From an uncultured Gammaproteobacteria bacterium (lineage in GTDB: Bacteria > Patescibacteriota > Patescibacteriia > Magasanikbacterales > UBA922), in NCBI GenBank assembly GCA_964550845.1, contig CAZKAD010000001.1, forward strand, positions 21,342-85,341: a stretch of DNA of 64,000 nt. The letters run 5' to 3'. Positions 1 to 64,000 of this stretch are shown piece after piece. Positions within the stretch are counted from its first letter, which is position 1; the number at the start of each line of letters is the position of its first letter. The notes beneath the pieces are model-generated. The model did no database searches, was not told where the DNA came from, and saw only the letters and a program-made list of their open reading frames with translations. The position numbers were made by a program, and so were the translations under genes.

Positions 1-53
1 AGAATCCTCTCTCACAGTCATGTATATGGTTAAAAACACTCGCAATTGGTAAG

Positions 54-410
54 ATGATGTCAATAGTCAAATACTTTCGAGAGCAATTTCCCTCGGTGAA
101 GAAAATGAAATCCCATCTCGAGGTCACATACTTTTGGAACGGAAAAATGTTTTGTGTTCATGTACCAATTCGAATGCAATCAAAATTGCTGAATATTAAA
201 AATCAAGCAGATCAAGACATAACTGAAGAAGTTCGAAAATACCTTGGCCCGCATGAAGATTTTCATGGCTCTTTACATCATCTGCAAAAAGTTTTTACCG
301 AGCATGGTATGATTACACTCACTATGCTAAATGGAAAAGTTGAACTTCGGAACTTGGACGATTTTCATAATTACTTTTTTGGTCTTCATAAGACTTATGT
401 CAAAAACTGA
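54..410 (+). CDS. hypothetical protein (118 aa)
   Basis: Intact ATG-to-stop ORF with no recognisable motif. Confidence 0.35.
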   Translation: MMSIVKYFREQFPSVKKMKSHLEVTYFWNGKMFCVHVPIRMQSKLLNIKNQADQDITEEVRKYLGPHEDFHGSLHHLQKVFTEHGMITLTMLNGKVELRNLDDFHNYFFGLHKTYVKN

Positions 411-459
411 TATTTTACTCCATCAAATAAGACTTTATCATTACCATTACAATAGAAAA

Positions 460-1422
460 ATGTCAATTAACTTCGAAATCTGGGAAGATAAAGTCTTATT
501 AGTTGAAGACTTCAATAACGATCTAAATCTTTTCTTGATTGATTTTAATCAATTGACTTTCAGGAATGTAATTTCTTTTTTCTCAATTGCCATTGATGGT
601 TATCTGCTTATTTTAACTCGGAAAAAGGTCTTTTTGCTTGATCGGAATATTCAAAGGGTGCAAAAACTTGATGTATATATTAATCATGCAATTAAATATG
701 AACGAGGAATTGCAATTATTGAACATATAGCAGGTTCAAGTTTGTTCCATTATTTTAGTTTTGATCCAGCAAAAGATAATTTTTTGATTCGAGAGCCTTT
801 CTTCACAGGATCTCTCGACGCAAAAACATACAACATTGTTGCTCGTGGGAACGAACTGATTCATTCTTATAAGCATGGGATCAATAGTATTGCACCAAAC
901 GGAAAGGATTACAAATTCAAGACTCTGTTTCCTTTTTTCGAAATTCTTAATCAACTCTTTGAATATAACGGATATATTTATTCATCTTCGTTTAAGCGCG
1001 ATTTGTTTAAAATAAATGATATCGATCCAAATAAAACTCAGGTAACTTTGTTTCATTCCATCTTGAAACCGGAAACTATTTTTCAAGATCGAAATTGGCT
1101 CATTTTAATCACATACGAAGGAATTCAAATTTTTGATATGGAAACAGAGACAATTTTTTGGCAATCTTCTTACTCACATCTTGATCAAAATATGTTACGT
1201 AATTCGGTCTACAAAAAGGGATTTGTCTGCCATTATGATACACATGGCACAAGTGTTCAAGTTTCGAAGTTAACCAATGCAATTGTCCCGATTGGCTTTC
1301 TTACTTTAATCGCAACAGGTCTAAGTTTTGTTGGAACGTCGGTGTGGTCTTCTTTTCTGATCAAAGATCTGTATGATCCTCGATTATTGGTGTTAATTTG
1401 GAGGATGGCTTTTTCAGATTAA
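460..1422 (+). CDS. LYDPR-box family protein, type I (large N-terminal domain)
   Basis: C-terminus VWSSFLIKDLYDPRLLVLIWRMAF matches the box shared with 11 other ORFs. Start placed at ATG 460 (MSINFEIW) because the 331 extension overlaps the previous ORF. Confidence 0.7.
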   Translation: MSINFEIWEDKVLLVEDFNNDLNLFLIDFNQLTFRNVISFFSIAIDGYLLILTRKKVFLLDRNIQRVQKLDVYINHAIKYERGIAIIEHIAGSSLFHYFSFDPAKDNFLIREPFFTGSLDAKTYNIVARGNELIHSYKHGINSIAPNGKDYKFKTLFPFFEILNQLFEYNGYIYSSSFKRDLFKINDIDPNKTQVTLFHSILKPETIFQDRNWLILITYEGIQIFDMETETIFWQSSYSHLDQNMLRNSVYKKGFVCHYDTHGTSVQVSKLTNAIVPIGFLTLIATGLSFVGTSVWSSFLIKDLYDPRLLVLIWRMAFSD

Positions 1423-1446
1423 TGTTTTCAATCTTTTCGGAGATTA

Positions 1447-1454
1447 AAAATTGA
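1447..1454 (+). promoter_or_regulatory. AAAATTGA promoter-like octamer
   Basis: 10 nt upstream of ATG 1464. Confidence 0.55.
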
Positions 1455-1463
1455 TTACTTGAA

Positions 1464-2471
1464 ATGAAAATGAAAGTGAAAAGGCATCCAATGTACGATA
1501 TTGGTGCAAATTTCTTTATCTCGATTTATGGGGTTTTATTTTATCTTCTTTCGGTACTTTTAGTGAAAAGGGTCGATTTTGTCGAAAATTTGTTTTGGAT
1601 CTTTATAGGCAAACTCACCAATTGGCATTGGTATGCGATCGAACAAGACAAAGTTTATACAATACTCAATATGAGCTCTTACTCTTCAATTAAAGATCCA
1701 AGACTTGAGGCTGATTTCTTTATTTCCATCGGGAAATATTTTGTTCTTTGTGGTGCTCGGATGTTTCGGGATAGTGCTCATTTGTTTATCCATCAATCTC
1801 AATATGAGAAAATTTTTCTAGCTAGATGCTCTGACAAAAAAACAGAGAAAAAACTTGGTTTGATTGAGTTGTTTTATCGAACAGGGACTATTGATCAAAC
1901 AACTTACAAAAAACAATATTTTTCTGTCAAACATAATGAGTATAAATTTCAGACTGAAGTAATTGATCAAGTGTTAAAGATCTACGAACAAAAAGACAAA
2001 TGTGTCTGTGTTTTTAGTGGTCCTCCTCGAGCTTGCAAATCTTACACATCTCTATTGATCAACAAACGTTTTTCGACAAATGGAAATCATTCTTATTTTT
2101 GCGATTCATTTAATCCTACCGATCATGGGGATAATTTTTCTCTGCTATATTCGGTTGTCTCGCCGAAAAAGGAAAGTCCTTTGATTGTGATGCTGGAGGA
2201 ATTTGACGCAATTCTCTTAAACTTAGACAAAGAAAGATCTTTACATCTGAATCAAAGAGTAATGGTGCAGACAAAGAAAGATTGGAATCTCTTTCTCGAT
2301 AAATTTGATCGAGGGATGTATCCCCATGTCATTTTGGTAATGACAACCAACAAATCATTTGTCGAACTTGAACAATTTGACAAATCTTTTCTTCGCGAAG
2401 GGCGCGTAGATTTCAAGCACGAATTTCATCTTGAAGGGAAAAGTGTTGTCAAAATTGATTCCCAATCTTAA
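1464..2471 (+). CDS. AAA+ ATPase (BCS1-like, N-terminal TM helix)
   Basis: Walker A-like SGPPRACKS, Walker B LIVMLEEFD, sensor-1 LVMTTN, Arg-finger region REGRVD. Hydrophobic N-terminal helix FFISIYGVLFYLLSVLLV. Confidence 0.7.
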   Translation: MKMKVKRHPMYDIGANFFISIYGVLFYLLSVLLVKRVDFVENLFWIFIGKLTNWHWYAIEQDKVYTILNMSSYSSIKDPRLEADFFISIGKYFVLCGARMFRDSAHLFIHQSQYEKIFLARCSDKKTEKKLGLIELFYRTGTIDQTTYKKQYFSVKHNEYKFQTEVIDQVLKIYEQKDKCVCVFSGPPRACKSYTSLLINKRFSTNGNHSYFCDSFNPTDHGDNFSLLYSVVSPKKESPLIVMLEEFDAILLNLDKERSLHLNQRVMVQTKKDWNLFLDKFDRGMYPHVILVMTTNKSFVELEQFDKSFLREGRVDFKHEFHLEGKSVVKIDSQS

Positions 2472-2489
2472 GCATCATGAATAATTGTC

Positions 2490-2732
2490 ATGCAGTGCTC
2501 TTCACGACAAGTAGATCGAATCGTACTCAAACGATTAAGAAATCTCGATCGAAGTGTCTGTTGTATTCCAAAAGAATGTTCCTTTTTTCCAGATCGAGTG
2601 TTGTACATTATGACCGATTGGAGGGGAAATATTCGCAAACAAATATGGGTATTTGCAGATAAATTTGAATATCAAAATCGGAGATATCCGACTGTCGATA
2701 AATTACTCAAAGCAATTCATAGGGAATTATAA
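2490..2732 (+). CDS. hypothetical small protein (80 aa)
   Basis: ORF followed directly by hairpin 2741..2765. No motif. Confidence 0.3.
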   Translation: MQCSSRQVDRIVLKRLRNLDRSVCCIPKECSFFPDRVLYIMTDWRGNIRKQIWVFADKFEYQNRRYPTVDKLLKAIHREL

Positions 2733-2740
2733 ACATCTTA

Positions 2741-2765
2741 TTTTTCACTCCAAGGAGTGAAAAAA
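2741..2765 (+). terminator. gene-end hairpin
   Basis: tttttcactcc-aa-ggagtgaaaaa. Confidence 0.55.
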
Positions 2766-2769
2766 TTGA
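2762..2769 (+). promoter_or_regulatory. AAAATTGA promoter-like octamer
   Basis: 55 nt upstream of the polB ATG. Confidence 0.65.
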
Positions 2770-2823
2770 TCATTCTTTTTATTCTCAATTATATAAATAC
2801 CTCCTTCCAATTACCGTTTAAAA

Positions 2824-5781
2824 ATGTCACAGCTCACAACAGGAACTGCGTATATTTTTTCATGGTTTGCGGAAGATGACGGAATGATCCATGCATTCGG
2901 AATGACTCCAGAAAACGAAACTGTTCACTTAATTATTCTCAACTTTACTCGATATTGTTATATTGAATTACCTCCCGAAATTGACTGGGACAATCCAATT
3001 CATCAACGAAGTTTCCAAGAAGCTGTTGGATCAATGAATCAAGAAATTTATCCTCAACAAATGGTCTTTATGAAAAAGCATCGATTGTATCGAGCTCATA
3101 TGGTCAAAACCGATCAAGGTTATCAACGATGTTTATTCCCTTATCTTTTTGTTTGTTTCAAAACGCAAAAGGCAATGATTGATTTCACTCGTCGAGTTAG
3201 TTGGGGAATCTATATTGAATCAATTGGAAGAAAAATTAATTTACGTTCGCATGAACAAGACGCAAGTCCTTTTTTGCAACTCGCAGTTTGTCGCAACATC
3301 CCAATTACCGGTTGGATTGACTTCACTGGAGTGAAGCAATCCGATGACTGGAATAGCTCTTATTGTAAACATGAATATGTACTCAATTGGAATACACTGT
3401 CTGCTTCGAAAGACCAAAAATTGCTCAAGACTTTGCCCAAAGTTAAAATCGTTTCTTTTGATTGGGAGGCAAACTCAACCAATCATAATCGAATGCCAAA
3501 TGAAAAGAAGCCCGGAGATGTCTTGTTTCAATGTTCGATGAGTGTGTTTGAACATGGATCGGATAAAATCGAAAATCATCTTTTGACTCTTGGTTATCCT
3601 GATCCAGCGAAAGTAAGTGAAGGAAGAACCGATCCAGTCAAAATTCATCACTACGCAACTGAAGCTGACATTTTGGAAGGATTTGCCAAAATGATCATTG
3701 AGCTCGATCCACAAGTGATTACCGGATACAATATCATGGGCTGGGATTTCAATTATATGATTGCCCGCGCTAAACTAAACAATGTCTATCAATCATTTTC
3801 CCAATTTGGATACATCAAAGGAATGTCTGCGAAAGAAAAGAACATTACCTGGTCAAGCTCCGCATTTAGCAAACAAAGTTTTTCTTATCCTGCAATTGCC
3901 GGACGAATTATTATTGACATGCTTCCTGTGATTAAAAGAGGGTTTAAGTTTGCCAGTTACACGTTGAGTAATGTTTCAGTTGAAATCCTCGGGCCGAATC
4001 AAACCAAGGATCCTCTCACTCCACAAGGCATTTTCAAATGCTTTCAAATTGGATCACCTGAGACACTATCGATAGTAGGCAAGTATTGTGTGAGAGATTC
4101 CGAAGTCACTTCGTTTCTGTTCCAAAAACTCAAGACTTGGGTTGACAGCTGTCAAATGTCAAGTATTATGGGTGTTCCGATCTTTGATCTTTCGACACAA
4201 GGACAACAAGTTAAGATTTACGCTCAAATTTATCGAGATTGTTTTCTTAAGAATACGGTCGTTGAAAAGAATGGCTATGTCTGTGAAAAAGACGAGAGTT
4301 ATACCGGTGCAATCGTGTTGACACCTATTCCAGGTCTTCATGAAAATGTGGTTACGTTTGATTTCGCCAGTCTGTATCCATCAGTAATTGTGGAAAAGAA
4401 TATTTGTTATTCGACTTGGGTGATTGATCCAAATATTCCAGATGAAGATTGTCACGTACTTGAATGGGAGGATCATATTAATTGTCCTCATGATACCGAA
4501 AAAAGATCCGACAAAAAGAAAGTGATGTGTGCGAAACGTAAATATCGATTTCTTAAGACTCCGCAAGGAATTTTGCCAAATATTCTCACGCGATTGACTG
4601 CTGAAAGAAAGAAAGTGAAGAAAGAGCTCGAGGGGGTTGAAGAAAAGGAGAAGGAAGAAAAAGATCCTATGTTGAAGAAAGATTTGAAGATGTATGCAAC
4701 CATTCTTGACATGACTCAAATTGCAATTAAAACTGTATCCAATAGTATGTATGGTGTGATGGGTGTTACCGAAGGCCGACTGCCTTTTATGCCAGGTGCA
4801 ATGTCGACTACCGCTGGTGGTCGAGCTGCAATTATGAAAGCGAAGAAAATCATCCTTGATCGTCATCCTGGCAAAGTTATTTATGGTGATACCGATTCGT
4901 TGATGTATATCTTCGATGATATGAAGCGTTTCGAAGATGAAAAGGGGAAGATCGATTACAAAGCTCTTGAAAAGTTCTGCAACAAAGTGTCAGAGGAAAT
5001 CTCTTGTCACTTTGCAAAACCGATGAAACTCGAATTTGAAAACATTGCGGAACAATTCTTTATTTTAACCAAGAAAAGATACATTTCAAAACTCAGTAAT
5101 GGAAAAGTTAAAAAGCGAGGTATCATGTTAACTCGACGAGATAACGCCGCTTGCTCGAGAAAAGCTTATGAAGGATTGCTTAATCTTATCTTTCAAAAGG
5201 CACCCCTGGATAAAATTTTTGACTATATTGTTGAAGCTCTCAATCAAATCTATAGCCATTATTACCCAAGCAAAGATTATGCAATCACAAAGAGTATCAA
5301 AGACATCGATACTTACAAAGTCAAAGCTCTTTCAACCGAACTAGTCGCTCGTCAACGACAATTGAAGAATAAGTTTCTTCCTTATGTTGAACCAAACAAT
5401 CCACAGGCCTCGAAGATCGAAGATGAATACAAATTTCGATCTTTGCCAGCCCATGTTCAGTTGGCTGAAACAATGAGATCAAGAGGGTCAATTGTTGAGT
5501 CTGGAAGTCGATTTGCTTATGTAGTGACTACTAAAGGTGGTCCTTCGGGAAAAATGTGGCAAAAGATCGAAAGTCTTGAATATTATTCTCGTCATCAGGG
5601 AATGATCAATTTAGATAGCAATTACTATGGCAAGGCCCTGATTAATCCGTTTGATGAAGTACTTCAAATCATGTTCCAACGACAAAATTTTACTAAACAA
5701 CAACACAAAATTCGTCTGCAAAAATATGAGATGCTCCAAGAGCTGAAGAGATTGATGGCTCCTCAACTTATTGCTGAATAA
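2824..5781 (+). CDS. polB: DNA polymerase, family B
   Basis: Exo I SFDWE, motif A FDFASLYPS, motif B KTVSNSMYG, motif C YGDTDS. 985 aa, uninterrupted. Confidence 0.97.
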   Translation: MSQLTTGTAYIFSWFAEDDGMIHAFGMTPENETVHLIILNFTRYCYIELPPEIDWDNPIHQRSFQEAVGSMNQEIYPQQMVFMKKHRLYRAHMVKTDQGYQRCLFPYLFVCFKTQKAMIDFTRRVSWGIYIESIGRKINLRSHEQDASPFLQLAVCRNIPITGWIDFTGVKQSDDWNSSYCKHEYVLNWNTLSASKDQKLLKTLPKVKIVSFDWEANSTNHNRMPNEKKPGDVLFQCSMSVFEHGSDKIENHLLTLGYPDPAKVSEGRTDPVKIHHYATEADILEGFAKMIIELDPQVITGYNIMGWDFNYMIARAKLNNVYQSFSQFGYIKGMSAKEKNITWSSSAFSKQSFSYPAIAGRIIIDMLPVIKRGFKFASYTLSNVSVEILGPNQTKDPLTPQGIFKCFQIGSPETLSIVGKYCVRDSEVTSFLFQKLKTWVDSCQMSSIMGVPIFDLSTQGQQVKIYAQIYRDCFLKNTVVEKNGYVCEKDESYTGAIVLTPIPGLHENVVTFDFASLYPSVIVEKNICYSTWVIDPNIPDEDCHVLEWEDHINCPHDTEKRSDKKKVMCAKRKYRFLKTPQGILPNILTRLTAERKKVKKELEGVEEKEKEEKDPMLKKDLKMYATILDMTQIAIKTVSNSMYGVMGVTEGRLPFMPGAMSTTAGGRAAIMKAKKIILDRHPGKVIYGDTDSLMYIFDDMKRFEDEKGKIDYKALEKFCNKVSEEISCHFAKPMKLEFENIAEQFFILTKKRYISKLSNGKVKKRGIMLTRRDNAACSRKAYEGLLNLIFQKAPLDKIFDYIVEALNQIYSHYYPSKDYAITKSIKDIDTYKVKALSTELVARQRQLKNKFLPYVEPNNPQASKIEDEYKFRSLPAHVQLAETMRSRGSIVESGSRFAYVVTTKGGPSGKMWQKIESLEYYSRHQGMINLDSNYYGKALINPFDEVLQIMFQRQNFTKQQHKIRLQKYEMLQELKRLMAPQLIAE

Positions 5782-5809
5782 TTTTCTTTTCGAAGAAAGT
5801 TTAACTTTT

Positions 5810-5834
5810 TTCTTTTTCTCGTTCAGAAAAAGAA
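5810..5834 (+). terminator. polypyrimidine/polypurine hairpin ending on the next start codon
   Basis: ttctttttct-cgttc-agaaaaagaa. The last A is the A of ATG 5834. Confidence 0.5.
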
Positions 5835-7060
5835 TGGGTGCAATTACATCAAACAATAAATTGACCGCAGCTGGAGCTCTCGATCTACAACAAAAACTTT
5901 ACGAAGTTCGAGAAAGTCTCAAGCAGAAATTCAAATATTCTGAAATTAAGTATTCAGATCTTGCTACAGATCCAGAAATATTTCGACAATATGAGGGTGG
6001 TCGATTCGAAATACATATTTTAGCCACTGTTAATAAGGGAGGAAAACCTTATGTTCTTCACACCCTTCTTCCCGATTTACGTGACGTTGAAGGATACAAG
6101 AATATTTTTTTGAGTTACATTCAAATTATTGAACAAGTTCAGCCTTATGTTTCGAAAACTTATCTCCCGGTGATGAAAGGATGGACTGTTATGAAGTATA
6201 ACATTGACGATCATGATATTTTTCTCCCTGCAATTGTGTATGAACCATTTGTTATAACTGATTCAGTCGCAAGTTGGGAAAGCGCGGAATTAACACCATA
6301 CAGCTGTCAAGATGTTTATCAATTTGCGATTAAATCATTTCAAACTTTGATTGTAACTAGAAATCTAAAAGCAGGTTGTCATTTCTCTCGATTTGCGACT
6401 TTCTTTGCTCTTAATGGAAAAGGACTTGTTATGCTTCCGGGCAAACCTTGTAACCAAGGAGCCAATAAATGTGATCAGGACTATTTTAATGATAAAAGTC
6501 CGGCTGCAATTGATGAAATTAATGATATTACTTATCTACTTATTCAATTGATGGTTGGAAATGGGGCAAATCAGTTCATCCAAAAAATAAGCTCTAACAC
6601 TAATCAAATCAATCAAGGAAAACAATTTCTCTCGCAACATGTTGGAAAACTTTGTCAATTGCTGCTCGAGCCTCTTCTCCAAACCGACATTTCAAATATC
6701 TATACTCCGGAAGCATATCTCGAGTATCTCCGATCGAAACCAGTTCTAGACATGTTCACCAAAGTCAGTGGAATTGAACAGACAGACGAAGATGTGCAAA
6801 AAATTGCCCAAGATCTCGCGCTAATTAAATCTGTAAATCAAACTGCATTTCAAGAATATTGTGGTTCTCGAGAACCTTTGAGAGAAGTACTCCGATCGAT
6901 GTTGAAATGTCTCGGAGAAGCAGACAAAACTTTATCTGCGGATGAAAAAGTCAAATTGATTAAGCAGATGATTTCAGATTCAAAAGTTAATCTTTTTGCC
7001 GTTTGCTACAAAGGCGAGGAACTCGAACAAGAAATATCCAATTTGGCAAACCAAGAATAA
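5834..7060 (+). CDS. hypothetical protein with MGxxxS (myristoylation-type) N-terminus
   Basis: Start moved to ATG 5834 (MGAITSN). The 5771 extension reads through hairpin 5810..5834. Confidence 0.6.
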   Translation: MGAITSNNKLTAAGALDLQQKLYEVRESLKQKFKYSEIKYSDLATDPEIFRQYEGGRFEIHILATVNKGGKPYVLHTLLPDLRDVEGYKNIFLSYIQIIEQVQPYVSKTYLPVMKGWTVMKYNIDDHDIFLPAIVYEPFVITDSVASWESAELTPYSCQDVYQFAIKSFQTLIVTRNLKAGCHFSRFATFFALNGKGLVMLPGKPCNQGANKCDQDYFNDKSPAAIDEINDITYLLIQLMVGNGANQFIQKISSNTNQINQGKQFLSQHVGKLCQLLLEPLLQTDISNIYTPEAYLEYLRSKPVLDMFTKVSGIEQTDEDVQKIAQDLALIKSVNQTAFQEYCGSREPLREVLRSMLKCLGEADKTLSADEKVKLIKQMISDSKVNLFAVCYKGEELEQEISNLANQE

Positions 7061-7089
7061 TAATCTAGCAAAAAATTCAACTTTTTCTT

Positions 7090-7113
7090 TTTCTTTTCTT
7101 TCCAGAAAAGAAA
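7090..7113 (+). terminator. polypyrimidine/polypurine hairpin 2 nt before the next start codon
   Basis: tttcttttct-ttcc-agaaaagaaa. Confidence 0.5.
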
Positions 7114-7115
7114 TC

Positions 7116-8768
7116 ATGGCGAATGTAAGTATTTACGATCTTTCTTTCAAAGGAAAGGAAAAACAGACCGGATGGTTTGGAGGAGAAACAATCGCAGAAA
7201 TTGACTCTGGACTCCAAATTACAAGCAAACAAGTCCTTCCGAATGAACAAATCTACAAGGCAGTGAAAAAAGTTCCTTCTGATAAGACTCTTCCAGATGA
7301 CTTTGTTGTCCAAGTTTTTTTTACCTTTGATGAACAAAGCTTTATTCGAAACAAGAATGCTGTCCGAATGATGAAGAAAATCAGTGACAATATGGCACCA
7401 AACGGATTTTATTCAATGCCCTCGTTACCTTTTGTCTATTCTTTCTATCCAAATGATCGTCAAGTGAATCAAAGGACCAATACTACCTACGCAATCATGA
7501 AACCTATCCCAATGTGGAGGCATATTCTCGACACTTCAACGCGAAAATTCCACTGGTTTATGTTCAATGCGCTTTCCACTTTGTTCTATCTTCACAAGCT
7601 CGGAATCATTCACCGAAATATCTCTCCCGACAGTGTCTACTTTGTAACTGACTCGAATGATAATCCTTCGATTTTTATTCATAATTTTGCTTCTGCTTGC
7701 TGGATGAATGATCAAACCGATTTAACCCAGATTGTGAAGTGTAATGAAACTGCTCCACTCCTCGACTACATCGATCCAGTCCTTCTTCCGAAGAGTCGAG
7801 TTCAACTTCAAAAGCTGCAACAACAAGCAGCGAGTAATTTGAGTGAGGCAAGAAAAAAGGAACTTATTGGTCAAATTGACCAGGCTCAGGCAGAATTCAA
7901 TAAGAAAAAGAATGATTTCAATGCGGCTGGAAAAGGAAATCAGATCCAGAATGACCCCAGTATGAAAGTGTTAAGGGAAAAAATTGGTAGATTGAGGGGA
8001 GAACTTGGCGGAGCTCCTCCGCGAGATGTACGTGATAATCAGGCGACTTATGCTCCATTCACTGACAAGTCTGATGTCTACGCAATGGGAATGTTATTTT
8101 ACCAAATTGTGACACAAGGAATTGGTTATGAAAACCAAAATCGTGATCCTTGGGATGAAGCTCTCGCTTCAAATATTGATTTTCCTCAAAATCAAGACAA
8201 GATTTATGCCTCAAGAAAATTGAGATTATCGCGATCAAATCTTGATGCCAGACTCCAAAATTTAATTCTCAAGATGATTCACCCAAATCCAGCACAACGC
8301 TGTGATGCTGAAGAGGGTCTTTTACAATTGATTGTTTCCGCGCCTGGTGCAATTGAGGAAAAAGTTGCCCAATTTAGAATCTCAAATATGGAAGGAGAGC
8401 CACAACGAGCAATTATGAGATTTCTTGGATCTCAATCTCATCCAGAAATTCCCAATTCGAACGAAGGTACGTTGGCTAAAAGAATGCAATTAAAATGGTC
8501 AGACATCGATCAACAAATTCAAAACAGTGAAGAGGCTGCGAATAAGTATGGTTCGATTCGAGAGCGAAAATTTAGTCCTGAACAACAAGGATCTTCATGG
8601 GGACAAGGTTTTTATAAGGCCGGTTTGGCTGCTGCACCTCTCGCAGTACCAGCCGCCGTAGCTGTATTTAATCCATTTGCTGCAGGTGCAATGGTTGCCG
8701 GAGCGGGTTTAATCAAAGTTCACGATCGGTTTCAACAGAAATTGTCACAACGATGGAGAAAAGGATAA
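7116..8768 (+). CDS. protein kinase-like protein, probable pseudokinase with hydrophobic C-terminal tail
   Basis: Kinase subdomains LGIIHRNISPDSVYF, IHNFASA, SDVYAMGMLFYQIV, HPNPAQR. HRD and DFG aspartates are both Asn. Gly/Ala-rich tail GLAAAPLAVPAAVAVFNPFAAGAMVAGAGLI. Start at ATG 7116. Confidence 0.75.
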   Translation: MANVSIYDLSFKGKEKQTGWFGGETIAEIDSGLQITSKQVLPNEQIYKAVKKVPSDKTLPDDFVVQVFFTFDEQSFIRNKNAVRMMKKISDNMAPNGFYSMPSLPFVYSFYPNDRQVNQRTNTTYAIMKPIPMWRHILDTSTRKFHWFMFNALSTLFYLHKLGIIHRNISPDSVYFVTDSNDNPSIFIHNFASACWMNDQTDLTQIVKCNETAPLLDYIDPVLLPKSRVQLQKLQQQAASNLSEARKKELIGQIDQAQAEFNKKKNDFNAAGKGNQIQNDPSMKVLREKIGRLRGELGGAPPRDVRDNQATYAPFTDKSDVYAMGMLFYQIVTQGIGYENQNRDPWDEALASNIDFPQNQDKIYASRKLRLSRSNLDARLQNLILKMIHPNPAQRCDAEEGLLQLIVSAPGAIEEKVAQFRISNMEGEPQRAIMRFLGSQSHPEIPNSNEGTLAKRMQLKWSDIDQQIQNSEEAANKYGSIRERKFSPEQQGSSWGQGFYKAGLAAAPLAVPAAVAVFNPFAAGAMVAGAGLIKVHDRFQQKLSQRWRKG

Positions 8769-8770
8769 TG

Positions 8771-8845
8771 TTCCGAAAGACTCTTTGAAGTGGTTAAACG
8801 TCCGAAGAACTCTTTGAAGTGGTTAAACGTCCCATAGACCAATTA
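8771..8845 (+). repeat. TTAAAC-hairpin repeat array (29-bp unit, 2 copies plus partial)
   Basis: tccgaaRRactctttgaagtggttaaacg twice. Confidence 0.85.
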
Positions 8846-8880
8846 AAAGAAAAGTCATCTTTTTAAACGAAAACTAAGTG

Positions 8881-9219
8881 ATGGCCGAGAACGTTGATTT
8901 TACTGAGATTAACAAACATATTGTTGCAATCACATCTCTTCGAAATCAATTGTCAAAATCGGAGAAAATTGATGAGATTACCAAGATCCGTAATCAAATC
9001 CTTGAGATCGAGGTCAAAATTTTGACCGAACGAGAAAAAGGCTTGAAGAATCTTCAAGTTCGAAAGGAACAGTTACTCCAGAAGACTGCACAGCTTCAAA
9101 TCGAACTCGATAATTCAAAGACTGAACTCGACTCATTAAATCTTCAAATTACTGCTCAAACTGACCGATATCGAAACTCGATCATGAAGCGTATGTTTGA
9201 CCTTGAAAATGACAAGTAA
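8881..9219 (+). CDS. coiled-coil protein (112 aa)
   Basis: Heptad-rich, charged sequence. First ATG at 8881. Confidence 0.5.
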   Translation: MAENVDFTEINKHIVAITSLRNQLSKSEKIDEITKIRNQILEIEVKILTEREKGLKNLQVRKEQLLQKTAQLQIELDNSKTELDSLNLQITAQTDRYRNSIMKRMFDLENDK

Positions 9220-9236
9220 AAATTGTGAATGGACGA

Positions 9237-9244
9237 AAAATTGA
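9237..9244 (+). promoter_or_regulatory. AAAATTGA promoter-like octamer
   Basis: 32 nt upstream of the RNR R2 ATG 9276. Confidence 0.65.
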
Positions 9245-9275
9245 GTTCCATTTTTCTTCCTCTCAAAAAGAAACC

Positions 9276-10253
9276 ATGCAACTCCTCGCCGAACCAAAAA
9301 ATAAGTTTGATCTTTTTACCATTAAGTACCCAAAGATTGAAGAGTTTGGTAACAAACAACTTTCAATGATGTGGCTTCCAGGGGAAATTTCATATGATAA
9401 AGATCGTCAGCACTTCGAGGAGTTGAAGGATGAAAGAATTCGTCATATTTTGAAGCGCATTATTGGTTTTTTCTTTACCAGTGATGGAATTGTATTCGCC
9501 AATCTTGATGAAAATTTCACAGAGGAGTTCAAGGCTCCAGAAATGAAATATCTTTTTGCAGCGATTTCAGCAATTGAAAGTATTCATGCAAAGTCGTACG
9601 GATTTCAACTCGATTCTCTAATTACAAATGTTGAAGAGAAACAAGAAATTATGGATGCAATTGTAAATATTCCATCGATTCGGAAGATGGCTGAATTTGC
9701 TATTAAATACATGGACCAGAGTCATCCTCTGGTTAATCGAATGGTTGCTTTTCTTTGTATTGAAGGCATTTTCTTTTCATCGCCATTTGCATTTATCTTT
9801 TGGATTCGAAAGTATATGCCGAAGAAATTCCCTGGAATCGTGGCAGCCAACGATTTTATTTCGAGAGATGAGAATCTCCACTGTGAAGCAAATGCTTACG
9901 TAATTAATCTCTTTGCTGAAGAAGGACAACTTGATTTCAAAAATGCTGAAAAAGTATTCAGAGAAGCGACACAAATTGCAATTGAGTTTGCCGAGGATAC
10001 TTTCCCGAATGATCTTCTCGGAATGACCGCAGCAATGATGATTACTCATATTAAATTTGTTGCCAATCGGTGGGCTCAAATTATCGGTTTGAAACGTCTG
10101 TATGATGAGGCTCAAAAAACTCCTTTTACTTTTATGGATAACATTGCTTTGACCAAGAAAGACAATATGTTTGAATCTCAAACTCTAACTGATTATCAAG
10201 GTGCACCAAATATGGAAGTTCACTTTGATTATTCATCAGCAGAGAACTTCTAA
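9276..10253 (+). CDS. ribonucleotide reductase small subunit (R2)
   Basis: ESIHAKSY (E-x2-H-x3-Y radical site), EGIFFSSPFA, ISRDENLHCE, C-terminal ...ENF. First ATG at 9276, 32 nt after AAAATTGA. Confidence 0.93.
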   Translation: MQLLAEPKNKFDLFTIKYPKIEEFGNKQLSMMWLPGEISYDKDRQHFEELKDERIRHILKRIIGFFFTSDGIVFANLDENFTEEFKAPEMKYLFAAISAIESIHAKSYGFQLDSLITNVEEKQEIMDAIVNIPSIRKMAEFAIKYMDQSHPLVNRMVAFLCIEGIFFSSPFAFIFWIRKYMPKKFPGIVAANDFISRDENLHCEANAYVINLFAEEGQLDFKNAEKVFREATQIAIEFAEDTFPNDLLGMTAAMMITHIKFVANRWAQIIGLKRLYDEAQKTPFTFMDNIALTKKDNMFESQTLTDYQGAPNMEVHFDYSSAENF

Positions 10254-10317
10254 GATTCGTGAATAAGAAATTACAATCTTTTCGAAAAAAAATAAAATCT
10301 TCCTCATACAAAATCTC

Positions 10318-10518
10318 ATGCATACCCCGATCGCTCTCGTTCTCGCTGTTGCTGCTGCAATCTCGTTGGTGATCAATCTCTATTATGTTGAGAAGGATCC
10401 CGCCAAAGCTAGAAAAGCTTTGATTGCTGCCGTAGTTTTGCTCGCCGTCTTGGCTCTTGTGTTGGTTCACAAGAAGTTCGGTAAGATGATGATGGGTCCT
10501 AGCTATGACATTATGTAA
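10318..10518 (+). CDS. small two-helix membrane protein (66 aa)
   Basis: Two hydrophobic helices, IALVLAVAAAISLVINLYYV and ALIAAVVLLAVLALVLV. Confidence 0.45.
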   Translation: MHTPIALVLAVAAAISLVINLYYVEKDPAKARKALIAAVVLLAVLALVLVHKKFGKMMMGPSYDIM

Positions 10519-10555
10519 TTAGATATTGAATATTGGATATTGAATATAAATTTCG

Positions 10556-10563
10556 AAAATTGA
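10556..10563 (+). promoter_or_regulatory. AAAATTGA promoter-like octamer
   Basis: 65 nt upstream of ATG 10628. Confidence 0.6.
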
Positions 10564-10627
10564 TTTCTTAATCAATCAATAATCAAACTTATTAGGAGTT
10601 TGATTATCTTTTCAAAAAGTAAAGGTT

Positions 10628-11158
10628 ATGAATGATGCAGCCAATGATATTTGTATTATTTGTCTGTCTCGCAAAGGTATAGCTAAATATTGTACACATT
10701 TCTATTGTGATATTTGTCTGAGAGAAATGTGCACAATTCGTCTTCAACATCATCAAAAATGTGGATGTGCAATTCCAGGTTGTATTGAATACGACCAAAA
10801 ACAAATTGATGCTATTCTTGACAATGAAGGCAAAACTGCACAAATTGAAGCTTATCTTCGACAACATGGACAAAAATGTACAAAGTGTCACGAATGGGTA
10901 ACCAAAGGTGATGGATGTAACTTTGTTAATTGTCGCTGTGGGTTATCATGGGATTGGCGTCATGGACCTCCAGATTTTGTTAATCAGACTTCTCCCTCTT
11001 CTTGGTGTTTTCGATGGTTTCGAGATGATACAAAAATTTTACTCGGGCAATTAAGTACGACTACGCTCAAAATGATTGAGCAAGAACTTACATTGCATAC
11101 ATCGAATAGAAGAGAATATTCAACTCGAAATATTCTTGAACATCTTAAGAAGTTGTAA
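10628..11158 (+). CDS. RING-between-RING (RBR)-type E3 ubiquitin ligase, minimal
   Basis: RING1 CIICLS...CTHFYCDICL, IBR-like CGCAIPGC, RING2-like CTKCHEWVTKGDGCNFVNCRCG. Confidence 0.65.
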   Translation: MNDAANDICIICLSRKGIAKYCTHFYCDICLREMCTIRLQHHQKCGCAIPGCIEYDQKQIDAILDNEGKTAQIEAYLRQHGQKCTKCHEWVTKGDGCNFVNCRCGLSWDWRHGPPDFVNQTSPSSWCFRWFRDDTKILLGQLSTTTLKMIEQELTLHTSNRREYSTRNILEHLKKL

Positions 11159-11160
11159 TT

Positions 11161-11190
11161 CACAAAGTCACCTTCTGAGGTGACTTTGTG
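11161..11190 (+). terminator. gene-end hairpin (12-bp stem)
   Basis: cacaaagtcacc-ttctga-ggtgactttgtg. Confidence 0.6.
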
Positions 11191-11265
11191 AAACTCTTTT
11201 TTGAGAAAAATGAGTTTTTTCTTTATCGAGAAGGGAAAATTTGCTCATCAACTTTTCAATCAGAA

Positions 11266-11715
11266 ATGAATCGAAATTTAGAGGCACTCCATCTAAAACC
11301 AACCTCGGCAGGCGTTCTTCTTGTTGCAAAGCATCACATTTTATTCGTCAAAGAAAAATCTTCAGACAAATGGGGACTTCCAAAAGGAAGTATTCAAAAA
11401 GATGAGTCAAAAGTCGATTGCTGGAAAAGAGAATTGAAAGAAGAAACTCAAATCGACATCGATCTTTATAAATATCGTGTTATCTGGAACAAAAGGATTA
11501 ATAGATACATTATTTACACTGTCATTCTATCAATTGACAATGAGACGTTCAACAAAATGAAAGCTCAAGAGTCGAAAAGCGAGGAGATTAACCAAGTTGA
11601 ATGGATCAAGATTGGTGAAATCCCTACTAACGTATACGATTCATTGAATTCAACGGCGAGGACTGCTATTTTTAGTATAAATCATCCATCATCACGCTCT
11701 TTTCGAAGAGAATGA
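11266..11715 (+). CDS. Nudix hydrolase
   Basis: Nudix box GLPKGSIQKDESKVDCWKRELKEETQI. Start at ATG 11266, because the 11188 GTG lies inside hairpin 11161..11190. Confidence 0.85.
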   Translation: MNRNLEALHLKPTSAGVLLVAKHHILFVKEKSSDKWGLPKGSIQKDESKVDCWKRELKEETQIDIDLYKYRVIWNKRINRYIIYTVILSIDNETFNKMKAQESKSEEINQVEWIKIGEIPTNVYDSLNSTARTAIFSINHPSSRSFRRE

Positions 11716-11731
11716 ATCTATCAATTTGAAG

Positions 11732-11739
11732 AAAATTGA
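11732..11739 (+). promoter_or_regulatory. AAAATTGA promoter-like octamer
   Basis: 91 nt upstream of ATG 11830. Confidence 0.55.
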
Positions 11740-11829
11740 TCTGCAAAAATTAACTTAATATAAAAACCTACCCGAAGGGATCTCGTTTTTCGGTTAAAGA
11801 GTTTTTCACTATTTGTACAGAGTTAAAGA

Positions 11830-12678
11830 ATGGTTCCCGCTCCCTTCAAAAGGTACACCATTACTTTTACTGTGGCAACCAACTGGACTATTAATCATGT
11901 TCTTTTCTTCTGGAAACATGACTTTCCAAAAATACAAGACATGTCAAATGTTCCTCTTGGTACAATTCTTTCATTGAAATACAAAGATGAAAATGGCCAT
12001 GTTCATCATCGAGGTCATGGAAAGAGCAATGATAAATGTTTTTCTAATACTACTTCTGTGAATGTTTTTGTTGGAAAAGTTATCAATGTTAAACTTCCAT
12101 CATTCGGTAAGATTCAAATTACCGGATGTCTCGAGGAGAGTCAAGCATATAAGGGAGTTCATGCAATTTGGAAAGCAATTCAAGCAATCGAAGAAAAGAA
12201 TCCTGGTTTTTGTAAATTACCTCCAGATGAACCACCAAAAATTATTTTCAATCCCGTGATGAACAATGTGAGTGTAAATATTGGTTTTGAAGTGAATCGA
12301 CAAAAGTTACAGACATTCTTGTATAGATGCAAAGAAATGGATTTCATTCTTCCGACCAAAGATGAGAGATATGCAGGAACAAAAGTAGAGACAAAAATTC
12401 AAGACATTTCTCATATTCCGCTGGTTAAACAAAGATTTCTCCAAGGAAAATGGTATTCTTCAAATGCGACCATGAATGACTTTCTAGCTCTCTTGAATGC
12501 AAAAAGTCGAAAAGAAGAGAGTCGAAAGACTCATCAACATGTCATTCTTATTTTTCATTCAGGTAAATTGATTTATATTGCTCCTCGATTTGAACTAATG
12601 CCGAAATTCTATGACTTTTTCCTCAAGCTCCTTCATGAGCATCGAAATGAAATTGAAGAAACTTGTCAAGCGCATTAA
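11830..12678 (+). CDS. hypothetical protein, possible TATA-box-binding-protein-like fold
   Basis: Two TBP-repeat-like segments, SFGKIQITGCLEESQAYKGV and LIFHSGKLIYIAPR. Fold assignment is weak. Confidence 0.6.
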   Translation: MVPAPFKRYTITFTVATNWTINHVLFFWKHDFPKIQDMSNVPLGTILSLKYKDENGHVHHRGHGKSNDKCFSNTTSVNVFVGKVINVKLPSFGKIQITGCLEESQAYKGVHAIWKAIQAIEEKNPGFCKLPPDEPPKIIFNPVMNNVSVNIGFEVNRQKLQTFLYRCKEMDFILPTKDERYAGTKVETKIQDISHIPLVKQRFLQGKWYSSNATMNDFLALLNAKSRKEESRKTHQHVILIFHSGKLIYIAPRFELMPKFYDFFLKLLHEHRNEIEETCQAH

Positions 12679-12754
12679 ACTTTAAACCTTAAACTTTAAA
12701 TTCTCCTCAAGATTGATTAAATGTAAAGGATTCTTCTCCTCAAAAGGAAAAGAA

Positions 12755-12850
12755 TTAAACGTCTCTTCAAGACTGGTTAAACGTCTCTTCAAGACTGGTT
12801 AAACGTCTCTTCAAGACTGGTTAAACGTCTCTTCAAGACTGGTTAAACAT
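12755..12850 (+). repeat. TTAAAC-hairpin repeat array (22-bp unit, 4.4 copies)
   Basis: ttaaacgtctcttcaagactgg with TTAAAC at 12755, 12777, 12799, 12821, 12843. Three more TTAAAC at 12675..12700. Confidence 0.95.
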
Positions 12851-13553
12851 TCCCATTCAATTGATTAAACGGAAATTCAATTTCAATCTTCAAGTTCAAT
12901 GTAAGATCAGAAAGATACCATGCTTCTCCTCGTCGATGAATATACGGAGTTTTGAATCTTGGTGTTTCAAATTGGTCGAGAAGATACATATCATGGAATG
13001 GCACTTTTTTCAGTTTAAATAGACTATAATCTTCATTTTGGATCATAAAGATAAATTCTTTGGTTCGTGGAAAGAACCACAAAACTGTCTCTTTGTACTT
13101 ATCAAAAAACTTCCGAGTTTCTTGATCGCAGAGCTTAAATTGAATTGCGCGCGGATTATTTTGAATCCAGTCGGCGACAGAATCGAAGTTTTCGAATTCT
13201 ATCTGAAAACTTTTCGATCCAAGAAATGTCCATCGATTATTCCTCTTTTGGAATGATGGTGCAGGACAATCTGGAAAATTACTACTTGAGATTTGTGCAC
13301 TATAGATTAAATTATCATCACTCGATTCTCGAAGTTTAAACAAAGCTTTATTTTCGGTTCTCTTTTGATCAATCATTAAAATTTGATGCTCATTTTTCGA
13401 CCAGTAAATCTTGAGTGGAGTATAATACCCCTCGACTTTACTCACTTTAAGTTCAATCATTTTAATCATTTCGGAAGGCTTAGCCATCGGGGATGGTTGA
13501 AAGTTGTTCAAATTCCAAATCGAATCAATAAAATTAATCAATTTCTTATTCAT
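12843..13553 (-). CDS. hypothetical protein
   Basis: Start taken at MNKKLINF (13553). The longer extension would overlap the divergent promoter and gene at 13598. Confidence 0.55.
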   Translation of the reverse strand: MNKKLINFIDSIWNLNNFQPSPMAKPSEMIKMIELKVSKVEGYYTPLKIYWSKNEHQILMIDQKRTENKALFKLRESSDDNLIYSAQISSSNFPDCPAPSFQKRNNRWTFLGSKSFQIEFENFDSVADWIQNNPRAIQFKLCDQETRKFFDKYKETVLWFFPRTKEFIFMIQNEDYSLFKLKKVPFHDMYLLDQFETPRFKTPYIHRRGEAWYLSDLTLNLKIEIEFPFNQLNGNV

Positions 13554-13557
13554 CTTA

Positions 13558-13565
13558 AAAATTGA
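13558..13565 (+). promoter_or_regulatory. AAAATTGA promoter-like octamer
   Basis: 33 nt upstream of ATG 13598. Confidence 0.6.
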
Positions 13566-13597
13566 TTGCTTCCGAAGTGTCAAAGAGTAAAAACAAG

Positions 13598-13963
13598 ATG
13601 TGGGGGTTTTATGTTTTGATTGCAAGTATAACTTGTTGTATTCCAACGGCGTTTTGTTGCCTTTCATCAGAAAAAATGAAAAAAATGGAAGACCCGGTTT
13701 TACATGGAGAAGAATGGCGACCAAAATTTTCATCAACTCATGTCGAACAAAGATTATCGCCAATTGCGAATGAGGAAACAGATCGCCAAGAAATTTCATC
13801 AGAAGATGAAATTGAAGTCAAAATTTCAAATCCAACTCCTCCTTCATCACCGGTTCCCCCTTCATCACCGGTTCCCCCTTCATCACCGGTTCCGAGAAAT
13901 CGAACTGATATCAATTGGACGCCAGTCTTCGACGAAGATGATGATTATGAATATCTCGTTTAA
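13598..13963 (+). CDS. Cys-rich N-terminal anchor protein with PPSSPV repeats and acidic tail
   Basis: MWGFYVLIASITCCIPTAFCCL, then 3x PPSSPV. AAAATTGA lies 33 nt upstream. Confidence 0.55.
   Translation: MWGFYVLIASITCCIPTAFCCLSSEKMKKMEDPVLHGEEWRPKFSSTHVEQRLSPIANEETDRQEISSEDEIEVKISNPTPPSSPVPPSSPVPPSSPVPRNRTDINWTPVFDEDDDYEYLV
13841..13894 (+). repeat. 18-bp coding tandem repeat x3 (PPSSPV)
   Basis: ccttcatcaccggttccc x3. Confidence 0.9.
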
Positions 13964-13980
13964 CCAATCCGTCAGGATGT

Positions 13981-14454
13981 TTAATTCTTCCATTCATTAA
14001 TATGTTTCTTACAATATCGATTTGGAAAGGGTAAATAAGAATTGTAGAGACCAAGCTTTTCCGCTTTGGCTAAAAGGCGATTGTTTATCTTTTCAAATTC
14101 AGGAGGATGTTCAGGATCGTCAGGAGGACCAACGAATTGTGAAGGAGTTAAAACGTGAGCTATTTCATGAAGATATGCATAAACAAGAAAATTCTCAAAA
14201 TAAGGAGAATTTTCTTCATTGCCGAGACAAAGATGTATTTCTGATTTACCAAGAGTGTAAGTATCAGATTTACTTGGGTAAACATCAATTTCAGCAATAA
14301 TTGGGTGAACAGGAGAAAGCTTTTCCTTCAATCTTTGAATACGAAGTTTATCATCTGGATGATGTGACTGGAACCGAATCGGCAACACATATTTCTCCTT
14401 CCATTTGTACCAAATTATGAACAACAAAATTACAAAAACGACGATCTCCTTCAT
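13981..14454 (-). CDS. putative Zn-metallopeptidase (HExxH) with N-terminal TM anchor
   Basis: YAYLHEIAHVL motif and N-terminal helix IVVFVILLFIIWY. Confidence 0.55.
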   Translation of the reverse strand: MKEIVVFVILLFIIWYKWKEKYVLPIRFQSHHPDDKLRIQRLKEKLSPVHPIIAEIDVYPSKSDTYTLGKSEIHLCLGNEENSPYFENFLVYAYLHEIAHVLTPSQFVGPPDDPEHPPEFEKINNRLLAKAEKLGLYNSYLPFPNRYCKKHINEWKN

Positions 14455-14497
14455 CGCTAATCCCTAAGCTCTAATCTTTATCAAGCTGAGAAAAATT

Positions 14498-14716
14498 TCA
14501 ACCCGAAGGTTGTAATTTTGATTCTTTTTCCTTTTCTTTTAACGATTTCTTATTTTGATCGCTCTTACATTTACACTGTCGATTGATGATCACCGATTGA
14601 CATGTAATACAATATTTTGCAGGTGATGCAAGGCTTCCTTTTCTTGCACAAGTTGAACAAACTTGTGAATGATACGGAATTTCAGTGTCACAACTCGGAC
14701 AGATATTGGGATCCAT
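14498..14716 (-). CDS. zinc-ribbon protein (72 aa)
   Basis: CPSC...CSTC and CITC...CKC cysteine pairs. Confidence 0.5.
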   Translation of the reverse strand: MDPNICPSCDTEIPYHSQVCSTCARKGSLASPAKYCITCQSVIINRQCKCKSDQNKKSLKEKEKESKLQPSG

Positions 14717-14764
14717 TTTATTTTTCTTCCTTTCTTAGGAAGAAAAATCATTTTTGTTATTGAT

Positions 14765-15553
14765 TTATCCATAGCGCAAACAGACATTTTTTATTTCATC
14801 TCCGTTCGATTCGACGACTAGAACATTGTCCCACAATCCAGGAAAGAAAATTATCTCTTTTTGCATTGAGCTATACCATACTGGCCGACTCGTTTCTATA
14901 AGAATAAGAGTAACGTCTTTCTTTTCTTTTGACAAGATTGGCCCAGATTTTGTAATGATATTTTCTGGTATGTGATCATAATTTGCCTGTTTCCGAAGAG
15001 CTTCTTCAAGCTGACTTACTTTCCATGTGGACATTTCAGAAATAAGTTCCATTCGAAATGAAGGATGTTGCTCGCTTTTTGGCTTAGGAATAACGTAATG
15101 GTCGTAAATTCCAGGAATTGCCACTCTCAAAATAAAATTAACTTCCTTTTTATCTACAAATTTGACAATTTTATTCAACCATGATCTATTGATTAATCCT
15201 CCAAAATACTTTTTGTTTGGCTCTCCTATAAACTGTTGGGCTTTATCTTGATGATAAATACTGTAAATACACTGTTTGTCACAGTAGATAAAATCATATT
15301 GTTTATATTTATTACACTCTCGACATTTCCCACATTGCTGGCAACTTTGATCAAATGAAAAAGTAACGCCAAATACACATGAATTTGAATAAAAATTAAA
15401 TGCCCTTGCTTCATGCATATACTGACCAATTGAACCTTTGTTGTCATAGAGTTCCTTCAATTCTGCATAACCAAGCTTGTTTAAAGCAATGAGATTCCGG
15501 TCAGAAAAATATTCATAATCATCAATATCAAATTGATGAAGTGTCACTAACAT
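14765..15553 (-). CDS. hypothetical protein with Cys cluster
   Basis: 262-aa ORF containing CQQCGKCRECNKY...YCDKQC. Terminal hairpin about 14721..14744. Confidence 0.6.
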   Translation of the reverse strand: MLVTLHQFDIDDYEYFSDRNLIALNKLGYAELKELYDNKGSIGQYMHEARAFNFYSNSCVFGVTFSFDQSCQQCGKCRECNKYKQYDFIYCDKQCIYSIYHQDKAQQFIGEPNKKYFGGLINRSWLNKIVKFVDKKEVNFILRVAIPGIYDHYVIPKPKSEQHPSFRMELISEMSTWKVSQLEEALRKQANYDHIPENIITKSGPILSKEKKDVTLILIETSRPVWYSSMQKEIIFFPGLWDNVLVVESNGDEIKNVCLRYG

Positions 15554-15576
15554 ATTTTGTATAGTTAAATCGCGGT

Positions 15577-16212
15577 TTAATTATCATTTACACCAGATAG
15601 TTGAACATCAGGCATAAAGATCCATCGTCCCGGTTTGAGAAAAGGAAACGCGTCAACACAAACATTATAGTACGAGGCTGATTTTTGAGGATGAAAGTCA
15701 TTAAATTGGTCATTATTTCCAATAATGTTCAATGCAAAATCGTTACTGGCCACTTCAATCCCGATATAAAATAGCGAAGACACTTCTTTTCCCATTATTC
15801 GATGAAGCATTGGATACAACCCAGAATAAACCGGTTCAACTAAGAGCAGCTTCGAAATGGAATTTTTGCCATGAAAACGATGGAGAGATTGTTCAACTAA
15901 CTTTTGGAATTCCGGATGATCCAATTTGTCAAGATCTTCAAACTGATCTTCGGGATCAACGGTTTGTCCGATTTTTTCTGCAAGTTGGGGGCAAAGTTTT
16001 GTCTCAGGGAAAAGATGCGACTTTGGAACATATCGTGTTCCATACAATTGATTGAATCGATAATAATCTTGTTCGAATAGACTACTTAGATCTCGATCAT
16101 TAATTTTTGTCCAATCCACATCAAGCTTTGCATCTTGTTCGAGAAATTTGATCAGTTCATCCCGAGAGACAACTGAGCCGTAGAGTAAATACGCACCAGC
16201 AATTGTAGCCAT
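15577..16212 (-). CDS. hypothetical protein
   Basis: 211-aa ORF with no motif. Confidence 0.6.
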   Translation of the reverse strand: MATIAGAYLLYGSVVSRDELIKFLEQDAKLDVDWTKINDRDLSSLFEQDYYRFNQLYGTRYVPKSHLFPETKLCPQLAEKIGQTVDPEDQFEDLDKLDHPEFQKLVEQSLHRFHGKNSISKLLLVEPVYSGLYPMLHRIMGKEVSSLFYIGIEVASNDFALNIIGNNDQFNDFHPQKSASYYNVCVDAFPFLKPGRWIFMPDVQLSGVNDN

Positions 16213-16274
16213 GTTTTGTTTATTGGAATGTTTTTAAGTTTGTTAAGCTAATTAAAGTGCTTCACAAAGTCTTC

Positions 16275-18800
16275 TCAAAATTCATTTTGAATTGGTATCA
16301 CAATCACGGGATCTTTGATTGCAGCCATCTTTAGAATCCGAAGTTGAGACTCAAGATCCTTAATCTTCTTTTCATAATCAAGTTGACGTCGTTTGAAATC
16401 ACTGGTTGTTTCTTGGAGTTTAAGTTGATTATTTTTCAAACCGTCTTCAAGTGTCTTAACATGTTGTTTCTTTCCTTCAAGTTGAGACTTCAGTTCTTCT
16501 TCGACAATCGATAATTTTGAATACTTTTCATGGAGTTGAAGGAGTTCTTCTTTTGTCTTTGTATCTTCCTCGGTTGGTTTCCACGTTTTACTCATATTCT
16601 CACGAAGAGTATTGTTTTCATCACACAAGTTAGCCACTTTACCTCGAAGTCCAATATTTTCTTCTTCTAAAGTTTGAGTTCGAACATTTGCAAATTTAAT
16701 TGCTTGTTCGGCAGTCTCATCTTTCTCTTTTAGCAATAAATCGACTTTACTCAATTGTCCTTCGAGTTGAGCAATTTTATCGAGATAATTTGTTTGATTC
16801 GCTCGAAGAGATTCAATTTCGATTATCTTTTGATTCAAATCATCCTGGCAATGTCGAAGATCATCTCGTGAACGATCCGCAACAGATCGAATATTTTCAA
16901 TTTCATTTTTCACTAATGAAATACTTTTCTGAAGTTCAGTGACTAACGCAGTTTTACTGTCAAGTTCTTCAGCCATCTTTTGGAATTGATCAAGTGATTC
17001 TTCATAATTAGCTGGCGTGAGAGTCGGTTGAACAATCAAATTGTATTCTTTCTTAAAGTCTTTCACATCGATACCTTTCTTTTCACAAAGTTCAATTAGC
17101 TTATTAAGATCTTTAGTCAAAGCTGAAATAATGATTTGTTGAGTAGCAAGTTTTTCATTCGCTTCAAAGAGAAGACGTTTGTATTCTTCAACATTCATTT
17201 CAAGATTAACCACCGGTTTGTTCAAAATGGTTTGAGTAATAGCACCAAATCTCAGCGTTGAAAGAGTTTCTTCATAATTGAATTTCGCAGGTGAACAAGT
17301 AATTACCAAATGAGTTTTACTGTTTCCACCGAGGGAATCGGTCAAAAGACGAGTCAATTTTGAATCTCGATATGGAATGAAACTCTTTTTTTCAGCCAAA
17401 CTTCGAATCACCAATCCAAGAGTCAATAATGATTTGTTAGTTGAACTGGCTTGCTTCAACAGCAATCCTTCAGCCTTTGTTTTCGCTACCTTTTCAGATC
17501 CGGCCAAATCGACAAACACTATTCGCGAGATAATTTTCTTTCCAGTCTTCAGTTCATTTTGTTGAAGATGCATCACCAGTACTGAATGACTTCTCGACGA
17601 ATGAGCGTTCATCGCCGTTTCAGCAACTGTTCGATTCAATTCTCCCTTTCTCATTACACGGACAGCATCTTCAAAACAATTGACATAAGTTTCAGTCACA
17701 TCTTCAATCCATAATCCTCGGAAACGATCCTCACGAATCTTTAGGTCATCGCGAAGAGGTGAGAGCAGATCTCGAATTCGCTCGAGATAAATTTCAACAT
17801 ATGACATGCTAACCAAAAATTCATATCCTTTTTTCCCACGAATCGCGGTAAATAAATCTTTGATTAACCGTGGAACTACACCCATCTCAGTTTCGGTTTT
17901 CCAGAGTTCTCCCTCCTGAGACAGAGCATCGGGATTGTCTACCGATGCAGCGTATCCAGTCATTGTAGTAGTTTTTCCTGAATTATGTGTAATAGTTCCA
18001 TCGGCAAGCAAAAATCGTTCAGGACGATCTTTAATCGGTTCAAGTTGAAATCCTGAATACAACCCCATTCCAACATCTTCAATTTCGAATGAATAAGTTT
18101 CAAGGCCCTTCGAGGCCGGTTCAAGGCCCTTCGGGGTTGGTCCAATTTTCTTATCCTCTTTTCCGATCATTCGAACTCCAAGATAATCTTGTTTATTCTT
18201 TTGTTTCAATAGTTCCTTGACTGACATATCAATCAGCTTTGACTCAAATTGGAGTGTCAAAACGTGATCAAGATTCACCGTGTAAAAACTTTTCTTTTTC
18301 ACATCTCGAATTTTAAACATATGTGAAATTCCAGTAAACAACTTGATCACTTCTCGAACATTTCCTTTTTCGTCAACAAGTTTGTCACCGACTTGAACAT
18401 CTCGTGCTTGAATAATAGATCCATCGATCAGTAAGATTAGTGTCTCAGGAGAAAGGCATCCAGACTGACCATAAGCAAAGATAGTTGCATTGTATCCTTG
18501 AAGAATCTCATCAAGTAAAGGTTTACCAACAGCTTGATATACTTGTTCTTGAGTTGCTTTTTCTTCAAACACTTTGTCGTAATAATATCGATTATCTTTT
18601 ACCTCTTGTGGAAGATTAACAACGTTCCCATTCACCACAATCATTCGATTACCTCCATTTTTTAATTCCGTTTCATTACAAGGGCGAAATCGACAAAAAA
18701 CTTTAACATTTCGATCATCTCTTGGCTCTGTCTCATCCGATTTTTTAGACTCTGGTTTAGACTCTCGGGGAGAAAATGGTTTTGATTTTGCTTTCATCAA
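16275..18800 (-). CDS. kinesin motor protein (N-terminal motor, C-terminal coiled coil) interrupted by a mini-intein
   Basis: Switch I SSRSHSV, switch II DLAGSEK, NKSLLTLG, IPYRDSKLTRLL. P-loop split GQSG/SGKTTTM. Long heptad-rich tail. Confidence 0.93.
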   Translation of the reverse strand: MMKAKSKPFSPRESKPESKKSDETEPRDDRNVKVFCRFRPCNETELKNGGNRMIVVNGNVVNLPQEVKDNRYYYDKVFEEKATQEQVYQAVGKPLLDEILQGYNATIFAYGQSGCLSPETLILLIDGSIIQARDVQVGDKLVDEKGNVREVIKLFTGISHMFKIRDVKKKSFYTVNLDHVLTLQFESKLIDMSVKELLKQKNKQDYLGVRMIGKEDKKIGPTPKGLEPASKGLETYSFEIEDVGMGLYSGFQLEPIKDRPERFLLADGTITHNSGKTTTMTGYAASVDNPDALSQEGELWKTETEMGVVPRLIKDLFTAIRGKKGYEFLVSMSYVEIYLERIRDLLSPLRDDLKIREDRFRGLWIEDVTETYVNCFEDAVRVMRKGELNRTVAETAMNAHSSRSHSVLVMHLQQNELKTGKKIISRIVFVDLAGSEKVAKTKAEGLLLKQASSTNKSLLTLGLVIRSLAEKKSFIPYRDSKLTRLLTDSLGGNSKTHLVITCSPAKFNYEETLSTLRFGAITQTILNKPVVNLEMNVEEYKRLLFEANEKLATQQIIISALTKDLNKLIELCEKKGIDVKDFKKEYNLIVQPTLTPANYEESLDQFQKMAEELDSKTALVTELQKSISLVKNEIENIRSVADRSRDDLRHCQDDLNQKIIEIESLRANQTNYLDKIAQLEGQLSKVDLLLKEKDETAEQAIKFANVRTQTLEEENIGLRGKVANLCDENNTLRENMSKTWKPTEEDTKTKEELLQLHEKYSKLSIVEEELKSQLEGKKQHVKTLEDGLKNNQLKLQETTSDFKRRQLDYEKKIKDLESQLRILKMAAIKDPVIVIPIQNEF
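17982..18458 (-). other. mini-intein (159 aa, Hint domain, no endonuclease) inside the kinesin P-loop
   Basis: Begins CLSPETLILLIDGS (block A), has internal TVNLDHVLTL (block B-like), ends FLLADGTITHN followed by +1 Ser. Excision restores GQSGSGKT. Confidence 0.85.
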
Positions 18801-18855
18801 AAGCGATTTCTTTTCTTTTCTTTTCTTTCAGTGGAAAAAAGCTTTCTTTTTCTTG

Positions 18856-18863
18856 AAAATTGA
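18856..18863 (+). promoter_or_regulatory. AAAATTGA promoter-like octamer
   Basis: 86 nt upstream of the ATG8 start, with the TTAAAC array in between. Confidence 0.6.
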
Positions 18864-18880
18864 TAATTTTTCCAGATAAA

Positions 18881-18947
18881 TTAAACATCCTAAAGAACCG
18901 GTTAAACATTCGAAAGACCGGTTAAACATTCGAAAGGAAAATTAAAC
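18881..18947 (+). repeat. TTAAAC-hairpin repeat array (20-21 bp unit, about 3 copies)
   Basis: ttaaacattcgaaagaccgg. Lies between AAAATTGA (18856) and the ATG8 start codon. Confidence 0.9.
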
Positions 18948-18948
18948 A

Positions 18949-19383
18949 ATGAGTTGGGCCGATATGTTTCGTAAAGGGGGTCGATTTTCCGAGGCTCTTC
19001 AAAAGCTCGAACAAAAAAGTCTTGAACAAAGACGAGTCGAAATCAAAAAAATTACCTTTCGATCTCCAGATTCTACTCCAGTAATCGTGATTCCTGAAAA
19101 TGGAATTCGGTTAGACAAAATGAAATATGTTTGTCCATCTGATGTTGACGTTGGACGATTGAATTACATTGTGACAAAGAAAATTCAATCAGCAACTCCA
19201 AATACCGAAAGGGCCTACTTCTTCTTTACTGAAGGAAAGCAAATTCCTCCGACAAGTCAATTGATCAAGGATCTATGCGCAAAAAATAAAAATGAAGATT
19301 TTTCTCTCCATCTTTATTTAACAGCTGAAGAAACGTTTGGATTTTCTTTTCCCATCCAAAATGAACATCCAGAAAGTCTTTGA
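18949..19383 (+). CDS. ATG8: ATG8/LC3/GABARAP-family ubiquitin-like protein
   Basis: Aligns by eye along GABARAP: PDSTPVIVIP, LDKMKYVCPSDVDVG, AYFFFTEGKQIPPTS, EDFSLHLYLTAEETFG followed by a 13-aa tail. Confidence 0.85.
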   Translation: MSWADMFRKGGRFSEALQKLEQKSLEQRRVEIKKITFRSPDSTPVIVIPENGIRLDKMKYVCPSDVDVGRLNYIVTKKIQSATPNTERAYFFFTEGKQIPPTSQLIKDLCAKNKNEDFSLHLYLTAEETFGFSFPIQNEHPESL

Positions 19384-20113
19384 TGATTTCCGTCAAAAGC
19401 CCGGCCGATATCAAAAATTTCTGACTAAATTTGGTCGCGATTTGAAGGGTATTCAAATTGAGACCCTTGAACAATTTCGAAATGTAATTGATCAAATTCA
19501 AGTCAAAGATGATGGTAAAGACGATGGTATTGTTGCTCGAGGTAATGCAAGAGCTCGAGAAATTGATGAAGCGAGTCGAAGAAAAAAATTCCATGATCAT
19601 CTTTATTTTGATTTTGGGTGCTCTGATGGTAAATTGACCCTTGAGATTGCCAAACAGCTTAAGATTCCAACTGAAAATGTATATGGTGCTGATATGGCGT
19701 CGTTTACTGGAGTTAGAATTAACCCTGTGCTCCGTAAACAAAATTTTGAACTAATTGAAAAAGAGGGACAAAAATTGCCCTACAACGATCAAACTTTTGG
19801 TCTCGTGACATGTTTTCAAGTTTTGCATCATCTTCAATTTCCAGAATTGGCAATTGCCGAATTTCATCGAATCCTTCGAAAAGATGGAATGTTGATTATC
19901 CGTGAACATGATGCAAGAGAAGAGGATAAAAGATTGATTGATTTTGAACACTTGATTTATCCTCATGAAAACATCGAACAAACTTATATTGGCAATTATC
20001 ATCAAGCTTCTGAATGGGATCGAATGATGCTTAAACATGGATTTGTTGCATTTGGATTTACGATGACCAAAGGAGAAACTTTTTACTACACTCAATCTTA
20101 CTTGAAGATGTAA
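19361..20113 (+). CDS. class I SAM-dependent methyltransferase
   Basis: Motif I YFDFGCSDG, FGLVTCFQVLHHL, LRKDGMLIIRE. Start uncertain (19337 or 19361) and overlaps the ATG8 3' end. Confidence 0.72.
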   Translation: MNIQKVFDDFRQKPGRYQKFLTKFGRDLKGIQIETLEQFRNVIDQIQVKDDGKDDGIVARGNARAREIDEASRRKKFHDHLYFDFGCSDGKLTLEIAKQLKIPTENVYGADMASFTGVRINPVLRKQNFELIEKEGQKLPYNDQTFGLVTCFQVLHHLQFPELAIAEFHRILRKDGMLIIREHDAREEDKRLIDFEHLIYPHENIEQTYIGNYHQASEWDRMMLKHGFVAFGFTMTKGETFYYTQSYLKM

Positions 20114-20125
20114 GATAGTAAAGAC

Positions 20126-20153
20126 TTTTGTATTTCTTTCGAGAAATACAAAA
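20126..20153. terminator. hairpin between convergent genes
   Basis: ttttgtatttc-tttcga-gaaatacaaaa. Confidence 0.6.
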
Positions 20154-20196
20154 TATATGAAATAATTGAAGTAAAGTATTCGGAGTAAAAACATAA

Positions 20197-20985
20197 TTAT
20201 ACCGATTGATAACTTTTCAACTTATCTCGAATTATTTTCCAATAAGGTTCTACACGGATGAGTGCTGATGTATGTCCTCCTCGGAAACAAAGGATTTGAC
20301 TCATTTTCGCTTCGGTACTTCCAAATGCGGGAGGAACTTGAAAGTCATCTTGAGCAACGACAAATAAATATAGATGTTTTGACAGTTGAATCATCTCAGC
20401 TAGTCCGGAGAGAAAAGAAGATTCCGGATGCATCGGTTGATAACGCTTTGCTCTCAGGGGAAGAAATCGAAGTGCTGGTGCTCCACGAAAAGGAGTATTA
20501 ATCGTAATTACTTGAGTTGAATATGGAATTGATTTTTCTGCAATCCAGGCTGCCAATAATCCTCCCATTGAAGTTCCAATTATGGCGCTGATTCTAATAC
20601 GTTCTCCATTCAAATCACACACAAGCTTATCGAGAAAGGAAAAATAATCATTAAACGAAAGATCTTTTCGAGAAAAATTCGGTAAAATAATTGAATGATG
20701 TGGGTAAATCTTTCTCAATTCGGGAAGAGTATAACTCCATTGAAGTGGACAACTTGAACTTCCGTGGATACAAATAATCACTTGCTCTTCAATTGATTTT
20801 TCCGGAAATTCGTGATAAGTTTGATCGGATACTTCAATAACATCATGTTGATCGGAGAAATCATGCCCAAAGCATCGTTTGAATAGATACACAATTTTTG
20901 CTGGAAGATCAAGCAATTCGTAGATCAATCCAGTTAAAGTAATGTATTGAACTGAAAATTGAAATAATTCTTTGAGAAAACCCAT
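20197..20985 (-). CDS. alpha/beta hydrolase (lipase/esterase-like)
   Basis: ICIHGSSS and nucleophile elbow GTSMGG. Confidence 0.7.
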   Translation of the reverse strand: MGFLKELFQFSVQYITLTGLIYELLDLPAKIVYLFKRCFGHDFSDQHDVIEVSDQTYHEFPEKSIEEQVIICIHGSSSCPLQWSYTLPELRKIYPHHSIILPNFSRKDLSFNDYFSFLDKLVCDLNGERIRISAIIGTSMGGLLAAWIAEKSIPYSTQVITINTPFRGAPALRFLPLRAKRYQPMHPESSFLSGLAEMIQLSKHLYLFVVAQDDFQVPPAFGSTEAKMSQILCFRGGHTSALIRVEPYWKIIRDKLKSYQSV

Positions 20986-21062
20986 AAAAAATAATTATCT
21001 ACTCTTGAAAAGGACTTTTTATCTTATAAAGAAGAAGTCCGATCAATTTATCCGATAACGAT

Positions 21063-22580
21063 ATGCAAGCTCTTCTTGATCAAATTGACGACTCAGTTCG
21101 TTCAATGGACGATGATATTCGAGTTTTGGTCGACAACCTTAAACAACTTAATACCGAAGATATTTTAGAAATACATCTTGATATCCTTTCGAAAAAGCTT
21201 TCCAACGTCCCAGACACTTTTGAGTCTCGAGATCAAGTGATTGAAGTTATTCTCGATTCATGTAAATATGCTGAAAAAATGCGGATTTTTAACGGTCATT
21301 CAAACGGAATTTACAACAACGTTTCGTATCCTTATGCAGTCGCAATTCAAACGATATGTTATTTTGACGTCTACGGAGAAATGACCAAACAAAGTTTGCT
21401 TGAATGCATTTCTTTTGTTGCTTTGTTGGAAGAACCTTCTTGTAGTGATGACTTGATCTCTGAATGGTATGAAGATAAAAAAGATATTCATCTCGAACAA
21501 TTTCAATATGCACTTCAATTTGCGTCGAAGATTCGAGACATTTATCTTCCTACACCAGATAGAGAGATTGGTTTATTCACTGGAGATTATCTCTCAGTTG
21601 AAGTTCACCAAAAAATAATCGAATTTCTGAAAAAGAATCGGTTTACTGACCGAGGATCTTATCTTGAATTACTTCCAGAAAAAGATCGTCAGGCATTTCT
21701 TGCTTTTTCGAGGATTACTCCACAATGGATAGCAAAAAGAGCTTTTGTACCTCATCAAGAAGATAAAAGTATGGAACAAGGTTCTCACGCACTTGTTCGA
21801 AGATGGATTGATCCTGAAACTCATGAATATTACGTTGTTAAAACATACGGAATTAATTCTGAATACAACGCTGGTCTTCGAGAACTTCTCGCATTTCATA
21901 TCTTTTCACATCCGAATATTATTCGATGTCATAGCTGGGCAGTGAATGAAGATTTTACTGCACTTCAATTTTTCCTCGAAGATGGAGGTGAAGAAGTGAA
22001 CAATAAATATACCAGTGTAAGATGGATCAAAAAATATGTTCCACAAATTCTTCGTGCTCTTCGTCACATTCATACTCGAGGTTTTGCTTATCGTGACTTA
22101 AAAATGTGTAATCTTGTCTTTCAGAGGGGAAAAGTGAAACTGATTGATCTTGGAATGATGAGAAGAACAGTTACTTTTGGAGGATCGAATGAAATGATGG
22201 CTTTCGGAGTCGGTCCAGCCGAAGTATTTGAAGGCAGAACCATTTATCCTGGTTCGGTTGATATTTGGTCACTTGGAATACTCATGTGTGTGCTGTACAA
22301 AAAGAATCTCGCTATTGGCTATGGTAAATGTAAGATTATGCCTCCTTGGAATAAAAGATCACGAATTCGAGTCTTGTGTATCAAGGATTTTCTTGAGATA
22401 CTGACCAAAGATGAATCCGAAGAACTTGAATCTTTTCAAGAGAAATATCCGGGCTATGGTAATGTCGCCTTTACCATTTCAGAAGTTCGTCATCAAAAAC
22501 TTCTCGCGTTGATTCGAAGATGCTTTCAAAAAGATTCCCCCACTGCTGGAGAACTACTTCGAGATCGATTCTTTCATTAA
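21063..22580 (+). CDS. Ser/Thr protein kinase with about 230-aa unknown N-terminal domain
   Basis: YYVVKTY, FAYRDLKMCNLVF, KLIDLGMM, VDIWSLGILMCVL. Confidence 0.85.
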   Translation: MQALLDQIDDSVRSMDDDIRVLVDNLKQLNTEDILEIHLDILSKKLSNVPDTFESRDQVIEVILDSCKYAEKMRIFNGHSNGIYNNVSYPYAVAIQTICYFDVYGEMTKQSLLECISFVALLEEPSCSDDLISEWYEDKKDIHLEQFQYALQFASKIRDIYLPTPDREIGLFTGDYLSVEVHQKIIEFLKKNRFTDRGSYLELLPEKDRQAFLAFSRITPQWIAKRAFVPHQEDKSMEQGSHALVRRWIDPETHEYYVVKTYGINSEYNAGLRELLAFHIFSHPNIIRCHSWAVNEDFTALQFFLEDGGEEVNNKYTSVRWIKKYVPQILRALRHIHTRGFAYRDLKMCNLVFQRGKVKLIDLGMMRRTVTFGGSNEMMAFGVGPAEVFEGRTIYPGSVDIWSLGILMCVLYKKNLAIGYGKCKIMPPWNKRSRIRVLCIKDFLEILTKDESEELESFQEKYPGYGNVAFTISEVRHQKLLALIRRCFQKDSPTAGELLRDRFFH

Positions 22581-22621
22581 ACGTTCCCGAAGAACTGGTT
22601 AAAAGACTTTCAAAAATAAAG

Positions 22622-22647
22622 TAAACATTCCTCTCGAGGAATGTTTA
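22622..22647. terminator. hairpin between convergent genes
   Basis: taaacattcctc-tc-gaggaatgttta. Confidence 0.6.
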
Positions 22648-22655
22648 AGAGATAA

Positions 22656-23144
22656 TTAAGCTTTCTCAATTCTTAACCTCAGCATATAAACAAATGGATT
22701 GCGTAAATCTTGAACTATTTCAAGCAGATCTTTTCGCCGCTGTTCAAATTCTGATATCTTGAAATTTGTATACTTCGAATCGAGAAAGTTGTCAAGAAAA
22801 TCGGCAAGTTTAATTAACAGTGCATCTTCAGAAAGAGATGGTATTTTCTTTTTCATGTAGGCAAGTTTACCTACTTGAGCAATTTCGATTGGATTGTTGG
22901 TCAATTCTTTCACCAGCTTCATTACACGTTCAGAAAATTTCTTCTGGAGTTCCTCTGGTGTTGTTTTAGTATCTTCAAGTGTATCATGGAGCAAGGCAGC
23001 AACTAAAACTTCTTCGTCTTGTATCCCTTCTTGTCGTAGAATTGATGCAACACTACAACAATGAATCTGATAAGACATTCCATTTCCTTTTCTTTTTTGA
23101 CCATCATGCTTTTCGACAATGAATTGCAAAGCTTTTTGAATCAT
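22656..23144 (-). CDS. HD-domain hydrolase of the RelA/SpoT (MESH1-like) type
   Basis: HCCSVASIL...VLVAALLHDTLEDTKTTPEEL...VMKLVKELT. Confidence 0.78.
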   Translation of the reverse strand: MIQKALQFIVEKHDGQKRKGNGMSYQIHCCSVASILRQEGIQDEEVLVAALLHDTLEDTKTTPEELQKKFSERVMKLVKELTNNPIEIAQVGKLAYMKKKIPSLSEDALLIKLADFLDNFLDSKYTNFKISEFEQRRKDLLEIVQDLRNPFVYMLRLRIEKA

Positions 23145-23216
23145 TTTGATTAGTTTGAGATAAATTGATTTTTATTTCCGAGAGAAAGAAGGGTAAATCA
23201 ATTTATTTCATCAGCG

Positions 23217-24566
23217 ATGAAAGCTCGATTTTTAAAGTTGACTCTTATTCCAAATCCGGCAAACTATCGAACAAAATATATCAGTTACATGAGTCAAATC
23301 GCCGTTAAACTGAATATTGAAGATAATATTTTGATTGGTGCAATTGAACTTTTTGATCGACTGCCGTATATTTCCGAAGAATGTTCATTTTTGTTTGCGT
23401 TTGGATGTTTTTATTTAGCTGTACTTCTTTACGAAGGGGGCAACGACATTCGAGAAAAATTGCCTCGATGTTGCAAAGGTGTTTATGAAATTGGTGATTT
23501 GACCAAGATAGTAGATACTTTGGTGGTTGAAATCATGACATGGTTACCTGCACCTATTTATCCAAATAGCTTTTCAAGAGCCTATCATATCGTTACTGGA
23601 AAGCATTTAACGAAAGAAGAAGAACGCTCACTCGTTTTGATTTATCTTAAACAATCAAGTACTCTTGAATCAACTGAATTGAAAACTTTAGCTCTTCCTG
23701 AAAATCAACAAAAGAGAATCAAAGAATTTATGAATCAACCAAGTAAAAATTCTTTGTTTCAAGAGTATCATCCGGATTTTCAAAAAGGCAATTTGCTTGG
23801 ATCAGGTGAATGGGGTCGTGTTGTTGCTCATCCAAATGAATGGGGGAAAGTGATTAAAAAATCACTCAACAAAGAAGAAGCATATGAAACTTTTGTCCGA
23901 GAGATTGCACTGCTCTCTTCAATTAGTCACCCTCACATTATTAAAATGCACGGATGGAGTTACAATGAAGGCAAATTTTATCTCATTCTCGATAAAGGAA
24001 TACCAATTAAATTAACTTCAAGAACAATTCAACAAGAGGGATCTAAACTTCTTCGAGCTCTTGATCATCTTCATTCACAAGGATTTATTCATCGCGACTT
24101 GAAACCAGATAATATATTGTATGTGAATGAAAATATTACTCTTTGTGATTTCGGGATTACTAGAACTCAAGCAAGACGAGGATTGACTGGTATGAGAGTG
24201 CCAGCTGCAAATATCCCTCCCGAAATGCTTAAACAAAGAAAATACAATTACGATTCTGCAGTCGATATTTGGGCTTTCGGATTGTTAGTTGCCTGGATGG
24301 TTAAAGATTTTATTTTTAGTGATATTGTCGAAGATAAGGATAGTCATCATAAAATTCAAATGCAAATAATTGGATTCAAGACTGGTTACAAATTTCCAGA
24401 TAAACAACACACTCCGAGATATTCCCTTCATGACATTGAGAACGAAGACGCAAGAGACTTAATTGAAAGATGTCTGACTGATTGTCCACAACAAAGACCG
24501 AAAGCGAAAGATTTAATTAATCATCCTTTTTTAACCAGTCCCGAAGGGACGTTTAAGGCAAAGTAA
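23217..24566 (+). CDS. Ser/Thr protein kinase with cyclin-box-like N-terminal domain
   Basis: LLGSGEWGRVV, KVIKK, FIHRDLKPDNILY, LCDFGITR, VDIWAFGLLVAW. N-terminus YISYMSQIAVKLNIEDNILIGAIELFDRL...FAFGCFYLAVLLYEG. Confidence 0.85.
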   Translation: MKARFLKLTLIPNPANYRTKYISYMSQIAVKLNIEDNILIGAIELFDRLPYISEECSFLFAFGCFYLAVLLYEGGNDIREKLPRCCKGVYEIGDLTKIVDTLVVEIMTWLPAPIYPNSFSRAYHIVTGKHLTKEEERSLVLIYLKQSSTLESTELKTLALPENQQKRIKEFMNQPSKNSLFQEYHPDFQKGNLLGSGEWGRVVAHPNEWGKVIKKSLNKEEAYETFVREIALLSSISHPHIIKMHGWSYNEGKFYLILDKGIPIKLTSRTIQQEGSKLLRALDHLHSQGFIHRDLKPDNILYVNENITLCDFGITRTQARRGLTGMRVPAANIPPEMLKQRKYNYDSAVDIWAFGLLVAWMVKDFIFSDIVEDKDSHHKIQMQIIGFKTGYKFPDKQHTPRYSLHDIENEDARDLIERCLTDCPQQRPKAKDLINHPFLTSPEGTFKAK

Positions 24567-24609
24567 GTAAAACTGATTTCCTTTTCTCTCGAGAAATGGA
24601 AAAAATAAA

Positions 24610-25014
24610 ATGTCAGTTCAAACTCAAATCGAAACTGAATGGCAATCGATTTGTCAATCAATTCCTTCTTTGTTGAAGAAGAAATCAACCTGGATTTTAT
24701 TGGATCATGTGAAAGGTCCAATTGAATACTTTCTCTTTACCAACACGGAAAGACTTTGTTTTTGGAAAATTTGGTTTGCTCATTCTCTTGATTTAATCGG
24801 AACATCTTATTACCTGGATCAAGAAAATCCGATTGATATTTGTGAATCATTACTGAGAAATTTTAACAATTCTGAAGAGATGATTGAGAAAATGGAGATT
24901 AACTTTGAACAATATATGCAACAACGAAAAGACAGACACGAATATCTTCAATTAAAGAAGAGAGAATATGGTCAACGTCGAAGAGAACGTCTTCGTGAGA
25001 TGACGCTGGTCTAA
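24610..25014 (+). CDS. hypothetical protein
   Basis: 134-aa ORF followed by hairpin 25032..25055. Confidence 0.55.
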   Translation: MSVQTQIETEWQSICQSIPSLLKKKSTWILLDHVKGPIEYFLFTNTERLCFWKIWFAHSLDLIGTSYYLDQENPIDICESLLRNFNNSEEMIEKMEINFEQYMQQRKDRHEYLQLKKREYGQRRRERLREMTLV

Positions 25015-25031
25015 TTACTTTTCATCAAACA

Positions 25032-25055
25032 TTTTATTCTTTTTGAAGAATAAAA
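25032..25055. terminator. hairpin between convergent genes
   Basis: ttttattctt-tttg-aagaataaaa. Confidence 0.55.
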
Positions 25056-25076
25056 ATATTTTTCCGTTTCACATCT

Positions 25077-25547
25077 TTACATAAATTGGCGGAGATTCTT
25101 CTTTGCAATTTGATCTTCAATATTGACTCGAATATCATCATCGGGAGGAACAAAGTTCGGCGGTTTGTTCCATTTACCTCGTTCATCTTGGAATCCACCT
25201 GGACCGAACTTTGTCATATTGGCTTGATGAACTAGATCCCAAATTGGTTGAGGATTAATTCCAGTGTTACTCAAATGTTGAGCTGCGTAATAAATAATAT
25301 CAATGAGAGCATCAACTTCCTCAGTCAAATCTTTTGCCTCGGCAAGTTCTTGCAATTCATCTTGAATCATCTGTGTAATAAACTTTCGATCAATGGTTGC
25401 ACATCCGGTTGGCTGATTGATACAATTGTTGCGAGTTTGTGTAAATTCGAGACAATCTTGGAAAATTGACTTTCTTTGAAGACGAATTTCTCGTCTCAAT
25501 TTTCGACGTTGATTTTTCGAGATATGCTTTGGAGGACGATAAGGCAT
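25077..25547 (-). CDS. all-alpha NTP pyrophosphohydrolase (MazG-like)
   Basis: IQDELQELAEA...EEVDALIDIIYYA...VHQANMTKF...ERGKWNKPPNFVPPD. Confidence 0.65.
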   Translation of the reverse strand: MPYRPPKHISKNQRRKLRREIRLQRKSIFQDCLEFTQTRNNCINQPTGCATIDRKFITQMIQDELQELAEAKDLTEEVDALIDIIYYAAQHLSNTGINPQPIWDLVHQANMTKFGPGGFQDERGKWNKPPNFVPPDDDIRVNIEDQIAKKNLRQFM

Positions 25548-25585
25548 TATTCGGCAGGTTTCTTTCTAATCAAAAATTGTTCAAA

Positions 25586-25593
25586 TCAATTTT
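25586..25593 (-). promoter_or_regulatory. AAAATTGA promoter-like octamer (minus strand)
   Basis: 39 nt upstream of minus-strand ATG 25547. Confidence 0.6.
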
Positions 25594-25604
25594 TATGTCT
25601 GCGA

Positions 25605-25612
25605 AAAATTGA
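25605..25612 (+). promoter_or_regulatory. AAAATTGA promoter-like octamer
   Basis: 50 nt upstream of ATG 25662. Divergent partner of 25586..25593. Confidence 0.65.
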
Positions 25613-25661
25613 TTTGGAAAGTCGGCGTCCATTTAACAAGATTCTTTCTTTGGAAAGGAAA

Positions 25662-27386
25662 ATGGACTACAAATCGGACGACCAGATCGAACTCGATAAA
25701 ATCATTGCTGATTGGAAAAGATTCCTTGAGAATGGAAAGATTCGCCCGACCTTAAATGAACTGGAAAATTTTCCCGATGGAATTGTGATTAGCAACCTTG
25801 TAAAACATGCTGGTGCCTACGGTGCGATTGGTATTTTTGAATTTTCAACTCGACCAAACATTCCATTTGTTTACAAAATTTCAACTGAACCAGGATTTAA
25901 TCTTCGCCATGAAATGGCCAATCTCGATATTCTTCGTGGATCACGAGAATGGTGTCCACATTTCTGTGAGAGTTATGGAATGGTCAATGTCAAAGTTGAT
26001 CCAGAAGGAGGATCTTTGTTCAAAGATAGCGACACTGCAATCAAGAGTGATGTTGCATTGATGGAATTTATCCCTGGTGATGCATTTAGTAAATCGATTG
26101 CGGATCTCTCTCATGATCAAATTGTTTCGGTACTTCAACAAACTCTGTTAGCAGTTGATATTATGCAAACAAAATTTCAAATGACGCATTACGATTTGCA
26201 TACTTCGAATGTAATGTTGATTTGTTGTCATCCCGATACTGTGTTCGTCTACAAATGGAAGGGTCGAACATTTGTAATTCCAACCAGAGGAGTTGTACCT
26301 GTGATTATTGATTTTGGTTTTGCTTATTCGAACTTGCTCGAAGGTCGATTTTATGGACTGATGTCGTTTACCAACGACGGATGTCTTGGTTGTCAGACTG
26401 ATGAAGGCTATGACGCTCGTGTCTTTCTAATTGACACTGTTGATGAGCTCGAAAGACTCGATAAATATCGAAGTCTTCAAACTCTGCTCCGAGATATTTA
26501 CCCGGCCAAGAGTTTTGATCCTCGAACTGGAGAAGAAATGCTCGATTTTGATCCAAAGTCTGGACGTGGTAATGATAAGTTTAATCCTGCCACCAAACGT
26601 GTCGAAGATTTGATTCTTGACATCGAAGAGGAGAAAAAGATTTCCAACTTTCTAGTTGATTTTGTTGAAGCGGACAGTGATTCTGGTAATTCAAGTGATT
26701 CAGAATCGAAGAGTCGTTCTCGATCAAGAAGTCGTTCTTCGCGAAGTTCTGAAAGTTCCGATCGGGACGTTTACTACAATTGTACTTATCTAGTTGAATT
26801 GATTCAAAGCCTTCAAGAATATCCACTCAAATTAACCGGCACACTCAAGACTCATTACAAAGATTTCCGTGCTGCTTACATTGCTTTTGCGAAACAATTT
26901 GTTCACTACGAAAAAACAGTCAAAACCAATTTCCTTCGGTTCCTCATTTTGCGTAATATTGTTGATGCTGCTCATCGAGCTTTGCAAGAAGAAAAAGGAG
27001 TGAATGAAACTTTCCGAAAAACATTCTTCATGCTCATGAATGAAAGTTGTAAGTTTTACACTCCTCCTTCGGAAGTCGATGTTGATATTTTATTGAAATC
27101 AATGGTTGATATGTCAAAGATTATTGTCAATGGAATTAGTCAAGATCTCAAAATGATTAATCGTAAACGAACAAATCGATATCGAATTCAAACCCTTGAA
27201 ATTTTTGATCGAGTTGAAACACGTGTCGACCAGAATTTCAATGTTGAAGGTCCAATTTACATTTGGGATATCGATCAAAAGAAAAAGTCTTCTTTTCAAC
27301 TCACCAATGAACAGCTTATCGAGATAAAGAAAATGAAAAGAAAGAGTGCAGGTCTGATTCGAATTCTTGAAAAACATGCCAGTTAA
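25662..27386 (+). CDS. protein-kinase-like fold protein with Ser/Arg-rich acidic insert
   Basis: MTHYDLHTSNVML, VIIDFGFAY. Insert DSDSGNSSDSESKSRSRSRSRSSRSSESSD. Start at ATG 25662, 50 nt after AAAATTGA. Confidence 0.7.
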   Translation: MDYKSDDQIELDKIIADWKRFLENGKIRPTLNELENFPDGIVISNLVKHAGAYGAIGIFEFSTRPNIPFVYKISTEPGFNLRHEMANLDILRGSREWCPHFCESYGMVNVKVDPEGGSLFKDSDTAIKSDVALMEFIPGDAFSKSIADLSHDQIVSVLQQTLLAVDIMQTKFQMTHYDLHTSNVMLICCHPDTVFVYKWKGRTFVIPTRGVVPVIIDFGFAYSNLLEGRFYGLMSFTNDGCLGCQTDEGYDARVFLIDTVDELERLDKYRSLQTLLRDIYPAKSFDPRTGEEMLDFDPKSGRGNDKFNPATKRVEDLILDIEEEKKISNFLVDFVEADSDSGNSSDSESKSRSRSRSRSSRSSESSDRDVYYNCTYLVELIQSLQEYPLKLTGTLKTHYKDFRAAYIAFAKQFVHYEKTVKTNFLRFLILRNIVDAAHRALQEEKGVNETFRKTFFMLMNESCKFYTPPSEVDVDILLKSMVDMSKIIVNGISQDLKMINRKRTNRYRIQTLEIFDRVETRVDQNFNVEGPIYIWDIDQKKKSSFQLTNEQLIEIKKMKRKSAGLIRILEKHAS

Positions 27387-27588
27387 ATTGGCTCCATTAC
27401 AAGAAATGTTATTGTATTATGTGCCTCAAAAAATTGCATGGGTAGTCAATCAGAAATCGCAAAATTTCACATCTTGACTGCTTAAAGTGCCTACTGTCTA
27501 GGTTCAATTAAGCATATGTTTTTGAATTTTCTATGGAAAATTCAATCGATTTCCCTTCGATTTTCCTCATTTCCGTCAAAAAATTTCA

Positions 27589-27861
27589 TCAAAGAGTCAT
27601 CCATTTAATAAGTAACCATCGTGGCTTTTCGGGAGGCCATTCTTGATAGTCAAAGTAGAGAGATGGAATATGAGATGTCACTACATAAAGCTCTTTCCGA
27701 GTATAAATATCCTTTGCATTCAAATACCATTTTACTCCATCATCAAATTGCACCGCAAAATCTTCCATCACAATACAAGCATTCCATCTTAAATTTAAGC
27801 GGAAATAATTGTAGGTCATCTTGAATAAAACAATCCATCCGCAAACAGCTTGATAGATCAT
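27589..27861 (-). CDS. hypothetical protein (90 aa)
   Basis: ORF only. Confidence 0.35.
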   Translation of the reverse strand: MIYQAVCGWIVLFKMTYNYFRLNLRWNACIVMEDFAVQFDDGVKWYLNAKDIYTRKELYVVTSHIPSLYFDYQEWPPEKPRWLLIKWMTL

Positions 27862-27906
27862 AGATCATAAAGATTACTTTTTCTAAGTAATCTTTTTTTA
27901 ATTTCA

Positions 27907-28128
27907 TTACAATGAACTGAATGGGTATGGGAGACGAGTATTATTCCAAAATCCGTTGGGATCGAGAGAACCTCTCGATTTTCGGGGAGTATATACCGTT
28001 CTACTTACATTATTGTAATTTTGTTTTCGATGAACTCCAGCTTTCATCATCACTGATCTCATCATCAATCCAAGTAACACTACCGAAAGCAAAATTATTG
28101 CAATTGCGACAAGCCAACCCGGATCCAT
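27907..28128 (-). CDS. small N-terminally anchored membrane protein
   Basis: WLVAIAIILLSVVLLGLMM. Confidence 0.45.
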   Translation of the reverse strand: MDPGWLVAIAIILLSVVLLGLMMRSVMMKAGVHRKQNYNNVSRTVYTPRKSRGSLDPNGFWNNTRLPYPFSSL

Positions 28129-28175
28129 TGCGGTTTCTAAAAGGAAGAAAAAATTATTACAAATCGATGAACATT

Positions 28176-28841
28176 TTATCGCGGAATTAATGTATAAGTC
28201 AAAAGGAAAATTCTTGCTGCAAGTTGGTTATAAGTATGCGCATCAATTTGTGGAACAGAACCTATCTCTGTGTGTGATGGATCGGACAATCCTTGAACAA
28301 CAGTATTTACTGGCTGTTTAGTTCGAAGAGTTGTATGCAATGGAAAGTACCCAGTTCCAAGTTTAAGGAAAATTCGTTGGGTATCATTCGGTCCAAGGTA
28401 TTGATAGAGATCTCCTTCAATTACAGATTGATCAAGATCAATTGCAGAAAACATTCCAATTCGAATCAGCATAGCAGGTCCGTATCCATCAACTAAATGA
28501 TTAGCTGAAACGTATCTGTACATTGTGGTTGATCTTCCTGCAACTGGTTGAACACTGTTATTTAGGTACACCACTTCTTGGTTATTATATTTCTCAGAGC
28601 GATTTGATATTGTTCCATCGCTGTAGACAACTAAAATTGGCCATTCTCCATCAGTCGGCTGAGAGTTGAATGCGGCTTTGAGTGTATACACATCTTCAGC
28701 GAGAAGATATCCAACAATTTGCTTCTTTGCTACTTGATTTGATCCTTTTGCTCTTAATTTTGGGCTGTTGATTACTCCATATACAATTGCAAGGAGGAGT
28801 AACAAAATTGCAAGAAAGACAATTCCAATTTTGAGCGGCAT
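28176..28841 (-). CDS. N-terminally anchored membrane protein
   Basis: IGIVFLAILLLLLAIVYGV, then about 190 aa. Confidence 0.65.
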   Translation of the reverse strand: MPLKIGIVFLAILLLLLAIVYGVINSPKLRAKGSNQVAKKQIVGYLLAEDVYTLKAAFNSQPTDGEWPILVVYSDGTISNRSEKYNNQEVVYLNNSVQPVAGRSTTMYRYVSANHLVDGYGPAMLIRIGMFSAIDLDQSVIEGDLYQYLGPNDTQRIFLKLGTGYFPLHTTLRTKQPVNTVVQGLSDPSHTEIGSVPQIDAHTYNQLAARIFLLTYTLIPR

Positions 28842-28872
28842 TTTATGGATTAAAGAAAATTAAAATTGGAAA

Positions 28873-29415
28873 TTACATCATCAAATATTGGAAATCAGAA
28901 TCGCGAGTCACACTAAAAGCACCTAGACTCTCTTTACCAGGAATAACAAATGTATCTCCATCTCGAAGTTTTTTGCCATATTGAGCAGGAAGATTAATAA
29001 TGATATCCTTATAAGTATCAACTACCCGGTATTCGAATGATTCATCGGTGAAAGGAGGTACATAACGTTGCTCAAGTGAGTAAACGGTATCATCACTGGT
29101 CGAAACTGAGCTTAAAATACCGACGCGTTCCCAGTTTCGAGACAAGTTTCTCGGTGCTGCCCCATAAAAACGAAGAGGTCCTTCAAGGCCCTTGGTGATT
29201 GGAATCGCATGAACATTTGCTCCAGTCAAGATTTCTCCCATCGGAGGTTGCTCAAAAGTTTGATAATATGGCGGTGAGGTGTATTGAGATCTTCGAGGAG
29301 GGCGAGGCGCCGATGTGTCGAGATTGTGAGCAATTTGCAATCCTTTTGTATAGAGGTAGATAAAAGTGAATGCAACAATAGTCATCAATCCGGCGATGAT
29401 AGCGAGTAAGATCAT
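28873..29415 (-). CDS. N-terminally anchored membrane protein
   Basis: MILLAIIAGLMTIVAFTFIYLY, then a Pro-rich linker. Confidence 0.65.
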   Translation of the reverse strand: MILLAIIAGLMTIVAFTFIYLYTKGLQIAHNLDTSAPRPPRRSQYTSPPYYQTFEQPPMGEILTGANVHAIPITKGLEGPLRFYGAAPRNLSRNWERVGILSSVSTSDDTVYSLEQRYVPPFTDESFEYRVVDTYKDIIINLPAQYGKKLRDGDTFVIPGKESLGAFSVTRDSDFQYLMM

Positions 29416-29446
29416 TTCTTTTCCTTTGTTCAGAAAAAGAAAAAGA

Positions 29447-29454
29447 AAAATTGA
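29447..29454 (+). promoter_or_regulatory. AAAATTGA promoter-like octamer
   Basis: 33 nt upstream of the FEN1 ATG. Confidence 0.65.
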
Positions 29455-29486
29455 TTTCTTTGAAATTGCTCAATTAGAGATCAAAC

Positions 29487-30521
29487 ATGGGTGTTGACGG
29501 ATTGTTTGATTTTTTCCGGAAGAAATATCCAGATGTGTTTCGGACAGTTTATTTCCACCAATTTCGAGGAAAGAGTTTTGCCATCGATGTTTCGGGCTTA
29601 ATTTGGAAGTTCAAAGTGACAAATCCAAGTAATTGGCTAACAACATTTGCCAATTTTATTTTTGCACTTCGTCGAAATCAAATCCATCCGATCTTTGTTT
29701 TTGATGGTAAACCTCCGGCTGAAAAAGAAACTGAACGCGCTTCAAGAGAACAACAGAGAATTCAATTGAAAGAAAAAACAGCTCAACTTCGTGAAGATCT
29801 CGATAAATATTATGCTGAAGGTGAAGCTTCACAGCTCTTGCTTGAAAAATCCCTCGAACTCCGACCAAATACTCTTGCCAATGTTGTACATGCTCCATTG
29901 CTTGAACAAAAATATCACAAGATGAATGCTCAGATTAATAATTTCACTGATGAAGATAAACAAAAGTTACTGACATTATTTAATCTTTCTGGTGTAAGAG
30001 TACTTAAAGCTCCATCTGAAGCTGAGACTTTGTGTGCTTCTTTGTATCACGAAGGTAAAGTCGCAGCGGTTGTAAGCGGCGATTCTGATGTTTGTGTTTA
30101 TCAAGTCGGAACTTTTCTTTACGACATCAGCCATTTTTCCGAAACCGCCACCGAAGTTGATTTTCAAAGGATTCTTCGTCTAACTGGATTAACTGCCGCT
30201 CAATTTGTTGATTTTTGTATTATGTGCAAGGTTGATTACAATTCACGTATACCTGGCATAGGTCCTGTTAAAGCATTTGCTTTGGTTAAAGAACATGGAT
30301 CAATTGAAGCTATTGGAGCTCTTGGTACTTATGATATCACTGTGTTGAACCATATTAAAGCAAGAGAAATCTTCAATACTCGACAATCGGTAATGACTGA
30401 AGTAATCTGCGGTCCGCCGAATAAAATCGAACTGTACAATTTTCTTATTATGAACAATTCTCGAATTCAATATGAGGCAATTGAAGAGGCATACGCACCT
30501 CCAAAAATCGTATTTGAATGA
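29487..30521 (+). CDS. FEN1: FEN1/XPG-family flap endonuclease
   Basis: MGVDGLFDF, FVFDGKPPAEK, EAETLCASL...VVSGDSDVCVY, H3TH GIGPVKAFALV. Confidence 0.9.
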   Translation: MGVDGLFDFFRKKYPDVFRTVYFHQFRGKSFAIDVSGLIWKFKVTNPSNWLTTFANFIFALRRNQIHPIFVFDGKPPAEKETERASREQQRIQLKEKTAQLREDLDKYYAEGEASQLLLEKSLELRPNTLANVVHAPLLEQKYHKMNAQINNFTDEDKQKLLTLFNLSGVRVLKAPSEAETLCASLYHEGKVAAVVSGDSDVCVYQVGTFLYDISHFSETATEVDFQRILRLTGLTAAQFVDFCIMCKVDYNSRIPGIGPVKAFALVKEHGSIEAIGALGTYDITVLNHIKAREIFNTRQSVMTEVICGPPNKIELYNFLIMNNSRIQYEAIEEAYAPPKIVFE

Positions 30522-30600
30522 TTTGAATTTCTTCGGAAGTTCAAAAAATTGATTTTTACAATTAATCAAATTGACAGAAAACAATAACTCCTTTTTCGAG

Positions 30601-30608
30601 AAAATTGA
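30601..30608 (+). promoter_or_regulatory. AAAATTGA promoter-like octamer
   Basis: 42 nt upstream of ATG 30650. A second copy lies at 30545..30552. Confidence 0.6.
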
Positions 30609-30649
30609 TTAATCTATCATCAATTAATTGTTAAAATCAACTCATTGCA

Positions 30650-31519
30650 ATGTCAGTCAATACTCCTCAACTCGGAATGCCTCAACTCGGAATGCCCGGA
30701 ATGCCTCAACTCGGAATGCCTCAACTCGGCGTTCCAGCTGGTCTCCCACAACAAATGCCCGCTCAAGTTCAAGGAGATTTCGCTGAAAGTCTGAGTAAGA
30801 CTTTGAGCAAGACGATTCTTGATCAAGCAACTGCACGTATTCGAGACCAGCTCACCTCTTTTGCAAACATTGTTTGCTCTTTTCCAGAGGCGACTGCAAA
30901 GGGAATCACAGCTCAGTACATCCTCGATTTGTGGAACTCAGTTGCTCCCGAATTGGCTATTTCTACGACCGCTCCAGTTCAAGCTGTGGCAGGAGTTACT
31001 TGTGCTGCAAAATTGCTCAAGGGAAAGAATGCCAATGAGACCTGTAAAAACAAGCCAACCGCCGGTTCTGCTTATTGCTCTCGGCATAAGAATCATGCTG
31101 TACCTCCAATGGTTGGCGCACCTCCTCAAGGTGTTCCTGGAGTTGTTCAAGGCGTTCCTGGAATGCCTCCTCAAGGAATGCCCGGAATGATGCCTCAAGG
31201 AATTGTTCAATTGAATGTTCCTGCCGCTCATGTCGCTCCTGTTGCTCCGCAAGCCGCGGCCCCTCAAACCTGTCAAGTAACTCTAAAGAGTGGTGCTCGC
31301 AAAGATCAACAATGTGGAGGAAAACTCGTTGCCGGAGGTACCACTTGTAGCAGACATGCTCCAAAGTCCGCGGCTCCAGTTGTACCTCAGCTTGGAATGC
31401 CTGCAGCGCAACCCATTGGAGTTCCAGCGGCTAATTTGCCTCAATATGGAATTCCTCAACCAATCGCAATGCCATCTGGAATTCCCATGCTGGCAATGCC
31501 TCCGCCCCCTCATCAATAA
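30650..31519 (+). CDS. Pro/Gln/Met/Gly-rich protein with two C-x13-C-x10-C-x2-H motifs
   Basis: PQLGMP repeats. CAAKLLKGKNANETCKNKPTAGSAYCSRH and CQVTLKSGARKDQQCGGKLVAGGTTCSRH. Confidence 0.7.
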   Translation: MSVNTPQLGMPQLGMPGMPQLGMPQLGVPAGLPQQMPAQVQGDFAESLSKTLSKTILDQATARIRDQLTSFANIVCSFPEATAKGITAQYILDLWNSVAPELAISTTAPVQAVAGVTCAAKLLKGKNANETCKNKPTAGSAYCSRHKNHAVPPMVGAPPQGVPGVVQGVPGMPPQGMPGMMPQGIVQLNVPAAHVAPVAPQAAAPQTCQVTLKSGARKDQQCGGKLVAGGTTCSRHAPKSAAPVVPQLGMPAAQPIGVPAANLPQYGIPQPIAMPSGIPMLAMPPPPHQ

Positions 31520-31628
31520 AGAATGATAACTTTTCGAAGTTTGATTAACTTTTCATTACGGATTATTTATGTTTTACATCTTTTGAAAGATGTAAATAAT
31601 AAGTTTCTTACCTCTTATCTCTTAACTC

Positions 31629-32033
31629 TTAAAATTCAGGAATCGATTTCGGTTTGGACAATTCGGATGGCCAGATCCACAGGCCTGAATTTTCTTTGTC
31701 AACATAAGTATTCCATCCTTTTGTCTTCAATTCTTGTTCGGCTACTTTAACCAAACCAACAAATTCTTCGACACGAATATCTCTCTTCTTTCGAAAGTCG
31801 GCCAATGAAAATGGATCTTCGAATGGAAGCATAACCGAATTTGATAGTTCGATTGTCGACAGATTGATCGGTTTATCGGCAAATTTTTCCTCTTTGGTGG
31901 CTGTCTTCGCTTGACGAACCTTTAAGAAATGTTCATAAATCGCTTCTCGAAGATATTGTTGATTTCGATTCAAATCGGTTGTCGCGAAAGTTTTCCAATT
32001 CGCGGGAATAAATGTTGCTGGAAATTCTTTCAT
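31629..32033 (-). CDS. hypothetical protein
   Basis: 134-aa ORF. Confidence 0.6.
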   Translation of the reverse strand: MKEFPATFIPANWKTFATTDLNRNQQYLREAIYEHFLKVRQAKTATKEEKFADKPINLSTIELSNSVMLPFEDPFSLADFRKKRDIRVEEFVGLVKVAEQELKTKGWNTYVDKENSGLWIWPSELSKPKSIPEF

Positions 32034-32061
32034 TTTGTATGACGAAAGAGCGTTTAATTGA

Positions 32062-32165
32062 ATTACTTCGTCTTCCGAGAAACATTTTGGCGTTTCTCGG
32101 ATTACTTCGTCTTCCGAGAAACATTTTGGCGTTTCTCGGATTATATCGTCTTCCGAGAAACATTT
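32062..32165. repeat. 39-bp tandem repeat, about 2.7 copies, each with a 9-bp-stem hairpin
   Basis: attacttcgtcttccgagaaacattttggcgtttctcgg, with stem ccgagaaac/gtttctcgg. Confidence 0.92.
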
Positions 32166-32214
32166 AAAATGAAATAAACCTTGGCAGATCTTTGAAAAAG
32201 AAAGTTCTATTTTA

Positions 32215-32222
32215 AAAATTGA
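32215..32222 (+). promoter_or_regulatory. AAAATTGA promoter-like octamer
   Basis: 36 nt upstream of ATG 32258. Confidence 0.65.
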
Positions 32223-32257
32223 ACTGAAAAGATTTCCAGCTTAGAAATATATGGCTC

Positions 32258-33235
32258 ATGAGTTCGAAGTTAACAAGGCAAGATCTGATTGAACGACTCA
32301 AAAATGTTGGTTATACTTCATTAAGCAGATTAAGAAAGGGAGAACTTGAACAGCTTTATCTGAAGATGCAAAAACAAGAGGAGAAGAAAGAAGAGAAAAA
32401 CGTGACGTTCCGAGAAACTGTAAGTATGAACATTATTACACAAAATATATCGACTCCCTCGAGTATATCAAATCATTCGACTTCCTCGAACATAACAACT
32501 CTTTCGGAACGTCCTTCGAATCCTTCAACACGCTTACCCACATCAGAACGTTTAACAACCAGACGAAATAAAAAGCCTGATCCAGTGTATTTTGAAGAAG
32601 AATTTGAGAAACTTCGAAATACAGAGATATCAAAATATACCAAAATTGTTCAGCTTGGGCAACCAGGAAAAGAAGGCACTACTTATTTAGTGATGGATCC
32701 AGTTCGTCCTGAAAAACGATATGCAATGAAATGTTTCCGGAGAACAAAATCAGAAAATCGCCTTGCCGAAGAGGCTCATTATCAATGGATTGTTTCAAAA
32801 GCTGGGTTAGCACCAAAAGTATATGAATTTAATCCGAGAGAAAAGTACATTTTAATGGAAGCTCTTGATCGAACACTCCTTAATATTCTTCATGAAAATC
32901 ATGGAAAATTTCCCGAATCACTTCAACAGAAAGTGATTGATTTGTACAAACAACTTGACGAAACTGGTGTAGCAGTCAATGATGGAAATCCAAGGAATAT
33001 TATGGAGAAAAATGGGAAACTTTATATGATTGATTATGGACTAGCTAAATTTTCGAATTCTTCTTCATTTCGCAAGTATCCAACACCAAATATGACGTTA
33101 CTTCCAAATGCCCTCTTTTTCTATATCAAAGAGAAGTTCGATACACGCGATTGGACATTACTTCGAAAATTGGTTCCAGCTGAAGCACTTCGAGAATACG
33201 ATCGATCATATTTACTCAAACATCAAAAGAGATAA
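32258..33235 (+). CDS. HeH/SAP-like motif plus atypical protein kinase
   Basis: N-terminus LTRQDLIERLKNVGYTSLSRLRKGELEQLYLKM. Kinase GKEGTTYLV, YAMKCF, NDGNPRNIM, MIDYGLAKF. Confidence 0.7.
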   Translation: MSSKLTRQDLIERLKNVGYTSLSRLRKGELEQLYLKMQKQEEKKEEKNVTFRETVSMNIITQNISTPSSISNHSTSSNITTLSERPSNPSTRLPTSERLTTRRNKKPDPVYFEEEFEKLRNTEISKYTKIVQLGQPGKEGTTYLVMDPVRPEKRYAMKCFRRTKSENRLAEEAHYQWIVSKAGLAPKVYEFNPREKYILMEALDRTLLNILHENHGKFPESLQQKVIDLYKQLDETGVAVNDGNPRNIMEKNGKLYMIDYGLAKFSNSSSFRKYPTPNMTLLPNALFFYIKEKFDTRDWTLLRKLVPAEALREYDRSYLLKHQKR

Positions 33236-33275
33236 AATTGATATTCGATGTTTGAGTAAAACATCAAAAGAGATA

Positions 33276-33283
33276 AAAATTGA
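33276..33283 (+). promoter_or_regulatory. AAAATTGA promoter-like octamer
   Basis: 27 nt upstream of ATG 33310. A duplicated copy lies at 33234..33241. Confidence 0.6.
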
Positions 33284-33309
33284 TCTCCCATTTTATTCTA
33301 CAATTCAAA

Positions 33310-34415
33310 ATGAACTTCCTCATTACACACGGTCCTTGTCTTGATGGTGAAACTTGCGCTTTGTTTCTCAAACAATGGGCAGATGAGCAAAAAGAAACAT
33401 TGCAAACGGTATTTTGTTTCGCTGGGCAACTTTCAGTTGATTTGATTAAGAGGAAAATGCCTGAGAATACATGTCGAATCTTTATTTGCGATTTGACTGT
33501 GAATCAAGAAACACTCGAATATCTTAATAATCTGAACAAAGAAGTCTGGATCATCGATCATCATCGATCATCATCGATCATCATCAAAAACTTTCCAATG
33601 TTCCTGAAAAAATTACTTATCTTCATCGAGATCGTTGTGCGGCGTGGATTGTTTGGGAAAAATTTCGATCGAATTCTGAAGCAGTCACTCCAATTCTTCG
33701 GGGAGTTCAGCCTGAACTTCTTCAATATATCGACGAACAAGACCGAGGTCTTCATCACCGTCCTTATTTGAAAGAAATCATTTCTGCAGTTCATTTTGAG
33801 AAGAAGAGGATTGGACTTGAAAGAGTGTTTCAAGAATTTTCTGTCGATCGATATATTCAAATCGGAACGATTCTTGCTGAATATCGAAAAACCCAGGTCG
33901 ATGAGATGATTAAATATGGCTACAAACGAAAGTTTAATTGGAAGGGAAAAGAATATAACGTCTTGTTGATGAGTGGAGATCGAACTCTCCGAAGTGAGGG
34001 TCTCGAAGAATCAAAGGCTGACATTACCATGTTTTACACTTACGATGCAGCAACGAATGAATTTTGGGTTGCTTGTCGAAGTCAAGAACTTGATCTTTTG
34101 CCTATCATTTCAAATATCACCTGGTGTAGCGGGAATGAATTTCGAAAAGGTGGAGGGCATCCTAAAGCTTGCGGTTTTACCGTCAATCAAGCAACCACCT
34201 TCGAATTCATCACAATGATGGAAGGATCGGTGTCGCCTGCAAGTTATCATCAACCGAGTCAGACAGGATATAAAATTGAGCTACAGGGACTTGTCCCGCA
34301 AAAGTTTTGCTTTCCAATTTTCTTCCATAGTTGGATTAACGATTTGCTCAAAGCAATTGAGAAATTTGATCAAGTAATTTCTGAAGGGACTTCGAGGGTT
34401 GACGAAATTTATTAA
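33310..34415 (+). pseudogene. DHH/DHHA1 phosphoesterase disrupted by a frameshift in a 3x 10-bp repeat
   Basis: Motif I THGPCLDGETCA and motif III IIDHH lie in frame 1. Continuation ...QKLSNVPEKITYLHRDRCAAW... and DHHA1 GGGHPKACGF lie in the frame of ORF 33768..34415. The junction is at GATCATCATC x3. Confidence 0.75.
33556..33585 (+). repeat. 10-bp tandem repeat x3 (GATCATCATC, encodes DHH)
   Basis: Exact copies at 33556, 33566, 33576. Confidence 0.95.
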
Positions 34416-34525
34416 ACGTCTCTTCGAGACTAGTTAAACATCGAGACGATTGGTTAAACGTTCCGGAGGAACTGATTAAACGTTCCGGAGGAACTGATTA
34501 AACATTCCGGAGGAACTGATTAAAA
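34412..34525 (+). repeat. TTAAAC-hairpin repeat array (22-bp unit, 5 copies)
   Basis: TTAAAC at 34412, 34434, 34454, 34476, 34498. Units ttaaacgttccggaggaactga. Confidence 0.95.
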
Positions 34526-34528
34526 ATC

Positions 34529-34558
34529 TTTTTTCTTTCCTCGAAAGGAAAGAAAAAA
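34529..34558. terminator. hairpin between convergent genes (12-bp stem)
   Basis: ttttttctttcc-tcgaaa-ggaaagaaaaaa. Confidence 0.6.
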
Positions 34559-34567
34559 TAATGAAAA

Positions 34568-34798
34568 TTATCCCGAGACATTCAAAATGACTCTCAATTG
34601 GTGCCATCGTCGAGAACACTCTTCTTGATCTTTGATATTTTCAAAAAGATAAGAGTCTCCATTGGCTACAGTTCGAATTGTAATTTGACATTCATTATTA
34701 GTGTCTTCTTTCGACACTTTGATAATCTTATGAGAATTTAAAAGCTGGCCGTCGAAAACGAAAAATTTATCACTCCAAATACTTGACTTATCCGACAT
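34568..34798 (-). CDS. hypothetical protein (76 aa)
   Basis: ORF with minus-strand AAAATTGA 42 nt upstream. Confidence 0.5.
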   Translation of the reverse strand: MSDKSSIWSDKFFVFDGQLLNSHKIIKVSKEDTNNECQITIRTVANGDSYLFENIKDQEECSRRWHQLRVILNVSG

Positions 34799-34839
34799 TG
34801 ATAATTAGGATAATTATATTTTTCGTCTGGTAAGAAAAT

Positions 34840-34847
34840 TCAATTTT
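34840..34847 (-). promoter_or_regulatory. AAAATTGA promoter-like octamer (minus strand)
   Basis: 42 nt upstream of minus-strand ATG 34798. Confidence 0.6.
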
Positions 34848-34864
34848 CATACTCAATCGAGAGG

Positions 34865-35998
34865 TTAATTTACCCTCAATCCGTATCGAGCTGCAAAGAC
34901 GTTTTCCAACCGCTTCTCTTCTTTTACGGTCATAAATTGTCCATTTTGAAAATAAACCAACCAGAGAGAAGCTTCATTGTACGACAAAGTTTGAATCATT
35001 TGATCAGGAAAGAAATTAATGATTAATTCCTCTCTCAGTCGATAATCCTTGACCAATTTGTCGGCTAATGTCTTCAATGACGATCCGAGTGAAGAAGGAA
35101 AAGATGAGATTAGTCCGTCTTCTTTCAGGCAAGCATAATCAATCATTGCAATCTCTTGTGGAGCTGGTCCATCAAAACATAATGCCAAATCAAAGTCAAT
35201 GATTGCAAATCCAGATCCTGAACGAACCAAGTTTCGAATGTAGAGATCATTGTGAACAATACCAATATGATGAAGTTTTTCAACCAAGGCCACAATCTTC
35301 TTTTGCTCGGCAGATGAAAATTTTCGAGCATGATCAAACGGGGTACATTGGGCAAGAATCGCCAAACCATATTGAACCTGACCAACTTGACAAACTTGAT
35401 AAGCGAGTAATTTCGCTCCAACTCCTGCCTTCCCAGCTCGCTGGAGCATTGTCAGCTCCCATTTAAATGCATCAAATCCTCGTTCACGAAGATCGGTCAG
35501 TTTGAATACAACATTTTTACCTCCATAAACTCCCTTGAAGACAACTCCTCCAGATCCTCTTCCAATCTCATCACCTTGTCCAAAATCTGTAAGACATTTA
35601 TCCATTGATGAATACATCTTGACCTGAATTTTTTGTCCAATTTCTTGGTAATCTTCAAGAGGAGAAGTTAGCAAAGCTTCTTCAGCTTCGGTACATTCAT
35701 TAATTGAAATATTACCTCCGGTTATAAGTCGATGCAAGAGTTCTGCAACTACATCAGCTTTATTTCCTGCAATTGGAGGATTGGCTTGTTTAGCAAGTTC
35801 TTGAATCTTTTTCGCTGAAGCATGAATAATTTCGATTGCACTTGGAGTCTGCAAAGCCCGATTTCTCTTTAAGAGCCGTTCGCGAATTTCACTAATTGAA
35901 TCTGACGAATAAAACGAAACCGGATATGCCAACTTCATATTCAACTCGAGGAGAGCCTTTTTTGTCTCGGCTCGGCGGATTTTTGCTTCAAGATCCAT
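34865..35998 (-). CDS. HeH/SAP-like motifs plus protein kinase
   Basis: AKKIQELAKQANPPIAGNKADVVAELLHRL. Kinase IGRGSGGVVFKG, VVFKL, IVHNDLYIRNLV, IIDFDLA. Confidence 0.8.
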   Translation of the reverse strand: MDLEAKIRRAETKKALLELNMKLAYPVSFYSSDSISEIRERLLKRNRALQTPSAIEIIHASAKKIQELAKQANPPIAGNKADVVAELLHRLITGGNISINECTEAEEALLTSPLEDYQEIGQKIQVKMYSSMDKCLTDFGQGDEIGRGSGGVVFKGVYGGKNVVFKLTDLRERGFDAFKWELTMLQRAGKAGVGAKLLAYQVCQVGQVQYGLAILAQCTPFDHARKFSSAEQKKIVALVEKLHHIGIVHNDLYIRNLVRSGSGFAIIDFDLALCFDGPAPQEIAMIDYACLKEDGLISSFPSSLGSSLKTLADKLVKDYRLREELIINFFPDQMIQTLSYNEASLWLVYFQNGQFMTVKEEKRLENVFAARYGLRVN

Positions 35999-36038
35999 TC
36001 TTTTAAGATGAAAAAATTCCCGTAATCAAAAAAAGAAG

Positions 36039-36581
36039 ATGGATGTTCTTGAACTTTTGTCTGATTGGTGGAACGAAAAAGGTGGATATTTTGTGATTGG
36101 GTTTTTTATTTTGTTTATTTTTTGGAGATTACTTTTTCATCGGCGGAGTCTTCAAACTTCCTTTTCCGATTACCTCGACAAACAAACCGGGATCCAACGG
36201 AAATATCAACGGGGAAGTCAACCAGAAAGAGAGGCTCGAAGATTACTTGAAGAAATGTTTCAACGACCCTTTCCGTGTAGGAGACCAGACTTTTTGAAAA
36301 ATCCAGCCACTGGACGCAATCTTGAATGTGATATGTTAAATGATGAGCTGAAATTGTGTGTTGAATATCAAGGACGTCAACATGCCGTTCATACGCCTCA
36401 TTTTCATACCGCAGGACAATTTGAAGATCAGCAAGCACGAGATATTTTGAAGAAACGATTATTGAAGGAAAATGGATACAATTTAATTGAAATTCCTCAT
36501 ACGGTAAAAGGTAAGGATTTATATCCGTTCCTGAAGGTGAATTTAGCTCATTATCCTGAGTATTCGGGGTATTATACATAA
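36039..36581 (+). CDS. TM-anchored PD-(D/E)xK-like nuclease-fold protein
   Basis: GYFVIGFFILFIFWRLLF, then NLECDM...LCVEYQGRQH...ARDILKKRLLKENGYNLIEIPH. Fold call is tentative. Confidence 0.5.
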   Translation: MDVLELLSDWWNEKGGYFVIGFFILFIFWRLLFHRRSLQTSFSDYLDKQTGIQRKYQRGSQPEREARRLLEEMFQRPFPCRRPDFLKNPATGRNLECDMLNDELKLCVEYQGRQHAVHTPHFHTAGQFEDQQARDILKKRLLKENGYNLIEIPHTVKGKDLYPFLKVNLAHYPEYSGYYT

Positions 36582-36595
36582 GATGATAAGGATGC

Positions 36596-36603
36596 AAAAT
36601 TGA
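36596..36603 (+). promoter_or_regulatory. AAAATTGA promoter-like octamer
   Basis: 58 nt upstream of the recombinase ATG 36661. Confidence 0.6.
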
Positions 36604-36660
36604 AAATAATTTTGGCATTTACAAGCGAAACATGGAACGCAACTCATTTCGAAACTTGAA

Positions 36661-37644
36661 ATGACATATCGAAAAGCAATCATTTATCGACGTGTGTCGA
36701 CTGCAGCCCAGCTTAATGGAAATGCATTGTTGACACAACAATTGCAATGTGAAGAATGGATTCAAGCTAGATATCCCGAATTAGAAATCAAAACTCGAAC
36801 TGACGTCGGAAGTGGCTGGAATAAAAATAAACGAGAGCCATATCAATTGCTTGAGAAAATGCAGAATATAGTTGATTCATGCACGAAGACATTGATTGTC
36901 ATTTATTGTATCGATCGATTCCTTCGAGATGTTAAAACGGCAGAAGAAATCTTACCTAAACTCAAGGAGAATAAAAATCGAATCGTGTTTTTGCTTGAAA
37001 ATCTTGACTATCACAATTTTTCTGGCAAGGATGTCTACTTGAAAATTATTAGGGGAGTCGAATCTGCTCAAACAGAATCAGATGTTAAATCCAAACGCAT
37101 GAAAGATGCCTGGAAAACAAAATGTATGCTGGAAAACAGCCCTGAACTTGAAGATGAGGAATGGAAACTTGAATATGATTCAGAATCTGAATCTGATGAT
37201 GAAAACAAAAGTGCTTTGAATCGAAGGAAAATTGAACCTGTAAAAGTTCAAGAAACTAAACTCGTTCAAGCTCCTGCTTATCGTTTGGCTAATCGACCTC
37301 AAGCGTCGATTCAACCTCCTCAAGCGTCGATTCAACCTCCTCAAGCGTCGATTTATCAATGGCCTCCCCAATTATTGATTGACAATCACTTCGACGATCC
37401 TCTCTTTTCAAAGAAAGAGAAAATTAAAAGGTTAATTCAGACTTGTTCAGAAGGACGTTATACTATCAAATCATTGAATCAACATCTTCTTCAACTTTCT
37501 TCAGTCGCCTTTTCTCTTCAAGTCGAAGAAGTTCCAACCTCGTGGGATGGAATGGCAACTTTACTAAATCTTTTTGAGATCTGCTGGGTGCCAGAAATTC
37601 CGAAAGGAGAATGGACTGCCGAGAAAGCAAAGGCTTTTAATTAA
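36661..37644 (+). CDS. serine recombinase (resolvase/invertase catalytic domain)
   Basis: AIIYRRVSTAAQ (nucleophile Ser), IYCIDRFLRD. Internal 3x PQASIQP repeat. Confidence 0.75.
   Translation: MTYRKAIIYRRVSTAAQLNGNALLTQQLQCEEWIQARYPELEIKTRTDVGSGWNKNKREPYQLLEKMQNIVDSCTKTLIVIYCIDRFLRDVKTAEEILPKLKENKNRIVFLLENLDYHNFSGKDVYLKIIRGVESAQTESDVKSKRMKDAWKTKCMLENSPELEDEEWKLEYDSESESDDENKSALNRRKIEPVKVQETKLVQAPAYRLANRPQASIQPPQASIQPPQASIYQWPPQLLIDNHFDDPLFSKKEKIKRLIQTCSEGRYTIKSLNQHLLQLSSVAFSLQVEEVPTSWDGMATLLNLFEICWVPEIPKGEWTAEKAKAFN
37297..37356 (+). repeat. 21-bp coding tandem repeat, about 2.8 copies (PQASIQP)
   Basis: cctcaagcgtcgattcaacct at 37297, 37318, 37339. Confidence 0.9.
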
Positions 37645-37684
37645 AAGCCTTTTTATAATAACCCAAAAAACTTAAAAAAATAAT

Positions 37685-37710
37685 TTTCTTGACTCTTCGG
37701 AGTCAAGAAA
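37685..37710 (+). terminator. gene-end hairpin (11-bp stem, TTCG loop)
   Basis: tttcttgactc-ttcg-gagtcaagaaa. Confidence 0.6.
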
Positions 37711-37713
37711 TGT

Positions 37714-37721
37714 AAAATTGA
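37714..37721 (+). promoter_or_regulatory. AAAATTGA promoter-like octamer
   Basis: 36 nt upstream of ATG 37757. Confidence 0.65.
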
Positions 37722-37756
37722 TTTATATTCACTCTCTGACTTGAGTAAAGATATCA

Positions 37757-39193
37757 ATGAGTATTCGAGCTGGCTGCCGAATTCCATCAAAAGGGTTATT
37801 AATTAATTTAGATACCAAAGAGATTCTTAATTTCTCAGATCATCTTAACTTGAACATAGGAGGCATCTATGATTACTCACCTCAACGGAAATGCGGATCT
37901 CTTGATTTCCCGTCCGATGATGAAATAAAAGGATACAATATGGTTTGTTACAATGGCAAACTTGATAAGTTTGCCACAATGACTAGAAAATATATTTATT
38001 TCTGGGATCTTTCCACAATTAGAGAAAAGGTTCCTTATCAGAGATGCAAACGTCCATCCTCACCATGTGTGAATTTCGGATATCTTGATAATGAATGTGT
38101 AATTGTGCTTGAAGACGAATCTTACAAAGATATTTATACCTTATACACTTACAAAACAAATTTTGTTGGACAAAAGCTTGAATTAATTGCCAAGATTCCA
38201 ACCGAATGTGATAATATTGTGACAGATGGAAATCAAATTATAGTCGGTGACGAACATTCTTCGGTTTACTCAATTTTTGAATTTGATGAAAAACAGAGAT
38301 TGATATTTAGTGACGTCATTCAAGTTGAACAACCTGACCATTTAATAACTAGTATTTGTACGCCGAAGTTTCAGGTATTTCTATCAAATTTTCAAATGCA
38401 GATTCGCTGTAAAATCGGTAACTTTTCTACTCGAACAAGTAGCACCGTCCAAGATGCTGATCCAACTACATTATATGTTATTCGAACATATAATGTAGTT
38501 GGATCAGCATCTTCAATAATCCATTTCAACTCGTTCAATCACGATAATTTCGACTTTATTATCATCGCCAATGATTACGGTTTTGACGACGAATCTAATT
38601 TCGAGGATATTGATGAATTTTGGGATAATTATACTCCTTTGAATATCTATCGAATAAATCTCCCAAATAAAGAGATTATTCAAATCGACGAAGAAGTCGA
38701 TTACTGGGAAAATAATGATCAATTTCGAGCAGCTAGACAAATAGTTCATTATCCGGCTCATGATTTTTTAATCCTCCAAAGAGATGTTATCGAAATATGG
38801 AATCTTTTTCCTATGTTTAAGCTGTGGGCATCTGATCAAATGTTCGATAAATGGGAAAAGATTGCAATTACCAATAAACTCGAAGCAACTGGAATCACCC
38901 ATGGTGTTCAAAAAACAACCATCTTTCTTGCACCATGCATTTTTGCAAATCTGATTGCATCAGGGTTATTTGAATTAAACAAGGAGGAAATTTTAACTTC
39001 CTTTTTACAAAAAGATTTGTATGATCCTCGTTTGTTAATGACGATTTGGTCTTTTGTTTACGAGCCAAGATTGGCAAGTGGAGATTACCAGATTAATGAA
39101 ATCTCTTCAGATGATGATTCCTTAAATGAAGATGAAGATTCGTTCTTCCGTCTACGATCCATGATTGTCGAATGGAGATTACCAGATCAATAA
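37757..39193 (+). CDS. LYDPR-box family protein, type I (large), with acidic C-terminal extension
   Basis: ILTSFLQKDLYDPRLLMTIWSFVY. N-terminal region resembles ORF 460..1422. Confidence 0.8.
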   Translation: MSIRAGCRIPSKGLLINLDTKEILNFSDHLNLNIGGIYDYSPQRKCGSLDFPSDDEIKGYNMVCYNGKLDKFATMTRKYIYFWDLSTIREKVPYQRCKRPSSPCVNFGYLDNECVIVLEDESYKDIYTLYTYKTNFVGQKLELIAKIPTECDNIVTDGNQIIVGDEHSSVYSIFEFDEKQRLIFSDVIQVEQPDHLITSICTPKFQVFLSNFQMQIRCKIGNFSTRTSSTVQDADPTTLYVIRTYNVVGSASSIIHFNSFNHDNFDFIIIANDYGFDDESNFEDIDEFWDNYTPLNIYRINLPNKEIIQIDEEVDYWENNDQFRAARQIVHYPAHDFLILQRDVIEIWNLFPMFKLWASDQMFDKWEKIAITNKLEATGITHGVQKTTIFLAPCIFANLIASGLFELNKEEILTSFLQKDLYDPRLLMTIWSFVYEPRLASGDYQINEISSDDDSLNEDEDSFFRLRSMIVEWRLPDQ

Positions 39194-39319
39194 AATCTCT
39201 TTAAATGCCGATTCTCTAAACGATAATGAAGATTGACATCATCTTTTAGTATTATTTATCTCTCGAGATAGATAAAATGATTTTATTATGCGTTCTCAAA
39301 AGTAAAGACGTTCCATCCC

Positions 39320-39982
39320 ATGAATATCGATTTGTTTGACAAATTTCCTTTATCATGTCTAAAATTTAGCGGATCAATTCGGGCCCGTTATGAAAACTTT
39401 GATCAATTTGTTCAGCTTTGTTCCATTATTGCTGAGAAAAAACAGTATCACACTATACATTTCAATCAAGAAGATGCCCGAAAAACTAATTTTACTGATA
39501 TTTCAATTCAATATCATTCGATAAAGAGGATTAATGAAGTTTGTTATTCATCTGAGATGAACGTATTAAAAATAAAGAAAACAATTTTAGGCATTCGATA
39601 CATCAACATCGATAATCTTGATGTACTGCAAAAATTACTTCAGTCACCTACGTTGTATCCTGGAGCTACATTGGACATTGATATTGATTTAGATTATGAA
39701 TCAAGCAACGAAACGAAAAATATAAGCACTAAAAATGAATTGGCTGTATTGGACATGATGATTCAGTCAGAATCACCATTGAGGAATCTTGATATTAAAT
39801 ATTATGTTGGCAATCTTGGTGGAATGAGAGAATTGAATATCAGTAGCTTACTCCGATTGATGCAGTTTGTTTGCTGCGGGTTGAATCTACGTGATTATTC
39901 TACATGGTCTTCCTTTCTAACTCGAGAATTATATGATCCGAGAATACTTAGTTTAATTGCGAAATTTGCATTTTGCATGTAA
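39320..39982 (+). CDS. LYDPR-box family protein, type II
   Basis: ESPLRNL...LMQFVCCGLN...WSSFLTRELYDPRILSLIAKFAF. Confidence 0.8.
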   Translation: MNIDLFDKFPLSCLKFSGSIRARYENFDQFVQLCSIIAEKKQYHTIHFNQEDARKTNFTDISIQYHSIKRINEVCYSSEMNVLKIKKTILGIRYINIDNLDVLQKLLQSPTLYPGATLDIDIDLDYESSNETKNISTKNELAVLDMMIQSESPLRNLDIKYYVGNLGGMRELNISSLLRLMQFVCCGLNLRDYSTWSSFLTRELYDPRILSLIAKFAFCM

Positions 39983-39988
39983 AATTGA
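39981..39988 (+). promoter_or_regulatory. AAAATTGA promoter-like octamer
   Basis: 43 nt upstream of ATG 40031. Confidence 0.65.
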
Positions 39989-40030
39989 TTTCTCTTCGAG
40001 ATAAAAACAATTTATATTATAATTATAGTA

Positions 40031-40693
40031 ATGTTTTCAAACTTACATGAAATAAAATCAGAATTAGTTGGTACAATTAAAACTATTTCTCGATCAGGTG
40101 AAGAGTTTGTCAAACTTTGCGATCAACTTCAACATCTAAATCGTCATACTATTTATTTTTCGACTAATTTTCGATGGTATGCTAATGTTGATGAAAAATT
40201 GGAAGATTTTGAGGACTACGATAGCATTTTTTCTCTTACGATCATTGAATTTGGGACTCAAAATCAATTTGAATTTGAAGCTAAAACTGCCATCTTCAGA
40301 AATAAATGTGTTGAACAAATTCCCCGAATTAACCATATTGATCTCTGGCATGCAGAAGAAATGAATTATCAACTTAATTGCCCTGGTGCAACAGTCGAAC
40401 ATCATTATCGTTCGGGACATAAGAAGGAGATTCATAAAAATTATTTCATACTGCTTCATGATCTCCTCAAATCAGAATCGATGTTGCGCAATTTGAACAA
40501 TGTGGTAACCACGAAAAATGCCATTCGAATCACAGAACTTCTCTCTTTAATGAAAATCATTTGTCTTGGGCTTGTAGATGAGAGCGATTTGAATTCTTTT
40601 TTAACTCGAGAATTGTATGATCCTCGATTGTTAATTACGATTGCCGAATTTACAGATCAACATTCGATTTTAATCAGCGTCAGCCCTTTTTGA
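40031..40693 (+). CDS. LYDPR-box family protein, type II
   Basis: ESMLRNL...LMKIICLGL...NSFLTRELYDPRLLITIAEF. Confidence 0.8.
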   Translation: MFSNLHEIKSELVGTIKTISRSGEEFVKLCDQLQHLNRHTIYFSTNFRWYANVDEKLEDFEDYDSIFSLTIIEFGTQNQFEFEAKTAIFRNKCVEQIPRINHIDLWHAEEMNYQLNCPGATVEHHYRSGHKKEIHKNYFILLHDLLKSESMLRNLNNVVTTKNAIRITELLSLMKIICLGLVDESDLNSFLTRELYDPRLLITIAEFTDQHSILISVSPF

Positions 40694-40710
40694 TGTTTAA
40701 AAACAAAAAT

Positions 40711-40737
40711 GATTTCTCTCTTCTCGAAGAGAGGAAA
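40711..40737 (+). repeat. family-associated intergenic palindrome GATTTCTCTCTTCTCGAAGAGAGGAAA
   Basis: Near-identical copies at about 41457..41485, 42244..42273 and 42901..42929, each just upstream of a type II start codon. Confidence 0.85.
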
Positions 40738-40749
40738 AATAACAATCTC

Positions 40750-41460
40750 ATGTTATCTTCTCTAAAAGAATCGGGACTTGAACTCGTCGGAACATTAAAA
40801 ATTGTTTCACGCAGTTGTGATGATTTTGTCAAACTGTGCCAACAATTTGACAATCTTTATTTTCATCGCCTCTCTTTTTCGGACAATTTCGAATCATATG
40901 TACAAGAGGACAGTAGATTGATCGATTTTGAAGATCAAGACGAAATCTTTGCTCTCACGGTCGTTCAGTTCTTATCAGAATCGGAATATAAATTTAAGGT
41001 AAATAGTTATATTTTCGGAAATGAATGTAATTATCAGATTCCGAATGTTTCTGAAGTTGAACTTTGGGAAGAAAAAGAAATTGATTGTGACTTTGATTGC
41101 CCGAATGCGAGAGTTATTCACAATTATTTTCCTCGATTTGGATTGGAAGTAAATTCTGGAAAAATCTCAAGAAGTCAGGAGGTTTGTAAAAATTATTTAG
41201 TGATGCTTCAACGACTACTCACTTCGGAATCGAGATTGAGAAACTTAGACAATGTAGTGGACCGTTTTAATCATCGAATAAGAGAATTACTGCAATTAAT
41301 GAGACTTATTTGTCTTGGGCTGAATGAAGAGAATTCAAATTCGTCCTTTCGGGACTCGAATATTTTGTCTACCTTTTTGGTCAAAGATTTGTATGATCCT
41401 CGATTGCTGATTCTTATTGCACAATTTGTTGACCAATATTCAATTGTCTTTCAAAACTGA
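40750..41460 (+). CDS. LYDPR-box family protein, type II
   Basis: ESRLRNL...LMRLICLGL...STFLVKDLYDPRLLILIAQF. Start moved to ATG 40750 downstream of the palindrome. Confidence 0.8.
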   Translation: MLSSLKESGLELVGTLKIVSRSCDDFVKLCQQFDNLYFHRLSFSDNFESYVQEDSRLIDFEDQDEIFALTVVQFLSESEYKFKVNSYIFGNECNYQIPNVSEVELWEEKEIDCDFDCPNARVIHNYFPRFGLEVNSGKISRSQEVCKNYLVMLQRLLTSESRLRNLDNVVDRFNHRIRELLQLMRLICLGLNEENSNSSFRDSNILSTFLVKDLYDPRLLILIAQFVDQYSIVFQN

Positions 41461-41500
41461 TTTCTCTCTTCTCGAAGAGAGGAAAATTATTATTTCAGTT

Positions 41501-42187
41501 ATGTTCCCTGCTCTCAGCGAATTAAATCCCGAATTAATCGGAACATTTAAAATCGTCTCCCGATCAAGTGAAGATTTTATTAAACTTTGTCACAAGCTGC
41601 AGAATCAATCTCATCATATAATCTCCTTTTCGGAGAATTTTCAATCATGTATTGAAGATGACGAAAGATTGATCAATTTTGAAAACCAAAATGAAATTTT
41701 CGCCCTTACGGTGCTTGAATTCAGATCAGAAAATCAATTTCAATTAGATGTTGAGACCTTTATTTTCCGTCAGCAATGCGATTCACAAATTCCTGGTGTT
41801 TCCACGATTGAACTTTGGAGTGAAATGGAAATTAATTACCAATTTGATTGTCCCGGTGCAACGGTGGTTCATCGTTACTTTCCTTCACGTCAGAAAAATA
41901 GAATGACTGGTAAAACTACATTGATACCGCAAAGTAAAAAGTATTTCCAAATGTTGCAAAGGTTTCTTCTTTCTGAGTCGCCTTTCCGTAACTTGAATAA
42001 TGTAATTCCTCCTTATGATAGTGTTTCAGTCTCAGAACTCCTTCATTTAATGAGAATTACTTGTCTCGGTCTTGTGGATGATGGGATAATGAACTACTTT
42101 TTAACTCGTGAATTGTACGATCCTCGATTGCTATATTTGATTGCGAAGTTTGGAGATACTTATTCAATTGTGGGGGAATTGGAGTAA
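41501..42187 (+). CDS. LYDPR-box family protein, type II
   Basis: ESPFRNL...LMRITCLGL...NYFLTRELYDPRLLYLIAKF. Start at ATG 41501. Confidence 0.8.
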   Translation: MFPALSELNPELIGTFKIVSRSSEDFIKLCHKLQNQSHHIISFSENFQSCIEDDERLINFENQNEIFALTVLEFRSENQFQLDVETFIFRQQCDSQIPGVSTIELWSEMEINYQFDCPGATVVHRYFPSRQKNRMTGKTTLIPQSKKYFQMLQRFLLSESPFRNLNNVIPPYDSVSVSELLHLMRITCLGLVDDGIMNYFLTRELYDPRLLYLIAKFGDTYSIVGELE

Positions 42188-42245
42188 TCAGAGCAATAGA
42201 AGTAATCGGAGTAATCGGAGTAATCGGAGTAATCAGAGTAAAACT
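42183..42245 (+). repeat. 9-bp tandem repeat, 7 copies (AGTAATCRG)
   Basis: Starts at the stop codon of gene 41501..42187. Confidence 0.85.
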
Positions 42246-42277
42246 GATTTTCTCTCTTCTCGAAGAGAGGAAAAGTA

Positions 42278-42904
42278 ATGTCTTTTTTCAAAGATATAGA
42301 TCCATCAGAGTTTACATCTCTTACAGCAGAGTTAAAGTTTAGTACATTTGAAAGATTAGTTCATTTCATTCAACAAAGTAAAACTGAAAACTCTTATATC
42401 ACCTTAACTTTTAACCGGAGTATCACTGATACATTTGAGGCTAATGCTGAAGTTTGTAGATATTCAGATTCATCTTTCGTCATTCATATACATGTCGAAT
42501 TGAAAGAAGGTCAATCCTTAACTATTCCAAATATAGACGAAGTAAACATCGATCTTAAATATTTATCCACTAAACCCGACATTGATTTTCCGCAAGCAAT
42601 AGTAAAATTACTTTGTGATAGTTCAAGTAGAAATCAACTTGAACCAAAAGCTTTATCCATTTTACTTAATTCAACTTCAAAGCTAAGAAATCTTCCTTTC
42701 TTCTATACTTCATTACATGATAATAATGATGAAGAGCTCAAACTCAACTTTTTGATTCGATTGATGAGACTGGTTTGTTGTGGAATGAGCGAAGAGAATT
42801 CAAACATTTGGTCTACCTTTCTCACAAAAGAATTGTATGATCCTCGATTAATGATTCTGATTGCGCGATTCATCGATCAATGTTCAGATGTCTTACAAAA
42901 CTGA
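42278..42904 (+). CDS. LYDPR-box family protein, type II
   Basis: TSKLRNL...LMRLVCCGM...WSTFLTKELYDPRLMILIARF. Confidence 0.8.
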   Translation: MSFFKDIDPSEFTSLTAELKFSTFERLVHFIQQSKTENSYITLTFNRSITDTFEANAEVCRYSDSSFVIHIHVELKEGQSLTIPNIDEVNIDLKYLSTKPDIDFPQAIVKLLCDSSSRNQLEPKALSILLNSTSKLRNLPFFYTSLHDNNDEELKLNFLIRLMRLVCCGMSEENSNIWSTFLTKELYDPRLMILIARFIDQCSDVLQN

Positions 42905-42936
42905 TTTCCTCTCTTTTCGAAGAGAGGAAAGTAATA

Positions 42937-43571
42937 ATGTCACTCATTAAAGATGTCGATCTTTCAGAGATTATATCTTTGAAAATGGAACTTAAATTTG
43001 GTACCCCTGAAAAATTAATCCGTTTCATTCAACAAAATAAAGGCCAAAATTTTCAATGCAAATTGACCTTTAGCCGTAGTAAAACTGACACATTTGAGGC
43101 TGCTGTCGAAGTTCGCAAACTTTCGAAAATTTTCGTTGTTGATATGCATGTCGAGATGAAAGAAGATCAATCTATAACCATTCCGGATATAGATGAAATC
43201 AACATTAATTTTTCATATTTATCCGAAAAACCAGATATCGATTGCCCGGGAGCAAAAGTATATTTATACTGCGGTGGTTCAATTACTGATCAAATCGAGA
43301 TAGAAACTTTAACTATTTTACTTAATTCAACTTCAAAGCTGAGAAATCTTCCTTTCTTTTGCGTTCCATGGAACAGTATTGACAGAGAAATCTTCCTTTC
43401 TTTTGCGTTCCATGGAACAGTATTGACAGAGAGCTCAAACTCAACTTTCTGATTCGATTGATGAGACTTGTTTGTTGTGGTGTTTGTGAAGAGGATAATG
43501 TATGGCAATTCTTTTTGACTCAAGAATTGTATGATCCGAGATTACTTAGTGGCATTGCAGCGTTTAATTAA
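42937..43571 (+). pseudogene. LYDPR-box family member, type II, frameshifted by a 44-bp tandem duplication
   Basis: Reads ...TSKLRNLPFFCVPWNSIDRE, then duplicated unit 43341..43384 / 43385..43428. Removing one copy restores ...LKLNFLIRLMRLVCCGVCEEDNVWQFFLTQELYDPRLLSGIAAFN, with stop at 43569..43571. Confidence 0.75.
43341..43428 (+). repeat. 44-bp exact tandem duplication
   Basis: gagaaatcttcctttcttttgcgttccatggaacagtattgaca x2. Confidence 0.95.
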
Positions 43572-43620
43572 TTTAGAGAGTCTCGAAGAGACGTTTAACT
43601 AATTCAGAGAGTCAAGAGAA
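43562..43620 (-). repeat. TTAAAC-hairpin repeat, reverse orientation (about 31-bp unit, 2 copies)
   Basis: gtttaaYtaattYagagagtc twice, with gtctc-gaa-gagac stem. Confidence 0.7.
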
Positions 43621-43719
43621 AGTAGCTAATTCAAAATATTCATCTCCTTTCGAAGAGATAAAAAGTGATTAATTCTTTTGCGTATAAAAGAATTAAAATA
43701 AAAGAATTAAAATTAAAAG

Positions 43720-44403
43720 ATGGACAAACCTTTTAACCAGTCTCAAGAGACGTTTAATCCAATTGAGATTTTTCGTATTGAATCTGACACTTTGATTAAG
43801 AAGCTGGGAAAAGGTCCACGTGGAAATATATTGAATGAATATTTTGAAGTGCCTAAAAAATTTACTCAAGGAATGTTGTACTTCTATTTTTCGCATCATG
43901 TATTTGACCACTTTGAAGAAAAGCTCGACACAAAAATTATCTTCCCTCGAAATCAGATAAAAAATTTTCAACTCTTTCTTAAGCAAAATTACCCGGATAC
44001 TTCATCATTTCGATTTCTCTATTATTTACATCAAATACATCCAGAACATTGTATTATTGGTATCGAAAATGGACAAGGTGTCCATCATTTTTTCAAACAT
44101 GACTATGGATTGTACGGAGATATGTATGAAAACTACTATCATTTTCTCGAAATCATTGTTCGATTGATTGGTGAAAAAGTTGATCATGGTTATGATCCAC
44201 TTGGAGAATTGGTTGCCAATGGATTGATCGACAATGGACAATTTTATGCCTTTCTCACAAAAGAATTGTATGATCCTCGTGTTTTAATTATGATTCATCA
44301 ATTTGCCTTCGATCCAAATAAAACTCGATATTTGTCTGCTTCCGGAGAAGTTATGGAAGAAGAAATTAAACAGCTTCAACAAGATGAAAATAATGAAGAT
44401 TAA
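43720..44403 (+). CDS. LYDPR-box family protein, type III
   Basis: FNPIEIFRI...YFYFS...NYPDT...GEKVDHGYDPLGELVANGL...FLTKELYDPRVLIMIHQFAFDP. Confidence 0.8.
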   Translation: MDKPFNQSQETFNPIEIFRIESDTLIKKLGKGPRGNILNEYFEVPKKFTQGMLYFYFSHHVFDHFEEKLDTKIIFPRNQIKNFQLFLKQNYPDTSSFRFLYYLHQIHPEHCIIGIENGQGVHHFFKHDYGLYGDMYENYYHFLEIIVRLIGEKVDHGYDPLGELVANGLIDNGQFYAFLTKELYDPRVLIMIHQFAFDPNKTRYLSASGEVMEEEIKQLQQDENNED

Positions 44404-44487
44404 ATTCTTTTATCTCCTCTCGGGGAGATATAAAAAATGAATTTCCGACGAAACTCAAAGGTATAAAAGAAAGATAGAATAAAAGAA

Positions 44488-45189
44488 ATGACTCAATTTA
44501 CACCAATTGATATCTTTCGAATTGATGCCCAGATTCTAAGTGAGAAAATTGATAATATTAAAAAATATGTCCAGCTCGATGAAAAATTTTCTCGAGGTAT
44601 ATTATACTTTTATTTTTCATGGGAAATAGAAATGGTAAAAGTTTCTCAAAAAGACTGCTTTCACAAGTTCAAGGAATTTCTTCGGCAAAATTATCCAGAT
44701 ACTTTTCCTTTCCATTTTCTCTATCATCTTCATCGGAAAGCAAACAGATCTTACACTTTAGCCGAAAATAACCGAGGAGTTATATATACATATATACATG
44801 ATTATGGTTTGTATGGGAATGAAGTTAGTAATCGTGATAGCTTTTTTGAAACTACTATTCGAACATTTGGTGAAAAAGTTGATCATGGTTATGATCCCCT
44901 TGGCGAATTAGTTGCTTCAGGATTAAACAGTGAAGGCATTTTTCATGCCTTTCTCACAAAAGAATTGTATGATCCTCGTGTTTTGATTTTGATTCATCGA
45001 TTCGCCTTTGATCCAGATAAAGAAAAATTCTACAATGTATATGGAAAGATTGTCGAAGAAGACCTCGACGAGAACGATTCGATGTCATTTGACATAGCAT
45101 CAGACGAAGAGATATTCGATGAAAGTGATGAGGAGATATTCGATGAAAGTGACGATGAAAGTGACGATGAAAGTGATGAAGAGAATTAA
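44488..45189 (+). CDS. LYDPR-box family protein, type III, acidic repeat tail
   Basis: Same architecture, FLTKELYDPRVLILIHRFAFDP, with tail SDEEIFDESDEEIFDESDDESDDE. Confidence 0.8.
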   Translation: MTQFTPIDIFRIDAQILSEKIDNIKKYVQLDEKFSRGILYFYFSWEIEMVKVSQKDCFHKFKEFLRQNYPDTFPFHFLYHLHRKANRSYTLAENNRGVIYTYIHDYGLYGNEVSNRDSFFETTIRTFGEKVDHGYDPLGELVASGLNSEGIFHAFLTKELYDPRVLILIHRFAFDPDKEKFYNVYGKIVEEDLDENDSMSFDIASDEEIFDESDEEIFDESDDESDDESDEEN

Positions 45190-45248
45190 TTATGTTTGTT
45201 TCCTCAAGAGGAAGCAAAAAATTTTAGTTTGTAATCAACACCCGTTGT

Positions 45249-45992
45249 TTAGTCTTCATTATCACTATTATCACTATTCGCCATGGCCAAAATAGCCGCG
45301 TACTCTGGACCAGGGGCGAGATGCTCATCACGATAATTATTAAAATCTTCTTCAAATTCCTCACCAAAGGCATCAAAATCTTTGATTTTGTTCGGATCGA
45401 AGGCAAATTGATGAATCAAAATCAGAATTCTCGGGTCATACAATTCTCGAGTCAAAAATGTATGAAAACAACTATTTCCTTCCGAATCATTCAGTCCTGA
45501 AGCAACCAATTCTCCAAGTGGATCGTAGCCGTGATCAACTTTTTCACCGAGCAAGCGAACAAAAATTTCAAGAAGATGATGATGACAGTCTACTGTATCT
45601 CCATACATTCCATAGTCATGAGTGTAATATCTCGTAATTCCTTGATTATTTTCAAGTAAAATAAGACAATATTTTGGATTATCACCATGAAGACGTATCA
45701 AATAACGAAATGCTGAAGTATCAGGGTAATTCTGTTGAAGAAAAAGTTTAAAATTTTCATACTGGCTTTGAGTGAAGACTATTTCACTATTTTCGGATTT
45801 GTGTTTGCTACGCTTAAATATATGATGAGAAAAATAAAAGTACAATGTCCCTTGAGAAATCTTTTTTGATAATTCGAAATGTTCATTTAGCGCATTACCA
45901 CGATGACATTTCCCCAGCTTTTCAATCAAGATTTGCGCGTCAATTCGAAAGATTTCAATTGGATTAAATGTCGCAAGGGACTGGTTAAACAT
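45249..45992 (-). CDS. LYDPR-box family protein, type III
   Basis: FNPIEIFRI...GEKVDHGYDPLGELVASGL...FLTRELYDPRILILIHQFAFDP. Start at ATG 45992, because the GTG at 46055 lies in hairpin 46051..46078. Confidence 0.8.
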   Translation of the reverse strand: MFNQSLATFNPIEIFRIDAQILIEKLGKCHRGNALNEHFELSKKISQGTLYFYFSHHIFKRSKHKSENSEIVFTQSQYENFKLFLQQNYPDTSAFRYLIRLHGDNPKYCLILLENNQGITRYYTHDYGMYGDTVDCHHHLLEIFVRLLGEKVDHGYDPLGELVASGLNDSEGNSCFHTFLTRELYDPRILILIHQFAFDPNKIKDFDAFGEEFEEDFNNYRDEHLAPGPEYAAILAMANSDNSDNED

Positions 45993-46050
45993 CTCTTTAG
46001 TTTGACTATCTAATGATATCTTTACAATTTGATCAATGGACAAAGGTAAA

Positions 46051-46078
46051 ATCACTTTTCCTCTTGAGGAAAAGTGAT
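46051..46078 (-). terminator. gene-end hairpin
   Basis: atcacttttcctc-tt-gaggaaaagtgat. Confidence 0.55.
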
Positions 46079-46082
46079 AGAT

Positions 46083-46448
46083 TTATTGCTTAGCTCCTTC
46101 TTCGAAACGCTTATTGAGTTCTTCGAAACGCTTATTGAGTTCTTCGAAACGCTCATTGAGTTCTTCGAAACGCTTATTGAGTTCTTCGAAACGTGTGTCC
46201 TTTGAATTTATTTGCAAACTTCCTTTGAATTTTGTTAAAGCATTTCGAAATGAGTCTGGATCATCTATATTGAACATATACGAAGTCTCCGAACAATTTG
46301 ACGAAATGGTACCTCGAAATAAATTCAAATGTACAATCACATTTCTGCTATGAATTGAAACAGTTTCACGATTTGGAGATATCCGGATAATTGGACTTTC
46401 CAATTTAAGTTCGTTGGCAACTATTTCTGCCATCTCTAAAGCAGACAT
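46083..46448 (-). CDS. hypothetical protein with C-terminal RFEELNK heptad repeats
   Basis: Paralogue of 46547..46891 (MAEIVANELKLESPII / MAEMIAKELKLANPII). About 4.6 x 21-bp repeat. Confidence 0.6.
   Translation of the reverse strand: MSALEMAEIVANELKLESPIIRISPNRETVSIHSRNVIVHLNLFRGTISSNCSETSYMFNIDDPDSFRNALTKFKGSLQINSKDTRFEELNKRFEELNERFEELNKRFEELNKRFEEGAKQ
46100..46196 (-). repeat. 21-bp coding tandem repeat, about 4.6 copies (RFEELNK)
   Basis: cttcgaaacgcttattgagtt at 46100, 46121, 46142, 46163, 46184. Confidence 0.9.
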
Positions 46449-46546
46449 TTTAGATGTCTTTCGGGAGTTATTGAATGGTTTGATTTATTAACGATTAACT
46501 AATAACTTAAAAATCATTTTTCCTCGAGAGGAACAATGATACATTT

Positions 46547-46891
46547 TTATTGCTTGATTCCCTCAACTGGATTCTTATTGACTTCTTCGGGGCTTTTAAC
46601 TTCTGAATTCACTTTCAAACTCTCTTTAATCCCTAACAACGCGCCTTGCAACGAAGATGGACTATCGAACATGTACATGTTCGAAGTGTTCGATGAAATC
46701 GTGCCAAGAAATCGATCCAGTTCAATAATTACATTCCCACTTTGAATTGAGACACAATCCGAATTATTTGGATGTACCTGAATAATCGGGTTTGCCAATT
46801 TGAGTTCTTTGGCGATCATTTCTGCCATTTTCACGGTAGACATTTCGGATGTTTTTCGGGTGCTTTTTGAGTGCTTTTGAATATTTTCCAT
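46547..46891 (-). CDS. hypothetical protein, paralogue of 46083..46448
   Basis: Shared LGTISSNxS..YMF and LKL.xPII segments. Minus-strand AAAATTGA 17 nt upstream. Confidence 0.6.
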   Translation of the reverse strand: MENIQKHSKSTRKTSEMSTVKMAEMIAKELKLANPIIQVHPNNSDCVSIQSGNVIIELDRFLGTISSNTSNMYMFDSPSSLQGALLGIKESLKVNSEVKSPEEVNKNPVEGIKQ

Positions 46892-46907
46892 TCGCCGAAC
46901 AAGAAAA

Positions 46908-46915
46908 TCAATTTT
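46908..46915 (-). promoter_or_regulatory. AAAATTGA promoter-like octamer (minus strand)
   Basis: 17 nt upstream of minus-strand ATG 46891. Confidence 0.5.
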
Positions 46916-46916
46916 G

Positions 46917-46972
46917 GAATCGAATGAATTGAATGAATTAAATGAATTGAATGAATTGAATGAATTGAATTC
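46917..46972. repeat. 9-bp satellite (GAATGAATT-like), block 1
   Basis: gaatcgaatgaattgaatgaattaaatgaattgaatgaattgaatgaattgaattc. Confidence 0.9.
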
Positions 46973-47030
46973 AATAAAGTCGAATTCAAAAGTCTATAAA
47001 TTTCAAATCGAAAATGGAAAAGTTTTGAAA

Positions 47031-47077
47031 TCGAATGAATTGAATGAATCGAATGAATTGAATCGAATGAATTGAAT
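47031..47077. repeat. 9-bp satellite (GAATGAATT-like), block 2
   Basis: tcgaatgaattgaatgaatcgaatgaattgaatcgaatgaattgaat. Confidence 0.9.
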
Positions 47078-47100
47078 TTTATTCCCCAAAGGGAATAAAA
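47077..47100 (-). terminator. hairpin after the capping-enzyme gene
   Basis: ttttattccc-caaa-gggaataaaa. Confidence 0.6.
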
Positions 47101-47116
47101 TGCCTGTCAATAGACG

Positions 47117-50100
47117 TTAACAGATCTTGTTTCGAATTCCTTTAACCAAGGGATCATTTGGACCGAAAATTCGGTGAATCACGTTTCCTTGACCAACTCT
47201 TCCGACTGTTTCGTAGTGATTATTGTCTCGATAAGAAACTAACACAATGCTTGGTCTTCCTTCGGTATAACTACAATCAACTGGAATTGGTTTTCCATCT
47301 TCATCAAGCAAATAGATATCATGGCGAATAAATTCAGACAAAATTTCAAGTACTTCGAGACCAACTTCATTGCCACTCGTTCCAAGATTATCAATGAAAT
47401 TTGCATACGCTTCTTGTTCGGCGAGCTCAAAGATTTTCTTCAAATCAAGCAAACCTCCAGCAGACAAATCTTTTCGAAGAGCTTGTAGTTGAAATGTATT
47501 TTCGAGTTCTTTTTTGTAAACTTCGATCATCTTTGATTGAAGAACTTTATCTTGTTCAAGACGAAGTAAATATTTTTCAAGCTGATATTGATTTCCCATC
47601 ATTGCAACCAAATTGGCTCGACGGCCAAGAAAACCTTCGTTTTTATTGGTCAAATAATAGTGAACAATTGAGTCAAAGCCTGGAACTTTTCTTCCAAATC
47701 CCATTCGTGCAATTCTTCCTTCTCCAACTTTCTTCCATTGGGCAATTGGAATGTTGACTGTTTTTCTCCAATTTTTGACGAACTCTTTCTTCTCATCGTC
47801 TTTCATTTTACGATAATCGATACTTAATGCTGTCTGTAAGGCATGGAAGAAATCATTTCCATCTACAAGAGTACCTGTACGAACCAATCCTTTCTCTTCA
47901 AGAACGATACTGTATACTTTATTCTTTCCAGGGTCAATTGGTTGAAGCGCAAGATCTTCTTGGATATTTACTCCACGAGCAAATCCGGTCAACGGATAGT
48001 AACTTTCTCGAACAAAGAGGAAAGATCGATACAGTCGAGCAAGTTGTTGTTCTTCAGGATCGAGCCATATCGGAGGTGAAAAGATCTCACTCTTTTCAAG
48101 TTTGAATCCGATTGTTTTCATTTTGTCGACGAAGTAATCCCAGTCAACAAGATATTCAATTTGCGTCTCAGCGACTGTCTGACTTCCTTTGTATTGATAT
48201 TCAAGTCCCTTGTTAAATAGAATATTTCCGGAAAATGGTTGATACAATCTCTTCAAAGTCACATTTCCAAGCTGGACAATCCCCTTTTCAAGTATTCGCC
48301 GAGTCGCTTGTCCATCAATGGTGGTTCCAAGGAAATATCCATTTTTCTCAACACTTTCATCAAGTGTTTGAAGAAGACCGTTGAGTGGATCTTCGTTTTC
48401 AAAGAAGAATGACAGCACAAAGAATGAAGTGGCAACTTGGACACGAGATCCGCGCAAAGCTTTCACAATTGTTTCAGTATCTTGCGCTCGAGCTTGAATA
48501 TCAATCAAATTTAGTCGTTGATTGCGAAATTCCATTTCGCTTGCTCTTTGTTTCAATTCGAGGAGAAACTCCGGATTTGGTTCAATTGCAATCAGTCTCG
48601 CTACATGAGCAGTGTAATATTTCATCAAATCTCCTCCTTTTCCAGAACCCAGATCAAGGATAGTTCTTTCGGGGCAGTACAGATTAATCAATTCTCGTTT
48701 AATCGTATTGCTAAACTTACGGAAAGCATCTCGATCTGAACTTTGTTTCAAGGCATTAATTAGTTCTTGTTCGGTGAGAGGATTTTGAATATCAATCCAA
48801 ACGTCTTTTGCAATGTCAACGTAATTTGGTTCAGTTTTATCTGGACGTGCCTTCACCAGTTCAAAAGTTCCGTTGTGCCAACGATATTCTCCAATCTTTG
48901 GAGGATAAAATTTGCTGCGAATGGTACCACGAAAGCCAGGAGGTGTAAAATGAATCAAACCATTTTTACCACCAACCATCAAATTGTACATTTCACCATA
49001 GACTTTCACTGCTGCAAAATCAATGGTCAATTCGTGGACTGGTTTCCACTTATAAGTATGGAAATTTAAATAAGGTTCTGCAATTGGAGTGAGAATTAAA
49101 CCATCATAATTAGGATTATTTCGAATCTCGTTCAACAATTGTTCAGTGTCTTCGGCAATTTGATAAGTCATGAAAAATTGTTTCTTAATGATATCAACAT
49201 CACGCAGACTATTGACCAATTGCTCAATGTATTCAAATCTCTTATCAAGAGTCAATTGACGGACATCTCGATCATGAAGGCAAATCATATCAAAGATATG
49301 AACTTGATTCTTAAAGAATTCACAATCAAAGATTGTTCCATCAAGATCTTCACGAATCTTACTTCGAAAGAGTTCGATGTTACCTTTCATTCCAGCCAGA
49401 AAAAGTTTTTGATCTGTAATAATCCCAATCATCCGCACTCCATTTAATTTTTTAGTCACTGCGTAGGCAGAGAGGTTTAAATTCCATCGTTTCAAATTGA
49501 TCGGTTGAGGAAGACCACGTTTGAACAAAACTGATTCGTCGAACTTTGCGCCATCTTGTTGTTTGAAAAAATTATTAAAGAAGCGAAGTGCGACTTTTGT
49601 ATCAACATTAATCTTCTCTTTGAGAGCATCAAAAGAAGCCCAGATCAACTTAAGTGGCATAAAGAAGGTTTTCAAATCAATATTCTTTGAAAAATATTCA
49701 ACTTCAACTTCATAACTCTCTTGAGTTGAAGTCATCTCAATTGAATGTGAAGCATCCTTAGCAAAGAAAGTAACTCGAGATTTTTCACGAGTCATTTGAA
49801 TTGATCCTGGTTCATCTTGAGTAGGTATTTCCTCTGAAGTGACTAAGTCGATCTTAATAGTATATTCTCCTTGAACTCGATCAAACAAAGTGAATCTCGA
49901 CTTCATCATTTTCCTCACTTTGGTTATTGGTACGTTATCAGTTAAAACTTCTTCAATTCGGATATTATTATCTGACAATTGTGCAAATGTCTTGGAAAAT
50001 TTCCCCTGTTGATAGAGATCAGAATCAGTAATAATTTTGAGTAGCCACATCCATCTCTTTTGATCAGCATTCGGAAATCCAGCCTGAGCTTTACCTTGAT

Positions 50101-50239
50101 AAATAAACCCAAGTCGAGCTTCAATCTCGGTATTTGGTTTACCGAGACTTTCTTTCAACACCGATTGAATTCGATTACAAACATCCGGTTGGATGCCAAT
50201 CTTCGAATTCCCGAGGATCTCTGCAGCACATTGATCCAT
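47117..50239 (-). CDS. mRNA capping enzyme (TTM triphosphatase, guanylyltransferase, cap N7-methyltransferase) with C-terminal OTU-like domain
   Basis: EIEARLG and EVEVEY (TTM), KKLNGVR (KxDG-like), ILDLGSGKGGDL (SAM site). C-terminus LVDGNDFFHAL ... GLEVLEILSEFIRHDIYLL ... NNHYETV. Confidence 0.92.
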   Translation of the reverse strand: MDQCAAEILGNSKIGIQPDVCNRIQSVLKESLGKPNTEIEARLGFIYQGKAQAGFPNADQKRWMWLLKIITDSDLYQQGKFSKTFAQLSDNNIRIEEVLTDNVPITKVRKMMKSRFTLFDRVQGEYTIKIDLVTSEEIPTQDEPGSIQMTREKSRVTFFAKDASHSIEMTSTQESYEVEVEYFSKNIDLKTFFMPLKLIWASFDALKEKINVDTKVALRFFNNFFKQQDGAKFDESVLFKRGLPQPINLKRWNLNLSAYAVTKKLNGVRMIGIITDQKLFLAGMKGNIELFRSKIREDLDGTIFDCEFFKNQVHIFDMICLHDRDVRQLTLDKRFEYIEQLVNSLRDVDIIKKQFFMTYQIAEDTEQLLNEIRNNPNYDGLILTPIAEPYLNFHTYKWKPVHELTIDFAAVKVYGEMYNLMVGGKNGLIHFTPPGFRGTIRSKFYPPKIGEYRWHNGTFELVKARPDKTEPNYVDIAKDVWIDIQNPLTEQELINALKQSSDRDAFRKFSNTIKRELINLYCPERTILDLGSGKGGDLMKYYTAHVARLIAIEPNPEFLLELKQRASEMEFRNQRLNLIDIQARAQDTETIVKALRGSRVQVATSFFVLSFFFENEDPLNGLLQTLDESVEKNGYFLGTTIDGQATRRILEKGIVQLGNVTLKRLYQPFSGNILFNKGLEYQYKGSQTVAETQIEYLVDWDYFVDKMKTIGFKLEKSEIFSPPIWLDPEEQQLARLYRSFLFVRESYYPLTGFARGVNIQEDLALQPIDPGKNKVYSIVLEEKGLVRTGTLVDGNDFFHALQTALSIDYRKMKDDEKKEFVKNWRKTVNIPIAQWKKVGEGRIARMGFGRKVPGFDSIVHYYLTNKNEGFLGRRANLVAMMGNQYQLEKYLLRLEQDKVLQSKMIEVYKKELENTFQLQALRKDLSAGGLLDLKKIFELAEQEAYANFIDNLGTSGNEVGLEVLEILSEFIRHDIYLLDEDGKPIPVDCSYTEGRPSIVLVSYRDNNHYETVGRVGQGNVIHRIFGPNDPLVKGIRNKIC

Positions 50240-50271
50240 TGCTTTTATTTCGAGAAAGAAAAAGGAAGATT

Positions 50272-50279
50272 TCAATTTT
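50272..50279 (-). promoter_or_regulatory. AAAATTGA promoter-like octamer (minus strand)
   Basis: 33 nt upstream of the capping-enzyme ATG 50239. Confidence 0.65.
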
Positions 50280-50354
50280 CTTTGGAAAAGTGAAAATGGA
50301 TCTTATTTTAGTCTTAATCCTTGAACAGACTTTATATCGAGATTAAGACTAAGA

Positions 50355-50747
50355 TTAAAATAAAAGGGTTGGATTTTGTGGCTGTTGAGCAGGAACTTTA
50401 TCCATAAAAATTTTGATTAGTTTAATTAAGTCTGGATGCAATTTGGCTAAGTCAAAACTGACCATTTTTGGTTTGACAGTCAGTTGCAGAAAATCATTTA
50501 GTCCAAACAAATGACTATGAATTCGGATCAGCATATAAATATTATTTTGTATGTCTGGTCCAAGAGTCTTTTCTTTTGATCGAGTTTTAACATCTTCATA
50601 CAATTGTTCCATTTCTTTTTCATTTAATGGAGCTCGTTGAGCAATCAACGGGGCCAGATTTGCATAAAGAGGATATTGATTTGTGTATGGAGTAATCGAA
50701 GTAATCGAAGTACTTGTTACGGTTGTTTTGGAGTCGTTGACTGACAT
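50355..50747 (-). CDS. hypothetical protein
   Basis: 130-aa ORF. May be the 3' part of a longer gene (see findings). Confidence 0.5.
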   Translation of the reverse strand: MSVNDSKTTVTSTSITSITPYTNQYPLYANLAPLIAQRAPLNEKEMEQLYEDVKTRSKEKTLGPDIQNNIYMLIRIHSHLFGLNDFLQLTVKPKMVSFDLAKLHPDLIKLIKIFMDKVPAQQPQNPTLLF

Positions 50748-50887
50748 TGCGGTGAAATGGTGAGTTTTTCAAACTGAGCTGCAAGTACAACTTCTTGAGT
50801 AGCTGAATACGTAGAGGGAATAATTACTGAGTTTGGAATAGAAGGAAGAGATGTTGTTCCCGGATAAATCCGAATCGGTTGGCTCAT

Positions 50888-50895
50888 AAAATTGA
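50888..50895 (+). promoter_or_regulatory. AAAATTGA promoter-like octamer
   Basis: 66 nt upstream of the RNase H ATG 50961. Confidence 0.6.
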
Positions 50896-50960
50896 TTTTA
50901 CTTTCTGGATTGAGAGATCAAATCAATTTATTTGTTTATTTATTCAAGTGAAAAAAGGAG

Positions 50961-51533
50961 ATGAAATTCTATGCAGTTGCAGTCGGTCGTGTACCAGGGA
51001 TTTATACATCTTGGCCTGAAGCGCAAAAACAAATTCATGGCTATTCAGGAGCGAAATATAAGTCTTTTTCTGAGAAATCTCAAGCCGAGACCTATATGAA
51101 ACTTTTTGTTCATCGAGATGAAGAGAAAAAAGAAGATCGCCACATTATCTACACCGATGGTAGCGCGGTAAATGGAACTGCTGGAGCTGCTGCTGTTTCG
51201 CTGGAGAAGAAATTGGTTTACTACGGAAGACCATCCGGTGAACAGACGAATAATCGAGGAGAACTTTCCGGCATTCGTCTTGCTCTTTGTTTTGAAGGTT
51301 CTTTATTGATCTATTCTGACTCAGAATATGCAATTGGTGTAATCACTGGAAGTCTTGCTGCAAAGAAGAATCTTGATTTAATCGAGATTATTCGAAAGGA
51401 AATGGCCGGTCGAGATATCGTTTTTCGCAAAGTGCTTGCTCATTCTGGAGTTGAAGGGAATGAATTGGCCGATCATTACGCGGATAAAGGACGATCTTTA
51501 TCTGAAGGTACAATTGTACAAGAAAAACTTTAA
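50961..51533 (+). CDS. RNase H1 with N-terminal hybrid-binding domain
   Basis: FYAVAVGRVPGIYTSWPEAQKQIHGYSGAKYKSF. Catalytic IYTDGS, NNRGELSGI, IYSDSEY, GNELADHYA. Confidence 0.9.
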   Translation: MKFYAVAVGRVPGIYTSWPEAQKQIHGYSGAKYKSFSEKSQAETYMKLFVHRDEEKKEDRHIIYTDGSAVNGTAGAAAVSLEKKLVYYGRPSGEQTNNRGELSGIRLALCFEGSLLIYSDSEYAIGVITGSLAAKKNLDLIEIIRKEMAGRDIVFRKVLAHSGVEGNELADHYADKGRSLSEGTIVQEKL

Positions 51534-51573
51534 CCAACCCTTTAGACGTTCAAACGTCTCTCGGACTGGTTAA
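51529..51573. repeat. nested palindrome of the TTAAAC family between convergent genes
   Basis: ttaaccaaccc...agacgttcaaacgtct...ggactggttaa. Confidence 0.7.
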
Positions 51574-52055
51574 ATACGATTATCTTTTCGAAGATCTTGT
51601 TCGAACTTTTCGAGTTGTCGGCAAAAATATAAATTCGGAGAAGCAACTTCGCGCTTAGATTTAATTGATTTTAATATCTCCTGAAATGGTTTCTTTTCCG
51701 ACCACATTAAATAACCTGCTAATATTGATGCAGATCGAGAAATTCCTTGTGCACAATGAATTAATACCGCTTCTCCATTTTTAAGATGTTGATCAATAAT
51801 TGGAATAATTTTTGGAAGAATAGTTAGAATGTCTTGTTGATGATCATCATTCATACTCAGAAAGTAATGAGTAAGATTTTGATGGCCAAAAAGTTTTGAT
51901 TCTACTTCAATGGCACAATTAACTACAACTGTAATGTTCAACTGTTGCAAGAGCCAAATTGAATTTGCCATCTTGGCATTACCAAGGAAAAGATTTTTTC
52001 TTATTTCTGCACCAGCAAATCTTGCCGGTTGAGCAAATACTGCGCGGTTGAGCAT
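51570..52055 (-). CDS. dual-specificity protein phosphatase
   Basis: VLIHCAQGISRSASILAGYLM. Start at MLNRAVF (52055), because the 52166 extension reads through repeat 52113..52152. Confidence 0.88.
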   Translation of the reverse strand: MLNRAVFAQPARFAGAEIRKNLFLGNAKMANSIWLLQQLNITVVVNCAIEVESKLFGHQNLTHYFLSMNDDHQQDILTILPKIIPIIDQHLKNGEAVLIHCAQGISRSASILAGYLMWSEKKPFQEILKSIKSKREVASPNLYFCRQLEKFEQDLRKDNRI

Positions 52056-52112
52056 ATTTTTCTTTCTTCGAGAAGAAAGAAAATGTTTTAAATATGACAA
52101 CGAGTTTTTAAG

Positions 52113-52152
52113 GACGTTTAACCACTTCAGAGAGTCCTTCGGGACGTTTAAA
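52113..52152 (-). repeat. TTAAAC-hairpin repeat, reverse orientation (2 copies)
   Basis: gacgtttaac...gtccttcgggacgtttaaa. The second copy contains the stop of gene 52148..53866. Confidence 0.8.
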
Positions 52153-53866
52153 GAAATGAGGCGCAATGTTGCAACTGATCGGCGTTTATTTTTCTTCCAA
52201 CCGCTGCATTTGGAATAGTTTGGAGGTCCATTGGAGGTGCGCTTGGAATTTGAAGTGCTCGAGGGATAAGCTGATCGACTACAGGAGCTGATGTCGGAGT
52301 TGGAGCCATGCTCAGTTGTGGTACACCCGATTGTGATGGAGCCATACTCAACCGACCAGCTTGAGCTGAAGTCATCAAAGGAAAGCCTGGGACACTTCTT
52401 CCGGAACCTTGTGAGACTGACATTGCCCGAACTGAAGATTTGTTCAAACCAAAAGTGGCCTGAAGAGCGGGAGAAACTGAGCTTCTTGCTTTTCTTCGAA
52501 TCGATCGAACCAATGAATCCTTTTTCTTCTTTGAGATATTTTCAATCCCCATTTGCTGAGCAATTTCTTTCAAGTCAGCCACCTTCAATTCTCGAAGCTC
52601 AGTCGTTGAAGGAATCTCCATTGATCGATCGTCAACAATTTTTGGTTGATCGACTACTCCAGCTACACCAATATCCTTGTTGAGCAAAATTCGTCTCAAA
52701 GAGCGAGGAGAATATCTTGAATATCCCCTGACACCTTCAGCCTTGGCGAGCTCTCGAAGGTCACCCACGCTCAGATCTTGAACCACAGATTCGTAATCTC
52801 GGACGTTGTATTTACGTGGTGAAATAGCTCTTACTGATTTCTGTTTGATCTTTTCAATTAAATCAATTTTCTTCAAATCCTTCTCATCGATAACGTTGAG
52901 ATCTTTTGCAATTTTGTGTAGGGCTTTTGCACTCTTCAAACTCAAGTTAACTTCTCCACTTTCATTTCCAATCAACAAAGGTCGTCGAGGGCTCTTCAAT
53001 CCGTAAGGAACATCCGCCTCGGGCAATGATTTGGCGATATCAAGAAACATCTCACGCATGATGGCCAATGCTTCTTTGCGAGATGATCCACTTGGAACCT
53101 TGACACCAATCTTTTTTCCGAAACTCACCATTTCTTTGACCTTCATATCGAGAACATCTTGCCAAGCAATTCCGTCAAGAGACAGATCTTCAACTCTTGG
53201 AGCAACTTTTGATCCTCGCAATTGAGGCAAACTGTTCGGGTCGACTTTGATTCGTTGAGCGAAAGAATTCAAAGCTGCTTGAGAACCATAGACCGGACGA
53301 GAATTGATTTCAACGCGAGCTGAGTCTTTAGGCAAACCTCGAGGAATGTCACAGTCTTGTTTATCAAGATTGCAAATGAGTTCATCACGACATCCGACAA
53401 AGTCACCTTCCGAACTCACATTCAAATTACATTTTTCACTGTCGAGGAAAGCCAACAGAGCACTTCTCAACAATTTCAGATCTCTATCACTGTCACGAAA
53501 TTGGGAATATCCAGGCATATTCACTTTCTTCGCAATTTCCTTCAGGCCTGAGATATAAGGTTCTTCGATAATTTTTTGTCTCATCACTGCACGTCGACCT
53601 TGTTTGGTTCGGCTTTCTTTTTGTTCTGCGCGTCCAGAAACAAACGATTTGGCTGCGAGAAGAGTTTCACGCATCACTTCTCTTTTTTGAGATGGAGTTC
53701 GATATTTCCGATTCAATTCAGCCAAGCAGCTTTCATCACAACTTTCGATTGCGAGGAGAAATTGTTTCCAAATTTGATCTACTTCCTCTGATTCGAGGTA
53801 AAGAATATCGTTCGGGGTTGCGACTTTAGCAAATCTTGATTCAGGATCTAAGCGAATGTTCGACAT
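52148..53866 (-). CDS. protein with about five HeH/SAP (Rho_N-like) motifs and Pro/Ala/Ser-rich tail
   Basis: LKEIAKKVNMPGYSQF, MVSFGKKIGVKVPSGSSRKEALAIM, LHKIAKDLNVIDEKDLKKIDLIEKI, VGDLRELAKAEGVRGYSRYSPRSLRRIL, VADLKEIAQQMGIENISKKKKDSLVRSI. Confidence 0.7.
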   Translation of the reverse strand: MSNIRLDPESRFAKVATPNDILYLESEEVDQIWKQFLLAIESCDESCLAELNRKYRTPSQKREVMRETLLAAKSFVSGRAEQKESRTKQGRRAVMRQKIIEEPYISGLKEIAKKVNMPGYSQFRDSDRDLKLLRSALLAFLDSEKCNLNVSSEGDFVGCRDELICNLDKQDCDIPRGLPKDSARVEINSRPVYGSQAALNSFAQRIKVDPNSLPQLRGSKVAPRVEDLSLDGIAWQDVLDMKVKEMVSFGKKIGVKVPSGSSRKEALAIMREMFLDIAKSLPEADVPYGLKSPRRPLLIGNESGEVNLSLKSAKALHKIAKDLNVIDEKDLKKIDLIEKIKQKSVRAISPRKYNVRDYESVVQDLSVGDLRELAKAEGVRGYSRYSPRSLRRILLNKDIGVAGVVDQPKIVDDRSMEIPSTTELRELKVADLKEIAQQMGIENISKKKKDSLVRSIRRKARSSVSPALQATFGLNKSSVRAMSVSQGSGRSVPGFPLMTSAQAGRLSMAPSQSGVPQLSMAPTPTSAPVVDQLIPRALQIPSAPPMDLQTIPNAAVGRKINADQLQHCASFL

Positions 53867-53934
53867 CGTCTTTTGGGTAGCGATTTAATTTCTAGAAATA
53901 ATTTTTGAAGATTTGAATTTTTCTTCGGGGGAGA

Positions 53935-53998
53935 TTAAACGTCCCGAAGGACTGATTAAACGTCCAAAGGACTGATTAAACGTCCCGAAGGACTGATT
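53935..53998 (+). repeat. TTAAAC-hairpin repeat array (20-21 bp unit, 3 copies)
   Basis: ttaaacgtcccgaaggactga x3, immediately upstream of AAAATTGA 54001 and the RPB1 start. Confidence 0.95.
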
Positions 53999-54000
53999 AA

Positions 54001-54008
54001 AAAATTGA
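54001..54008 (+). promoter_or_regulatory. AAAATTGA promoter-like octamer
   Basis: 43 nt upstream of the RPB1 ATG 54051. Confidence 0.65.
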
Positions 54009-54050
54009 TGAAACTTTTCAATCTCTCTTTGAAAAAGATATAGATATCCA

Positions 54051-56987
54051 ATGCAGATTGGAGAGGTGGTTGTACGTCTCCTATCACCAGAAGAAATATG
54101 TGCCTTTTCTGTTTGTGAGGTAAAGTATGAGAAGATTCGAAAGAACGATGATAATACTGAAACTCCAGCTGATCCAAGACTTGGAACTCTTGATGAAACA
54201 CCATGCAAAACATGTGGATGTGAATTTCGAGACTGTCCAGGGCACTTTGGTCATATTGTACTTGCAACGCCTATCATTCATCCTCTTGATCGATTTCCGA
54301 TTATTACGGCCGAACTTCTTTCTTGTTTTTGTAGCAATTGTTGTAGATTGCTAGTAACCCGAGAGATGTTAATGATTGAGCGAATAGGTAAATTGCAGAA
54401 AAATAAACGTCTCGCTAAAATCGTAGCTCTTTGTACGAAAATGGGTATTTGTTATCACTGTAATCAAAAAACATTGAAATATAAGCTTGATACCAGCTCG
54501 GGAAGAGCCAAAATCTATTCTCAAATAAAAACGATCACCGGAAACGATGATACCCCAGTTGAGATTCCCGTTGAACAAATTTACAACATTTTCTCCAGAG
54601 TCTTAGATGATGATCTTAAATTGCTTGGAATCAATCCAAAACAATTTCATCCCAAGAATTTGATTATACGTATCTTACCTGTATTGCCATTGAAAACAAT
54701 GCCTTATATTGTTACAGATAATGAAAAGAGAGAAGATGATTTAATGACTTTCTATCGAAATATCCTTAAGGTTAATTCAAGAATTCTTTCTCATTCATAT
54801 GTTGATCTTGACAAAGAGATTAGCAGTCTTGTCTTTTACATCAGTAATTTTATGGATAATTCAAAAAAGAAAGTTCGCCAACCGAACGGAAGAGCACATA
54901 AATCACTTCGTGAACTTCTTTCAAGTAAAAAAGGTCTACCCCGTATGTGCCTCCTTGGTAAAAGAGTGCACTATTCAAGTCGTACTGTAATTGGAGGTGA
55001 TCCAACTCTTGCGACTGACGAAATCTTTATTCCAAATTGCATTGCTTCAACTGTTTCTGTTCCAGAAACAGTCACTTCGTTCTCAAAAACCAAGCTTGAA
55101 GCACTGTTGAATAAGGGAGAGATTAATTTTATCTCTCGAATCGAGAATGGAACGAAGCGTGTACTCAATCCAAGAATTGCAACCAAAACACAAGGAACAA
55201 TCTTACTTCCGGGTGACAGAGTCTTTCGAAATGAGGTTGAAGTTAAACTTCAACGGAGCGGAGATTTACGCCAAGGAGATCGAATTGTCCGAAAAGTGCT
55301 TAAAAATGGTCAAACAATTGAAGAAACTCTACACGCCGAAGAACCAAAGAAAAGATCTTTCCTTCTTCATGATGGAGATATTGCCCATCGATGGTTACAG
55401 AATGGAGACTGGGTGATTGTCAATCGACAGCCTTCTCTTCATGCTCAATCAATGCTTGGACTCAAAGTAAAACGAACCAATCAGAAACCTGGGAAATATA
55501 CATTTGAAGAACGATCAATTCGTCTTCCTCCAGATGCAATTACTCCTTTGAATGCAGATTTTGATGGTGATGAAAGTAATGTTCACAATCCACAAAATTT
55601 AATGGCAAAATCAGAATATGCAGTTTTAATTAACATTGCTAACAACATTATTGCGAATCAATCTTCAAGACCTTTGATTGGATTGGTGCAAGATGCTCTG
55701 ATTGGATGTTGGAAAATGACACAAGGATGGGTCCCAATTCCAGTCAGCTTGTTTCAAGATATGATTGTCACTGCAAATATCAGTCTTGAGAGAATTGATC
55801 AAGTCCGGCAAGTATATCAAAGGATTTTCGGCGATGGAGATAAATATCTCTATACTGGAAGAGGTATATTGTCGACTGCATTGCCAATTACTTTCAATTA
55901 TAGCTCAAAGAGCAAATCTTATAACTCAGAATCTCTTCAAATTGAAAGAGGTGTAATAATTTCTGGAGCTTATGGAAAAAGCTCGGTTGGAAATCGAAAC
56001 GGAGCAATCCATCATTTTCTCCGAGAAAAAGAAGCGATTCAATTTCTGACTAAAACTCATACTCTTGCTTACGCGTGGGTAGTTCAAAATGCAATCGGTG
56101 TTGGATTATCTGATTGTATTCCTCCGATTGTAGATAACTTCGGAATGATTCCACAAGCGCGCGAACATATTGAAGCAAGTTATCTGAATGCTGTCATTTC
56201 AGAAGAAATTATTTCAGGACGAATCGCGGAACTCTCAGTTTGTCGCGTCTTGAATAATGCTCGTAATGTTGGTCACAAGATTGCCAGTGAATTGATCGGA
56301 AATTCAAATCGAATCAAGCAAATGATTGATGCCGGGTCAAAAGGATCAATGAACAATTTGACTCAAATCATGGTAGCACTTGGACAAAACACCGTGTACA
56401 ACAGACGAATTCCAATGACAAATATTGATGGACTTCGTACATTGCCACATTTTTCAGCCAATAAAGATAATCTGGCTAAAAAATATGAAGAAAGAGGTTT
56501 TATTGATACTTCGTTCTTCAATGGATTGAATCCAATCCAATTCTTTAATCACGCCCAAACCGGCCGTGAAGGTATTGTTAATACCGGTGTCACTACTCGA
56601 GGTTTCGGATACATTCAGAGAAAACTCACTGCATTGTTGAAGAATATCACTATTGCTCAAGATTTTACTGTTCGAGATTGTGGAACAAATCAAATTGTTC
56701 AATTCATTTATGGAGAATTTGGTTTTGCTCCTTCGAAACAAAATCGAGATAAAGGTCAACTTTATGTTGATATCACGACAGCAATTGATAAAATTACAAT
56801 CGAATATGAACTTAAGCATCAGATTGAAGAAATTTCACTCTCAGAACAACAGAAGAGAGATGCTCAAGAAGAAATTGAAGCTGATCGAATCTCGATTGCA
56901 TCAGGTGCAAGTGATAATGATGGTTCTGCCTCAGAAGATTCTATCTCCAACGCAAGTGGAGATGAAAATGATTTTGATGACTTTTAA
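54051..56987 (+). CDS. RPB1: DNA-directed RNA polymerase largest subunit, N-terminal portion only (A'-like)
   Basis: LSPEEICAFSV, zinc sites CKTCGCEFRDCPGHFGH, NRQPSLH, NADFDGDE, bridge helix GREGIVNTGVTTRGFGYIQRKL, QFIYGEFG. Then an acidic non-homologous tail and stop. No trigger-loop region. Confidence 0.93.
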   Translation: MQIGEVVVRLLSPEEICAFSVCEVKYEKIRKNDDNTETPADPRLGTLDETPCKTCGCEFRDCPGHFGHIVLATPIIHPLDRFPIITAELLSCFCSNCCRLLVTREMLMIERIGKLQKNKRLAKIVALCTKMGICYHCNQKTLKYKLDTSSGRAKIYSQIKTITGNDDTPVEIPVEQIYNIFSRVLDDDLKLLGINPKQFHPKNLIIRILPVLPLKTMPYIVTDNEKREDDLMTFYRNILKVNSRILSHSYVDLDKEISSLVFYISNFMDNSKKKVRQPNGRAHKSLRELLSSKKGLPRMCLLGKRVHYSSRTVIGGDPTLATDEIFIPNCIASTVSVPETVTSFSKTKLEALLNKGEINFISRIENGTKRVLNPRIATKTQGTILLPGDRVFRNEVEVKLQRSGDLRQGDRIVRKVLKNGQTIEETLHAEEPKKRSFLLHDGDIAHRWLQNGDWVIVNRQPSLHAQSMLGLKVKRTNQKPGKYTFEERSIRLPPDAITPLNADFDGDESNVHNPQNLMAKSEYAVLINIANNIIANQSSRPLIGLVQDALIGCWKMTQGWVPIPVSLFQDMIVTANISLERIDQVRQVYQRIFGDGDKYLYTGRGILSTALPITFNYSSKSKSYNSESLQIERGVIISGAYGKSSVGNRNGAIHHFLREKEAIQFLTKTHTLAYAWVVQNAIGVGLSDCIPPIVDNFGMIPQAREHIEASYLNAVISEEIISGRIAELSVCRVLNNARNVGHKIASELIGNSNRIKQMIDAGSKGSMNNLTQIMVALGQNTVYNRRIPMTNIDGLRTLPHFSANKDNLAKKYEERGFIDTSFFNGLNPIQFFNHAQTGREGIVNTGVTTRGFGYIQRKLTALLKNITIAQDFTVRDCGTNQIVQFIYGEFGFAPSKQNRDKGQLYVDITTAIDKITIEYELKHQIEEISLSEQQKRDAQEEIEADRISIASGASDNDGSASEDSISNASGDENDFDDF

Positions 56988-56995
56988 CAAATTTT

Positions 56996-57019
56996 TTATT
57001 TACTCCGAGGAGTAAATAA
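56996..57019. terminator. hairpin between convergent genes
   Basis: ttatttactcc-ga-ggagtaaataa. Confidence 0.6.
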
Positions 57020-57048
57020 TTAATAATTATCGGATATCGATTATTAGC

Positions 57049-57642
57049 CTATACCGAGTTCTTTGGTTGGTAAAATTCATAGAACTGATCTACAATTCGA
57101 TCAGGAAGATATCCATAATTTTCTTCCCAGTAATAGAGTAAGATAGCAATATCATCACTATCTTTGACAGCATAAAGGGGAGCAATATGACTTACTGCGA
57201 GCTCACCTCCGAAATATTCTTCAGTCAATTGCAAAATTTTCTTGTGTTCTGGTGAAAGAAGTTTGCGTGGCATTTCTAAGAGATCTTTTCGATCGGCGCC
57301 GGAAGGTTGTTCAAATGCTTTATTGAACAAAGAGATATCAATTGGTTGGAGACTAAAAAAGGAAATAAATTCCATCAACTTGGCAATAAATTTCTTCTTC
57401 GAGACTCCATAGGCTTCAGGCGTTTGAAGCATGGCATCGACAAGTTGGGTGGAATCTTTGTTCTCCTTCCATTGTTCAAGAAGAATCTTTCGAATTGTAT
57501 CTTCTCGTTCACCACATTTGAGTTTGGTCGCGATTTTCTCGGAGAGAATTCGGTCACCTTGATGAATCAATTCTTCAACCATTAGCTTGCGGATCCGTTT
57601 TTTTGCCTCATATTCTTCGAGAGATTCCTCGGCCTCGGACAT
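57049..57642 (-). CDS. hypothetical protein
   Basis: 197-aa ORF. Confidence 0.6.
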   Translation of the reverse strand: MSEAEESLEEYEAKKRIRKLMVEELIHQGDRILSEKIATKLKCGEREDTIRKILLEQWKENKDSTQLVDAMLQTPEAYGVSKKKFIAKLMEFISFFSLQPIDISLFNKAFEQPSGADRKDLLEMPRKLLSPEHKKILQLTEEYFGGELAVSHIAPLYAVKDSDDIAILLYYWEENYGYLPDRIVDQFYEFYQPKNSV

Positions 57643-57695
57643 TTTGTTTTCTTTCCAACCTATCGAGAAAAAATCATTTTTGATACTTCGTCACG

Positions 57696-57703
57696 AAAAT
57701 TGA
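57696..57703 (+). promoter_or_regulatory. AAAATTGA promoter-like octamer
   Basis: 44 nt upstream of the SNF2 ATG 57747. Confidence 0.65.
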
Positions 57704-57746
57704 TTTTTCAATCTTAAAAAATCTATCACTGCATCACAGTTCAAAA

Positions 57747-59537
57747 ATGGAACAAAAATATTCCCTTGAGGCTAAATATTCATTTGAAGGTGTTTCTCGT
57801 GATGAAATTTTGAAGGCGTACAAAGATAAGCTGGCCGAACAGCCAGCTGAATCGAAGATACCTCTCTTTTATCATCAATTGTACAATATCCGACAAATGC
57901 GCGAGCGAGAAAAGTCACTCTGCATCCCACTGAGTAATGATGACACTGTTCAATCGAGAGTTGGAATTTTGGGAGATCCTCCTGGAACCGGCAAGACGAA
58001 GACTGCAATTTTTGCAATCAAACAGTCTGGTCTCGATTGGCCAAAAACACCCTTCTACACGCAAACAATCCAAGTTTGTTCAAATATTGATGGCAACATC
58101 CGCATTGAACGAAAAGAAAGTTTCATTCGAACTCAGACGACCTGTATTATTACCAATGCGAGTATTTTGAATCAGTGGTTGGAAGAGTTGGTTCTTGCGA
58201 ATATCTCTTACAAAGCGATTCGCAATCATGCTGATTTTCAAACAGATGAAGTGTTTCGATATGAAGTGGTTGTCTGCGTTGATACGATGTATAACGATTT
58301 TGCTGCAAAGTTTCACACTCATGCTTTCAAAGCAATGTACTTCGATGAAATGGATAGCACCTATATTCCAAACATGGAAAGAATGGTGGCTGGATTTTAC
58401 TGGCTCATTTCAGCAACTTTTTCAACTGTGCTTGAGAAGGTCCTTCGTTCGAGAAATCTTCATTTTATGAAGCGATTGTTCAATGAAATTTTGAGCGATA
58501 CTTATTCACAAGAAGATTTGCTAAATGCAATTACGATTCTCTCTCCCGAAGATCTTCGAGATTTGAATCCATTGCCAGATTGTGCATACGTTTTTAACTA
58601 TGAAAATGAAGGATATCATCTTACTCAAGCTCTTTATCCTTTCTTGGACAAAGAGATCATTTCTATGATTGAAAGTGGGGATGTTTGGAATGTACCACAA
58701 AAAATTATTCGAGATACCGAACTTGAAAACTTGTATTCGGTATTGGTCGAAAAAATCGGTCAACAACTTCTTGAAACTGAAGAGAAGATGGCAAAGTATG
58801 CTGGTAAGAGCCTTGCCAAAAAGACCTACGAAGAATGGGTCAAACGAAATCAAATTGTAATCCGAAAGAGAAATCTTCTCTCCGAACTTATCCAGAAAGC
58901 AATGGAAAAACCATGCCCGACTTGTGGTGGGATTATGATTGAACCTCAATTGGCTCTTTGTTGCTATGCCAATGTTTGCTTGAAATGTGCAAAAGGAATG
59001 CACAAAGAAGACTGTAAGATGTGCAAGAAGAAATTCGTTCCCATCCCATTTTTTGAAGCAAAAGAAGATAAAGAAAAATATTGCCCATGTCAAGAAGGTG
59101 TATCAGAGGATGCAAATCTATCGACCAATATTCACCAACCGAAAACCAAGTTGGATCAGGTTCGAGAAATCTTAAAGCAAGGACAGAAAATTTTAATTTT
59201 TGCTTCCTCCAATGGATCGTTTGAAACTTTGACCAAGACGATTGTAGAGATTGGAAAGAAATCTCTTCTCTTCACTGGATCAAATGCAACTCGTGAAAAG
59301 TTACTCTCACAATTTAAATCTGGTAAAGTCGATTGTCTGATCATGAAAGATCAGAAAAATAGTGCTGGAATGAATCTCCAGTGTACGACAGATATTATCA
59401 TTTGGAATTACATGCCACCAGCGTTTGAAAGACAAGCTATCGGTCGAGCTGTTCGACCTGGTCTTGATCATGATGTCAAAATTCACCGATTCAGTCTCCA
59501 AGTCAAGTTCTTTAACGAGTCCCTTGAGGACGTTTAA
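57747..59537 (+). CDS. SNF2-family helicase with embedded RING finger (RAD5/RAD16-like architecture)
   Basis: GDPPGTGKT, MYFDEMDS, RING CPTCGG...CCYANVCLKC...CKMCKK, motif V/VI AGMNLQ...ERQAIGRAVRPG. Confidence 0.85.
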   Translation: MEQKYSLEAKYSFEGVSRDEILKAYKDKLAEQPAESKIPLFYHQLYNIRQMREREKSLCIPLSNDDTVQSRVGILGDPPGTGKTKTAIFAIKQSGLDWPKTPFYTQTIQVCSNIDGNIRIERKESFIRTQTTCIITNASILNQWLEELVLANISYKAIRNHADFQTDEVFRYEVVVCVDTMYNDFAAKFHTHAFKAMYFDEMDSTYIPNMERMVAGFYWLISATFSTVLEKVLRSRNLHFMKRLFNEILSDTYSQEDLLNAITILSPEDLRDLNPLPDCAYVFNYENEGYHLTQALYPFLDKEIISMIESGDVWNVPQKIIRDTELENLYSVLVEKIGQQLLETEEKMAKYAGKSLAKKTYEEWVKRNQIVIRKRNLLSELIQKAMEKPCPTCGGIMIEPQLALCCYANVCLKCAKGMHKEDCKMCKKKFVPIPFFEAKEDKEKYCPCQEGVSEDANLSTNIHQPKTKLDQVREILKQGQKILIFASSNGSFETLTKTIVEIGKKSLLFTGSNATREKLLSQFKSGKVDCLIMKDQKNSAGMNLQCTTDIIIWNYMPPAFERQAIGRAVRPGLDHDVKIHRFSLQVKFFNESLEDV

Positions 59538-59576
59538 CGAGTCCCTTGAGGACGTTTAACGAGTCCCTCGAGGACG
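59511..59576 (-). repeat. TTAAAC-hairpin repeat array, reverse orientation (22-bp unit, 3 copies)
   Basis: tttaacgagtcccttgaggacg x3. Overlaps the last codons and stop of the SNF2 gene. Confidence 0.95.
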
Positions 59577-59589
59577 TAGAAAGAAACTC

Positions 59590-59615
59590 AATAAATTCTC
59601 CTCGGAGAATTTATT
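59590..59615. terminator. hairpin between convergent genes (12-bp stem)
   Basis: aataaattctcc-tc-ggagaatttatt. Confidence 0.6.
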
Positions 59616-59622
59616 ATTCTTA

Positions 59623-62600
59623 TTATCCAAGAATTGCATTATAATACAACACATTATCTTGTTTCCAGACAAGGATGTTCGGCTTACCTTCAGAAAGCAG
59701 TTCAAGTTTATCAGGATTGATAAATACCATAATCACAATTGGCGCTTGGTCGTCCTTCCATTGTCGATAAATTGCAATCGCATTTTCATAAGAGTATGCT
59801 GGCTGACAGAGAAATTTACCCACATTTGTTTCAAGAAGATACACACCTCCGAGATATTTTGGAAAGTTAGACATCTTAATTTTTGATGACTCCGAATCGG
59901 ACCAGTCAAGTAGCTCGGAACCATCTGAAAAAAGAACCGCATTAACATCAACGTTTGTTTTCAAAAAGTCCGATTTTTCAAGGAAAAAATTCTTAAAGAA
60001 GACTTGGTGTCTGTAATTAATCACATTCGACATATTTCGAAGCATGCACAAATAGAGATGGTAGCGAATACCAGGAATTAAGTTTTCAGAATTCAAGATA
60101 AGTTTTCCATCTTTTAGCCAAGAAGATTTCTCAAACTTTCTCTGGAGTGGAGGGTAAGTAAAAGGAAGTTTCTCAGGGATGATAATCTTCTCGGCGAAAA
60201 ATCGATCAAGAGCTTTTTCATCATATGACAACTTCTGTTCAAAACAAAACTTGCTAAAAGTGTATAAAGCGTGTTCAGAGAGAAGTCTTGCTGTTCTCTT
60301 TGCTTGAATAGTTGACATATAATTACTTCGTTGATCAATCTTAATTGGAAAGTAATAAATATAACCTTCCTTTGTTTCGATGTAAATATAGCCATTTTCT
60401 TCGCGAAGAATTTTCCATCCTTTTTCCGAGATATATTCTCGGATCAATTCAATTTCATTATTTGAATATGAAGTTAATCTGGGAACATGGAGAATAGGCA
60501 TTGGCCCGCAGAGCATGTTAATTTTTTTATTCTTATATTGAATCTGCACTCCTCTCATCTTTCCAAAATCATCAATGAACTGGCCAATAATTCCAGATGG
60601 AAGTTGATCTTCACTTGAAGGCAATTTGTAGGGATTATCAATCAAATGGAAAGAGACAATCTTTCGTTGGGCATTTTCGAGAATTGCTGTAATTTCCTTT
60701 GAAAATAAAGCCATCTGGGAAGATTTATCTCCAGCAACAATCAATTCGCATTGGGGATATTCGGCCACATCAGATTCAGTGCCTGAATGTTCAAGAATTA
60801 CCACAGCAGGTTTGGTTTTTGGAAATGATGTATAGAAGTGTTCGTAATAAGGTAGAACAAGCTTAGCTTCGTTTCCTTCACGAGTAAAGATAAAAATCGA
60901 ACAATCGAACAATTCTTCGGCCGAACGGAGATATTTTCTTGGATCAAGATAAGTTTTCGAATCAATCTCTTGTTGTAATTCTGGAATAGTCTGTCGAAAA
61001 TTTGACTGACGATCAAACAATAAAATTTGATCAGTTAACATTGATCGAGAAAAATTCTTTTGTGTCGCCTTTGCCACAGCATGGAAAAAGACATGATGAG
61101 AACGTGTTACTCCTTTACGGAAAAACGATATCTCAACTGGAATAGTCAGCTTGAAGAAATTTGCAATTTCATTCGGTAGATATCCAAGCTCATTTTCAAG
61201 TAAAATTTTCGGTGTCTTCAAAATGTGTGTAAATACTTTCTCATCTTCACGAGTGATATTTTGATAGTATGCAATCATATTCTTTTTTCCAATCTGAGAA
61301 GTTTTGTAACAACAAGGTAAATAAGGAAAATCATTCGAGTTGGCAAGATTACTCTTTTTCAACCCTGGATAGCCTTCTTCACAAACGAACCAATTTTGAG
61401 GCCCTTCTTCTTTTGACTTTGGAAATAAGATTGCTTCTCTATACGTTGGATGTCCGACAATATAGCTGCCTTGATATGGCTCAGGTGGTAAATCTTTAAG
61501 TAGAATAGGTGGATGTTGACAGCTACGAGGATATCCAGATTGGAAAATTGAAGGTAATAAATCTTGTAGACGATTTCCACCAACTTTAACAGTATCAAGT
61601 TCCTTTTTGAATTCGAATGATTCTGGAAGATATTTCTGATAAAATGCAACCATCCCTGGCTCTTCTTGATTGTAGATAGTAAACATTTTACCAATAAATC
61701 TCATCAGATCTTCTGCGATTTTTTGATTTGGCGCATGATTAACTCTTACCTTAACATAAATCGAATTGACTGGAAAATTGAGCTGATCTTTTTGGAAATC
61801 TTTCGCATCTGAAATACCCTCAATCATACTGACGGTAATTTTCTGAGGTAAATTTAAAGGATGGTAGAAAAAACTCAGTCCAGTACGGAATCTTCCAAGT
61901 CTTGCCGATTCATCTGAATAACACATACTCGACAAAAGAGGATTGTTCATAATCAAATCACGGAACAAGACTGAAGAAAATCTTTGTGATGGAACATAGA
62001 ATACAGAGTTGAGACTTTTCTCTTTGATTTGTTTAAAGTCGGGAGGAGTTAAATTGAAACATTCAAAAATTCGCTTGATCAAGAATTGGCTATTTGATTG
62101 AGCTTCAATTGGAGTCTCTAAAGAGATTTTGTAAACTCCATCCTCAATGTTAATAATACCTTCTGAATAATGTTTATCGTAATCATTTCCACTTTCTGTG
62201 TGACGTATGAAAAATCTTAACATATCAGGTAAACTCCCAGTCCATTCTTCCGGAATATTTTTTAGACTTTGATGAGCCTTATGGAAATTTTGAATATTCA
62301 AGTAGGGGATAAAATTGGATACTTTACAGAGATCAAAAAGTTCCATCAGATCATAGTCTGTCGAAAATGGAACTTCAACAGTAATTTTAGTGATTGCGAA
62401 TCGAGTGGTGATGACTGATTTCATTTGATTGAAATCATCAAACTTTGCTTCTAATATTGACTGTTCTTGAAGAAAAGAAGTAATTTCATTCTTAATTGGT
62501 TTTCCTTCACGGAGAAATTCTTCAATCGAATAATTTCCTAGCAAGTCAGCGTATACAATATTAATTACATCTTCAAAATCTCTTTCAAATCCTCCTTTGA

Positions 62601-62892
62601 GTGAAATCAGTCGGAGCCATTCACGAAAAATTTCTTCTCTTGAATAACCAAGCTGAACCCGTAATGAACTTGGAAGTGTATCATAAAATGCGAACTTTGA
62701 TGTTTCAACTCCTTGAAGAATTGATTGATAAAAGTCGACTGCATTAATATCGGTTTTCTCGTCAAGTTCCAGCCCAGATGGAAATAAGAGTAGTTTTGGA
62801 TGAGTCTTGAGTCGAAGGGCAATTCGAGCAAGAATCATTTCCTTGGTATCATCTGCTCGAAGCTGAAATGGTTGACCATTCAAAAGGACCAT
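59623..62892 (-). CDS. large hypothetical protein (about 1089 aa)
   Basis: Uninterrupted ORF. Start at MVLLNGQP (62892), downstream of hairpin 62939..62954. No motif recognised. Confidence 0.8.
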   Translation of the reverse strand: MVLLNGQPFQLRADDTKEMILARIALRLKTHPKLLLFPSGLELDEKTDINAVDFYQSILQGVETSKFAFYDTLPSSLRVQLGYSREEIFREWLRLISLKGGFERDFEDVINIVYADLLGNYSIEEFLREGKPIKNEITSFLQEQSILEAKFDDFNQMKSVITTRFAITKITVEVPFSTDYDLMELFDLCKVSNFIPYLNIQNFHKAHQSLKNIPEEWTGSLPDMLRFFIRHTESGNDYDKHYSEGIINIEDGVYKISLETPIEAQSNSQFLIKRIFECFNLTPPDFKQIKEKSLNSVFYVPSQRFSSVLFRDLIMNNPLLSSMCYSDESARLGRFRTGLSFFYHPLNLPQKITVSMIEGISDAKDFQKDQLNFPVNSIYVKVRVNHAPNQKIAEDLMRFIGKMFTIYNQEEPGMVAFYQKYLPESFEFKKELDTVKVGGNRLQDLLPSIFQSGYPRSCQHPPILLKDLPPEPYQGSYIVGHPTYREAILFPKSKEEGPQNWFVCEEGYPGLKKSNLANSNDFPYLPCCYKTSQIGKKNMIAYYQNITREDEKVFTHILKTPKILLENELGYLPNEIANFFKLTIPVEISFFRKGVTRSHHVFFHAVAKATQKNFSRSMLTDQILLFDRQSNFRQTIPELQQEIDSKTYLDPRKYLRSAEELFDCSIFIFTREGNEAKLVLPYYEHFYTSFPKTKPAVVILEHSGTESDVAEYPQCELIVAGDKSSQMALFSKEITAILENAQRKIVSFHLIDNPYKLPSSEDQLPSGIIGQFIDDFGKMRGVQIQYKNKKINMLCGPMPILHVPRLTSYSNNEIELIREYISEKGWKILREENGYIYIETKEGYIYYFPIKIDQRSNYMSTIQAKRTARLLSEHALYTFSKFCFEQKLSYDEKALDRFFAEKIIIPEKLPFTYPPLQRKFEKSSWLKDGKLILNSENLIPGIRYHLYLCMLRNMSNVINYRHQVFFKNFFLEKSDFLKTNVDVNAVLFSDGSELLDWSDSESSKIKMSNFPKYLGGVYLLETNVGKFLCQPAYSYENAIAIYRQWKDDQAPIVIMVFINPDKLELLSEGKPNILVWKQDNVLYYNAILG

Positions 62893-62975
62893 TTGACTTT
62901 TTGTGGAAGGAAAAAAGAGAAAAAGATAAATCAATTTCATTCTTCGAGAAGAATCAAAAAGTGGAATTATTTCGC

Positions 62976-63821
62976 TCAAACCAATTCTGGTTGTGAAAAA
63001 GACCAAATTAAACCGAGCAATCTTGGATCATATAGATCAGTTAACAAAAAATTGTACCACGGCGAAGCTGGTTTCAAACCATAAAAAATAAGAATTAAGA
63101 AAGTCTGGGAAAGCTCATACACGCCGTAATTCCGAATTGGTATCAACAAATTTGGCGCTGGATTTTTTCTATGAATTAAAAAGTAGAATAGATGACGTAA
63201 AGTTTTATATCTTCTTTCATATCGTTTACACTTTAGACAAGAATAATTCCATTGTATGAGTGTATATATAACGGTTTTAACATTATACTTTGTAGATGAA
63301 TTAAAAAAGTTAAATAATTGGCAATATCCATTAATATGATAAAAATTAACTTTACATTGATCAAGTGGGATTCGATTAATAACACAATGTACCTGGAAAT
63401 TTCCCTCGGCTTGAGTAAAATGATTTATTGGAACTTGATCCAAGACCTGTAATCGATGATAGATTTTTCGAGGTGTATTCAAATTGATTGTAAATTTGTG
63501 ATGGTTTGCGATAAGTTGCAATTTTTTTGCAATCTCCCGTTCAAGTTGAATAAGTTTTCGAGACGGAGCAGTCGGTAATCGAATATATATGCTACATACT
63601 TTTGGTTTGACATTGCTAATAAAAGTATTAAACGGAGAAGATGGTACAAAACCTTCATAATCATAAAAAATATTTATTACAAGTGGCATATAGGGATCAA
63701 ATTTTCTTTCATCAATTTGAGGGACAAAAAGATTCCATTTCGAAATTAATTCATCATCGTCGTTCATAACGAATATATTTCTATCTCTTCGATTAAATGA
63801 GAGATCATTTTTATTGCTCAA
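62976..63821 (-). CDS. LYDPR-box family protein, type IV
   Basis: C-terminus PWYNFLLTDLYDPRLLGLIWSF. N-terminus unrelated to types I-III. Confidence 0.75.
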   Translation of the reverse strand: MSNKNDLSFNRRDRNIFVMNDDDELISKWNLFVPQIDERKFDPYMPLVINIFYDYEGFVPSSPFNTFISNVKPKVCSIYIRLPTAPSRKLIQLEREIAKKLQLIANHHKFTINLNTPRKIYHRLQVLDQVPINHFTQAEGNFQVHCVINRIPLDQCKVNFYHINGYCQLFNFFNSSTKYNVKTVIYTLIQWNYSCLKCKRYERRYKTLRHLFYFLIHRKNPAPNLLIPIRNYGVYELSQTFLILIFYGLKPASPWYNFLLTDLYDPRLLGLIWSFSQPELV

Positions 63822-64000
63822 GTTTAAGAGTGAGAAGTTGAGGCAATTGAACTAACGCAGTCCATGAATAACTTTGTTGACAATGAATGGTTCGTTGACG
63901 TTGTTTCATCTTTTGATCCCGCGCAATAATTAATTCAGCCCATTCTTGGGTAATATTCATATCTTCAATTAAATCAAAGGTTGGAATCAGACCCAAATGA
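63811..64000 (-). CDS. hypothetical protein, 5'-truncated by window edge
   Basis: Reading frame open to position 64000. Confidence 0.3.
   Translation of the reverse strand, partial: HLGLIPTFDLIEDMNITQEWAELIIARDQKMKQRQRTIHCQQSYSWTALVQLPQLLTLKLEQ

Follow-up and report, generated by a model that had tools for sequence, protein, structure and literature searches.

A short helical LYDPR box on tandemly expanded proteins of uncultivated giant viruses, a candidate adaptor-type docking module

A six-frame scan of the window, the 64,000-nucleotide stretch of DNA analyzed here, found the peptide LYDPR exactly 12 times, in each case 14-74 residues ahead of a stop codon. The chance expectation was about 0.03 (0.024 from the six-frame amino-acid composition; 200 shuffles averaged 0.045 and never exceeded 1), and a box HMM run over the whole window at a permissive threshold (E<=10) returned the same 12 boxes and no weaker matches. 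Ten boxes lie in consecutive genes at 37757-46055, all of which an ORF check located where the initial annotation had placed them, and two lie in outlying genes. The box genes and the features around them are:

331..1422, plus strand: box gene outside the array, 363 aa, with the box at nt 1273..1416 and an unrelated N-terminus; lies upstream of DNA polymerase B
36661..37644, plus strand: serine recombinase (resolvase) gene beside the array; Pfam Resolvase, E=1.4e-14
37757..39193, plus strand: box gene big478, 478 aa; long unassigned N-terminal region; box at nt 38924..39082, followed by an acidic tail
39320..39982, plus strand: box gene A1, superfamily A, 220 aa; box at nt 39833..39976
39983..43719, no strand: repeated intergenic unit of an AAAAnTGA octamer and a 22-26-nt palindrome, then an ATG 10-20 nt on
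40031..40693, plus strand: box gene A2, superfamily A, 220 aa; box at nt 40514..40672
40750..41460, plus strand: box gene A3, superfamily A, 236 aa; longer H1-H2 linker in the box (nt 41266..41448)
41501..42187, plus strand: box gene A4, superfamily A, 228 aa; box at nt 42023..42178
42278..42904, plus strand: box gene A5, superfamily A, 208 aa; box at nt 42725..42886
42937..43571, plus strand: box gene A6, superfamily A, frameshifted; the box, at nt 43428..43565, reads in the +2 frame with respect to the N-terminal part
43341..43432, plus strand: 44-bp perfect tandem duplication, 2.1 copies at 100% identity (Tandem Repeats Finder), which breaks A6
43720..44403, plus strand: box gene B1, subfamily B, 227 aa; DHGYDPLGELVA motif ahead of the box; box at nt 44188..44322; acidic tail
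44488..45189, plus strand: box gene B2, subfamily B, 233 aa; box at nt 44884..45033; repetitive acidic tail
45249..45992, minus strand: box gene B3, subfamily B, 247 aa if started at the ATG at 45992; box at nt 45375..45530
62976..63821, minus strand: box gene outside the array, 281 aa, with the box at nt 62991..63113 and an unrelated N-terminus

The big478 box scored 57-58 bits against the box HMM, and no Pfam family matched the protein. The gene flagged as a pseudogene in the initial annotation, A6, was indeed broken by the 44-bp duplication: removing one copy restored a 196-aa ORF ending in the box, and its counterparts in strains L144 and L145 are intact at 196 aa (82-85% identity). The acidic tail of B2 is encoded by a 24-bp repeat at 45106..45184, and for B3 a GTG at 46055 is likewise open as a start. 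B1 has the homologues P0001, P0041, P0062, L001 and L091, and the outlying genes have counterparts elsewhere, P0043 for 331..1422 and P0037 for 62976..63821.

Between near-identical strains, the mRNA capping enzyme showed 98.7% identity, versus 66-97% for the box genes. The box genes also differed in presence and absence among these strains, with fresh pseudogenes. Orthologues of big478 in related strains showed 85-90% identity, and the identity of A1 to the L145 and L146 counterparts was just 66%. A2 was present in L146 (96% identity) and missing in L145, and A3 was present in L145 (81% identity) and missing in L146. The position of the block beside the capping enzyme gene is conserved, and the syntenic relative L069 has three box genes where the window has ten, with a WD40+box protein at the position of big478. 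The serine recombinase is 82% identical in L145, and a homologue sits between box genes in the syntenic relative (L069/L139). The ten-gene block is a lineage-specific tandem expansion whose genes undergo birth-and-death evolution, and such fast turnover is typical of host-interaction families.

Every array gene checked except A1 had its own AAAAnTGA octamer, and a palindrome lay near each gene; no octamer was present between 39194 and 39319, ahead of A1. The palindromes, for example at 40713..40736, 41461..41484, 42248..42273 and 42906..42930, have the form TTTCTCTCTTC-TC-GAAGAGAGGAAA. These units are putative expression signals and possible recombination substrates. The octamer can be called early-promoter-like by analogy only.

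The initial annotation had described a C-terminal module with a hydrophobic G-L segment, a linker and an F-L-T...LYDPR stretch, and the boxes in the window matched this description. Their shared pattern was h-h-x-x-G-L, a 4-12-residue linker, W/F, and F-L-T-(K/R/Q)-(E/D)-L-Y-D-P-R-(L/I/V)-(L/M)-x-x-I-x-x-F. The consensus of the LYDPR box was [LF]xx[LI][IV]xxGL - 4-12 residues - [WF]xxFL[T][KRQ][GED]LYDPRL[LF]xxIxxF, and the domain spans about 45-50 residues. Conservation had also been proposed for the underlying DNA. This claim stood in part: the string ttgtatgatcctcg was identical in 7/12 copies, and the remaining copies varied synonymously (Arg CGA/CGT/AGA; Leu TTG/TTA/CTG/CTA; TAT/TAC; GAT/GAC). 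The box is therefore conserved at the protein level.

Pooled dN/dS was 0.20 for the box and 0.28 for the rest of the protein, and because of the latter value we saw no sign of pervasive positive selection in the variable parts. Across 118 diverse boxes, D and R were invariant (100%), and conservation of G, Y and P reached 98-99%. We used A5 for both structure predictions. AF2 modeled its box alone with a pLDDT of 88.2 and helices at residues 2-19, 26-32 and 39-48, each amphipathic with one conserved hydrophobic face. In the full-length model (pLDDT 68.3), an alpha/beta domain precedes the helical box, where confidence dropped to 54-64. The maximum Kyte-Doolittle 19-residue means of the box were 0.7-2.0 and its charged residues were invariant, so the segment is not transmembrane. 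The box is thus a real protein module under purifying selection, composed of three short helices.

The initial annotation had called for a profile search beyond the locus. Outside the window, exhaustive searching with HMMER recovered 241 cluster representatives (E<=1e-3; clusters below 50% identity), and the fetched metagenomic loci, about 122-141 in number, contained 243 boxes. Boxes occurred in at least 113 metagenome stretches, at up to 9 per 15 kb, and one sister-species MAG carried at least 21 distinct box ORFs. Conservation of the peptide spans contigs of 21 to 56% GC. The possibility, raised at the outset, of a low-complexity or transmembrane artefact confined to this locus does not agree with these data, since the box is neither and is widespread. 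Hundreds of environmental virus-like proteins contain it, and its distribution is wide yet lineage-restricted, in large multigene families of uncultivated giant viruses (NCLDV).

Once the box was trimmed off, the window members sorted into no fewer than five N-terminal types, between which hhalign probabilities were <4%. Only the A genes (39320-43571) were related, and remotely so (61-93%; 61-74% for A1 against the others), which bears out the strong upstream divergence first noted. The trio at 43720-45992 and the three long proteins were unrelated to the A genes or to each other (<4%). The view that the family is defined solely by its C-terminal box thus goes a little too far for the block, in which 6-7 of the ten genes share one remote N-terminal domain and three share another. 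Elsewhere, 118 N-termini formed 77 BLAST components. Among 206 complete ORFs, the box was C-terminal in 159 (~77%), N-terminal in 20 (~10%) and internal in 2, and 25 ORFs were short or box-only; in L004, it occupies residues 26-77 of 529-aa proteins. The partner domains recognized in environmental box proteins were ankyrin repeats (15/127), LRR (8/127; for example, P0156) and WD40 (6; for example, P0066, E=3e-82, and a 334-aa gene in L069). In the ankyrin proteins, the repeats are N-terminal and the box is at the extreme C-terminus; the window's own box proteins lack ankyrin repeats. WD40, LRR and ankyrin are classic target-binding repeats, and the box is a modular, position-independent unit. 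These partners, the N-terminal boxes and the fast strain turnover support the earlier suggestion of an adaptor family with a constant module on variable proteins.

The Pfam F-box, F-box-like and PRANC models matched none of 9 window members (E<=1) or 277 other members, and a profile search of the PDB, which holds many F-box chains, gave no F-box match. Using hand-entered F-box and SOCS sequences, hhalign gave the box a probability of 0.4% against the F-box alignment (98.9% in a half-versus-half F-box control) and 0.2% against the SOCS box. The failure to recognize any named domain in the initial annotation was therefore borne out, and by these sequence comparisons the LYDPR box appears to be a previously undescribed domain that matches none described. 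Neither the window nor 1.08 Mb of fetched loci yielded a homologue of Skp1, Elongin C, Rbx1 or E2. Only one ubiquitin-like ORF came up, and Pfam identified no ubiquitin-pathway gene among ~50 ORFs of the window.

SOCS-box/BC-box proteins (ASB with ankyrin repeats, WSB with WD40; viral BC-box proteins too) dock variable receptors onto Elongin B/C-cullin ligases. The SOCS box resembles the LYDPR box in being C-terminal, about 40 aa long and three-helical, after ankyrin or WD40 repeats. However, the BC-box spacing L-x-x-x-C-x-x-x-[AILV] misfits helix 1 of our box, which is conserved at i, i+3, i+4, i+7 and i+8, and the LPxP cullin-box is absent. Cellular F-box proteins likewise form large, fast-evolving families in which a helical docking module of ~45-50 aa is combined with WD40 (FBXW) or LRR (FBXL) target-binding domains, both combinations being known here. 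By contrast, the F-box is normally N-terminal, and profile and fold comparisons gave no match between it and the LYDPR box.

Poxviral ANK/PRANC proteins bind Skp1 through a C-terminal F-box-like module, which is truncated but retains Skp1 binding (PMC4353913), and they have many paralogues per genome with lineage-specific gain and loss (PMC4353913, PMC9414399). They too are a virus multigene family with variable N-terminal binding repeats ahead of a short, constant helical C-terminal module, and the 15 environmental ankyrin proteins have exactly this layout. There is no sequence relationship, however: PRANC, a truncated F-box, has a start of the LPxE type, whereas the LYDPR box has three helices with invariant G-L, W-x-x-F-L and Y-D-P-R, and it is also found at N-termini and attached to WD40, LRR and numerous unassigned domains. 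Chlorovirus ANK proteins carry a C-terminal Skp1-interaction motif that works like an F-box (PMC7019647, citing Noel et al. 2014); PBCV-1 A682L/A607R (ANK), with the virus-encoded Skp1 A039L, offer a giant-virus precedent for a C-terminal docking motif, although no Skp1 homologue turned up in the window or in the 1.08 Mb of box-bearing loci. Amoebal giant viruses tandemly amplify ANK, F-box, MORN, BTB/Kelch and FNIP families with rapid changes in copy number (PMC5753266). The LYDPR family shares these large tandem paralogue arrays and fast copy-number shifts in NCLDV genomes, but known repeats or domains define those families, and an undescribed terminal module on unrelated domains defines this one.

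We moderately favor the reading that the LYDPR box is a new adaptor-type docking module, best read as analogous to the F-box, PRANC and SOCS boxes and without homology with them. The box probably connects diverse target-binding proteins to one and the same partner. The variable part, whether ankyrin, LRR, WD40 or an unassigned domain such as those of the A and B genes, would bind the target, and the box would tether each protein to the single common partner.

A targeting domain that brings diverse cargo to one place, either the viral factory or, through for example a core, portal or capsid protein, the virion, is unlikely. The predominance of the extreme C-terminus, the many unrelated cargo domains, the short or box-only ORFs and the failure of profile, hhalign and gene searches to find any similarity to the ubiquitin system would suit such a role. 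However, the partners are target-binding repeats, not enzymes or effectors, and the turnover and the early-promoter-like octamer (by analogy, and at all array genes but A1) fit host interaction better than packaging. Packaging and localization signals are further weakened because ~10% of boxes are N-terminal and the module is folded into three helices.

It is quite improbable that the box is an extremely diverged true F-box or PRANC that recruits SCF ligases by binding Skp1, in the manner of poxviral ANK/PRANC and chlorovirus ANK proteins. Its size, three-helix make-up, terminal placement and WD40, LRR and ANK partners recall F-box, FBXW, FBXL and PRANC proteins (PMC4353913; PMC7019647), and F-boxes are notoriously divergent, with truncated poxviral ones still binding Skp1 (PMC4353913). 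The searches of Pfam and the PDB and the hhalign comparison with the hand-entered F-box set nevertheless speak against it, as do the missing LPxE start and late Trp, and G-L, W-x-x-F-L and Y-D-P-R are without F-box counterparts.

We hold equally doubtful a self-association (dimerization or oligomerization) or structural capping module with no common external partner. Small amphipathic helices with one conserved hydrophobic face each would serve self-association, and the low confidence in the full-length model would be expected if the box needed a partner surface, possibly another box copy. Yet a polar Y-D-P-R loop kept at 98-100% across hundreds of unrelated proteins exceeds what a generic coiled or capping helix needs, heteromerization among dozens of co-expressed paralogues is hard to square with independent functions, and the box, being found at both ends of proteins and alongside non-repeat domains, is therefore not a repeat-array cap.

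Conservation of the DNA itself, as a translated recombination or regulatory element, or a compositional or transmembrane artefact is effectively refuted: the string exact in 7/12 copies, a synonymous divergence that in the box exceeds that of the remaining gene, and short mosaic tracts hinting at gene conversion between paralogues across boxes could be cited for it, but synonymous sites vary freely under an invariant peptide (dN/dS 0.20), the peptide persists across the GC range and 241 clusters, and hydropathy, invariant charges and the confident AF2 fold stand against an artefact.

For the docking module that we favor, the partner would be host-encoded and ubiquitin-related, and the box genes may be expressed early. 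Because of the analogy in architecture, the partner would most likely belong to the class of multi-subunit host hubs, of which the adaptor arm of a cullin-RING ubiquitin ligase is one example. If the partner is indeed such an adaptor arm, the box proteins would be interchangeable substrate receptors.

The window belongs to the genome of a giant virus (NCLDV) and has a GC content of 33-42%. Its landmark genes include the following:

2824..5781: family-B DNA polymerase (PolB)
36661..37644, plus strand: serine recombinase (resolvase), flanking the box gene array and containing a 21-bp repeat x2.7 (PQASIQP)
47117..50275, minus strand: mRNA capping enzyme, guanylyltransferase plus N7-methyltransferase
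54051..56987, plus strand: RNA polymerase Rpb1

The window also encodes a ribonucleotide reductase small subunit, an XPG-type nuclease, an RNase H, several Ser/Thr kinases and an intein-containing kinesin (16275..18800, minus strand; Pfam Kinesin, E=3.7e-95), whose Hint/intein-type domain lies at residues ~93-190. The closest relative of PolB is a metagenomic sister (76% identity) and all others, also metagenomic, reach at most 54%, so the lineage is uncultivated. The Rpb1 ORF ends at 978 aa, within Pfam domain 5 (positions 1-64 of 267), and the product is likewise 978 aa in relatives; because the remainder is not adjacent, the gene appears to be split or intron-interrupted. The capping enzyme bears a C-terminal extension of ~280 aa that is conserved in L069, a syntenic relative, and has no Pfam or PDB match. 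An OTU-like domain in this C-terminus ('DGNDFFHAL...NHYETV' signature) was considered and rejected for want of Pfam or PDB support.

The initial annotation had reported ten tandem genes sharing a C-terminal LYDPR box, one of them a pseudogene. All ten were found where it had placed them, and the observation is confirmed overall. A six-frame scan detected exactly 12 LYDPR pentapeptides in the window, each 14-74 residues ahead of a stop codon, versus 0.02-0.05 expected by chance. Ten lie in the block and two are outliers (331..1422, plus strand; 62976..63821, minus strand), and a permissive HMM scan revealed no further, weaker copies in the window. Box genes account for roughly a fifth of the window's genes. 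The pseudogene, A6, is broken by a perfect 44-bp tandem duplication (43341..43432); with one copy deleted, a 196-aa ORF that terminates in the box is recovered, and the gene at this position is intact, at 196 aa, in the related strains L144 and L145. The box gene at 37757..39193, whose protein is 458-478 aa in related strains, contains within its coding region a perfect 29-nt inverted repeat with a 5-nt loop (38451..38513), a structure seldom seen in an ORF that may reflect a recent insertion, a fold-back or an error of assembly. At 39036..39234, a tandem duplication of 94 bp (2.1 copies, 77% identity) spans the post-box tail and stop codon of the same gene and has reshaped the C-terminal tail of its product.

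Codons for the invariant box residues differ at synonymous positions among the window copies, indicating that the conserved entity is a protein and not a DNA element. Alignment of 118 diverse boxes gave the consensus [LF]xx[LI][IV]xxGL - 4-12 residues - [WF]xxFL[T][KRQ][GED]LYDPRL[LF]xxIxxF, in which D and R are invariant (100%) and G, Y and P nearly so (98-99%). With this alignment, AlphaFold2 modelled a 50-residue box at a pLDDT of 88.2, with helices at 2-19, 26-32 and 39-48, each having a single conserved hydrophobic face, and YDPR in the loop preceding helix 3. The box is thus predicted to be a folded, autonomous three-helix module. Pooled Nei-Gojobori dN/dS over strain pairs was 0.20 for the box and 0.28 for the rest of the gene, indicating purifying selection on both. 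Together, these results exclude a DNA-level or compositional artefact as the source of the conservation. The best 19-residue Kyte-Doolittle means are 0.7-2.0, in stretches that contain Gly and Pro, and the module includes the invariant D and R plus a conserved K/R; the box is therefore neither a transmembrane nor a low-complexity artefact.

Searched exhaustively with HMMER, 1.84 billion cluster representatives yielded 241 proteins at E<=1e-3, of which 13 reached E<=1e-10; the box lies within ~30 residues of the C-terminus in almost all of them. Together with 243 boxes in fetched loci, this HMM search, which the initial annotation had proposed, established conservation beyond the locus. A word-indexed protein search with box profiles returned one match each time; such a search is effectively blind to this family (1 versus 241), so its near-empty result is no evidence of rarity. 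We also scanned metagenome contigs and a prokaryotic genome collection with an explicit degenerate DNA pattern, which matched at least 113 stretches in the former and 22 in the latter. A local box HMM run on 141 fetched loci (966 kb) located the 243 boxes, which are spread over 122 of these loci at densities of up to nine per 15 kb. Where the ORF was complete, the box was C-terminal in 159 cases, N-terminal in 20 and internal in two, and 25 ORFs were short or box-only; examples of N-terminal placement are proteins of 529 and 617 aa encoded on contigs from Hainich groundwater, in which the box lies at residues 26-95. In IMG/VR, a related-locus search and two DNA-pattern scans gave chance matches only and no member of the family; L002 (a phage tail-fibre region) and L148 ('ALYDPS' in a 30-aa ORF) were rejected on this ground.

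Box-bearing contigs came from groundwater (Hainich), marine and other metagenomes, with GC contents of 21-56% (median 36%). NCLDV core genes could be recognised in the fetched flanks of only a handful, so 'giant-virus-specific' is the best description of the box and is not proven. Fourteen of the 22 prokaryotic stretches belong to a single MAG, CALMMZ01 (L120, L124-L128, L130, L131, L133, L135-L137, L139 and L140), and the HMM confirmed the box in all 14. This GTDB record (SRR5676435_bin.113) is named 'uncultured bacterium' and kept as a bacterial species representative. It contains at least 21 distinct box ORFs, and its contig L139 has the same ORFs as L069, an NCLDV contig with a capping enzyme. 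Very probably, CALMMZ01 is a sister giant virus that was mis-binned. MAGs of Paceibacterota (L123) and Babeliales (L138) likewise include small contigs with boxes.

Outside the box, the proteins diverge widely. We compared the window members, with the box removed, using phmmer and hhalign. They fell into superfamily A (genes 39320 to 43571, given as seven genes and labelled A1-A6; pairwise hhalign 61-93%), subfamily B (three genes, 43720 to 45992) and three N-terminal singletons (331, 37757 and 62976), with an hhalign probability below 4% in every between-group comparison. The N-terminal parts of 118 proteins from the HMMER search formed 77 unconnected BLAST components. Most of what the box is attached to matches no Pfam domain; every recognisable partner is a target-binding repeat domain (WD40, LRR or ankyrin), with DUF4116 also listed (2 of 127 environmental members). 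Ankyrin repeats accompany the box in 15 of the 127 (E down to 1.5e-55) and LRRs in eight, as well as in P0156, another protein from the search. A canonical WD40 propeller is present in the box protein P0066 (E=3e-82); a further five or six proteins are of WD40 type. In individual proteins, the repeat domain comes first and the box follows at the extreme C-terminus: in L119, ankyrin repeats span 162-298 and LYDPR lies at 340 of 354, and L051, L097 and L086 also have ankyrin repeats followed by the box. The 15 ankyrin-bearing environmental members thus place the box as PRANC is placed, C-terminal to the repeats, whereas Pfam detected no ankyrin repeats in the window's box proteins.

The initial annotation had not recognised the box as an F-box, PRANC, SOCS-box or BTB domain, and by the features testable here it matched none of them and does not appear to belong to any. 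No Pfam family covered the box in nine window members (E<=1) or in 277 others. A PDB-wide profile search with the box gave a best E of 1.6 and no F-box chain, and Foldseek against BFVD gave nothing at E<3.6; its seven weak matches include three Faunusvirus proteins, among them an ankyrin protein, which offer a lead only. A literature search with LYDPR motif strings found no relevant paper. PRANC (PF09372) gave no profile match in window, other or individually scanned ankyrin and WD40 members, and SOCS_box and BTB had none in the nine window and 277 other members. In a rough test with uncurated SOCS-box sequences, hhalign scored the box at 0.2% (control, 99.7%). Unlike SOCS/BC-boxes ([STP]LxxxCxxx[AILV] plus the cullin box LPxP), the LYDPR box lacks LPxP and has a different spacing of helix-1 hydrophobic residues. 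BTB/POZ domains are alpha/beta folds of 95-120 residues, whereas the LYDPR box has ~50 residues and is predicted to be all-helical.

A transmembrane segment or tail anchor would need an uninterrupted hydrophobic stretch of ~19-23 residues near the terminus, which the box lacks, and 20 boxes are N-terminal. Among rival accounts of the box, a targeting or packaging domain is improbable. That it is a very diverged F-box we consider quite unlikely. The F-box families (PF00646 and PF12937) gave no match at E<=1 in nine window proteins, were absent from the families reported for 150 and 127 other members and from individually scanned ankyrin and WD40 members, and a rough hhalign comparison with uncurated F-box sequences gave 0.4% (control, 98.9%). 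A self-association module is a similarly weak prospect.

The array itself turns over rapidly between relatives. In L069, the capping enzyme is 65% identical to that of the window over 1049 aa and the neighbourhood is the same (RNase H, small ORF, capping enzyme), but there are three box genes (B-like, A-like and WD40 plus box) versus ten in the window; the window array is thus an expansion at a conserved site. In strains whose capping enzyme is 98.7% identical, box genes are just 66-97% identical. L145 lacks A2, and L146, another near-identical strain, lacks A3. L144 has one extra split B copy and lacks a small neighbouring gene, retaining only one of two small paralogues that separate the array from the capping enzyme in the window (46083..46448 and 46547..46891, minus strand; 121 and 114 aa). 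The former ends in a 21-bp repeat x4.6 (NKRFEEL...), and the capping enzyme gene is preceded, at 46917..46970 and 47000..47100, by arrays of a 9-bp unit, GAATTGAAT (x6 and more). Tandem paralogues, copy-number differences, a pseudogene and divergence faster than that of the capping enzyme place the family among accordion-type NCLDV families.

Pooled synonymous divergence was 0.39 in the box versus 0.20 in the rest of the gene. It was several-fold higher in the box for genes 40031, 43720, 44488 and 45249 relative to their L144-L146 orthologues, for example 0.76 versus 0.06-0.11 in B1, and short (about 67-nt) mosaic tracts within boxes match a different paralogue better. These sequence patterns hint at gene conversion between boxes. 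Contraction or expansion of the array by unequal crossover between boxes, producing chimeric genes with wholly swapped 3' ends, was rejected, as in other strains both ends of a gene match the same paralogue. The flanking resolvase is 82% identical at this place in L145 and is found amid the box genes in L069.

Nearly every spacer in 37645..47116 contains a short GC-containing palindrome (22-26 nt within the array); the version TTTCTCTCTTC-TC-GAAGAGAGGAAA occurs at 40713..40736, 41461..41484 and 42248..42273. Identical intergenic palindromes are a possible recombination substrate for the array. In all array spacers but the one upstream of A1, the next ATG is preceded at a distance of 17-66 nt by an AAAAnTGA octamer, and the exact sequence AAAATTGA is over-represented across the window (40 versus 25.9 +/- 5.0 expected; 0 of 100 shuffles reached 40). 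Both signals resemble the mimivirus early-promoter octamer and 3'-end 'hairpin rule', and by this analogy would suggest that the array genes are individually transcribed and early. The order in the spacers is octamer, palindrome, ATG, which is odd if the palindrome terminates the upstream gene.

Viruses and intracellular bacteria repeatedly evolve a constant docking box that hijacks a host machine, joined to a swappable domain that chooses the victim, as in PRANC, viral BC-boxes and bacterial F-box effectors. The LYDPR system looks like another such family, built on a module without detectable relation to known boxes. Similar layouts are found in poxviral ANK/PRANC proteins, an adaptor/receptor family (PMC4353913, PMC9414399), and in chlorovirus ANK proteins, which have a C-terminal Skp1-binding motif (PMC7019647). 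Cellular FBXW/FBXL and ASB/WSB SOCS-box proteins also share this adaptor/receptor architecture. The adaptor interpretation in the initial annotation holds in part: a constant box on variable ANK, LRR and WD40 domains supports it, but no similarity to a known ligase box was found. As a domain the LYDPR box is new and undescribed, whereas its architectural role is a familiar one.

Most likely, and with slightly more belief than doubt, the box would dock the variable domain onto one shared partner, since a constant, constrained, position-independent three-helix module, variable domains and fast-turnover tandem families together make up an adaptor architecture. Under shared-partner docking, a host cullin-RING ligase arm would be the leading, if doubtful, candidate. 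In 1.08 Mb of box-bearing sequence, queries with uncurated human sequences found no viral gene for Skp1, Elongin C, Rbx1 or E2. A ubiquitin-like ORF is present on L025, a contig with box genes (1845..2870, plus strand; phmmer E=3.5e-16 versus an uncurated human ubiquitin sequence). It is also conceivable, at somewhat less than an even chance, that the box is a virus-specific docking domain recruiting a hub that known viral adaptor boxes do not use. Such a hub, host or viral, might be another arm of a ligase, part of the chaperone or proteasome machinery, or a viral factory or virion scaffold.

The strain comparison offers a clean natural case of birth-and-death evolution beside an almost invariant core gene. 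Hundreds of diverged box copies occur across groundwater, marine and other metagenomes, and the box HMM is a sequence handle with which to annotate hundreds of current ORFans. The identity of the partner would reveal a host hub targeted by an uncultivated giant-virus lineage, and might make of the box a new compact recruitment domain for induced-proximity experiments. If the hub is one that known viral adaptor boxes do not use, the LYDPR-box proteins would constitute a new class of interchangeable receptors in an uncultivated, environmentally widespread lineage of giant viruses.

Follow-up and report, generated by a model that had tools for sequence, protein, structure and literature searches.

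A conserved three-helix box on unrelated proteins of giant viruses, a candidate docking module

A small box of ~40 residues is common to 12 open reading frames (ORFs) of the window, as we call the whole stretch of 64,000 nucleotides analysed here, and it recurs, conserved, on different folds, at either protein terminus and in tandem arrays of several giant-virus contigs. We propose, with a probability of about 0.55, that this box is an undescribed autonomous docking module which would link target-binding domains of many kinds to a single, constant partner, a candidate for which is a cullin-RING adaptor. A first-pass annotation had already pointed to such a box; the observation is confirmed and the family is larger than first described.

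The box, L..LI..GL-(6-16 aa)-W..FL.[KR][DE]LYDPR[LIV]L.LI..F, was detected by a regular expression scan, by alignments and by HMM scans of six-frame ORFs, both where it had been annotated and in further copies (Table 1). Its invariant residues in the alignment of window copies are G, F-L, L-Y-D-P-R and I. We also used an independent HMM constructed from 101 box segments from outside the window, none of which reaches 55% identity with a box of the window. Run against 663 ORF segments of the window, it recovered exactly the 12 boxes with E-values of 1.4e-15 to 1.6e-21, the best being that of gene 42278-42904, and no 13th match up to E=10.

Table 1. Genes of the window that carry the box (positions are those of the window)
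Design	Gene	Strand	Product	Box	Remarks
I-a	460..1422	+	320 aa from ATG 460	1261-1419	box at extreme C-terminus; ORF open from 331
I-b	37757..39193	+	478 aa	38909-39067	first gene of 8.3-kb array; acidic tail after box
II (IIc)	39320..39982	+	220 aa	39821-39979	
II (IIa)	40031..40693	+	220 aa	40505-40663	AlphaFold-modelled member
II (IIa)	40750..41460	+	~236 aa from probable ATG 40750	41281-41439	
II (IIa)	41501..42187	+	~228 aa from probable ATG 41501	42005-42163	
II (IIb)	42278..42904	+	208 aa	42725-42883	
II (IIb)	42937..43571	+		43419-43568	pseudogene; N-part in one frame (to 43452), box in another
III	43720..44403	+	227 aa	44158-44316	acidic tail after box
III	44488..45189	+	233 aa	44857-45015	long acidic D/E-rich tail after box
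III	45249..45992	-	247 aa from ATG 45992	45393-45551	ORF open to GTG 46055
IV	62976..63767	-	263 aa from ATG 63767	62985-63143	ORF open to TTG 63821

The mechanical ORFs of two IIa genes begin at TTG codons, TTG 40690 for gene 40750..41460 (the box of which has a long inter-helix loop) and TTG 41417 for gene 41501..42187. The downstream ATG codons are probably the true starts and were preferred because of orthologues: P0014, orthologue of the 40750 gene, starts at the equivalent Met. Similarly, P0002 shares its start Met with 45249..45992 and the design IV orthologue P0017 has 263 aa. Orthologues were also found for I-a (L005:9002-9964, N-domain 97% identical) and I-b (P0012 at L003:2933-4309). 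The six type II genes previously listed do carry the motifs S-E-S-x-L-R-N-L and LMRLxCxGL, but one of them is a pseudogene broken by a perfect 44-bp tandem duplication (43341-43432); its orthologues in two relatives, L003:7256-7846 and L001:1111-1701, are intact and have 196 aa. The motifs FNPIEIFRI, YFYFS, NYPDT and GEKVDHGYDPLGELVA.GL described for type III were confirmed too. Separately, we observed a perfect 29-nt inverted repeat (38451-38513) within the I-b gene.

The sequence identifies the window as a giant-virus (NCLDV) segment. It encodes a family B DNA polymerase, an mRNA capping enzyme, an RNA polymerase subunit, RNR, a FEN1-like nuclease and several kinases, all NCLDV hallmarks, and has syntenic relatives in contigs L001, L003 and L005; no ubiquitin-system gene was found in it. 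Expression signals of Mimiviridae type are present, namely an octamer upstream of genes that resembles AAAATTGA, and palindromic hairpins where genes end. The window holds 26 matches to AAAANTGATT for 7.3 expected (3.5-fold enrichment), a number reached in 0 of 100 shuffles. An AAAAnTGATT element precedes every box gene, each with a hairpin upstream as well, and this element resembles the Mimiviridae early-promoter octamer (PMC6163669). The box genes may thus belong to those expressed early.

Fusions of the box to further domains, which the first-pass annotation had suggested searching for, were found outside the window. In an exhaustive HMM search of 1.84 billion proteins, the box profile matched 232 representative clusters at E<=1e-3, and the non-box parts of the box proteins fell into 94 BLAST clusters. 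By Pfam, the box accompanies a WD40 propeller (P0045/P0157, P0113), ankyrin repeats, to which it is C-terminal (P0125/P0167; none among the window genes), and DUF4116 repeats, where it is N-terminal (P0122, P0152). In the close relative L005, a WD40+box gene adjoins the orthologue of I-a, with PolB following shortly downstream. Expanded arrays are found on other giant-virus contigs as well: six box genes lie within 16 kb of L009, and at least 12, together with giant-virus-type genes, on the 81-kb contig JACCDN010544314.1. An IMG/VR locus search with a broad alignment returned one weak locus, and a word-index protein search with box alignments, unsuited to such a short domain, returned nothing for one alignment and nine short fragments for another. 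Literature searches by motif, by accession and by DUF4116 turned up nothing of relevance. In another protein, P0072, the box precedes a domain that resembles type III, possibly a circular permutation; at 18 bits and 20% in hhalign, this is a lead only.

The position of the box bears on what it may do. Of 154 representatives, 143 have it at the C-terminus, 124 of them no more than 30 aa from the end and 19 at 31-80 aa from it, and the other 11 have it at the N-terminus; on one contig, three paralogues carry an N-terminal box. The prevalence of the extreme C-terminus would suit a sorting or incorporation signal, which would send viral proteins that are otherwise unrelated to virions, viral factories or membranes and would not act as an effector-type adaptor to a host enzyme, as would the strongly hydrophobic third helix of the box, the restriction of the family to giant-virus-like contigs and the lack of a link to known ligase boxes. 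We nevertheless consider this unlikely: besides the N-terminal boxes, some proteins extend 30-80 aa past the box in acidic tails, so that the box is not a strict terminal signal; the third helix, with ~11 residues, is too short to span a membrane; and the WD40 and ankyrin partners are typical of substrate receptors. Sorting would in any event be a special case of docking to a common partner.

An AlphaFold model of the box alone predicted three helices in a compact arrangement with a mean pLDDT of 82 (core ~90). The first helix corresponds to L..LI..GL and is followed by the variable loop, the second to W..FL, and the invariant turn LYDPR leads to the third, LL.LI..F. Helix capping and tight packing alone might account for the invariance of G and YDPR, which need not then form an interface. 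In the full-length model of one type II protein (40031..40693; pLDDT 78, pTM 0.72), the three helices lie C-terminal to an alpha/beta N-domain; searches of PDB and BFVD with this model returned no matching fold. Its N-domain, the one window N-domain modelled, reached a pLDDT of 85-94 against 63-70 for the box part, consistent with the box being a separately folding, tethered unit in this protein. Box profiles compared with PDB sequences gave no homologue; the only matches, designed helical repeats sharing 'DPRLL', were rejected as relatives, since this string caps helices and does not indicate homology.

The box might also serve self-association, as it is a small, amphipathic unit of three helices and conserves more hydrophobic positions than the core of a 40-residue domain requires; it would then be a helix bundle that forms homo- or hetero-oligomers and increases avidity with no external partner. 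The many paralogues, likely co-expressed from one array under the same upstream motif, would fit. This is quite improbable in view of the monomeric box model, compact and confident alone, and of the absence of a coiled-coil heptad pattern.

Outside the box, profile-profile comparison separated the window proteins into five groups, I-a, I-b, II, III and IV. Several unalignable designs had indeed been announced, at least four, of which four were listed; the count is five because the two 'type I' proteins are unrelated outside the box (hhalign 0.7%). The long repetitive region ascribed to them was not borne out, self-comparison detecting no internal sequence repeats. At the sequence level, I-a and I-b showed no sign of a WD40 propeller either (no Pfam match, hhalign 0.1% against a WD40+box profile), and a Pfam scan gave no meaningful family for any window box protein, 460-1422 and 37757-39193 included. 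Scanning 132 box segments at E<=10 likewise yielded no informative Pfam family. That the types cannot be aligned outside the box held, as all cross-type hhalign probabilities among window N-domains were below 4%, I-a and IV resembling no other design; these profiles are shallow (2-19 sequences) and could miss very remote homology between types. Within type II, hhalign related IIa, IIb and IIc to one another at 67-84% (IIc with IIa/IIb at 67-69%), whereas BLAST linked none of them.

The annotation had read this diversity as domain shuffling rather than simple divergence. Different folds and placement at either terminus, both seen outside the window, speak for shuffling, but in the window the boxes cluster by N-domain type, with those of I-a, I-b and IV grouping together. 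As box similarity follows partner type, the fusions appear to be old and subsequently amplified by tandem duplication. On these comparisons, recent box swapping is absent in the window genome, and most copies go back to old fusions that were later duplicated in tandem and diverged. In close orthologues, the box was not the more conserved part (87.9% identity versus 89.5% in the N-domain). The modularity of the box is, as we interpret these data, well supported, mainly from outside the window.

A single paralogous family could in principle leave a similar picture, its N-terminal regions having diverged beyond recognition from one ancestor around a constrained box, with no shuffling. Tandem arrays are typical of duplication and divergence, box similarity tracks N-domain type as just described, the shallow profiles leave room for remote homology, and the type II subgroups, unlinked by BLAST, are joined by profiles. 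We still hold single ancestry to be improbable, since genuine WD40, ankyrin and DUF4116 repeats, whose folds differ, all carry this box, and since it can occupy either end of a protein; moreover, the modelled type II domain is alpha/beta, neither propeller nor solenoid, and the cross-type comparisons noted above are negative.

Codon third positions vary in the box core (Pro CCT/CCG/CCA, Arg CGA/CGT/AGA, Leu TTG/TTA/CTG), hence the box is conserved at the protein and not the DNA level. Chance similarity or a conserved DNA element at gene ends (terminator, promoter, recombination site) was rejected as having a negligible probability: promoter-like motifs and hairpins do lie directly downstream of several boxes, but all copies preserve the reading frame, they differ at synonymous positions, the independent profile gives E-values of 1e-15 to 1e-21 and the box is kept as protein in 232 divergent clusters differing in codon usage and GC.

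We thus favour the docking module. A giant-virus clade would have fused an autonomous ~40-residue three-helix box to many protein-binding or otherwise unrelated domains. The variable domain, be it WD40, ankyrin, DUF4116 or one of the novel I-a, I-b, II, III and IV, would recognise a target, and the box would connect all members of the family to the same partner. The leading candidate, suggested by the analogy to F-box, SOCS-box and ANK/PRANC proteins, would be a host or viral hub, for example a cullin-RING ubiquitin-ligase adaptor. The family may have arisen from a few old fusions, which were then duplicated in tandem while their variable part diverged rapidly. A stronger version is tentative and, to us, rather doubtful: the LYDPR box might represent a new class of hub-docking domain, counterpart of the F-box, the SOCS/VHL-box and the DCAF H-box, by which each genome of the clade could bring dozens of rapidly evolving target-binding domains to one machine of the host (or the virus), in the most plausible case a cullin-RING ubiquitin ligase, and so reprogram host protein stability early in infection.

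Giant viruses possess huge numbers of unannotated paralogues. The box provides a common handle for ~12 ORFans of the window and for more than 230 public protein clusters. It is new in that, for this small conserved domain joined to WD40, ankyrin, DUF4116 and novel domains, we found neither a family-library entry nor a literature description. If it docks to one partner, naming that partner would tell how the entire superfamily acts, and the box would constitute a new interface by which viruses of protists hijack their hosts, much as PRANC does for poxvirus ankyrin proteins.

We compared the box with the known families it recalls. None of 132 box segments matched the Pfam F-box (PF00646 / PF12937), PRANC (PF09372) or SOCS box (PF07525) models, even at E<=10, and PRANC was absent from the top Pfam families of 148 full-length box proteins. 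A 118-sequence box profile gave hhalign probabilities of 0.3% with a small alignment of four F-boxes and of 0.2% with one of ten SOCS boxes (two PDB-verified), both weak tests. Structural comparison with solved SOCS/VHL-box chains did not reveal a likeness. On these tests the box does not belong to the PRANC, SOCS-box or F-box families, and its likeness to them is one of analogy.

In F-box proteins, LPxE begins the first helix, a conserved Trp lies in the third, and Skp1 binding joins the protein to a Cul1 ligase. Cellular and giant-virus F-box proteins, with their WD40, LRR or FNIP partners, share with the present family the principle of a constant ~45-residue three-helix box and interchangeable binding domains, and the N-terminal placement is found in a minority of our proteins. 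Sequences and profiles are not similar, however, and the conserved residues come in another order, the Trp of the box being in the second helix, with a proline turn before the third.

The SOCS box, which binds Elongin B/C, consists of a BC box, [STP]LxxxCxxx[VIL], and a Cul5 box, LPxP. By eye, the spacing of our box is reminiscent of it, with an amphipathic first helix and then a GL-x-x-P turn, GLPLP in SOCS2 and GLYDP here, but the turn of our box reads L-Y-D-P and not L-P-x-P. An alignment equating L..LI..GL with the BC box and GLYDP with GLPLP was considered but set aside, as none of the formal tests supported it. SOCS-box receptors carry a ~40-residue three-helix C-terminal unit after WD40 (WSB) or ankyrin (ASB) domains (PMC4812663, PMC3779351). 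The box shares this size, helix number and position C-terminal to WD40 or ankyrin repeats, a feature that is not SOCS-specific.

Poxvirus ANK/PRANC proteins form a multigene family of large DNA viruses, with many, often arrayed paralogues in which a short helical C-terminal box follows variable repeats (PMC3185573). P0125/P0167, with ankyrin repeats and a C-terminal box, are built alike. The box differs in having no PRANC/F-box Pfam match or LPxE, in occurring on many non-ankyrin domains and in being also N-terminal. Other multigene families of large DNA viruses, such as the ASFV MGFs and the ankyrin/BTB/WD expansions of Mimiviridae, likewise form tandem arrays of fast-diverging paralogues, presumably for host interaction (PMC5753266). 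In contrast to these whole-protein families, what unifies the present one is a small terminal box across unrelated domains.

The shared C-terminal box (LYDPR box) of the first-pass annotation is real, with twelve copies in the window, as obtained by motif scan, by alignments and by scanning every six-frame ORF with HMMs. Ten of these form an 8.3-kb array, nine on the plus strand and the last on the minus strand. In the window copies the conserved unit reads h..hh..GL, a variable loop of 6-16 residues, then [WFL]..FL.[KRQ][DE]LYDPR[LIV][LM].[LTG]I..[FM]; G, FL, LYDPR and I are invariant in the alignment. An independent profile was built from 101 non-window box segments, each sharing <55% identity with every window box. 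Run on 663 window ORF segments, it recovered exactly the same twelve boxes (E 1e-15 to 1e-21) and no further match up to E=10, which excludes chance. Third codon positions vary within the box core, hence the constraint acts on the protein and not on a DNA element, and recent gene conversion is excluded.

We modelled the box with AlphaFold using a 59-residue query and a 118-sequence box alignment. The model (mean pLDDT 82, ~90 over the core) is a compact three-helix unit (H1 17-28, H2 34-40, H3 47-57) in which YDPR supplies both the turn and the H3 N-cap. No Pfam model, F-box, F-box-like, PRANC and SOCS_box included, matched any of 132 box segments even at E<=10. Similarly, a PDB sequence search returned nothing except designed repeats having a DPRLL helix cap in common, and the motif was not found in a literature search. 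Comparison by hhalign with SOCS-box and F-box alignments, in which two of the SOCS sequences were verified, gave 0.2-0.3%. Membership in the F-box, PRANC or SOCS-box families was rejected on the Pfam and hhalign results, and these negative comparisons together argue that the box represents an undescribed domain family outside all three.

With the box removed, BLASTP linked window proteins only within type II and within type III. Profile-profile comparison, with profiles built from orthologues, related the three type II subgroups to each other (67-84% probability) and gave <4% for all other pairs. Iterative profile searches brought the type II set to 19 sequences and the type III set to 14 and never merged window types; no Pfam domain was detected in the nine intact window proteins scanned (at least one per design). 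Several N-terminal regions with no detected relation thus exist, as first annotated, but they number five (I-a, I-b, II, III and IV) instead of four. The pooled "type I" is not one type, since I-a and I-b reach a profile-profile probability of 0.7% outside the box, and the long repetitive region ascribed to it was not recovered, internal repeats being undetectable in I-a, I-b or type IV proteins. Plain divergence of a single family, which would leave all N-terminal regions homologous, was given lower weight; profile comparison found no homology across types, structural comparison being limited to the type II model. This AlphaFold model (19-sequence alignment A6 as input; pLDDT 78, pTM 0.72) has an alpha/beta N-domain at pLDDT 85-94 and, after it, the helical box region at pLDDT 63-70; Foldseek gave no significant match against the PDB (best E 0.1, TM <0.3) or predicted viral structures.

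The window (GC ~35%) encodes a family B DNA polymerase (PolB), mRNA capping enzyme, RNR small subunit, Nudix, FEN1/XPG nuclease, RNase H, dual-specificity phosphatase, serine recombinase and the N-terminal two-thirds of Rpb1 of RNA polymerase. From this gene content, it is a fragment of an NCLDV (giant-virus) genome. Its close syntenic relatives are three contigs, L001 (51 kb, NCBI assembly GCA_020049755.1) and L003 and L005 (both from JGI metagenome 3300038404). Protein-kinase genes are many for 64 kb, with domain matches in six ORFs, three of them below the Pfam gathering cutoff. The Rpb1 ORF runs for 978 aa, stops where domain 5 begins and is called at the same length in L001; the largest polymerase subunit seems to be split or interrupted here. 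A Hint/intein-like domain (Hom_end_hint, residues ~115-190) interrupts the gene of a kinesin motor, and two adjacent overlapping ORFs with weak DHH and DHHA1 matches may together represent a phosphoesterase gene that is split or frameshifted.

Coordinates of features in the window (other contigs where named)
Feature	Position	Strand	Remark
Isolated box gene, I-a	460-1422
Isolated box gene, IV	62976-63767
Box-gene array	37757-45992	+ and -
Frameshifted type II copy	42937-43571
44-bp tandem duplication	43341-43432		perfect, 2.1 copies
Inverted repeat in I-b	38451-38513		perfect, 29 nt, 5-nt spacer
9-bp tandem repeat AATCGGAGT	42177-42241		7.2 copies; gene stop at 42187
AAAA[N]TGATT (examples)	37714-37723, 39981-39990, 40705-40714, 41453-41462, 42240-42249, 42897-42906, 43661-43670, 46050-46059(-)
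Palindromes	37685-37710, 39251-39278, 40713-40736, 41461-41484, 42248-42273, 42911-42926, 44399-44442, 46051-46078
Serine recombinase	36661-37644	+	resolvase domain
Small ORF beside array	46083-46448	-
Spacer, I-a to AAA-like gene	1422-1464		41 nt
WD40+box gene P0157	L005:10001-11251
Kinesin	16275-18800	-
Rpb1	54051-56987	+
DHH/DHHA1 ORFs	33280-33771, 33768-34415	+
Protein kinases (examples)	6996-8768, 21063-22580, 23217-24566, 32258-33235, 34865-35998
Kinase in unrelated 81-kb contig	L015:953-2698		adjoins box array

Beyond the window, 1.84 billion representative proteins were searched exhaustively with a 12-sequence box HMM profile. We obtained 232 proteins at E<=1e-3, 15 of them at E<=1e-10, with a sharper consensus (L..LI..GL......W..FLT.GLYDPRLL.LI..F). 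Among 154 representatives, the distance from the box end to the C-terminus is at most 30 residues in 124 and 31-80 residues in 19; in 11 the box is N-terminal, with >80 residues after it. BLAST sorted the non-box parts into 94 clusters, the majority without a Pfam domain. Further fusions, the search for which had been proposed at first pass, were found in public proteins: Pfam identified, among others, WD40 propellers (P0045/P0157, P0113, weakly P0153), ankyrin repeats (P0125/P0167) and, after an N-terminal box, DUF4116 repeats (P0122, P0152). Carried by different folds and at either protein end, the box is thus a mobile module. Box genes have also expanded on other giant-virus-like contigs: six in 16 kb of L009, one with an N-terminal box; three paralogues on a groundwater contig (L010), each 530-620 aa long with the box at the N-terminus; and at least 12 in the 81-kb JACCDN010544314.1. 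The last contig encodes in addition a methyltransferase of the poly(A) polymerase regulatory subunit type, collagen-repeat proteins and a kinase.

In L005, the closest relative of the window virus, the gene for the 416-aa WD40+box protein P0157 sits between the I-a orthologue and an AAA-like gene upstream of PolB. The short corresponding spacer of the window is without it, which points to gain or loss of this gene beside I-a. Box-core identity clusters by partner type, type II together and type III together, the boxes of I-a, I-b and IV forming a third group with a common Trp in H3, and L003 orthologues are collinear with the window array. Both observations argue that the fusions are older than this virus lineage and that copy number rose by tandem duplication; box-core identity gave no sign of recent box swapping in the window. 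P0072, an N-terminal box followed by a type III-like domain (only 18 bits, 20% hhalign probability), is a tentative, possible permutation.

One type II copy, frameshifted by a tandem duplication, may be either a genuine pseudogene or an artefact of assembly; L003 and L001 carry the orthologous gene intact (196 aa). The inverted repeat within the I-b coding sequence accounts for ~17 extra residues absent from the L003 orthologue P0012 and looks like an in-frame palindromic insertion or inverted duplication. The 9-bp repeat comes right after a stop codon, and the relatives' ORF runs into it, giving the tail ...NWSNRNNRSN. Immediately upstream of the array lies the serine recombinase gene, whose C-terminal half contains QASIQPP three times; the small ORF adjoining the array ends in five copies of a heptad-like, coiled-coil-like RFEELN[KE] motif.

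All box genes and many further genes of the window are preceded by AAAA[N]TGATT at a distance of ~20-70 nt (26 matches in the window versus 7.3 expected); in the type II tandem genes this motif includes the TGA stop of the preceding gene. Beside it, intergenic spacers of the array hold short AT-rich palindromic hairpins, e.g. TTTCTCTCTTC..GAAGAGAGGAA. The motif resembles the Mimiviridae early-promoter octamer AAAATTGA, and the hairpins the 'hairpin rule' 3'-end transcript signals (PMC6163669 and PMC4402537, jointly for octamer and hairpins). By this likeness, early expression of the box genes is suggested, which would fit a host-takeover role.

WD40 and ankyrin repeats are classic protein-binding scaffolds and, with DUF4116 repeats, are the fused variable domains that can be recognised. 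Because a small, separately folding helical unit stays nearly invariant while the fused domains exchange and diverge freely, the box would be a docking module for one constant partner. We put at roughly 0.55 the probability that family members are docked through the box to a single partner they share. A ubiquitin-ligase component, proposed by analogy, is the leading candidate for this partner and is rated as less likely than not. A sorting or packaging signal, or a self-association unit, was given lower weight than docking. The modularity claimed by the first-pass annotation holds at the family level; for all window types it is consistent with the data and not proven structurally.

Functionally, the box proteins come closest to SOCS-box receptors (WD40- or ankyrin-SOCS; PMC4812663, PMC3779351) and to poxvirus ANK/PRANC proteins (PMC3185573), in which variable binding domains are linked to cullin-RING ligases. 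An adaptor function of the box would follow this analogy. In kind, the family resembles known receptor families of viruses and hosts that join a box to a variable domain; the box itself is new.

Follow-up and report, generated by a model that had tools for sequence, protein, structure and literature searches.

Why should an mRNA capping enzyme carry, at its C-terminus, a domain of the OTU cysteine protease kind with Asp in the place of the catalytic Cys? The question is raised by a gene on the minus strand of the 64,000-nucleotide stretch of DNA analysed here (the window). In the ORF list it lies at 47117..50239 (stop codon 47117-47119), and its 1040-aa product is a capping enzyme that ends in an OTU-like domain. 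The initial annotation of this locus had proposed a deubiquitinase-derived and probably non-proteolytic module, which we find to be a reasonable reading. Our preferred explanation, to which we give a probability of about 0.7, is that the domain is a pseudo-OTU module specific to this lineage, which serves the capping enzyme not by proteolysis but in binding or as a scaffold.

The ATG at 50239 is likely to be the true start, in agreement with the gene calls on related contigs, and the upstream in-frame TTG at 50275, which gives a 1052-aa numbering, is probably not the start. An independent Logan contig carried an identical 1040-aa gene call, and homologues of 1040-1084 aa aligned over 100% of their length. 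The 1040-aa numbering is used below unless stated otherwise. Triphosphatase, guanylyltransferase and methyltransferase modules had been placed upstream of the OTU-like part, and this assignment was borne out by TTM motifs and by matches to PF03291, mRNA_cap_enzyme and mRNA_cap_C, the Pfam profiles found in the window protein being PF03291, PF01331 and PF03919. The TTM-type RNA triphosphatase module (49550..50239, minus strand; residues ~1-230, boundaries approximate) displayed the motifs EIEARLG at residue 38 and YEVEVEY at residue 176, as read directly. This module had no direct Pfam match in the window sequence; P0094, a relative of the same architecture, matched PF02940 mRNA_triPase. The guanylyltransferase module (48758..49549, minus strand; residues ~231-494) was delimited by Pfam matches to mRNA_cap_enzyme at 245-398 (E 5e-6) and to mRNA_cap_C at 444-494 (E 3.4e-6), and its motif I, at 263-267, reads K-L-N-G in place of KxDG. 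The cap guanine-N7 methyltransferase module (47990..48757, minus strand; residues ~495-750) matched PF03291 mRNA_G-N7_MeTrfase over residues 495-718 (E 1.1e-16; 61.4 bits, which exceeds the gathering cut-off) and has the SAM motif DLGSGKGGD at residue 529. A poorly conserved linker (47933..47989, minus strand; residues 751-769) joins it to the OTU domain, with an identity to Cys-bearing relatives of 6-18% as against 35-52% in the flanking domains. Self-processing of the OTU domain off the enzyme was considered and dropped, as the linker, in which an LxGG-like site was sought, has no GG and is not conserved among relatives.

The C-terminal ~270 residues form a genuine OTU-fold domain (47120..47932, minus strand; residues ~770-1040). 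An alignment-based AF2 model of this domain reached a pLDDT of 92.8 and showed the alpha/beta fold of OTUs, in which the catalytic helix is predicted to pack on the central sheet. The fold became clear only once a family alignment had been built, the single-sequence AF2 model having a pLDDT of 37. When the model was searched with Foldseek against the PDB, as the initial annotation had suggested, OTUs dominated the matches. An exhaustive HMMER/phmmer search of 1.84 billion representatives with the 277-aa C-terminus returned 427 proteins at E<=1e-3, 123 of them at E<=1e-10, while a word-indexed homologue search was very insensitive here (one match with the sequence, two with the profile). By phmmer, the window C-terminus matched P0004, which carries DGDCFFHA, at E 1.5e-39, and the fused relatives P0025, P0026 and P0008 at 1.1e-38, 2.1e-35 and 6.4e-34, respectively. 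Pfam PF02338 was matched by 23 of the 29 aligned family members (best E 4.7e-7; the 23.3-bit cut-off was passed by some) and the family profile matched yeast OTU1 (E 0.004), thereby supporting the OTU origin proposed earlier. The window sequence itself gave no Pfam OTU match even at E<=10, and a direct sequence search of the PDB with its C-terminus returned nothing; judged by sequence, its OTU membership is transitive, through the family.

The three motifs quoted in the initial annotation, and the GAT codon at 47852-47854 on the minus strand, were found exactly where they had been placed. The Cys-loop and the start of the catalytic helix, TLVDGNDFFHAL (47837..47872, minus strand; residues 790-801, or 802-813 in the 1052-aa numbering), lined up with DG[SN]CFFHA of the relatives and, via the family profile, with DNSCLFHAI of yeast OTU1. 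Asp796, read directly from the GAT codon, occupies the position of the catalytic Cys. An all-helical lobe (47366..47746, minus strand; residues ~832-958), the least conserved part of the OTU domain, separates the catalytic helix from the central sheet; it is the insert which had been proposed to follow the Cys loop, and it is seen in the AF2 model. A conserved helix and the first core strand follow, GLEVLEILSEFIRHDIYLL (47306..47362, minus strand; residues 960-978, or 972-990 in the 1052-aa numbering), of which D974, I975 and Y976 are kept in 122-130 of 154 relatives. This segment had been correctly picked out earlier, but its label as a variable-loop region was loose, as it aligns with the conserved helix-strand element WGGAIEIGIISDALAVAIYVVD / IEIGIISDALAVAIYVVD of yeast OTU1. 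The His-loop IVLVSYRDNNHYETV (47204..47248, minus strand; 1010-1024 in the 1052-aa numbering) retains His1008 (47216-47218) and Glu1010 (47210-47212), and H1008-Y-E1010 matches H-Y-D of yeast OTU1 in the profile alignment.

That Asp796 stands at the Cys position, as had been proposed, was evident from the family, in which the catalytic Cys of 130 of 157 members falls in the same column; the others have Ser (20), Asp (2), Asn (2), Phe (1) or a gap (2). Asp was found only in the window protein and its 98% twin. The equivalent of His1008 is present in 145 of the 157 members and that of Glu1010 in 155. Most members have a triad of Cys, His and Glu, as in Otu1/OTUD2, and the Cys-bearing ones are predicted deubiquitinases or proteases. 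The Cys is important in the family, as is seen in three members where an intein sits immediately before it (...EGS|C...N|CFFHS). Where the window protein reads D/H/H/E, 19 of the 25 long fusion representatives read C/H/H/E. Its 65%-identical sister, P0003, has Ser (TCC) at the nucleophile position, which differs from Asp (GAT) at all three codon positions, and the two lineages have in common, along with the loss of Cys, changes at three family-conserved positions (L802Q, Y985I/L and K993E/D). In an NJ tree of the domain (without support values) the window protein, its twin and P0003 came together, adjoining the Cys-bearing P0004-P0008. We infer that the inactivation is shared and ancestral in the window/P0003 lineage. 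Further members of this Asp/Ser clade were absent from IMG/VR, and JGI metagenomes held only Ser-bearing P0003-type contigs. No second, intact OTU paralogue was found in the 64-kb window or in the flanks of related contigs.

Loss of the nucleophile need not mean loss of all chemistry. Asp796, His799, His1008 and Glu1010 could form a carboxylate/imidazole site that activates water, uses the Asp as nucleophile or holds a catalytic metal, acting on an (iso)peptide or some other substrate. His799, His1008 and Glu1010 are all kept in both Cys-less capping enzymes, whereas the stand-alone Cys-less paralogues are frequently without the His; this agrees with an enzyme that is still at work, as does the strength of the purifying selection, and the Ser of the sister could in principle be a nucleophile. 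However, Glu1010 and His799 are kept even in members without both Cys and His (e.g. the SQRE and FHKE variants), so that their retention can be structural, and the shift of three more family-conserved residues together with the Cys is expected under a relaxed active-site constraint. The three-position difference between TCC and GAT further argues that different chemistries are tolerated at this site, and human FAM105A, the sole characterised OTU with Asp there, is inactive. We therefore consider an altered chemistry distinctly unlikely. Among the stand-alone Ser variants, the His was lost as well in 10 of 20, and loss of His alongside the nucleophile is the usual pattern of a dead enzyme. The presence of His1008, Glu1010 and His799 beside Asp796 in the window protein, as a counterpoint, could mean residual or altered chemistry.

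The Asp is fixed: of the cluster members, which come from independent assemblies, 7 cover the site and all 7 carry it, and it is therefore not an error. Between the window protein and its 98% twin, dN/dS was 0.064 in the C-terminal domain (a value from one close pair with 29 differences, 23 synonymous and 6 non-synonymous) and 0.074 in the rest of the protein, and therefore the domain is not decaying. The OTU core was 64-70% identical to that of P0003, a level shared by the GTase and MTase modules. The Asp-bearing domain is thus under strong purifying selection. These results refute the readings of the domain as a decaying remnant, of the Asp as an assembly or sequencing artefact, and of the C-terminus as an extension of the methyltransferase fold, to which we assign next to no probability. 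The window's own C-terminus, having no Pfam or PDB sequence match and an uninformative single-sequence model, gave them some initial appeal; against a remnant stand the low dN/dS and an identity to the 65% relative as high as that of the catalytic modules, against an artefact the seven assemblies, and against a methyltransferase extension the confident alignment-based model with an OTU fold. Alignment with the C-termini of other capping enzymes, also suggested by the initial annotation, showed these to be homologous to that of the window protein, and the Pfam methyltransferase match had stopped at residue 718. Of the two outcomes that the initial annotation had named as fatal to its reading, a lack of OTU similarity and a C-terminus belonging to the methyltransferase fold, neither was seen.

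The family to which the domain belongs is tied to viral transcription machinery, through repeated fusions to capping enzymes and a conserved SNF2-helicase neighbour. Its members are either stand-alone or fused to capping enzymes. Fusions were found in at least 25 cluster representatives of at least 880 aa, most with an intact triad; all 8 long proteins tested had capping-enzyme Pfam domains (TTM-GTase-MTase-OTU), and TTM-GTase-OTU forms without the methyltransferase also occur. In IMG/VR loci the OTU domain and a GTase-like ORF were either split or joined in one protein, and 23 of the 26 loci had a gene for an SNF2-family helicase after the OTU domain, on the same strand. The window has an SNF2-like helicase gene at 57747-59537. 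The best named structural relatives (Foldseek against BFVD) came from Pithovirus-like and Marseillevirus-like MAGs, and the UniProt name 'mRNA capping enzyme with OTU-like cysteine protease' exists for proteins of Marseillevirus LCMAC102 and Pithovirus LCPAC404. The combination, which the initial annotation had implied to be novel, is therefore already annotated and common in uncultivated giant viruses, and only the Cys-to-Asp state is lineage-specific and new. No publication discussing the capping-enzyme/OTU fusion was found in the searched literature.

The gene thus encodes a giant-virus capping enzyme with three functions (TTM triphosphatase, guanylyltransferase, cap N7-methyltransferase) and an OTU domain at its C-terminus. 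In its lineage the nucleophile was lost, and three family-conserved positions were altered at the same time. Strong purifying selection has maintained the fold, together with His1008, Glu1010 and the majority of the other conserved residues. On the pseudo-OTU explanation, the domain would then be a pseudo-deubiquitinase, having lost thiol protease action and been retained for a non-catalytic job, most likely the binding of a partner, or the holding or positioning of the capping enzyme in the viral transcription/packaging machinery. As a sub-case, the partner might be ubiquitin or a ubiquitin-like protein: cleavage would be lost and the S1 surface kept, and the capping enzyme would be targeted to, or shielded by, ubiquitinated proteins. 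Structures with bound ubiquitin exist for OTUD2 and OTU1, to which the domain is most closely related in structure, and the OTU core is well conserved; but FAM105A, the only Asp-type pseudo-OTU studied, does not bind ubiquitin, and the genomic associations of the family are with transcription proteins, not ubiquitin-system genes, so we regard this sub-case as unlikely.

A wider proposal, which we hold tentatively and think rather doubtful, is that the giant-virus OTU fold is a dedicated module of the virion early-transcription/capping machinery rather than, in the main, a deubiquitinase aimed at the host, and that its essential task is non-proteolytic (docking, assembly or packaging of the capping enzyme with SNF2-type and VETF-type factors). 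If true, it would explain the repeated fusion to capping enzymes, the SNF2 helicase adjacency, the nucleophile loss under strong purifying selection, and an apparent degenerate recurrence in VETF-large-subunit-like proteins, possibly including the ORF at 59623-63006. The lead to this ORF is weak: by hhalign, the family profile aligned to it with a probability of 2.4% and a score of 25.9, while shuffled controls scored 16.6 +/- 2.8, with 1 in 150 as high as the real alignment. Pfam and PDB searches gave no support for an OTU in this ORF, it had no relatives in IMG/VR, and literature searches returned nothing relevant on a VETF/OTU link.

In cytoplasmic giant viruses the capping enzyme is a core enzyme that is packaged in the virion, and OTU domains have been fused to it in many lineages. 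With its nucleophile gone and a constraint equal to that of the catalytic modules, the window domain is a natural separation-of-function mutant, which argues that at least part of the value of the OTU to the capping enzyme is independent of proteolysis. It would be a clean construct with which to look for the binding partner, and it brings a virus into the short list of OTU pseudoenzymes. Taken alone the advance is modest, since there is nothing unusual in the fold assignment, databases already contain the fusion and the function is inferred.

Among known proteins, the closest in architecture are those of Marseillevirus LCMAC102 (A0A481YUA0, 1113 aa) and Pithovirus LCPAC404 (A0A481ZCB2, 1064 aa), in which a capping enzyme is followed by a C-terminal OTU-like domain, and the ~1000-aa 'mRNA 5'-phosphatase' proteins of Pithovirus sibericum (W5SB45) and Orpheovirus (A0A2I2L5W5). 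A0A481YUA0 was matched in BFVD at E 2.8e-7 and TMq 0.56, and the other three with probability 1.0. The metagenomic relatives P0004-P0008 showed 37-38% identity over 100% of the length. The window protein differs from most of the fusion representatives in its Asp at the nucleophile position and the three co-changes, the UniProt fusions being likened to it by annotation and structure match.

Vaccinia D1 is likewise a TTM-GTase-MTase protein, and its methyltransferase depends on D12, an inactive 2'-O-methyltransferase fold. The window protein may resemble D1/D12 in having a pseudoenzyme module that serves a capping enzyme, although D12 is a separate polypeptide of another fold, and contact with, or stimulation of, the methyltransferase by the OTU domain would be speculative.

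The Otu1/YOD1 (OTUD2) deubiquitinases (PDB 4boz, 4boq, 3by4) are 17-18% identical to the window domain. Their nucleophile is Cys and not Asp, they are joined to UBX or zinc-finger domains and not to a capping enzyme, and the window domain has, in comparison, an inserted helical lobe of ~110-140 residues. Lobes also occur in the Legionella Lot-class OTUs (Ceg23 6ks5, 7bu0, LotA 7uyg/7f9x), but these are bacterial effectors with the catalytic Cys intact and without detectable sequence relation to the window domain, and the lobes need not be homologous. Human FAM105A/OTULINL (PDB 6drm) is an OTU-class pseudo-deubiquitinase with the triad Asp139/His350/His352. The window domain, too, has an OTU fold with Asp at the nucleophile position and is retained under selection; in contrast, FAM105A is 10% identical to it, belongs to the OTULIN branch, has His as its third triad residue and is membrane-anchored. 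Common descent with FAM105A/OTULIN was not found, and the loss of Cys in the window lineage is independent and convergent.

The capping-enzyme gene lies on the minus strand, within an ORF at 47117..50275 that encodes 1052 aa when counted from TTG. Starting from the ATG at 50239, the protein is 1040 aa long, which is the length called for an identical protein on an independent Logan contig and also fits full-length relatives; residue numbers refer to this 1040-aa protein. Pfam detected three capping-enzyme domains, namely the guanylyltransferase catalytic domain, its C-terminal OB domain and the cap N7-methyltransferase (PF03291, residues 495-718, E 1.1e-16), and the first 230 residues carry the TTM-type (triphosphatase) motifs EIEARLG and YEVEVEY. 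The modular order proposed in the initial annotation is thereby borne out, and the three OTU-like motifs it quoted, as well as the GAT codon at 47852-47854, were located exactly where it had placed them. Guanylyltransferase motif I (49439..49453, minus strand, residues 263-267) reads K-L-N-G instead of the usual K-x-D-G; since the homologues P0003-P0009 have the same Asn, it is a feature of the clade and not an error.

The last 277 residues gave no match in Pfam or among PDB sequences, and single-sequence fold prediction of this region was poor (pLDDT 37). HMMER, run exhaustively against 1.84 billion representatives, retrieved 427 relatives at E<=1e-3, 123 of these at E<=1e-10. In an alignment of 29 sequences of the C-terminal domain (A1), 23 members matched Pfam OTU (PF02338, best E 4.7e-7) and 7 matched Otubain. 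The family profile matched yeast OTU1 (3by4, E 0.004), human OTUD2 (4boq) and a bacterial OTU (6w9s), pairing DGsCfFHAi of the family with DNSCLFHAI, and HYEsiG with HYDSL. AlphaFold2 supplied with A1 returned a confident model (pLDDT 92.8, pTM 0.85), which Foldseek matched to OTUs, but with weaker statistics because of an inserted lobe. Thus, the C-terminal domain has an OTU fold, nearest to the Otu1/OTUD2 type, as its motif pattern had indicated; that it is an extension of the methyltransferase is refuted by the alignment-based model. The insertion noticed after the Cys loop was confirmed: 212 residues separate Asp796 from His1008, and the model places a run of helices after the catalytic helix and before the DIYLL strand. 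Conservation within the domain is lowest in this helical lobe. Legionella Lot-type OTUs also have a helical lobe and superpose over more residues (156-166).

Catalytic positions were read from an alignment of 157 domain sequences. The nucleophile column, occupied by Asp796 (GAT) in the window, holds Cys in 130 sequences, Ser in 20, Asp in 2, Asn in 2, Phe in 1 and a gap in 2. Asp is found in the window protein and in its 98% identical twin, P0002. Assembly error was ruled out as the source of Asp796, since DGNDFFHA is present in all 7 site-covering members of the 90% cluster, drawn from assemblies of NCBI, ENA, JGI and Logan. Next in similarity is P0003 (65% identity, in a syntenic context), with Ser encoded by TCC, which differs from GAT at all three codon positions. 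The group that comes after it (P0004-P0008, P0025 and P0026; full-length identity 37-38%) has Cys. Three further changes at positions conserved in at least 70% of the family, L802Q, Y985I/L and K993E/D, are common to the window protein and P0003. Elsewhere, some 25 conserved positions are unchanged, among them R787, G789, G794, H799, Y809, R825, W835, D974, Y976, R995, S997, H1008, Y1009, E1010, G1013, R1023, F1025 and D1029. This pattern suggests a single inactivation in the common ancestor of the window protein and P0003.

The retained His and Glu would also fit an altered chemistry at an Asp/His/Glu/His site. Across the 157 sequences, His is found at the His1008 column in 145, Glu at the Glu1010 column (two residues further on) in 155, and His at the His799 column (three residues past the nucleophile) in 149. 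Glu1010 and His799 persist even in members that have lost Cys as well as His, which weakens this explanation, and we regard it as quite improbable. Stand-alone paralogues without Cys recur in the alignment (Ser 20, Asn 2, Phe 1), and pseudo-OTU paralogues therefore seem common in giant viruses. In half of the Ser forms His has been replaced as well, by Lys, Gln, Arg, Tyr, Asn or Thr, and several of these group together in a neighbour-joining tree of domains, which has no support values and is used descriptively.

The domain is maintained and not decaying. Between the window gene and its 98% twin on an ENA contig, one close pair, the C-terminal domain shows 23 synonymous and 6 non-synonymous differences (dN/dS 0.064) as compared to 36.5 and 10.5 (dN/dS 0.074) in the remainder of the protein, which refutes the idea of a decaying remnant. 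Identity of the OTU core to P0003 (64-70%) is comparable to that of the guanylyltransferase (72%), methyltransferase (68%) and TTM (62%) modules; its identity to the Cys-bearing group (33-52%) is likewise comparable to that of guanylyltransferase and methyltransferase (44-49%).

The fusion itself turned out to be common. C-terminal parts of proteins of at least 880 aa account for 25 of the 157 domains, and the full C/H/H/E pattern is present in 19 of these 25. All 8 long proteins scanned contained capping-enzyme Pfam domains, some with a significant Pfam OTU match as well. Three proteins of 750-840 aa (P0065, P0094, P0143) have the TTM-guanylyltransferase-OTU arrangement without the methyltransferase. 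When BFVD, a library of viral structure predictions, was searched with the domain model, it matched Marseillevirus LCMAC102 and Pithovirus LCPAC404 proteins named 'mRNA capping enzyme with OTU-like cysteine protease', the LCMAC101 'mRNA capping enzyme', and ~1000-aa proteins called 'mRNA 5'-phosphatase' in Pithovirus sibericum and Orpheovirus. Databases therefore already record the fusion as a product name, and the novelty implied by the initial annotation does not hold, while its observation was confirmed and the rest of its interpretation supported. The paper on the LCMAC/LCPAC genomes does not discuss the fusion (PMC6401483). Our literature search, mostly outside subscription journals, found no treatment of it, which is absence of evidence only. 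What is new is the inactivated variant of an already annotated kind of protein.

Other members of the family offer clues to its setting. In three stand-alone members (P0106, P0110, P0111) an intein (Hint plus LAGLIDADG homing endonuclease) is inserted at the precise junction of the DGS Ser with the catalytic Cys (...TGTIAEGS / CFVEN...VVKN / CFFHS...), so that the OTU nucleophile is also the intein +1 residue. Inteins are typically located in conserved active-site motifs of important genes. We also inspected 26 IMG/VR loci (L008-L033) with stand-alone homologues, the OTU gene lying near 6000-7100. An orthologous SNF2-family helicase (1040-1400 aa), in some cases ending in a C-terminal GNAT acetyltransferase, follows on the same strand in 23 loci, within 1.6 kb in 21 of them and often within less than 80 bp; two of the remaining three loci stop at the contig edge. 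In L014-L016 the OTU gene is immediately preceded by a separate ~425-aa guanylyltransferase-like ORF (E 1e-16 to 1e-19 with a capping-enzyme profile); L013 has a fusion of the two. BFVD also returned many 'VETF-like early transcription factor large subunit' proteins of pithoviruses, marseilleviruses, orpheovirus and iridoviruses (probability 1.0, E 6e-6 to 1e-3). Taken together, inteins, gene neighbours and fusions, and VETF-like matches associate the viral OTU family with the machinery for capping and early transcription, a link of context rather than of demonstrated function.

The window, with a GC content of ~36%, is sequence of a nucleocytoplasmic large DNA virus; its other genes include those for a family-B DNA polymerase, the RNA polymerase subunit Rpb1, protein kinases and a kinesin. 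Gene order at 50355..56987 (Rpb1, Rho_N-domain protein, dual-specificity phosphatase, RNase H, small ORFs, then capping enzyme) is kept in the contig of the 65%-identical relative (locus L003, 2983..13129). Rpb1 is only 978 aa long, with Pfam matches that end inside domain 5, which may point to a split gene. Just downstream of the capping-enzyme gene are two adjacent paralogous small ORFs (46083..46448 and 46547..46891, both minus strand) with the common motif MAE(I/M)(V/I)A(N/K)ELKL..PII, the first closing with a tandem RFEELN(K/E) repeat. The 841-aa kinesin motor protein (16275..18800, minus strand) is interrupted at residues ~115-190 by a Hint/homing-endonuclease-associated, intein-like segment, and its kinesin match in Pfam falls into two separate stretches. 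A 1127-aa ORF with a DUF5757 match (59623..63006, minus strand), adjoining an SNF2-like helicase, contains ISFFRKGVTRSHHVFFHAVAKA ... LFDCSIFIFTREG ... AVVILEHSG..EYPQCELIVAG at residues ~620-760, a string that mimics the Cys-loop, core strand and His-loop of the OTU family with Val, Gln and Cys at the catalytic places. Pfam and PDB searches of this region gave no match backing an OTU-like reading, and hhalign against the OTU family gave 2.4% probability and a score of 25.9 (shuffles 16.6 ± 2.8, 1 of 150 reaching 25.9); a degenerate OTU-like motif here is a weak lead.

The most economical reading, to which we give a probability of about 70%, is that the window domain is a pseudo-OTU with a non-proteolytic role for the capping enzyme. 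It combines an OTU fold and retained His and Glu with absence of the thiol nucleophile, three conserved residues having been lost along with it under continuing purifying selection. The domain may then bind a partner, or stabilise or position the enzyme. As for the earlier description 'probably non-proteolytic', the thiol nucleophile is indeed absent, and loss of activity is likely judging from sequence. One form of this reading, a ubiquitin reader, appears unlikely. A search of the 64-kb window and of flanks of related contigs found no intact OTU paralogue. The finding would gain in significance if the OTU fold were a structural module of giant-virus transcription machinery. In the poxvirus capping enzyme, the methyltransferase depends on D12, a catalytically dead subunit derived from an enzyme; D12 offers a functional analogy for a pseudo-OTU serving a capping enzyme.
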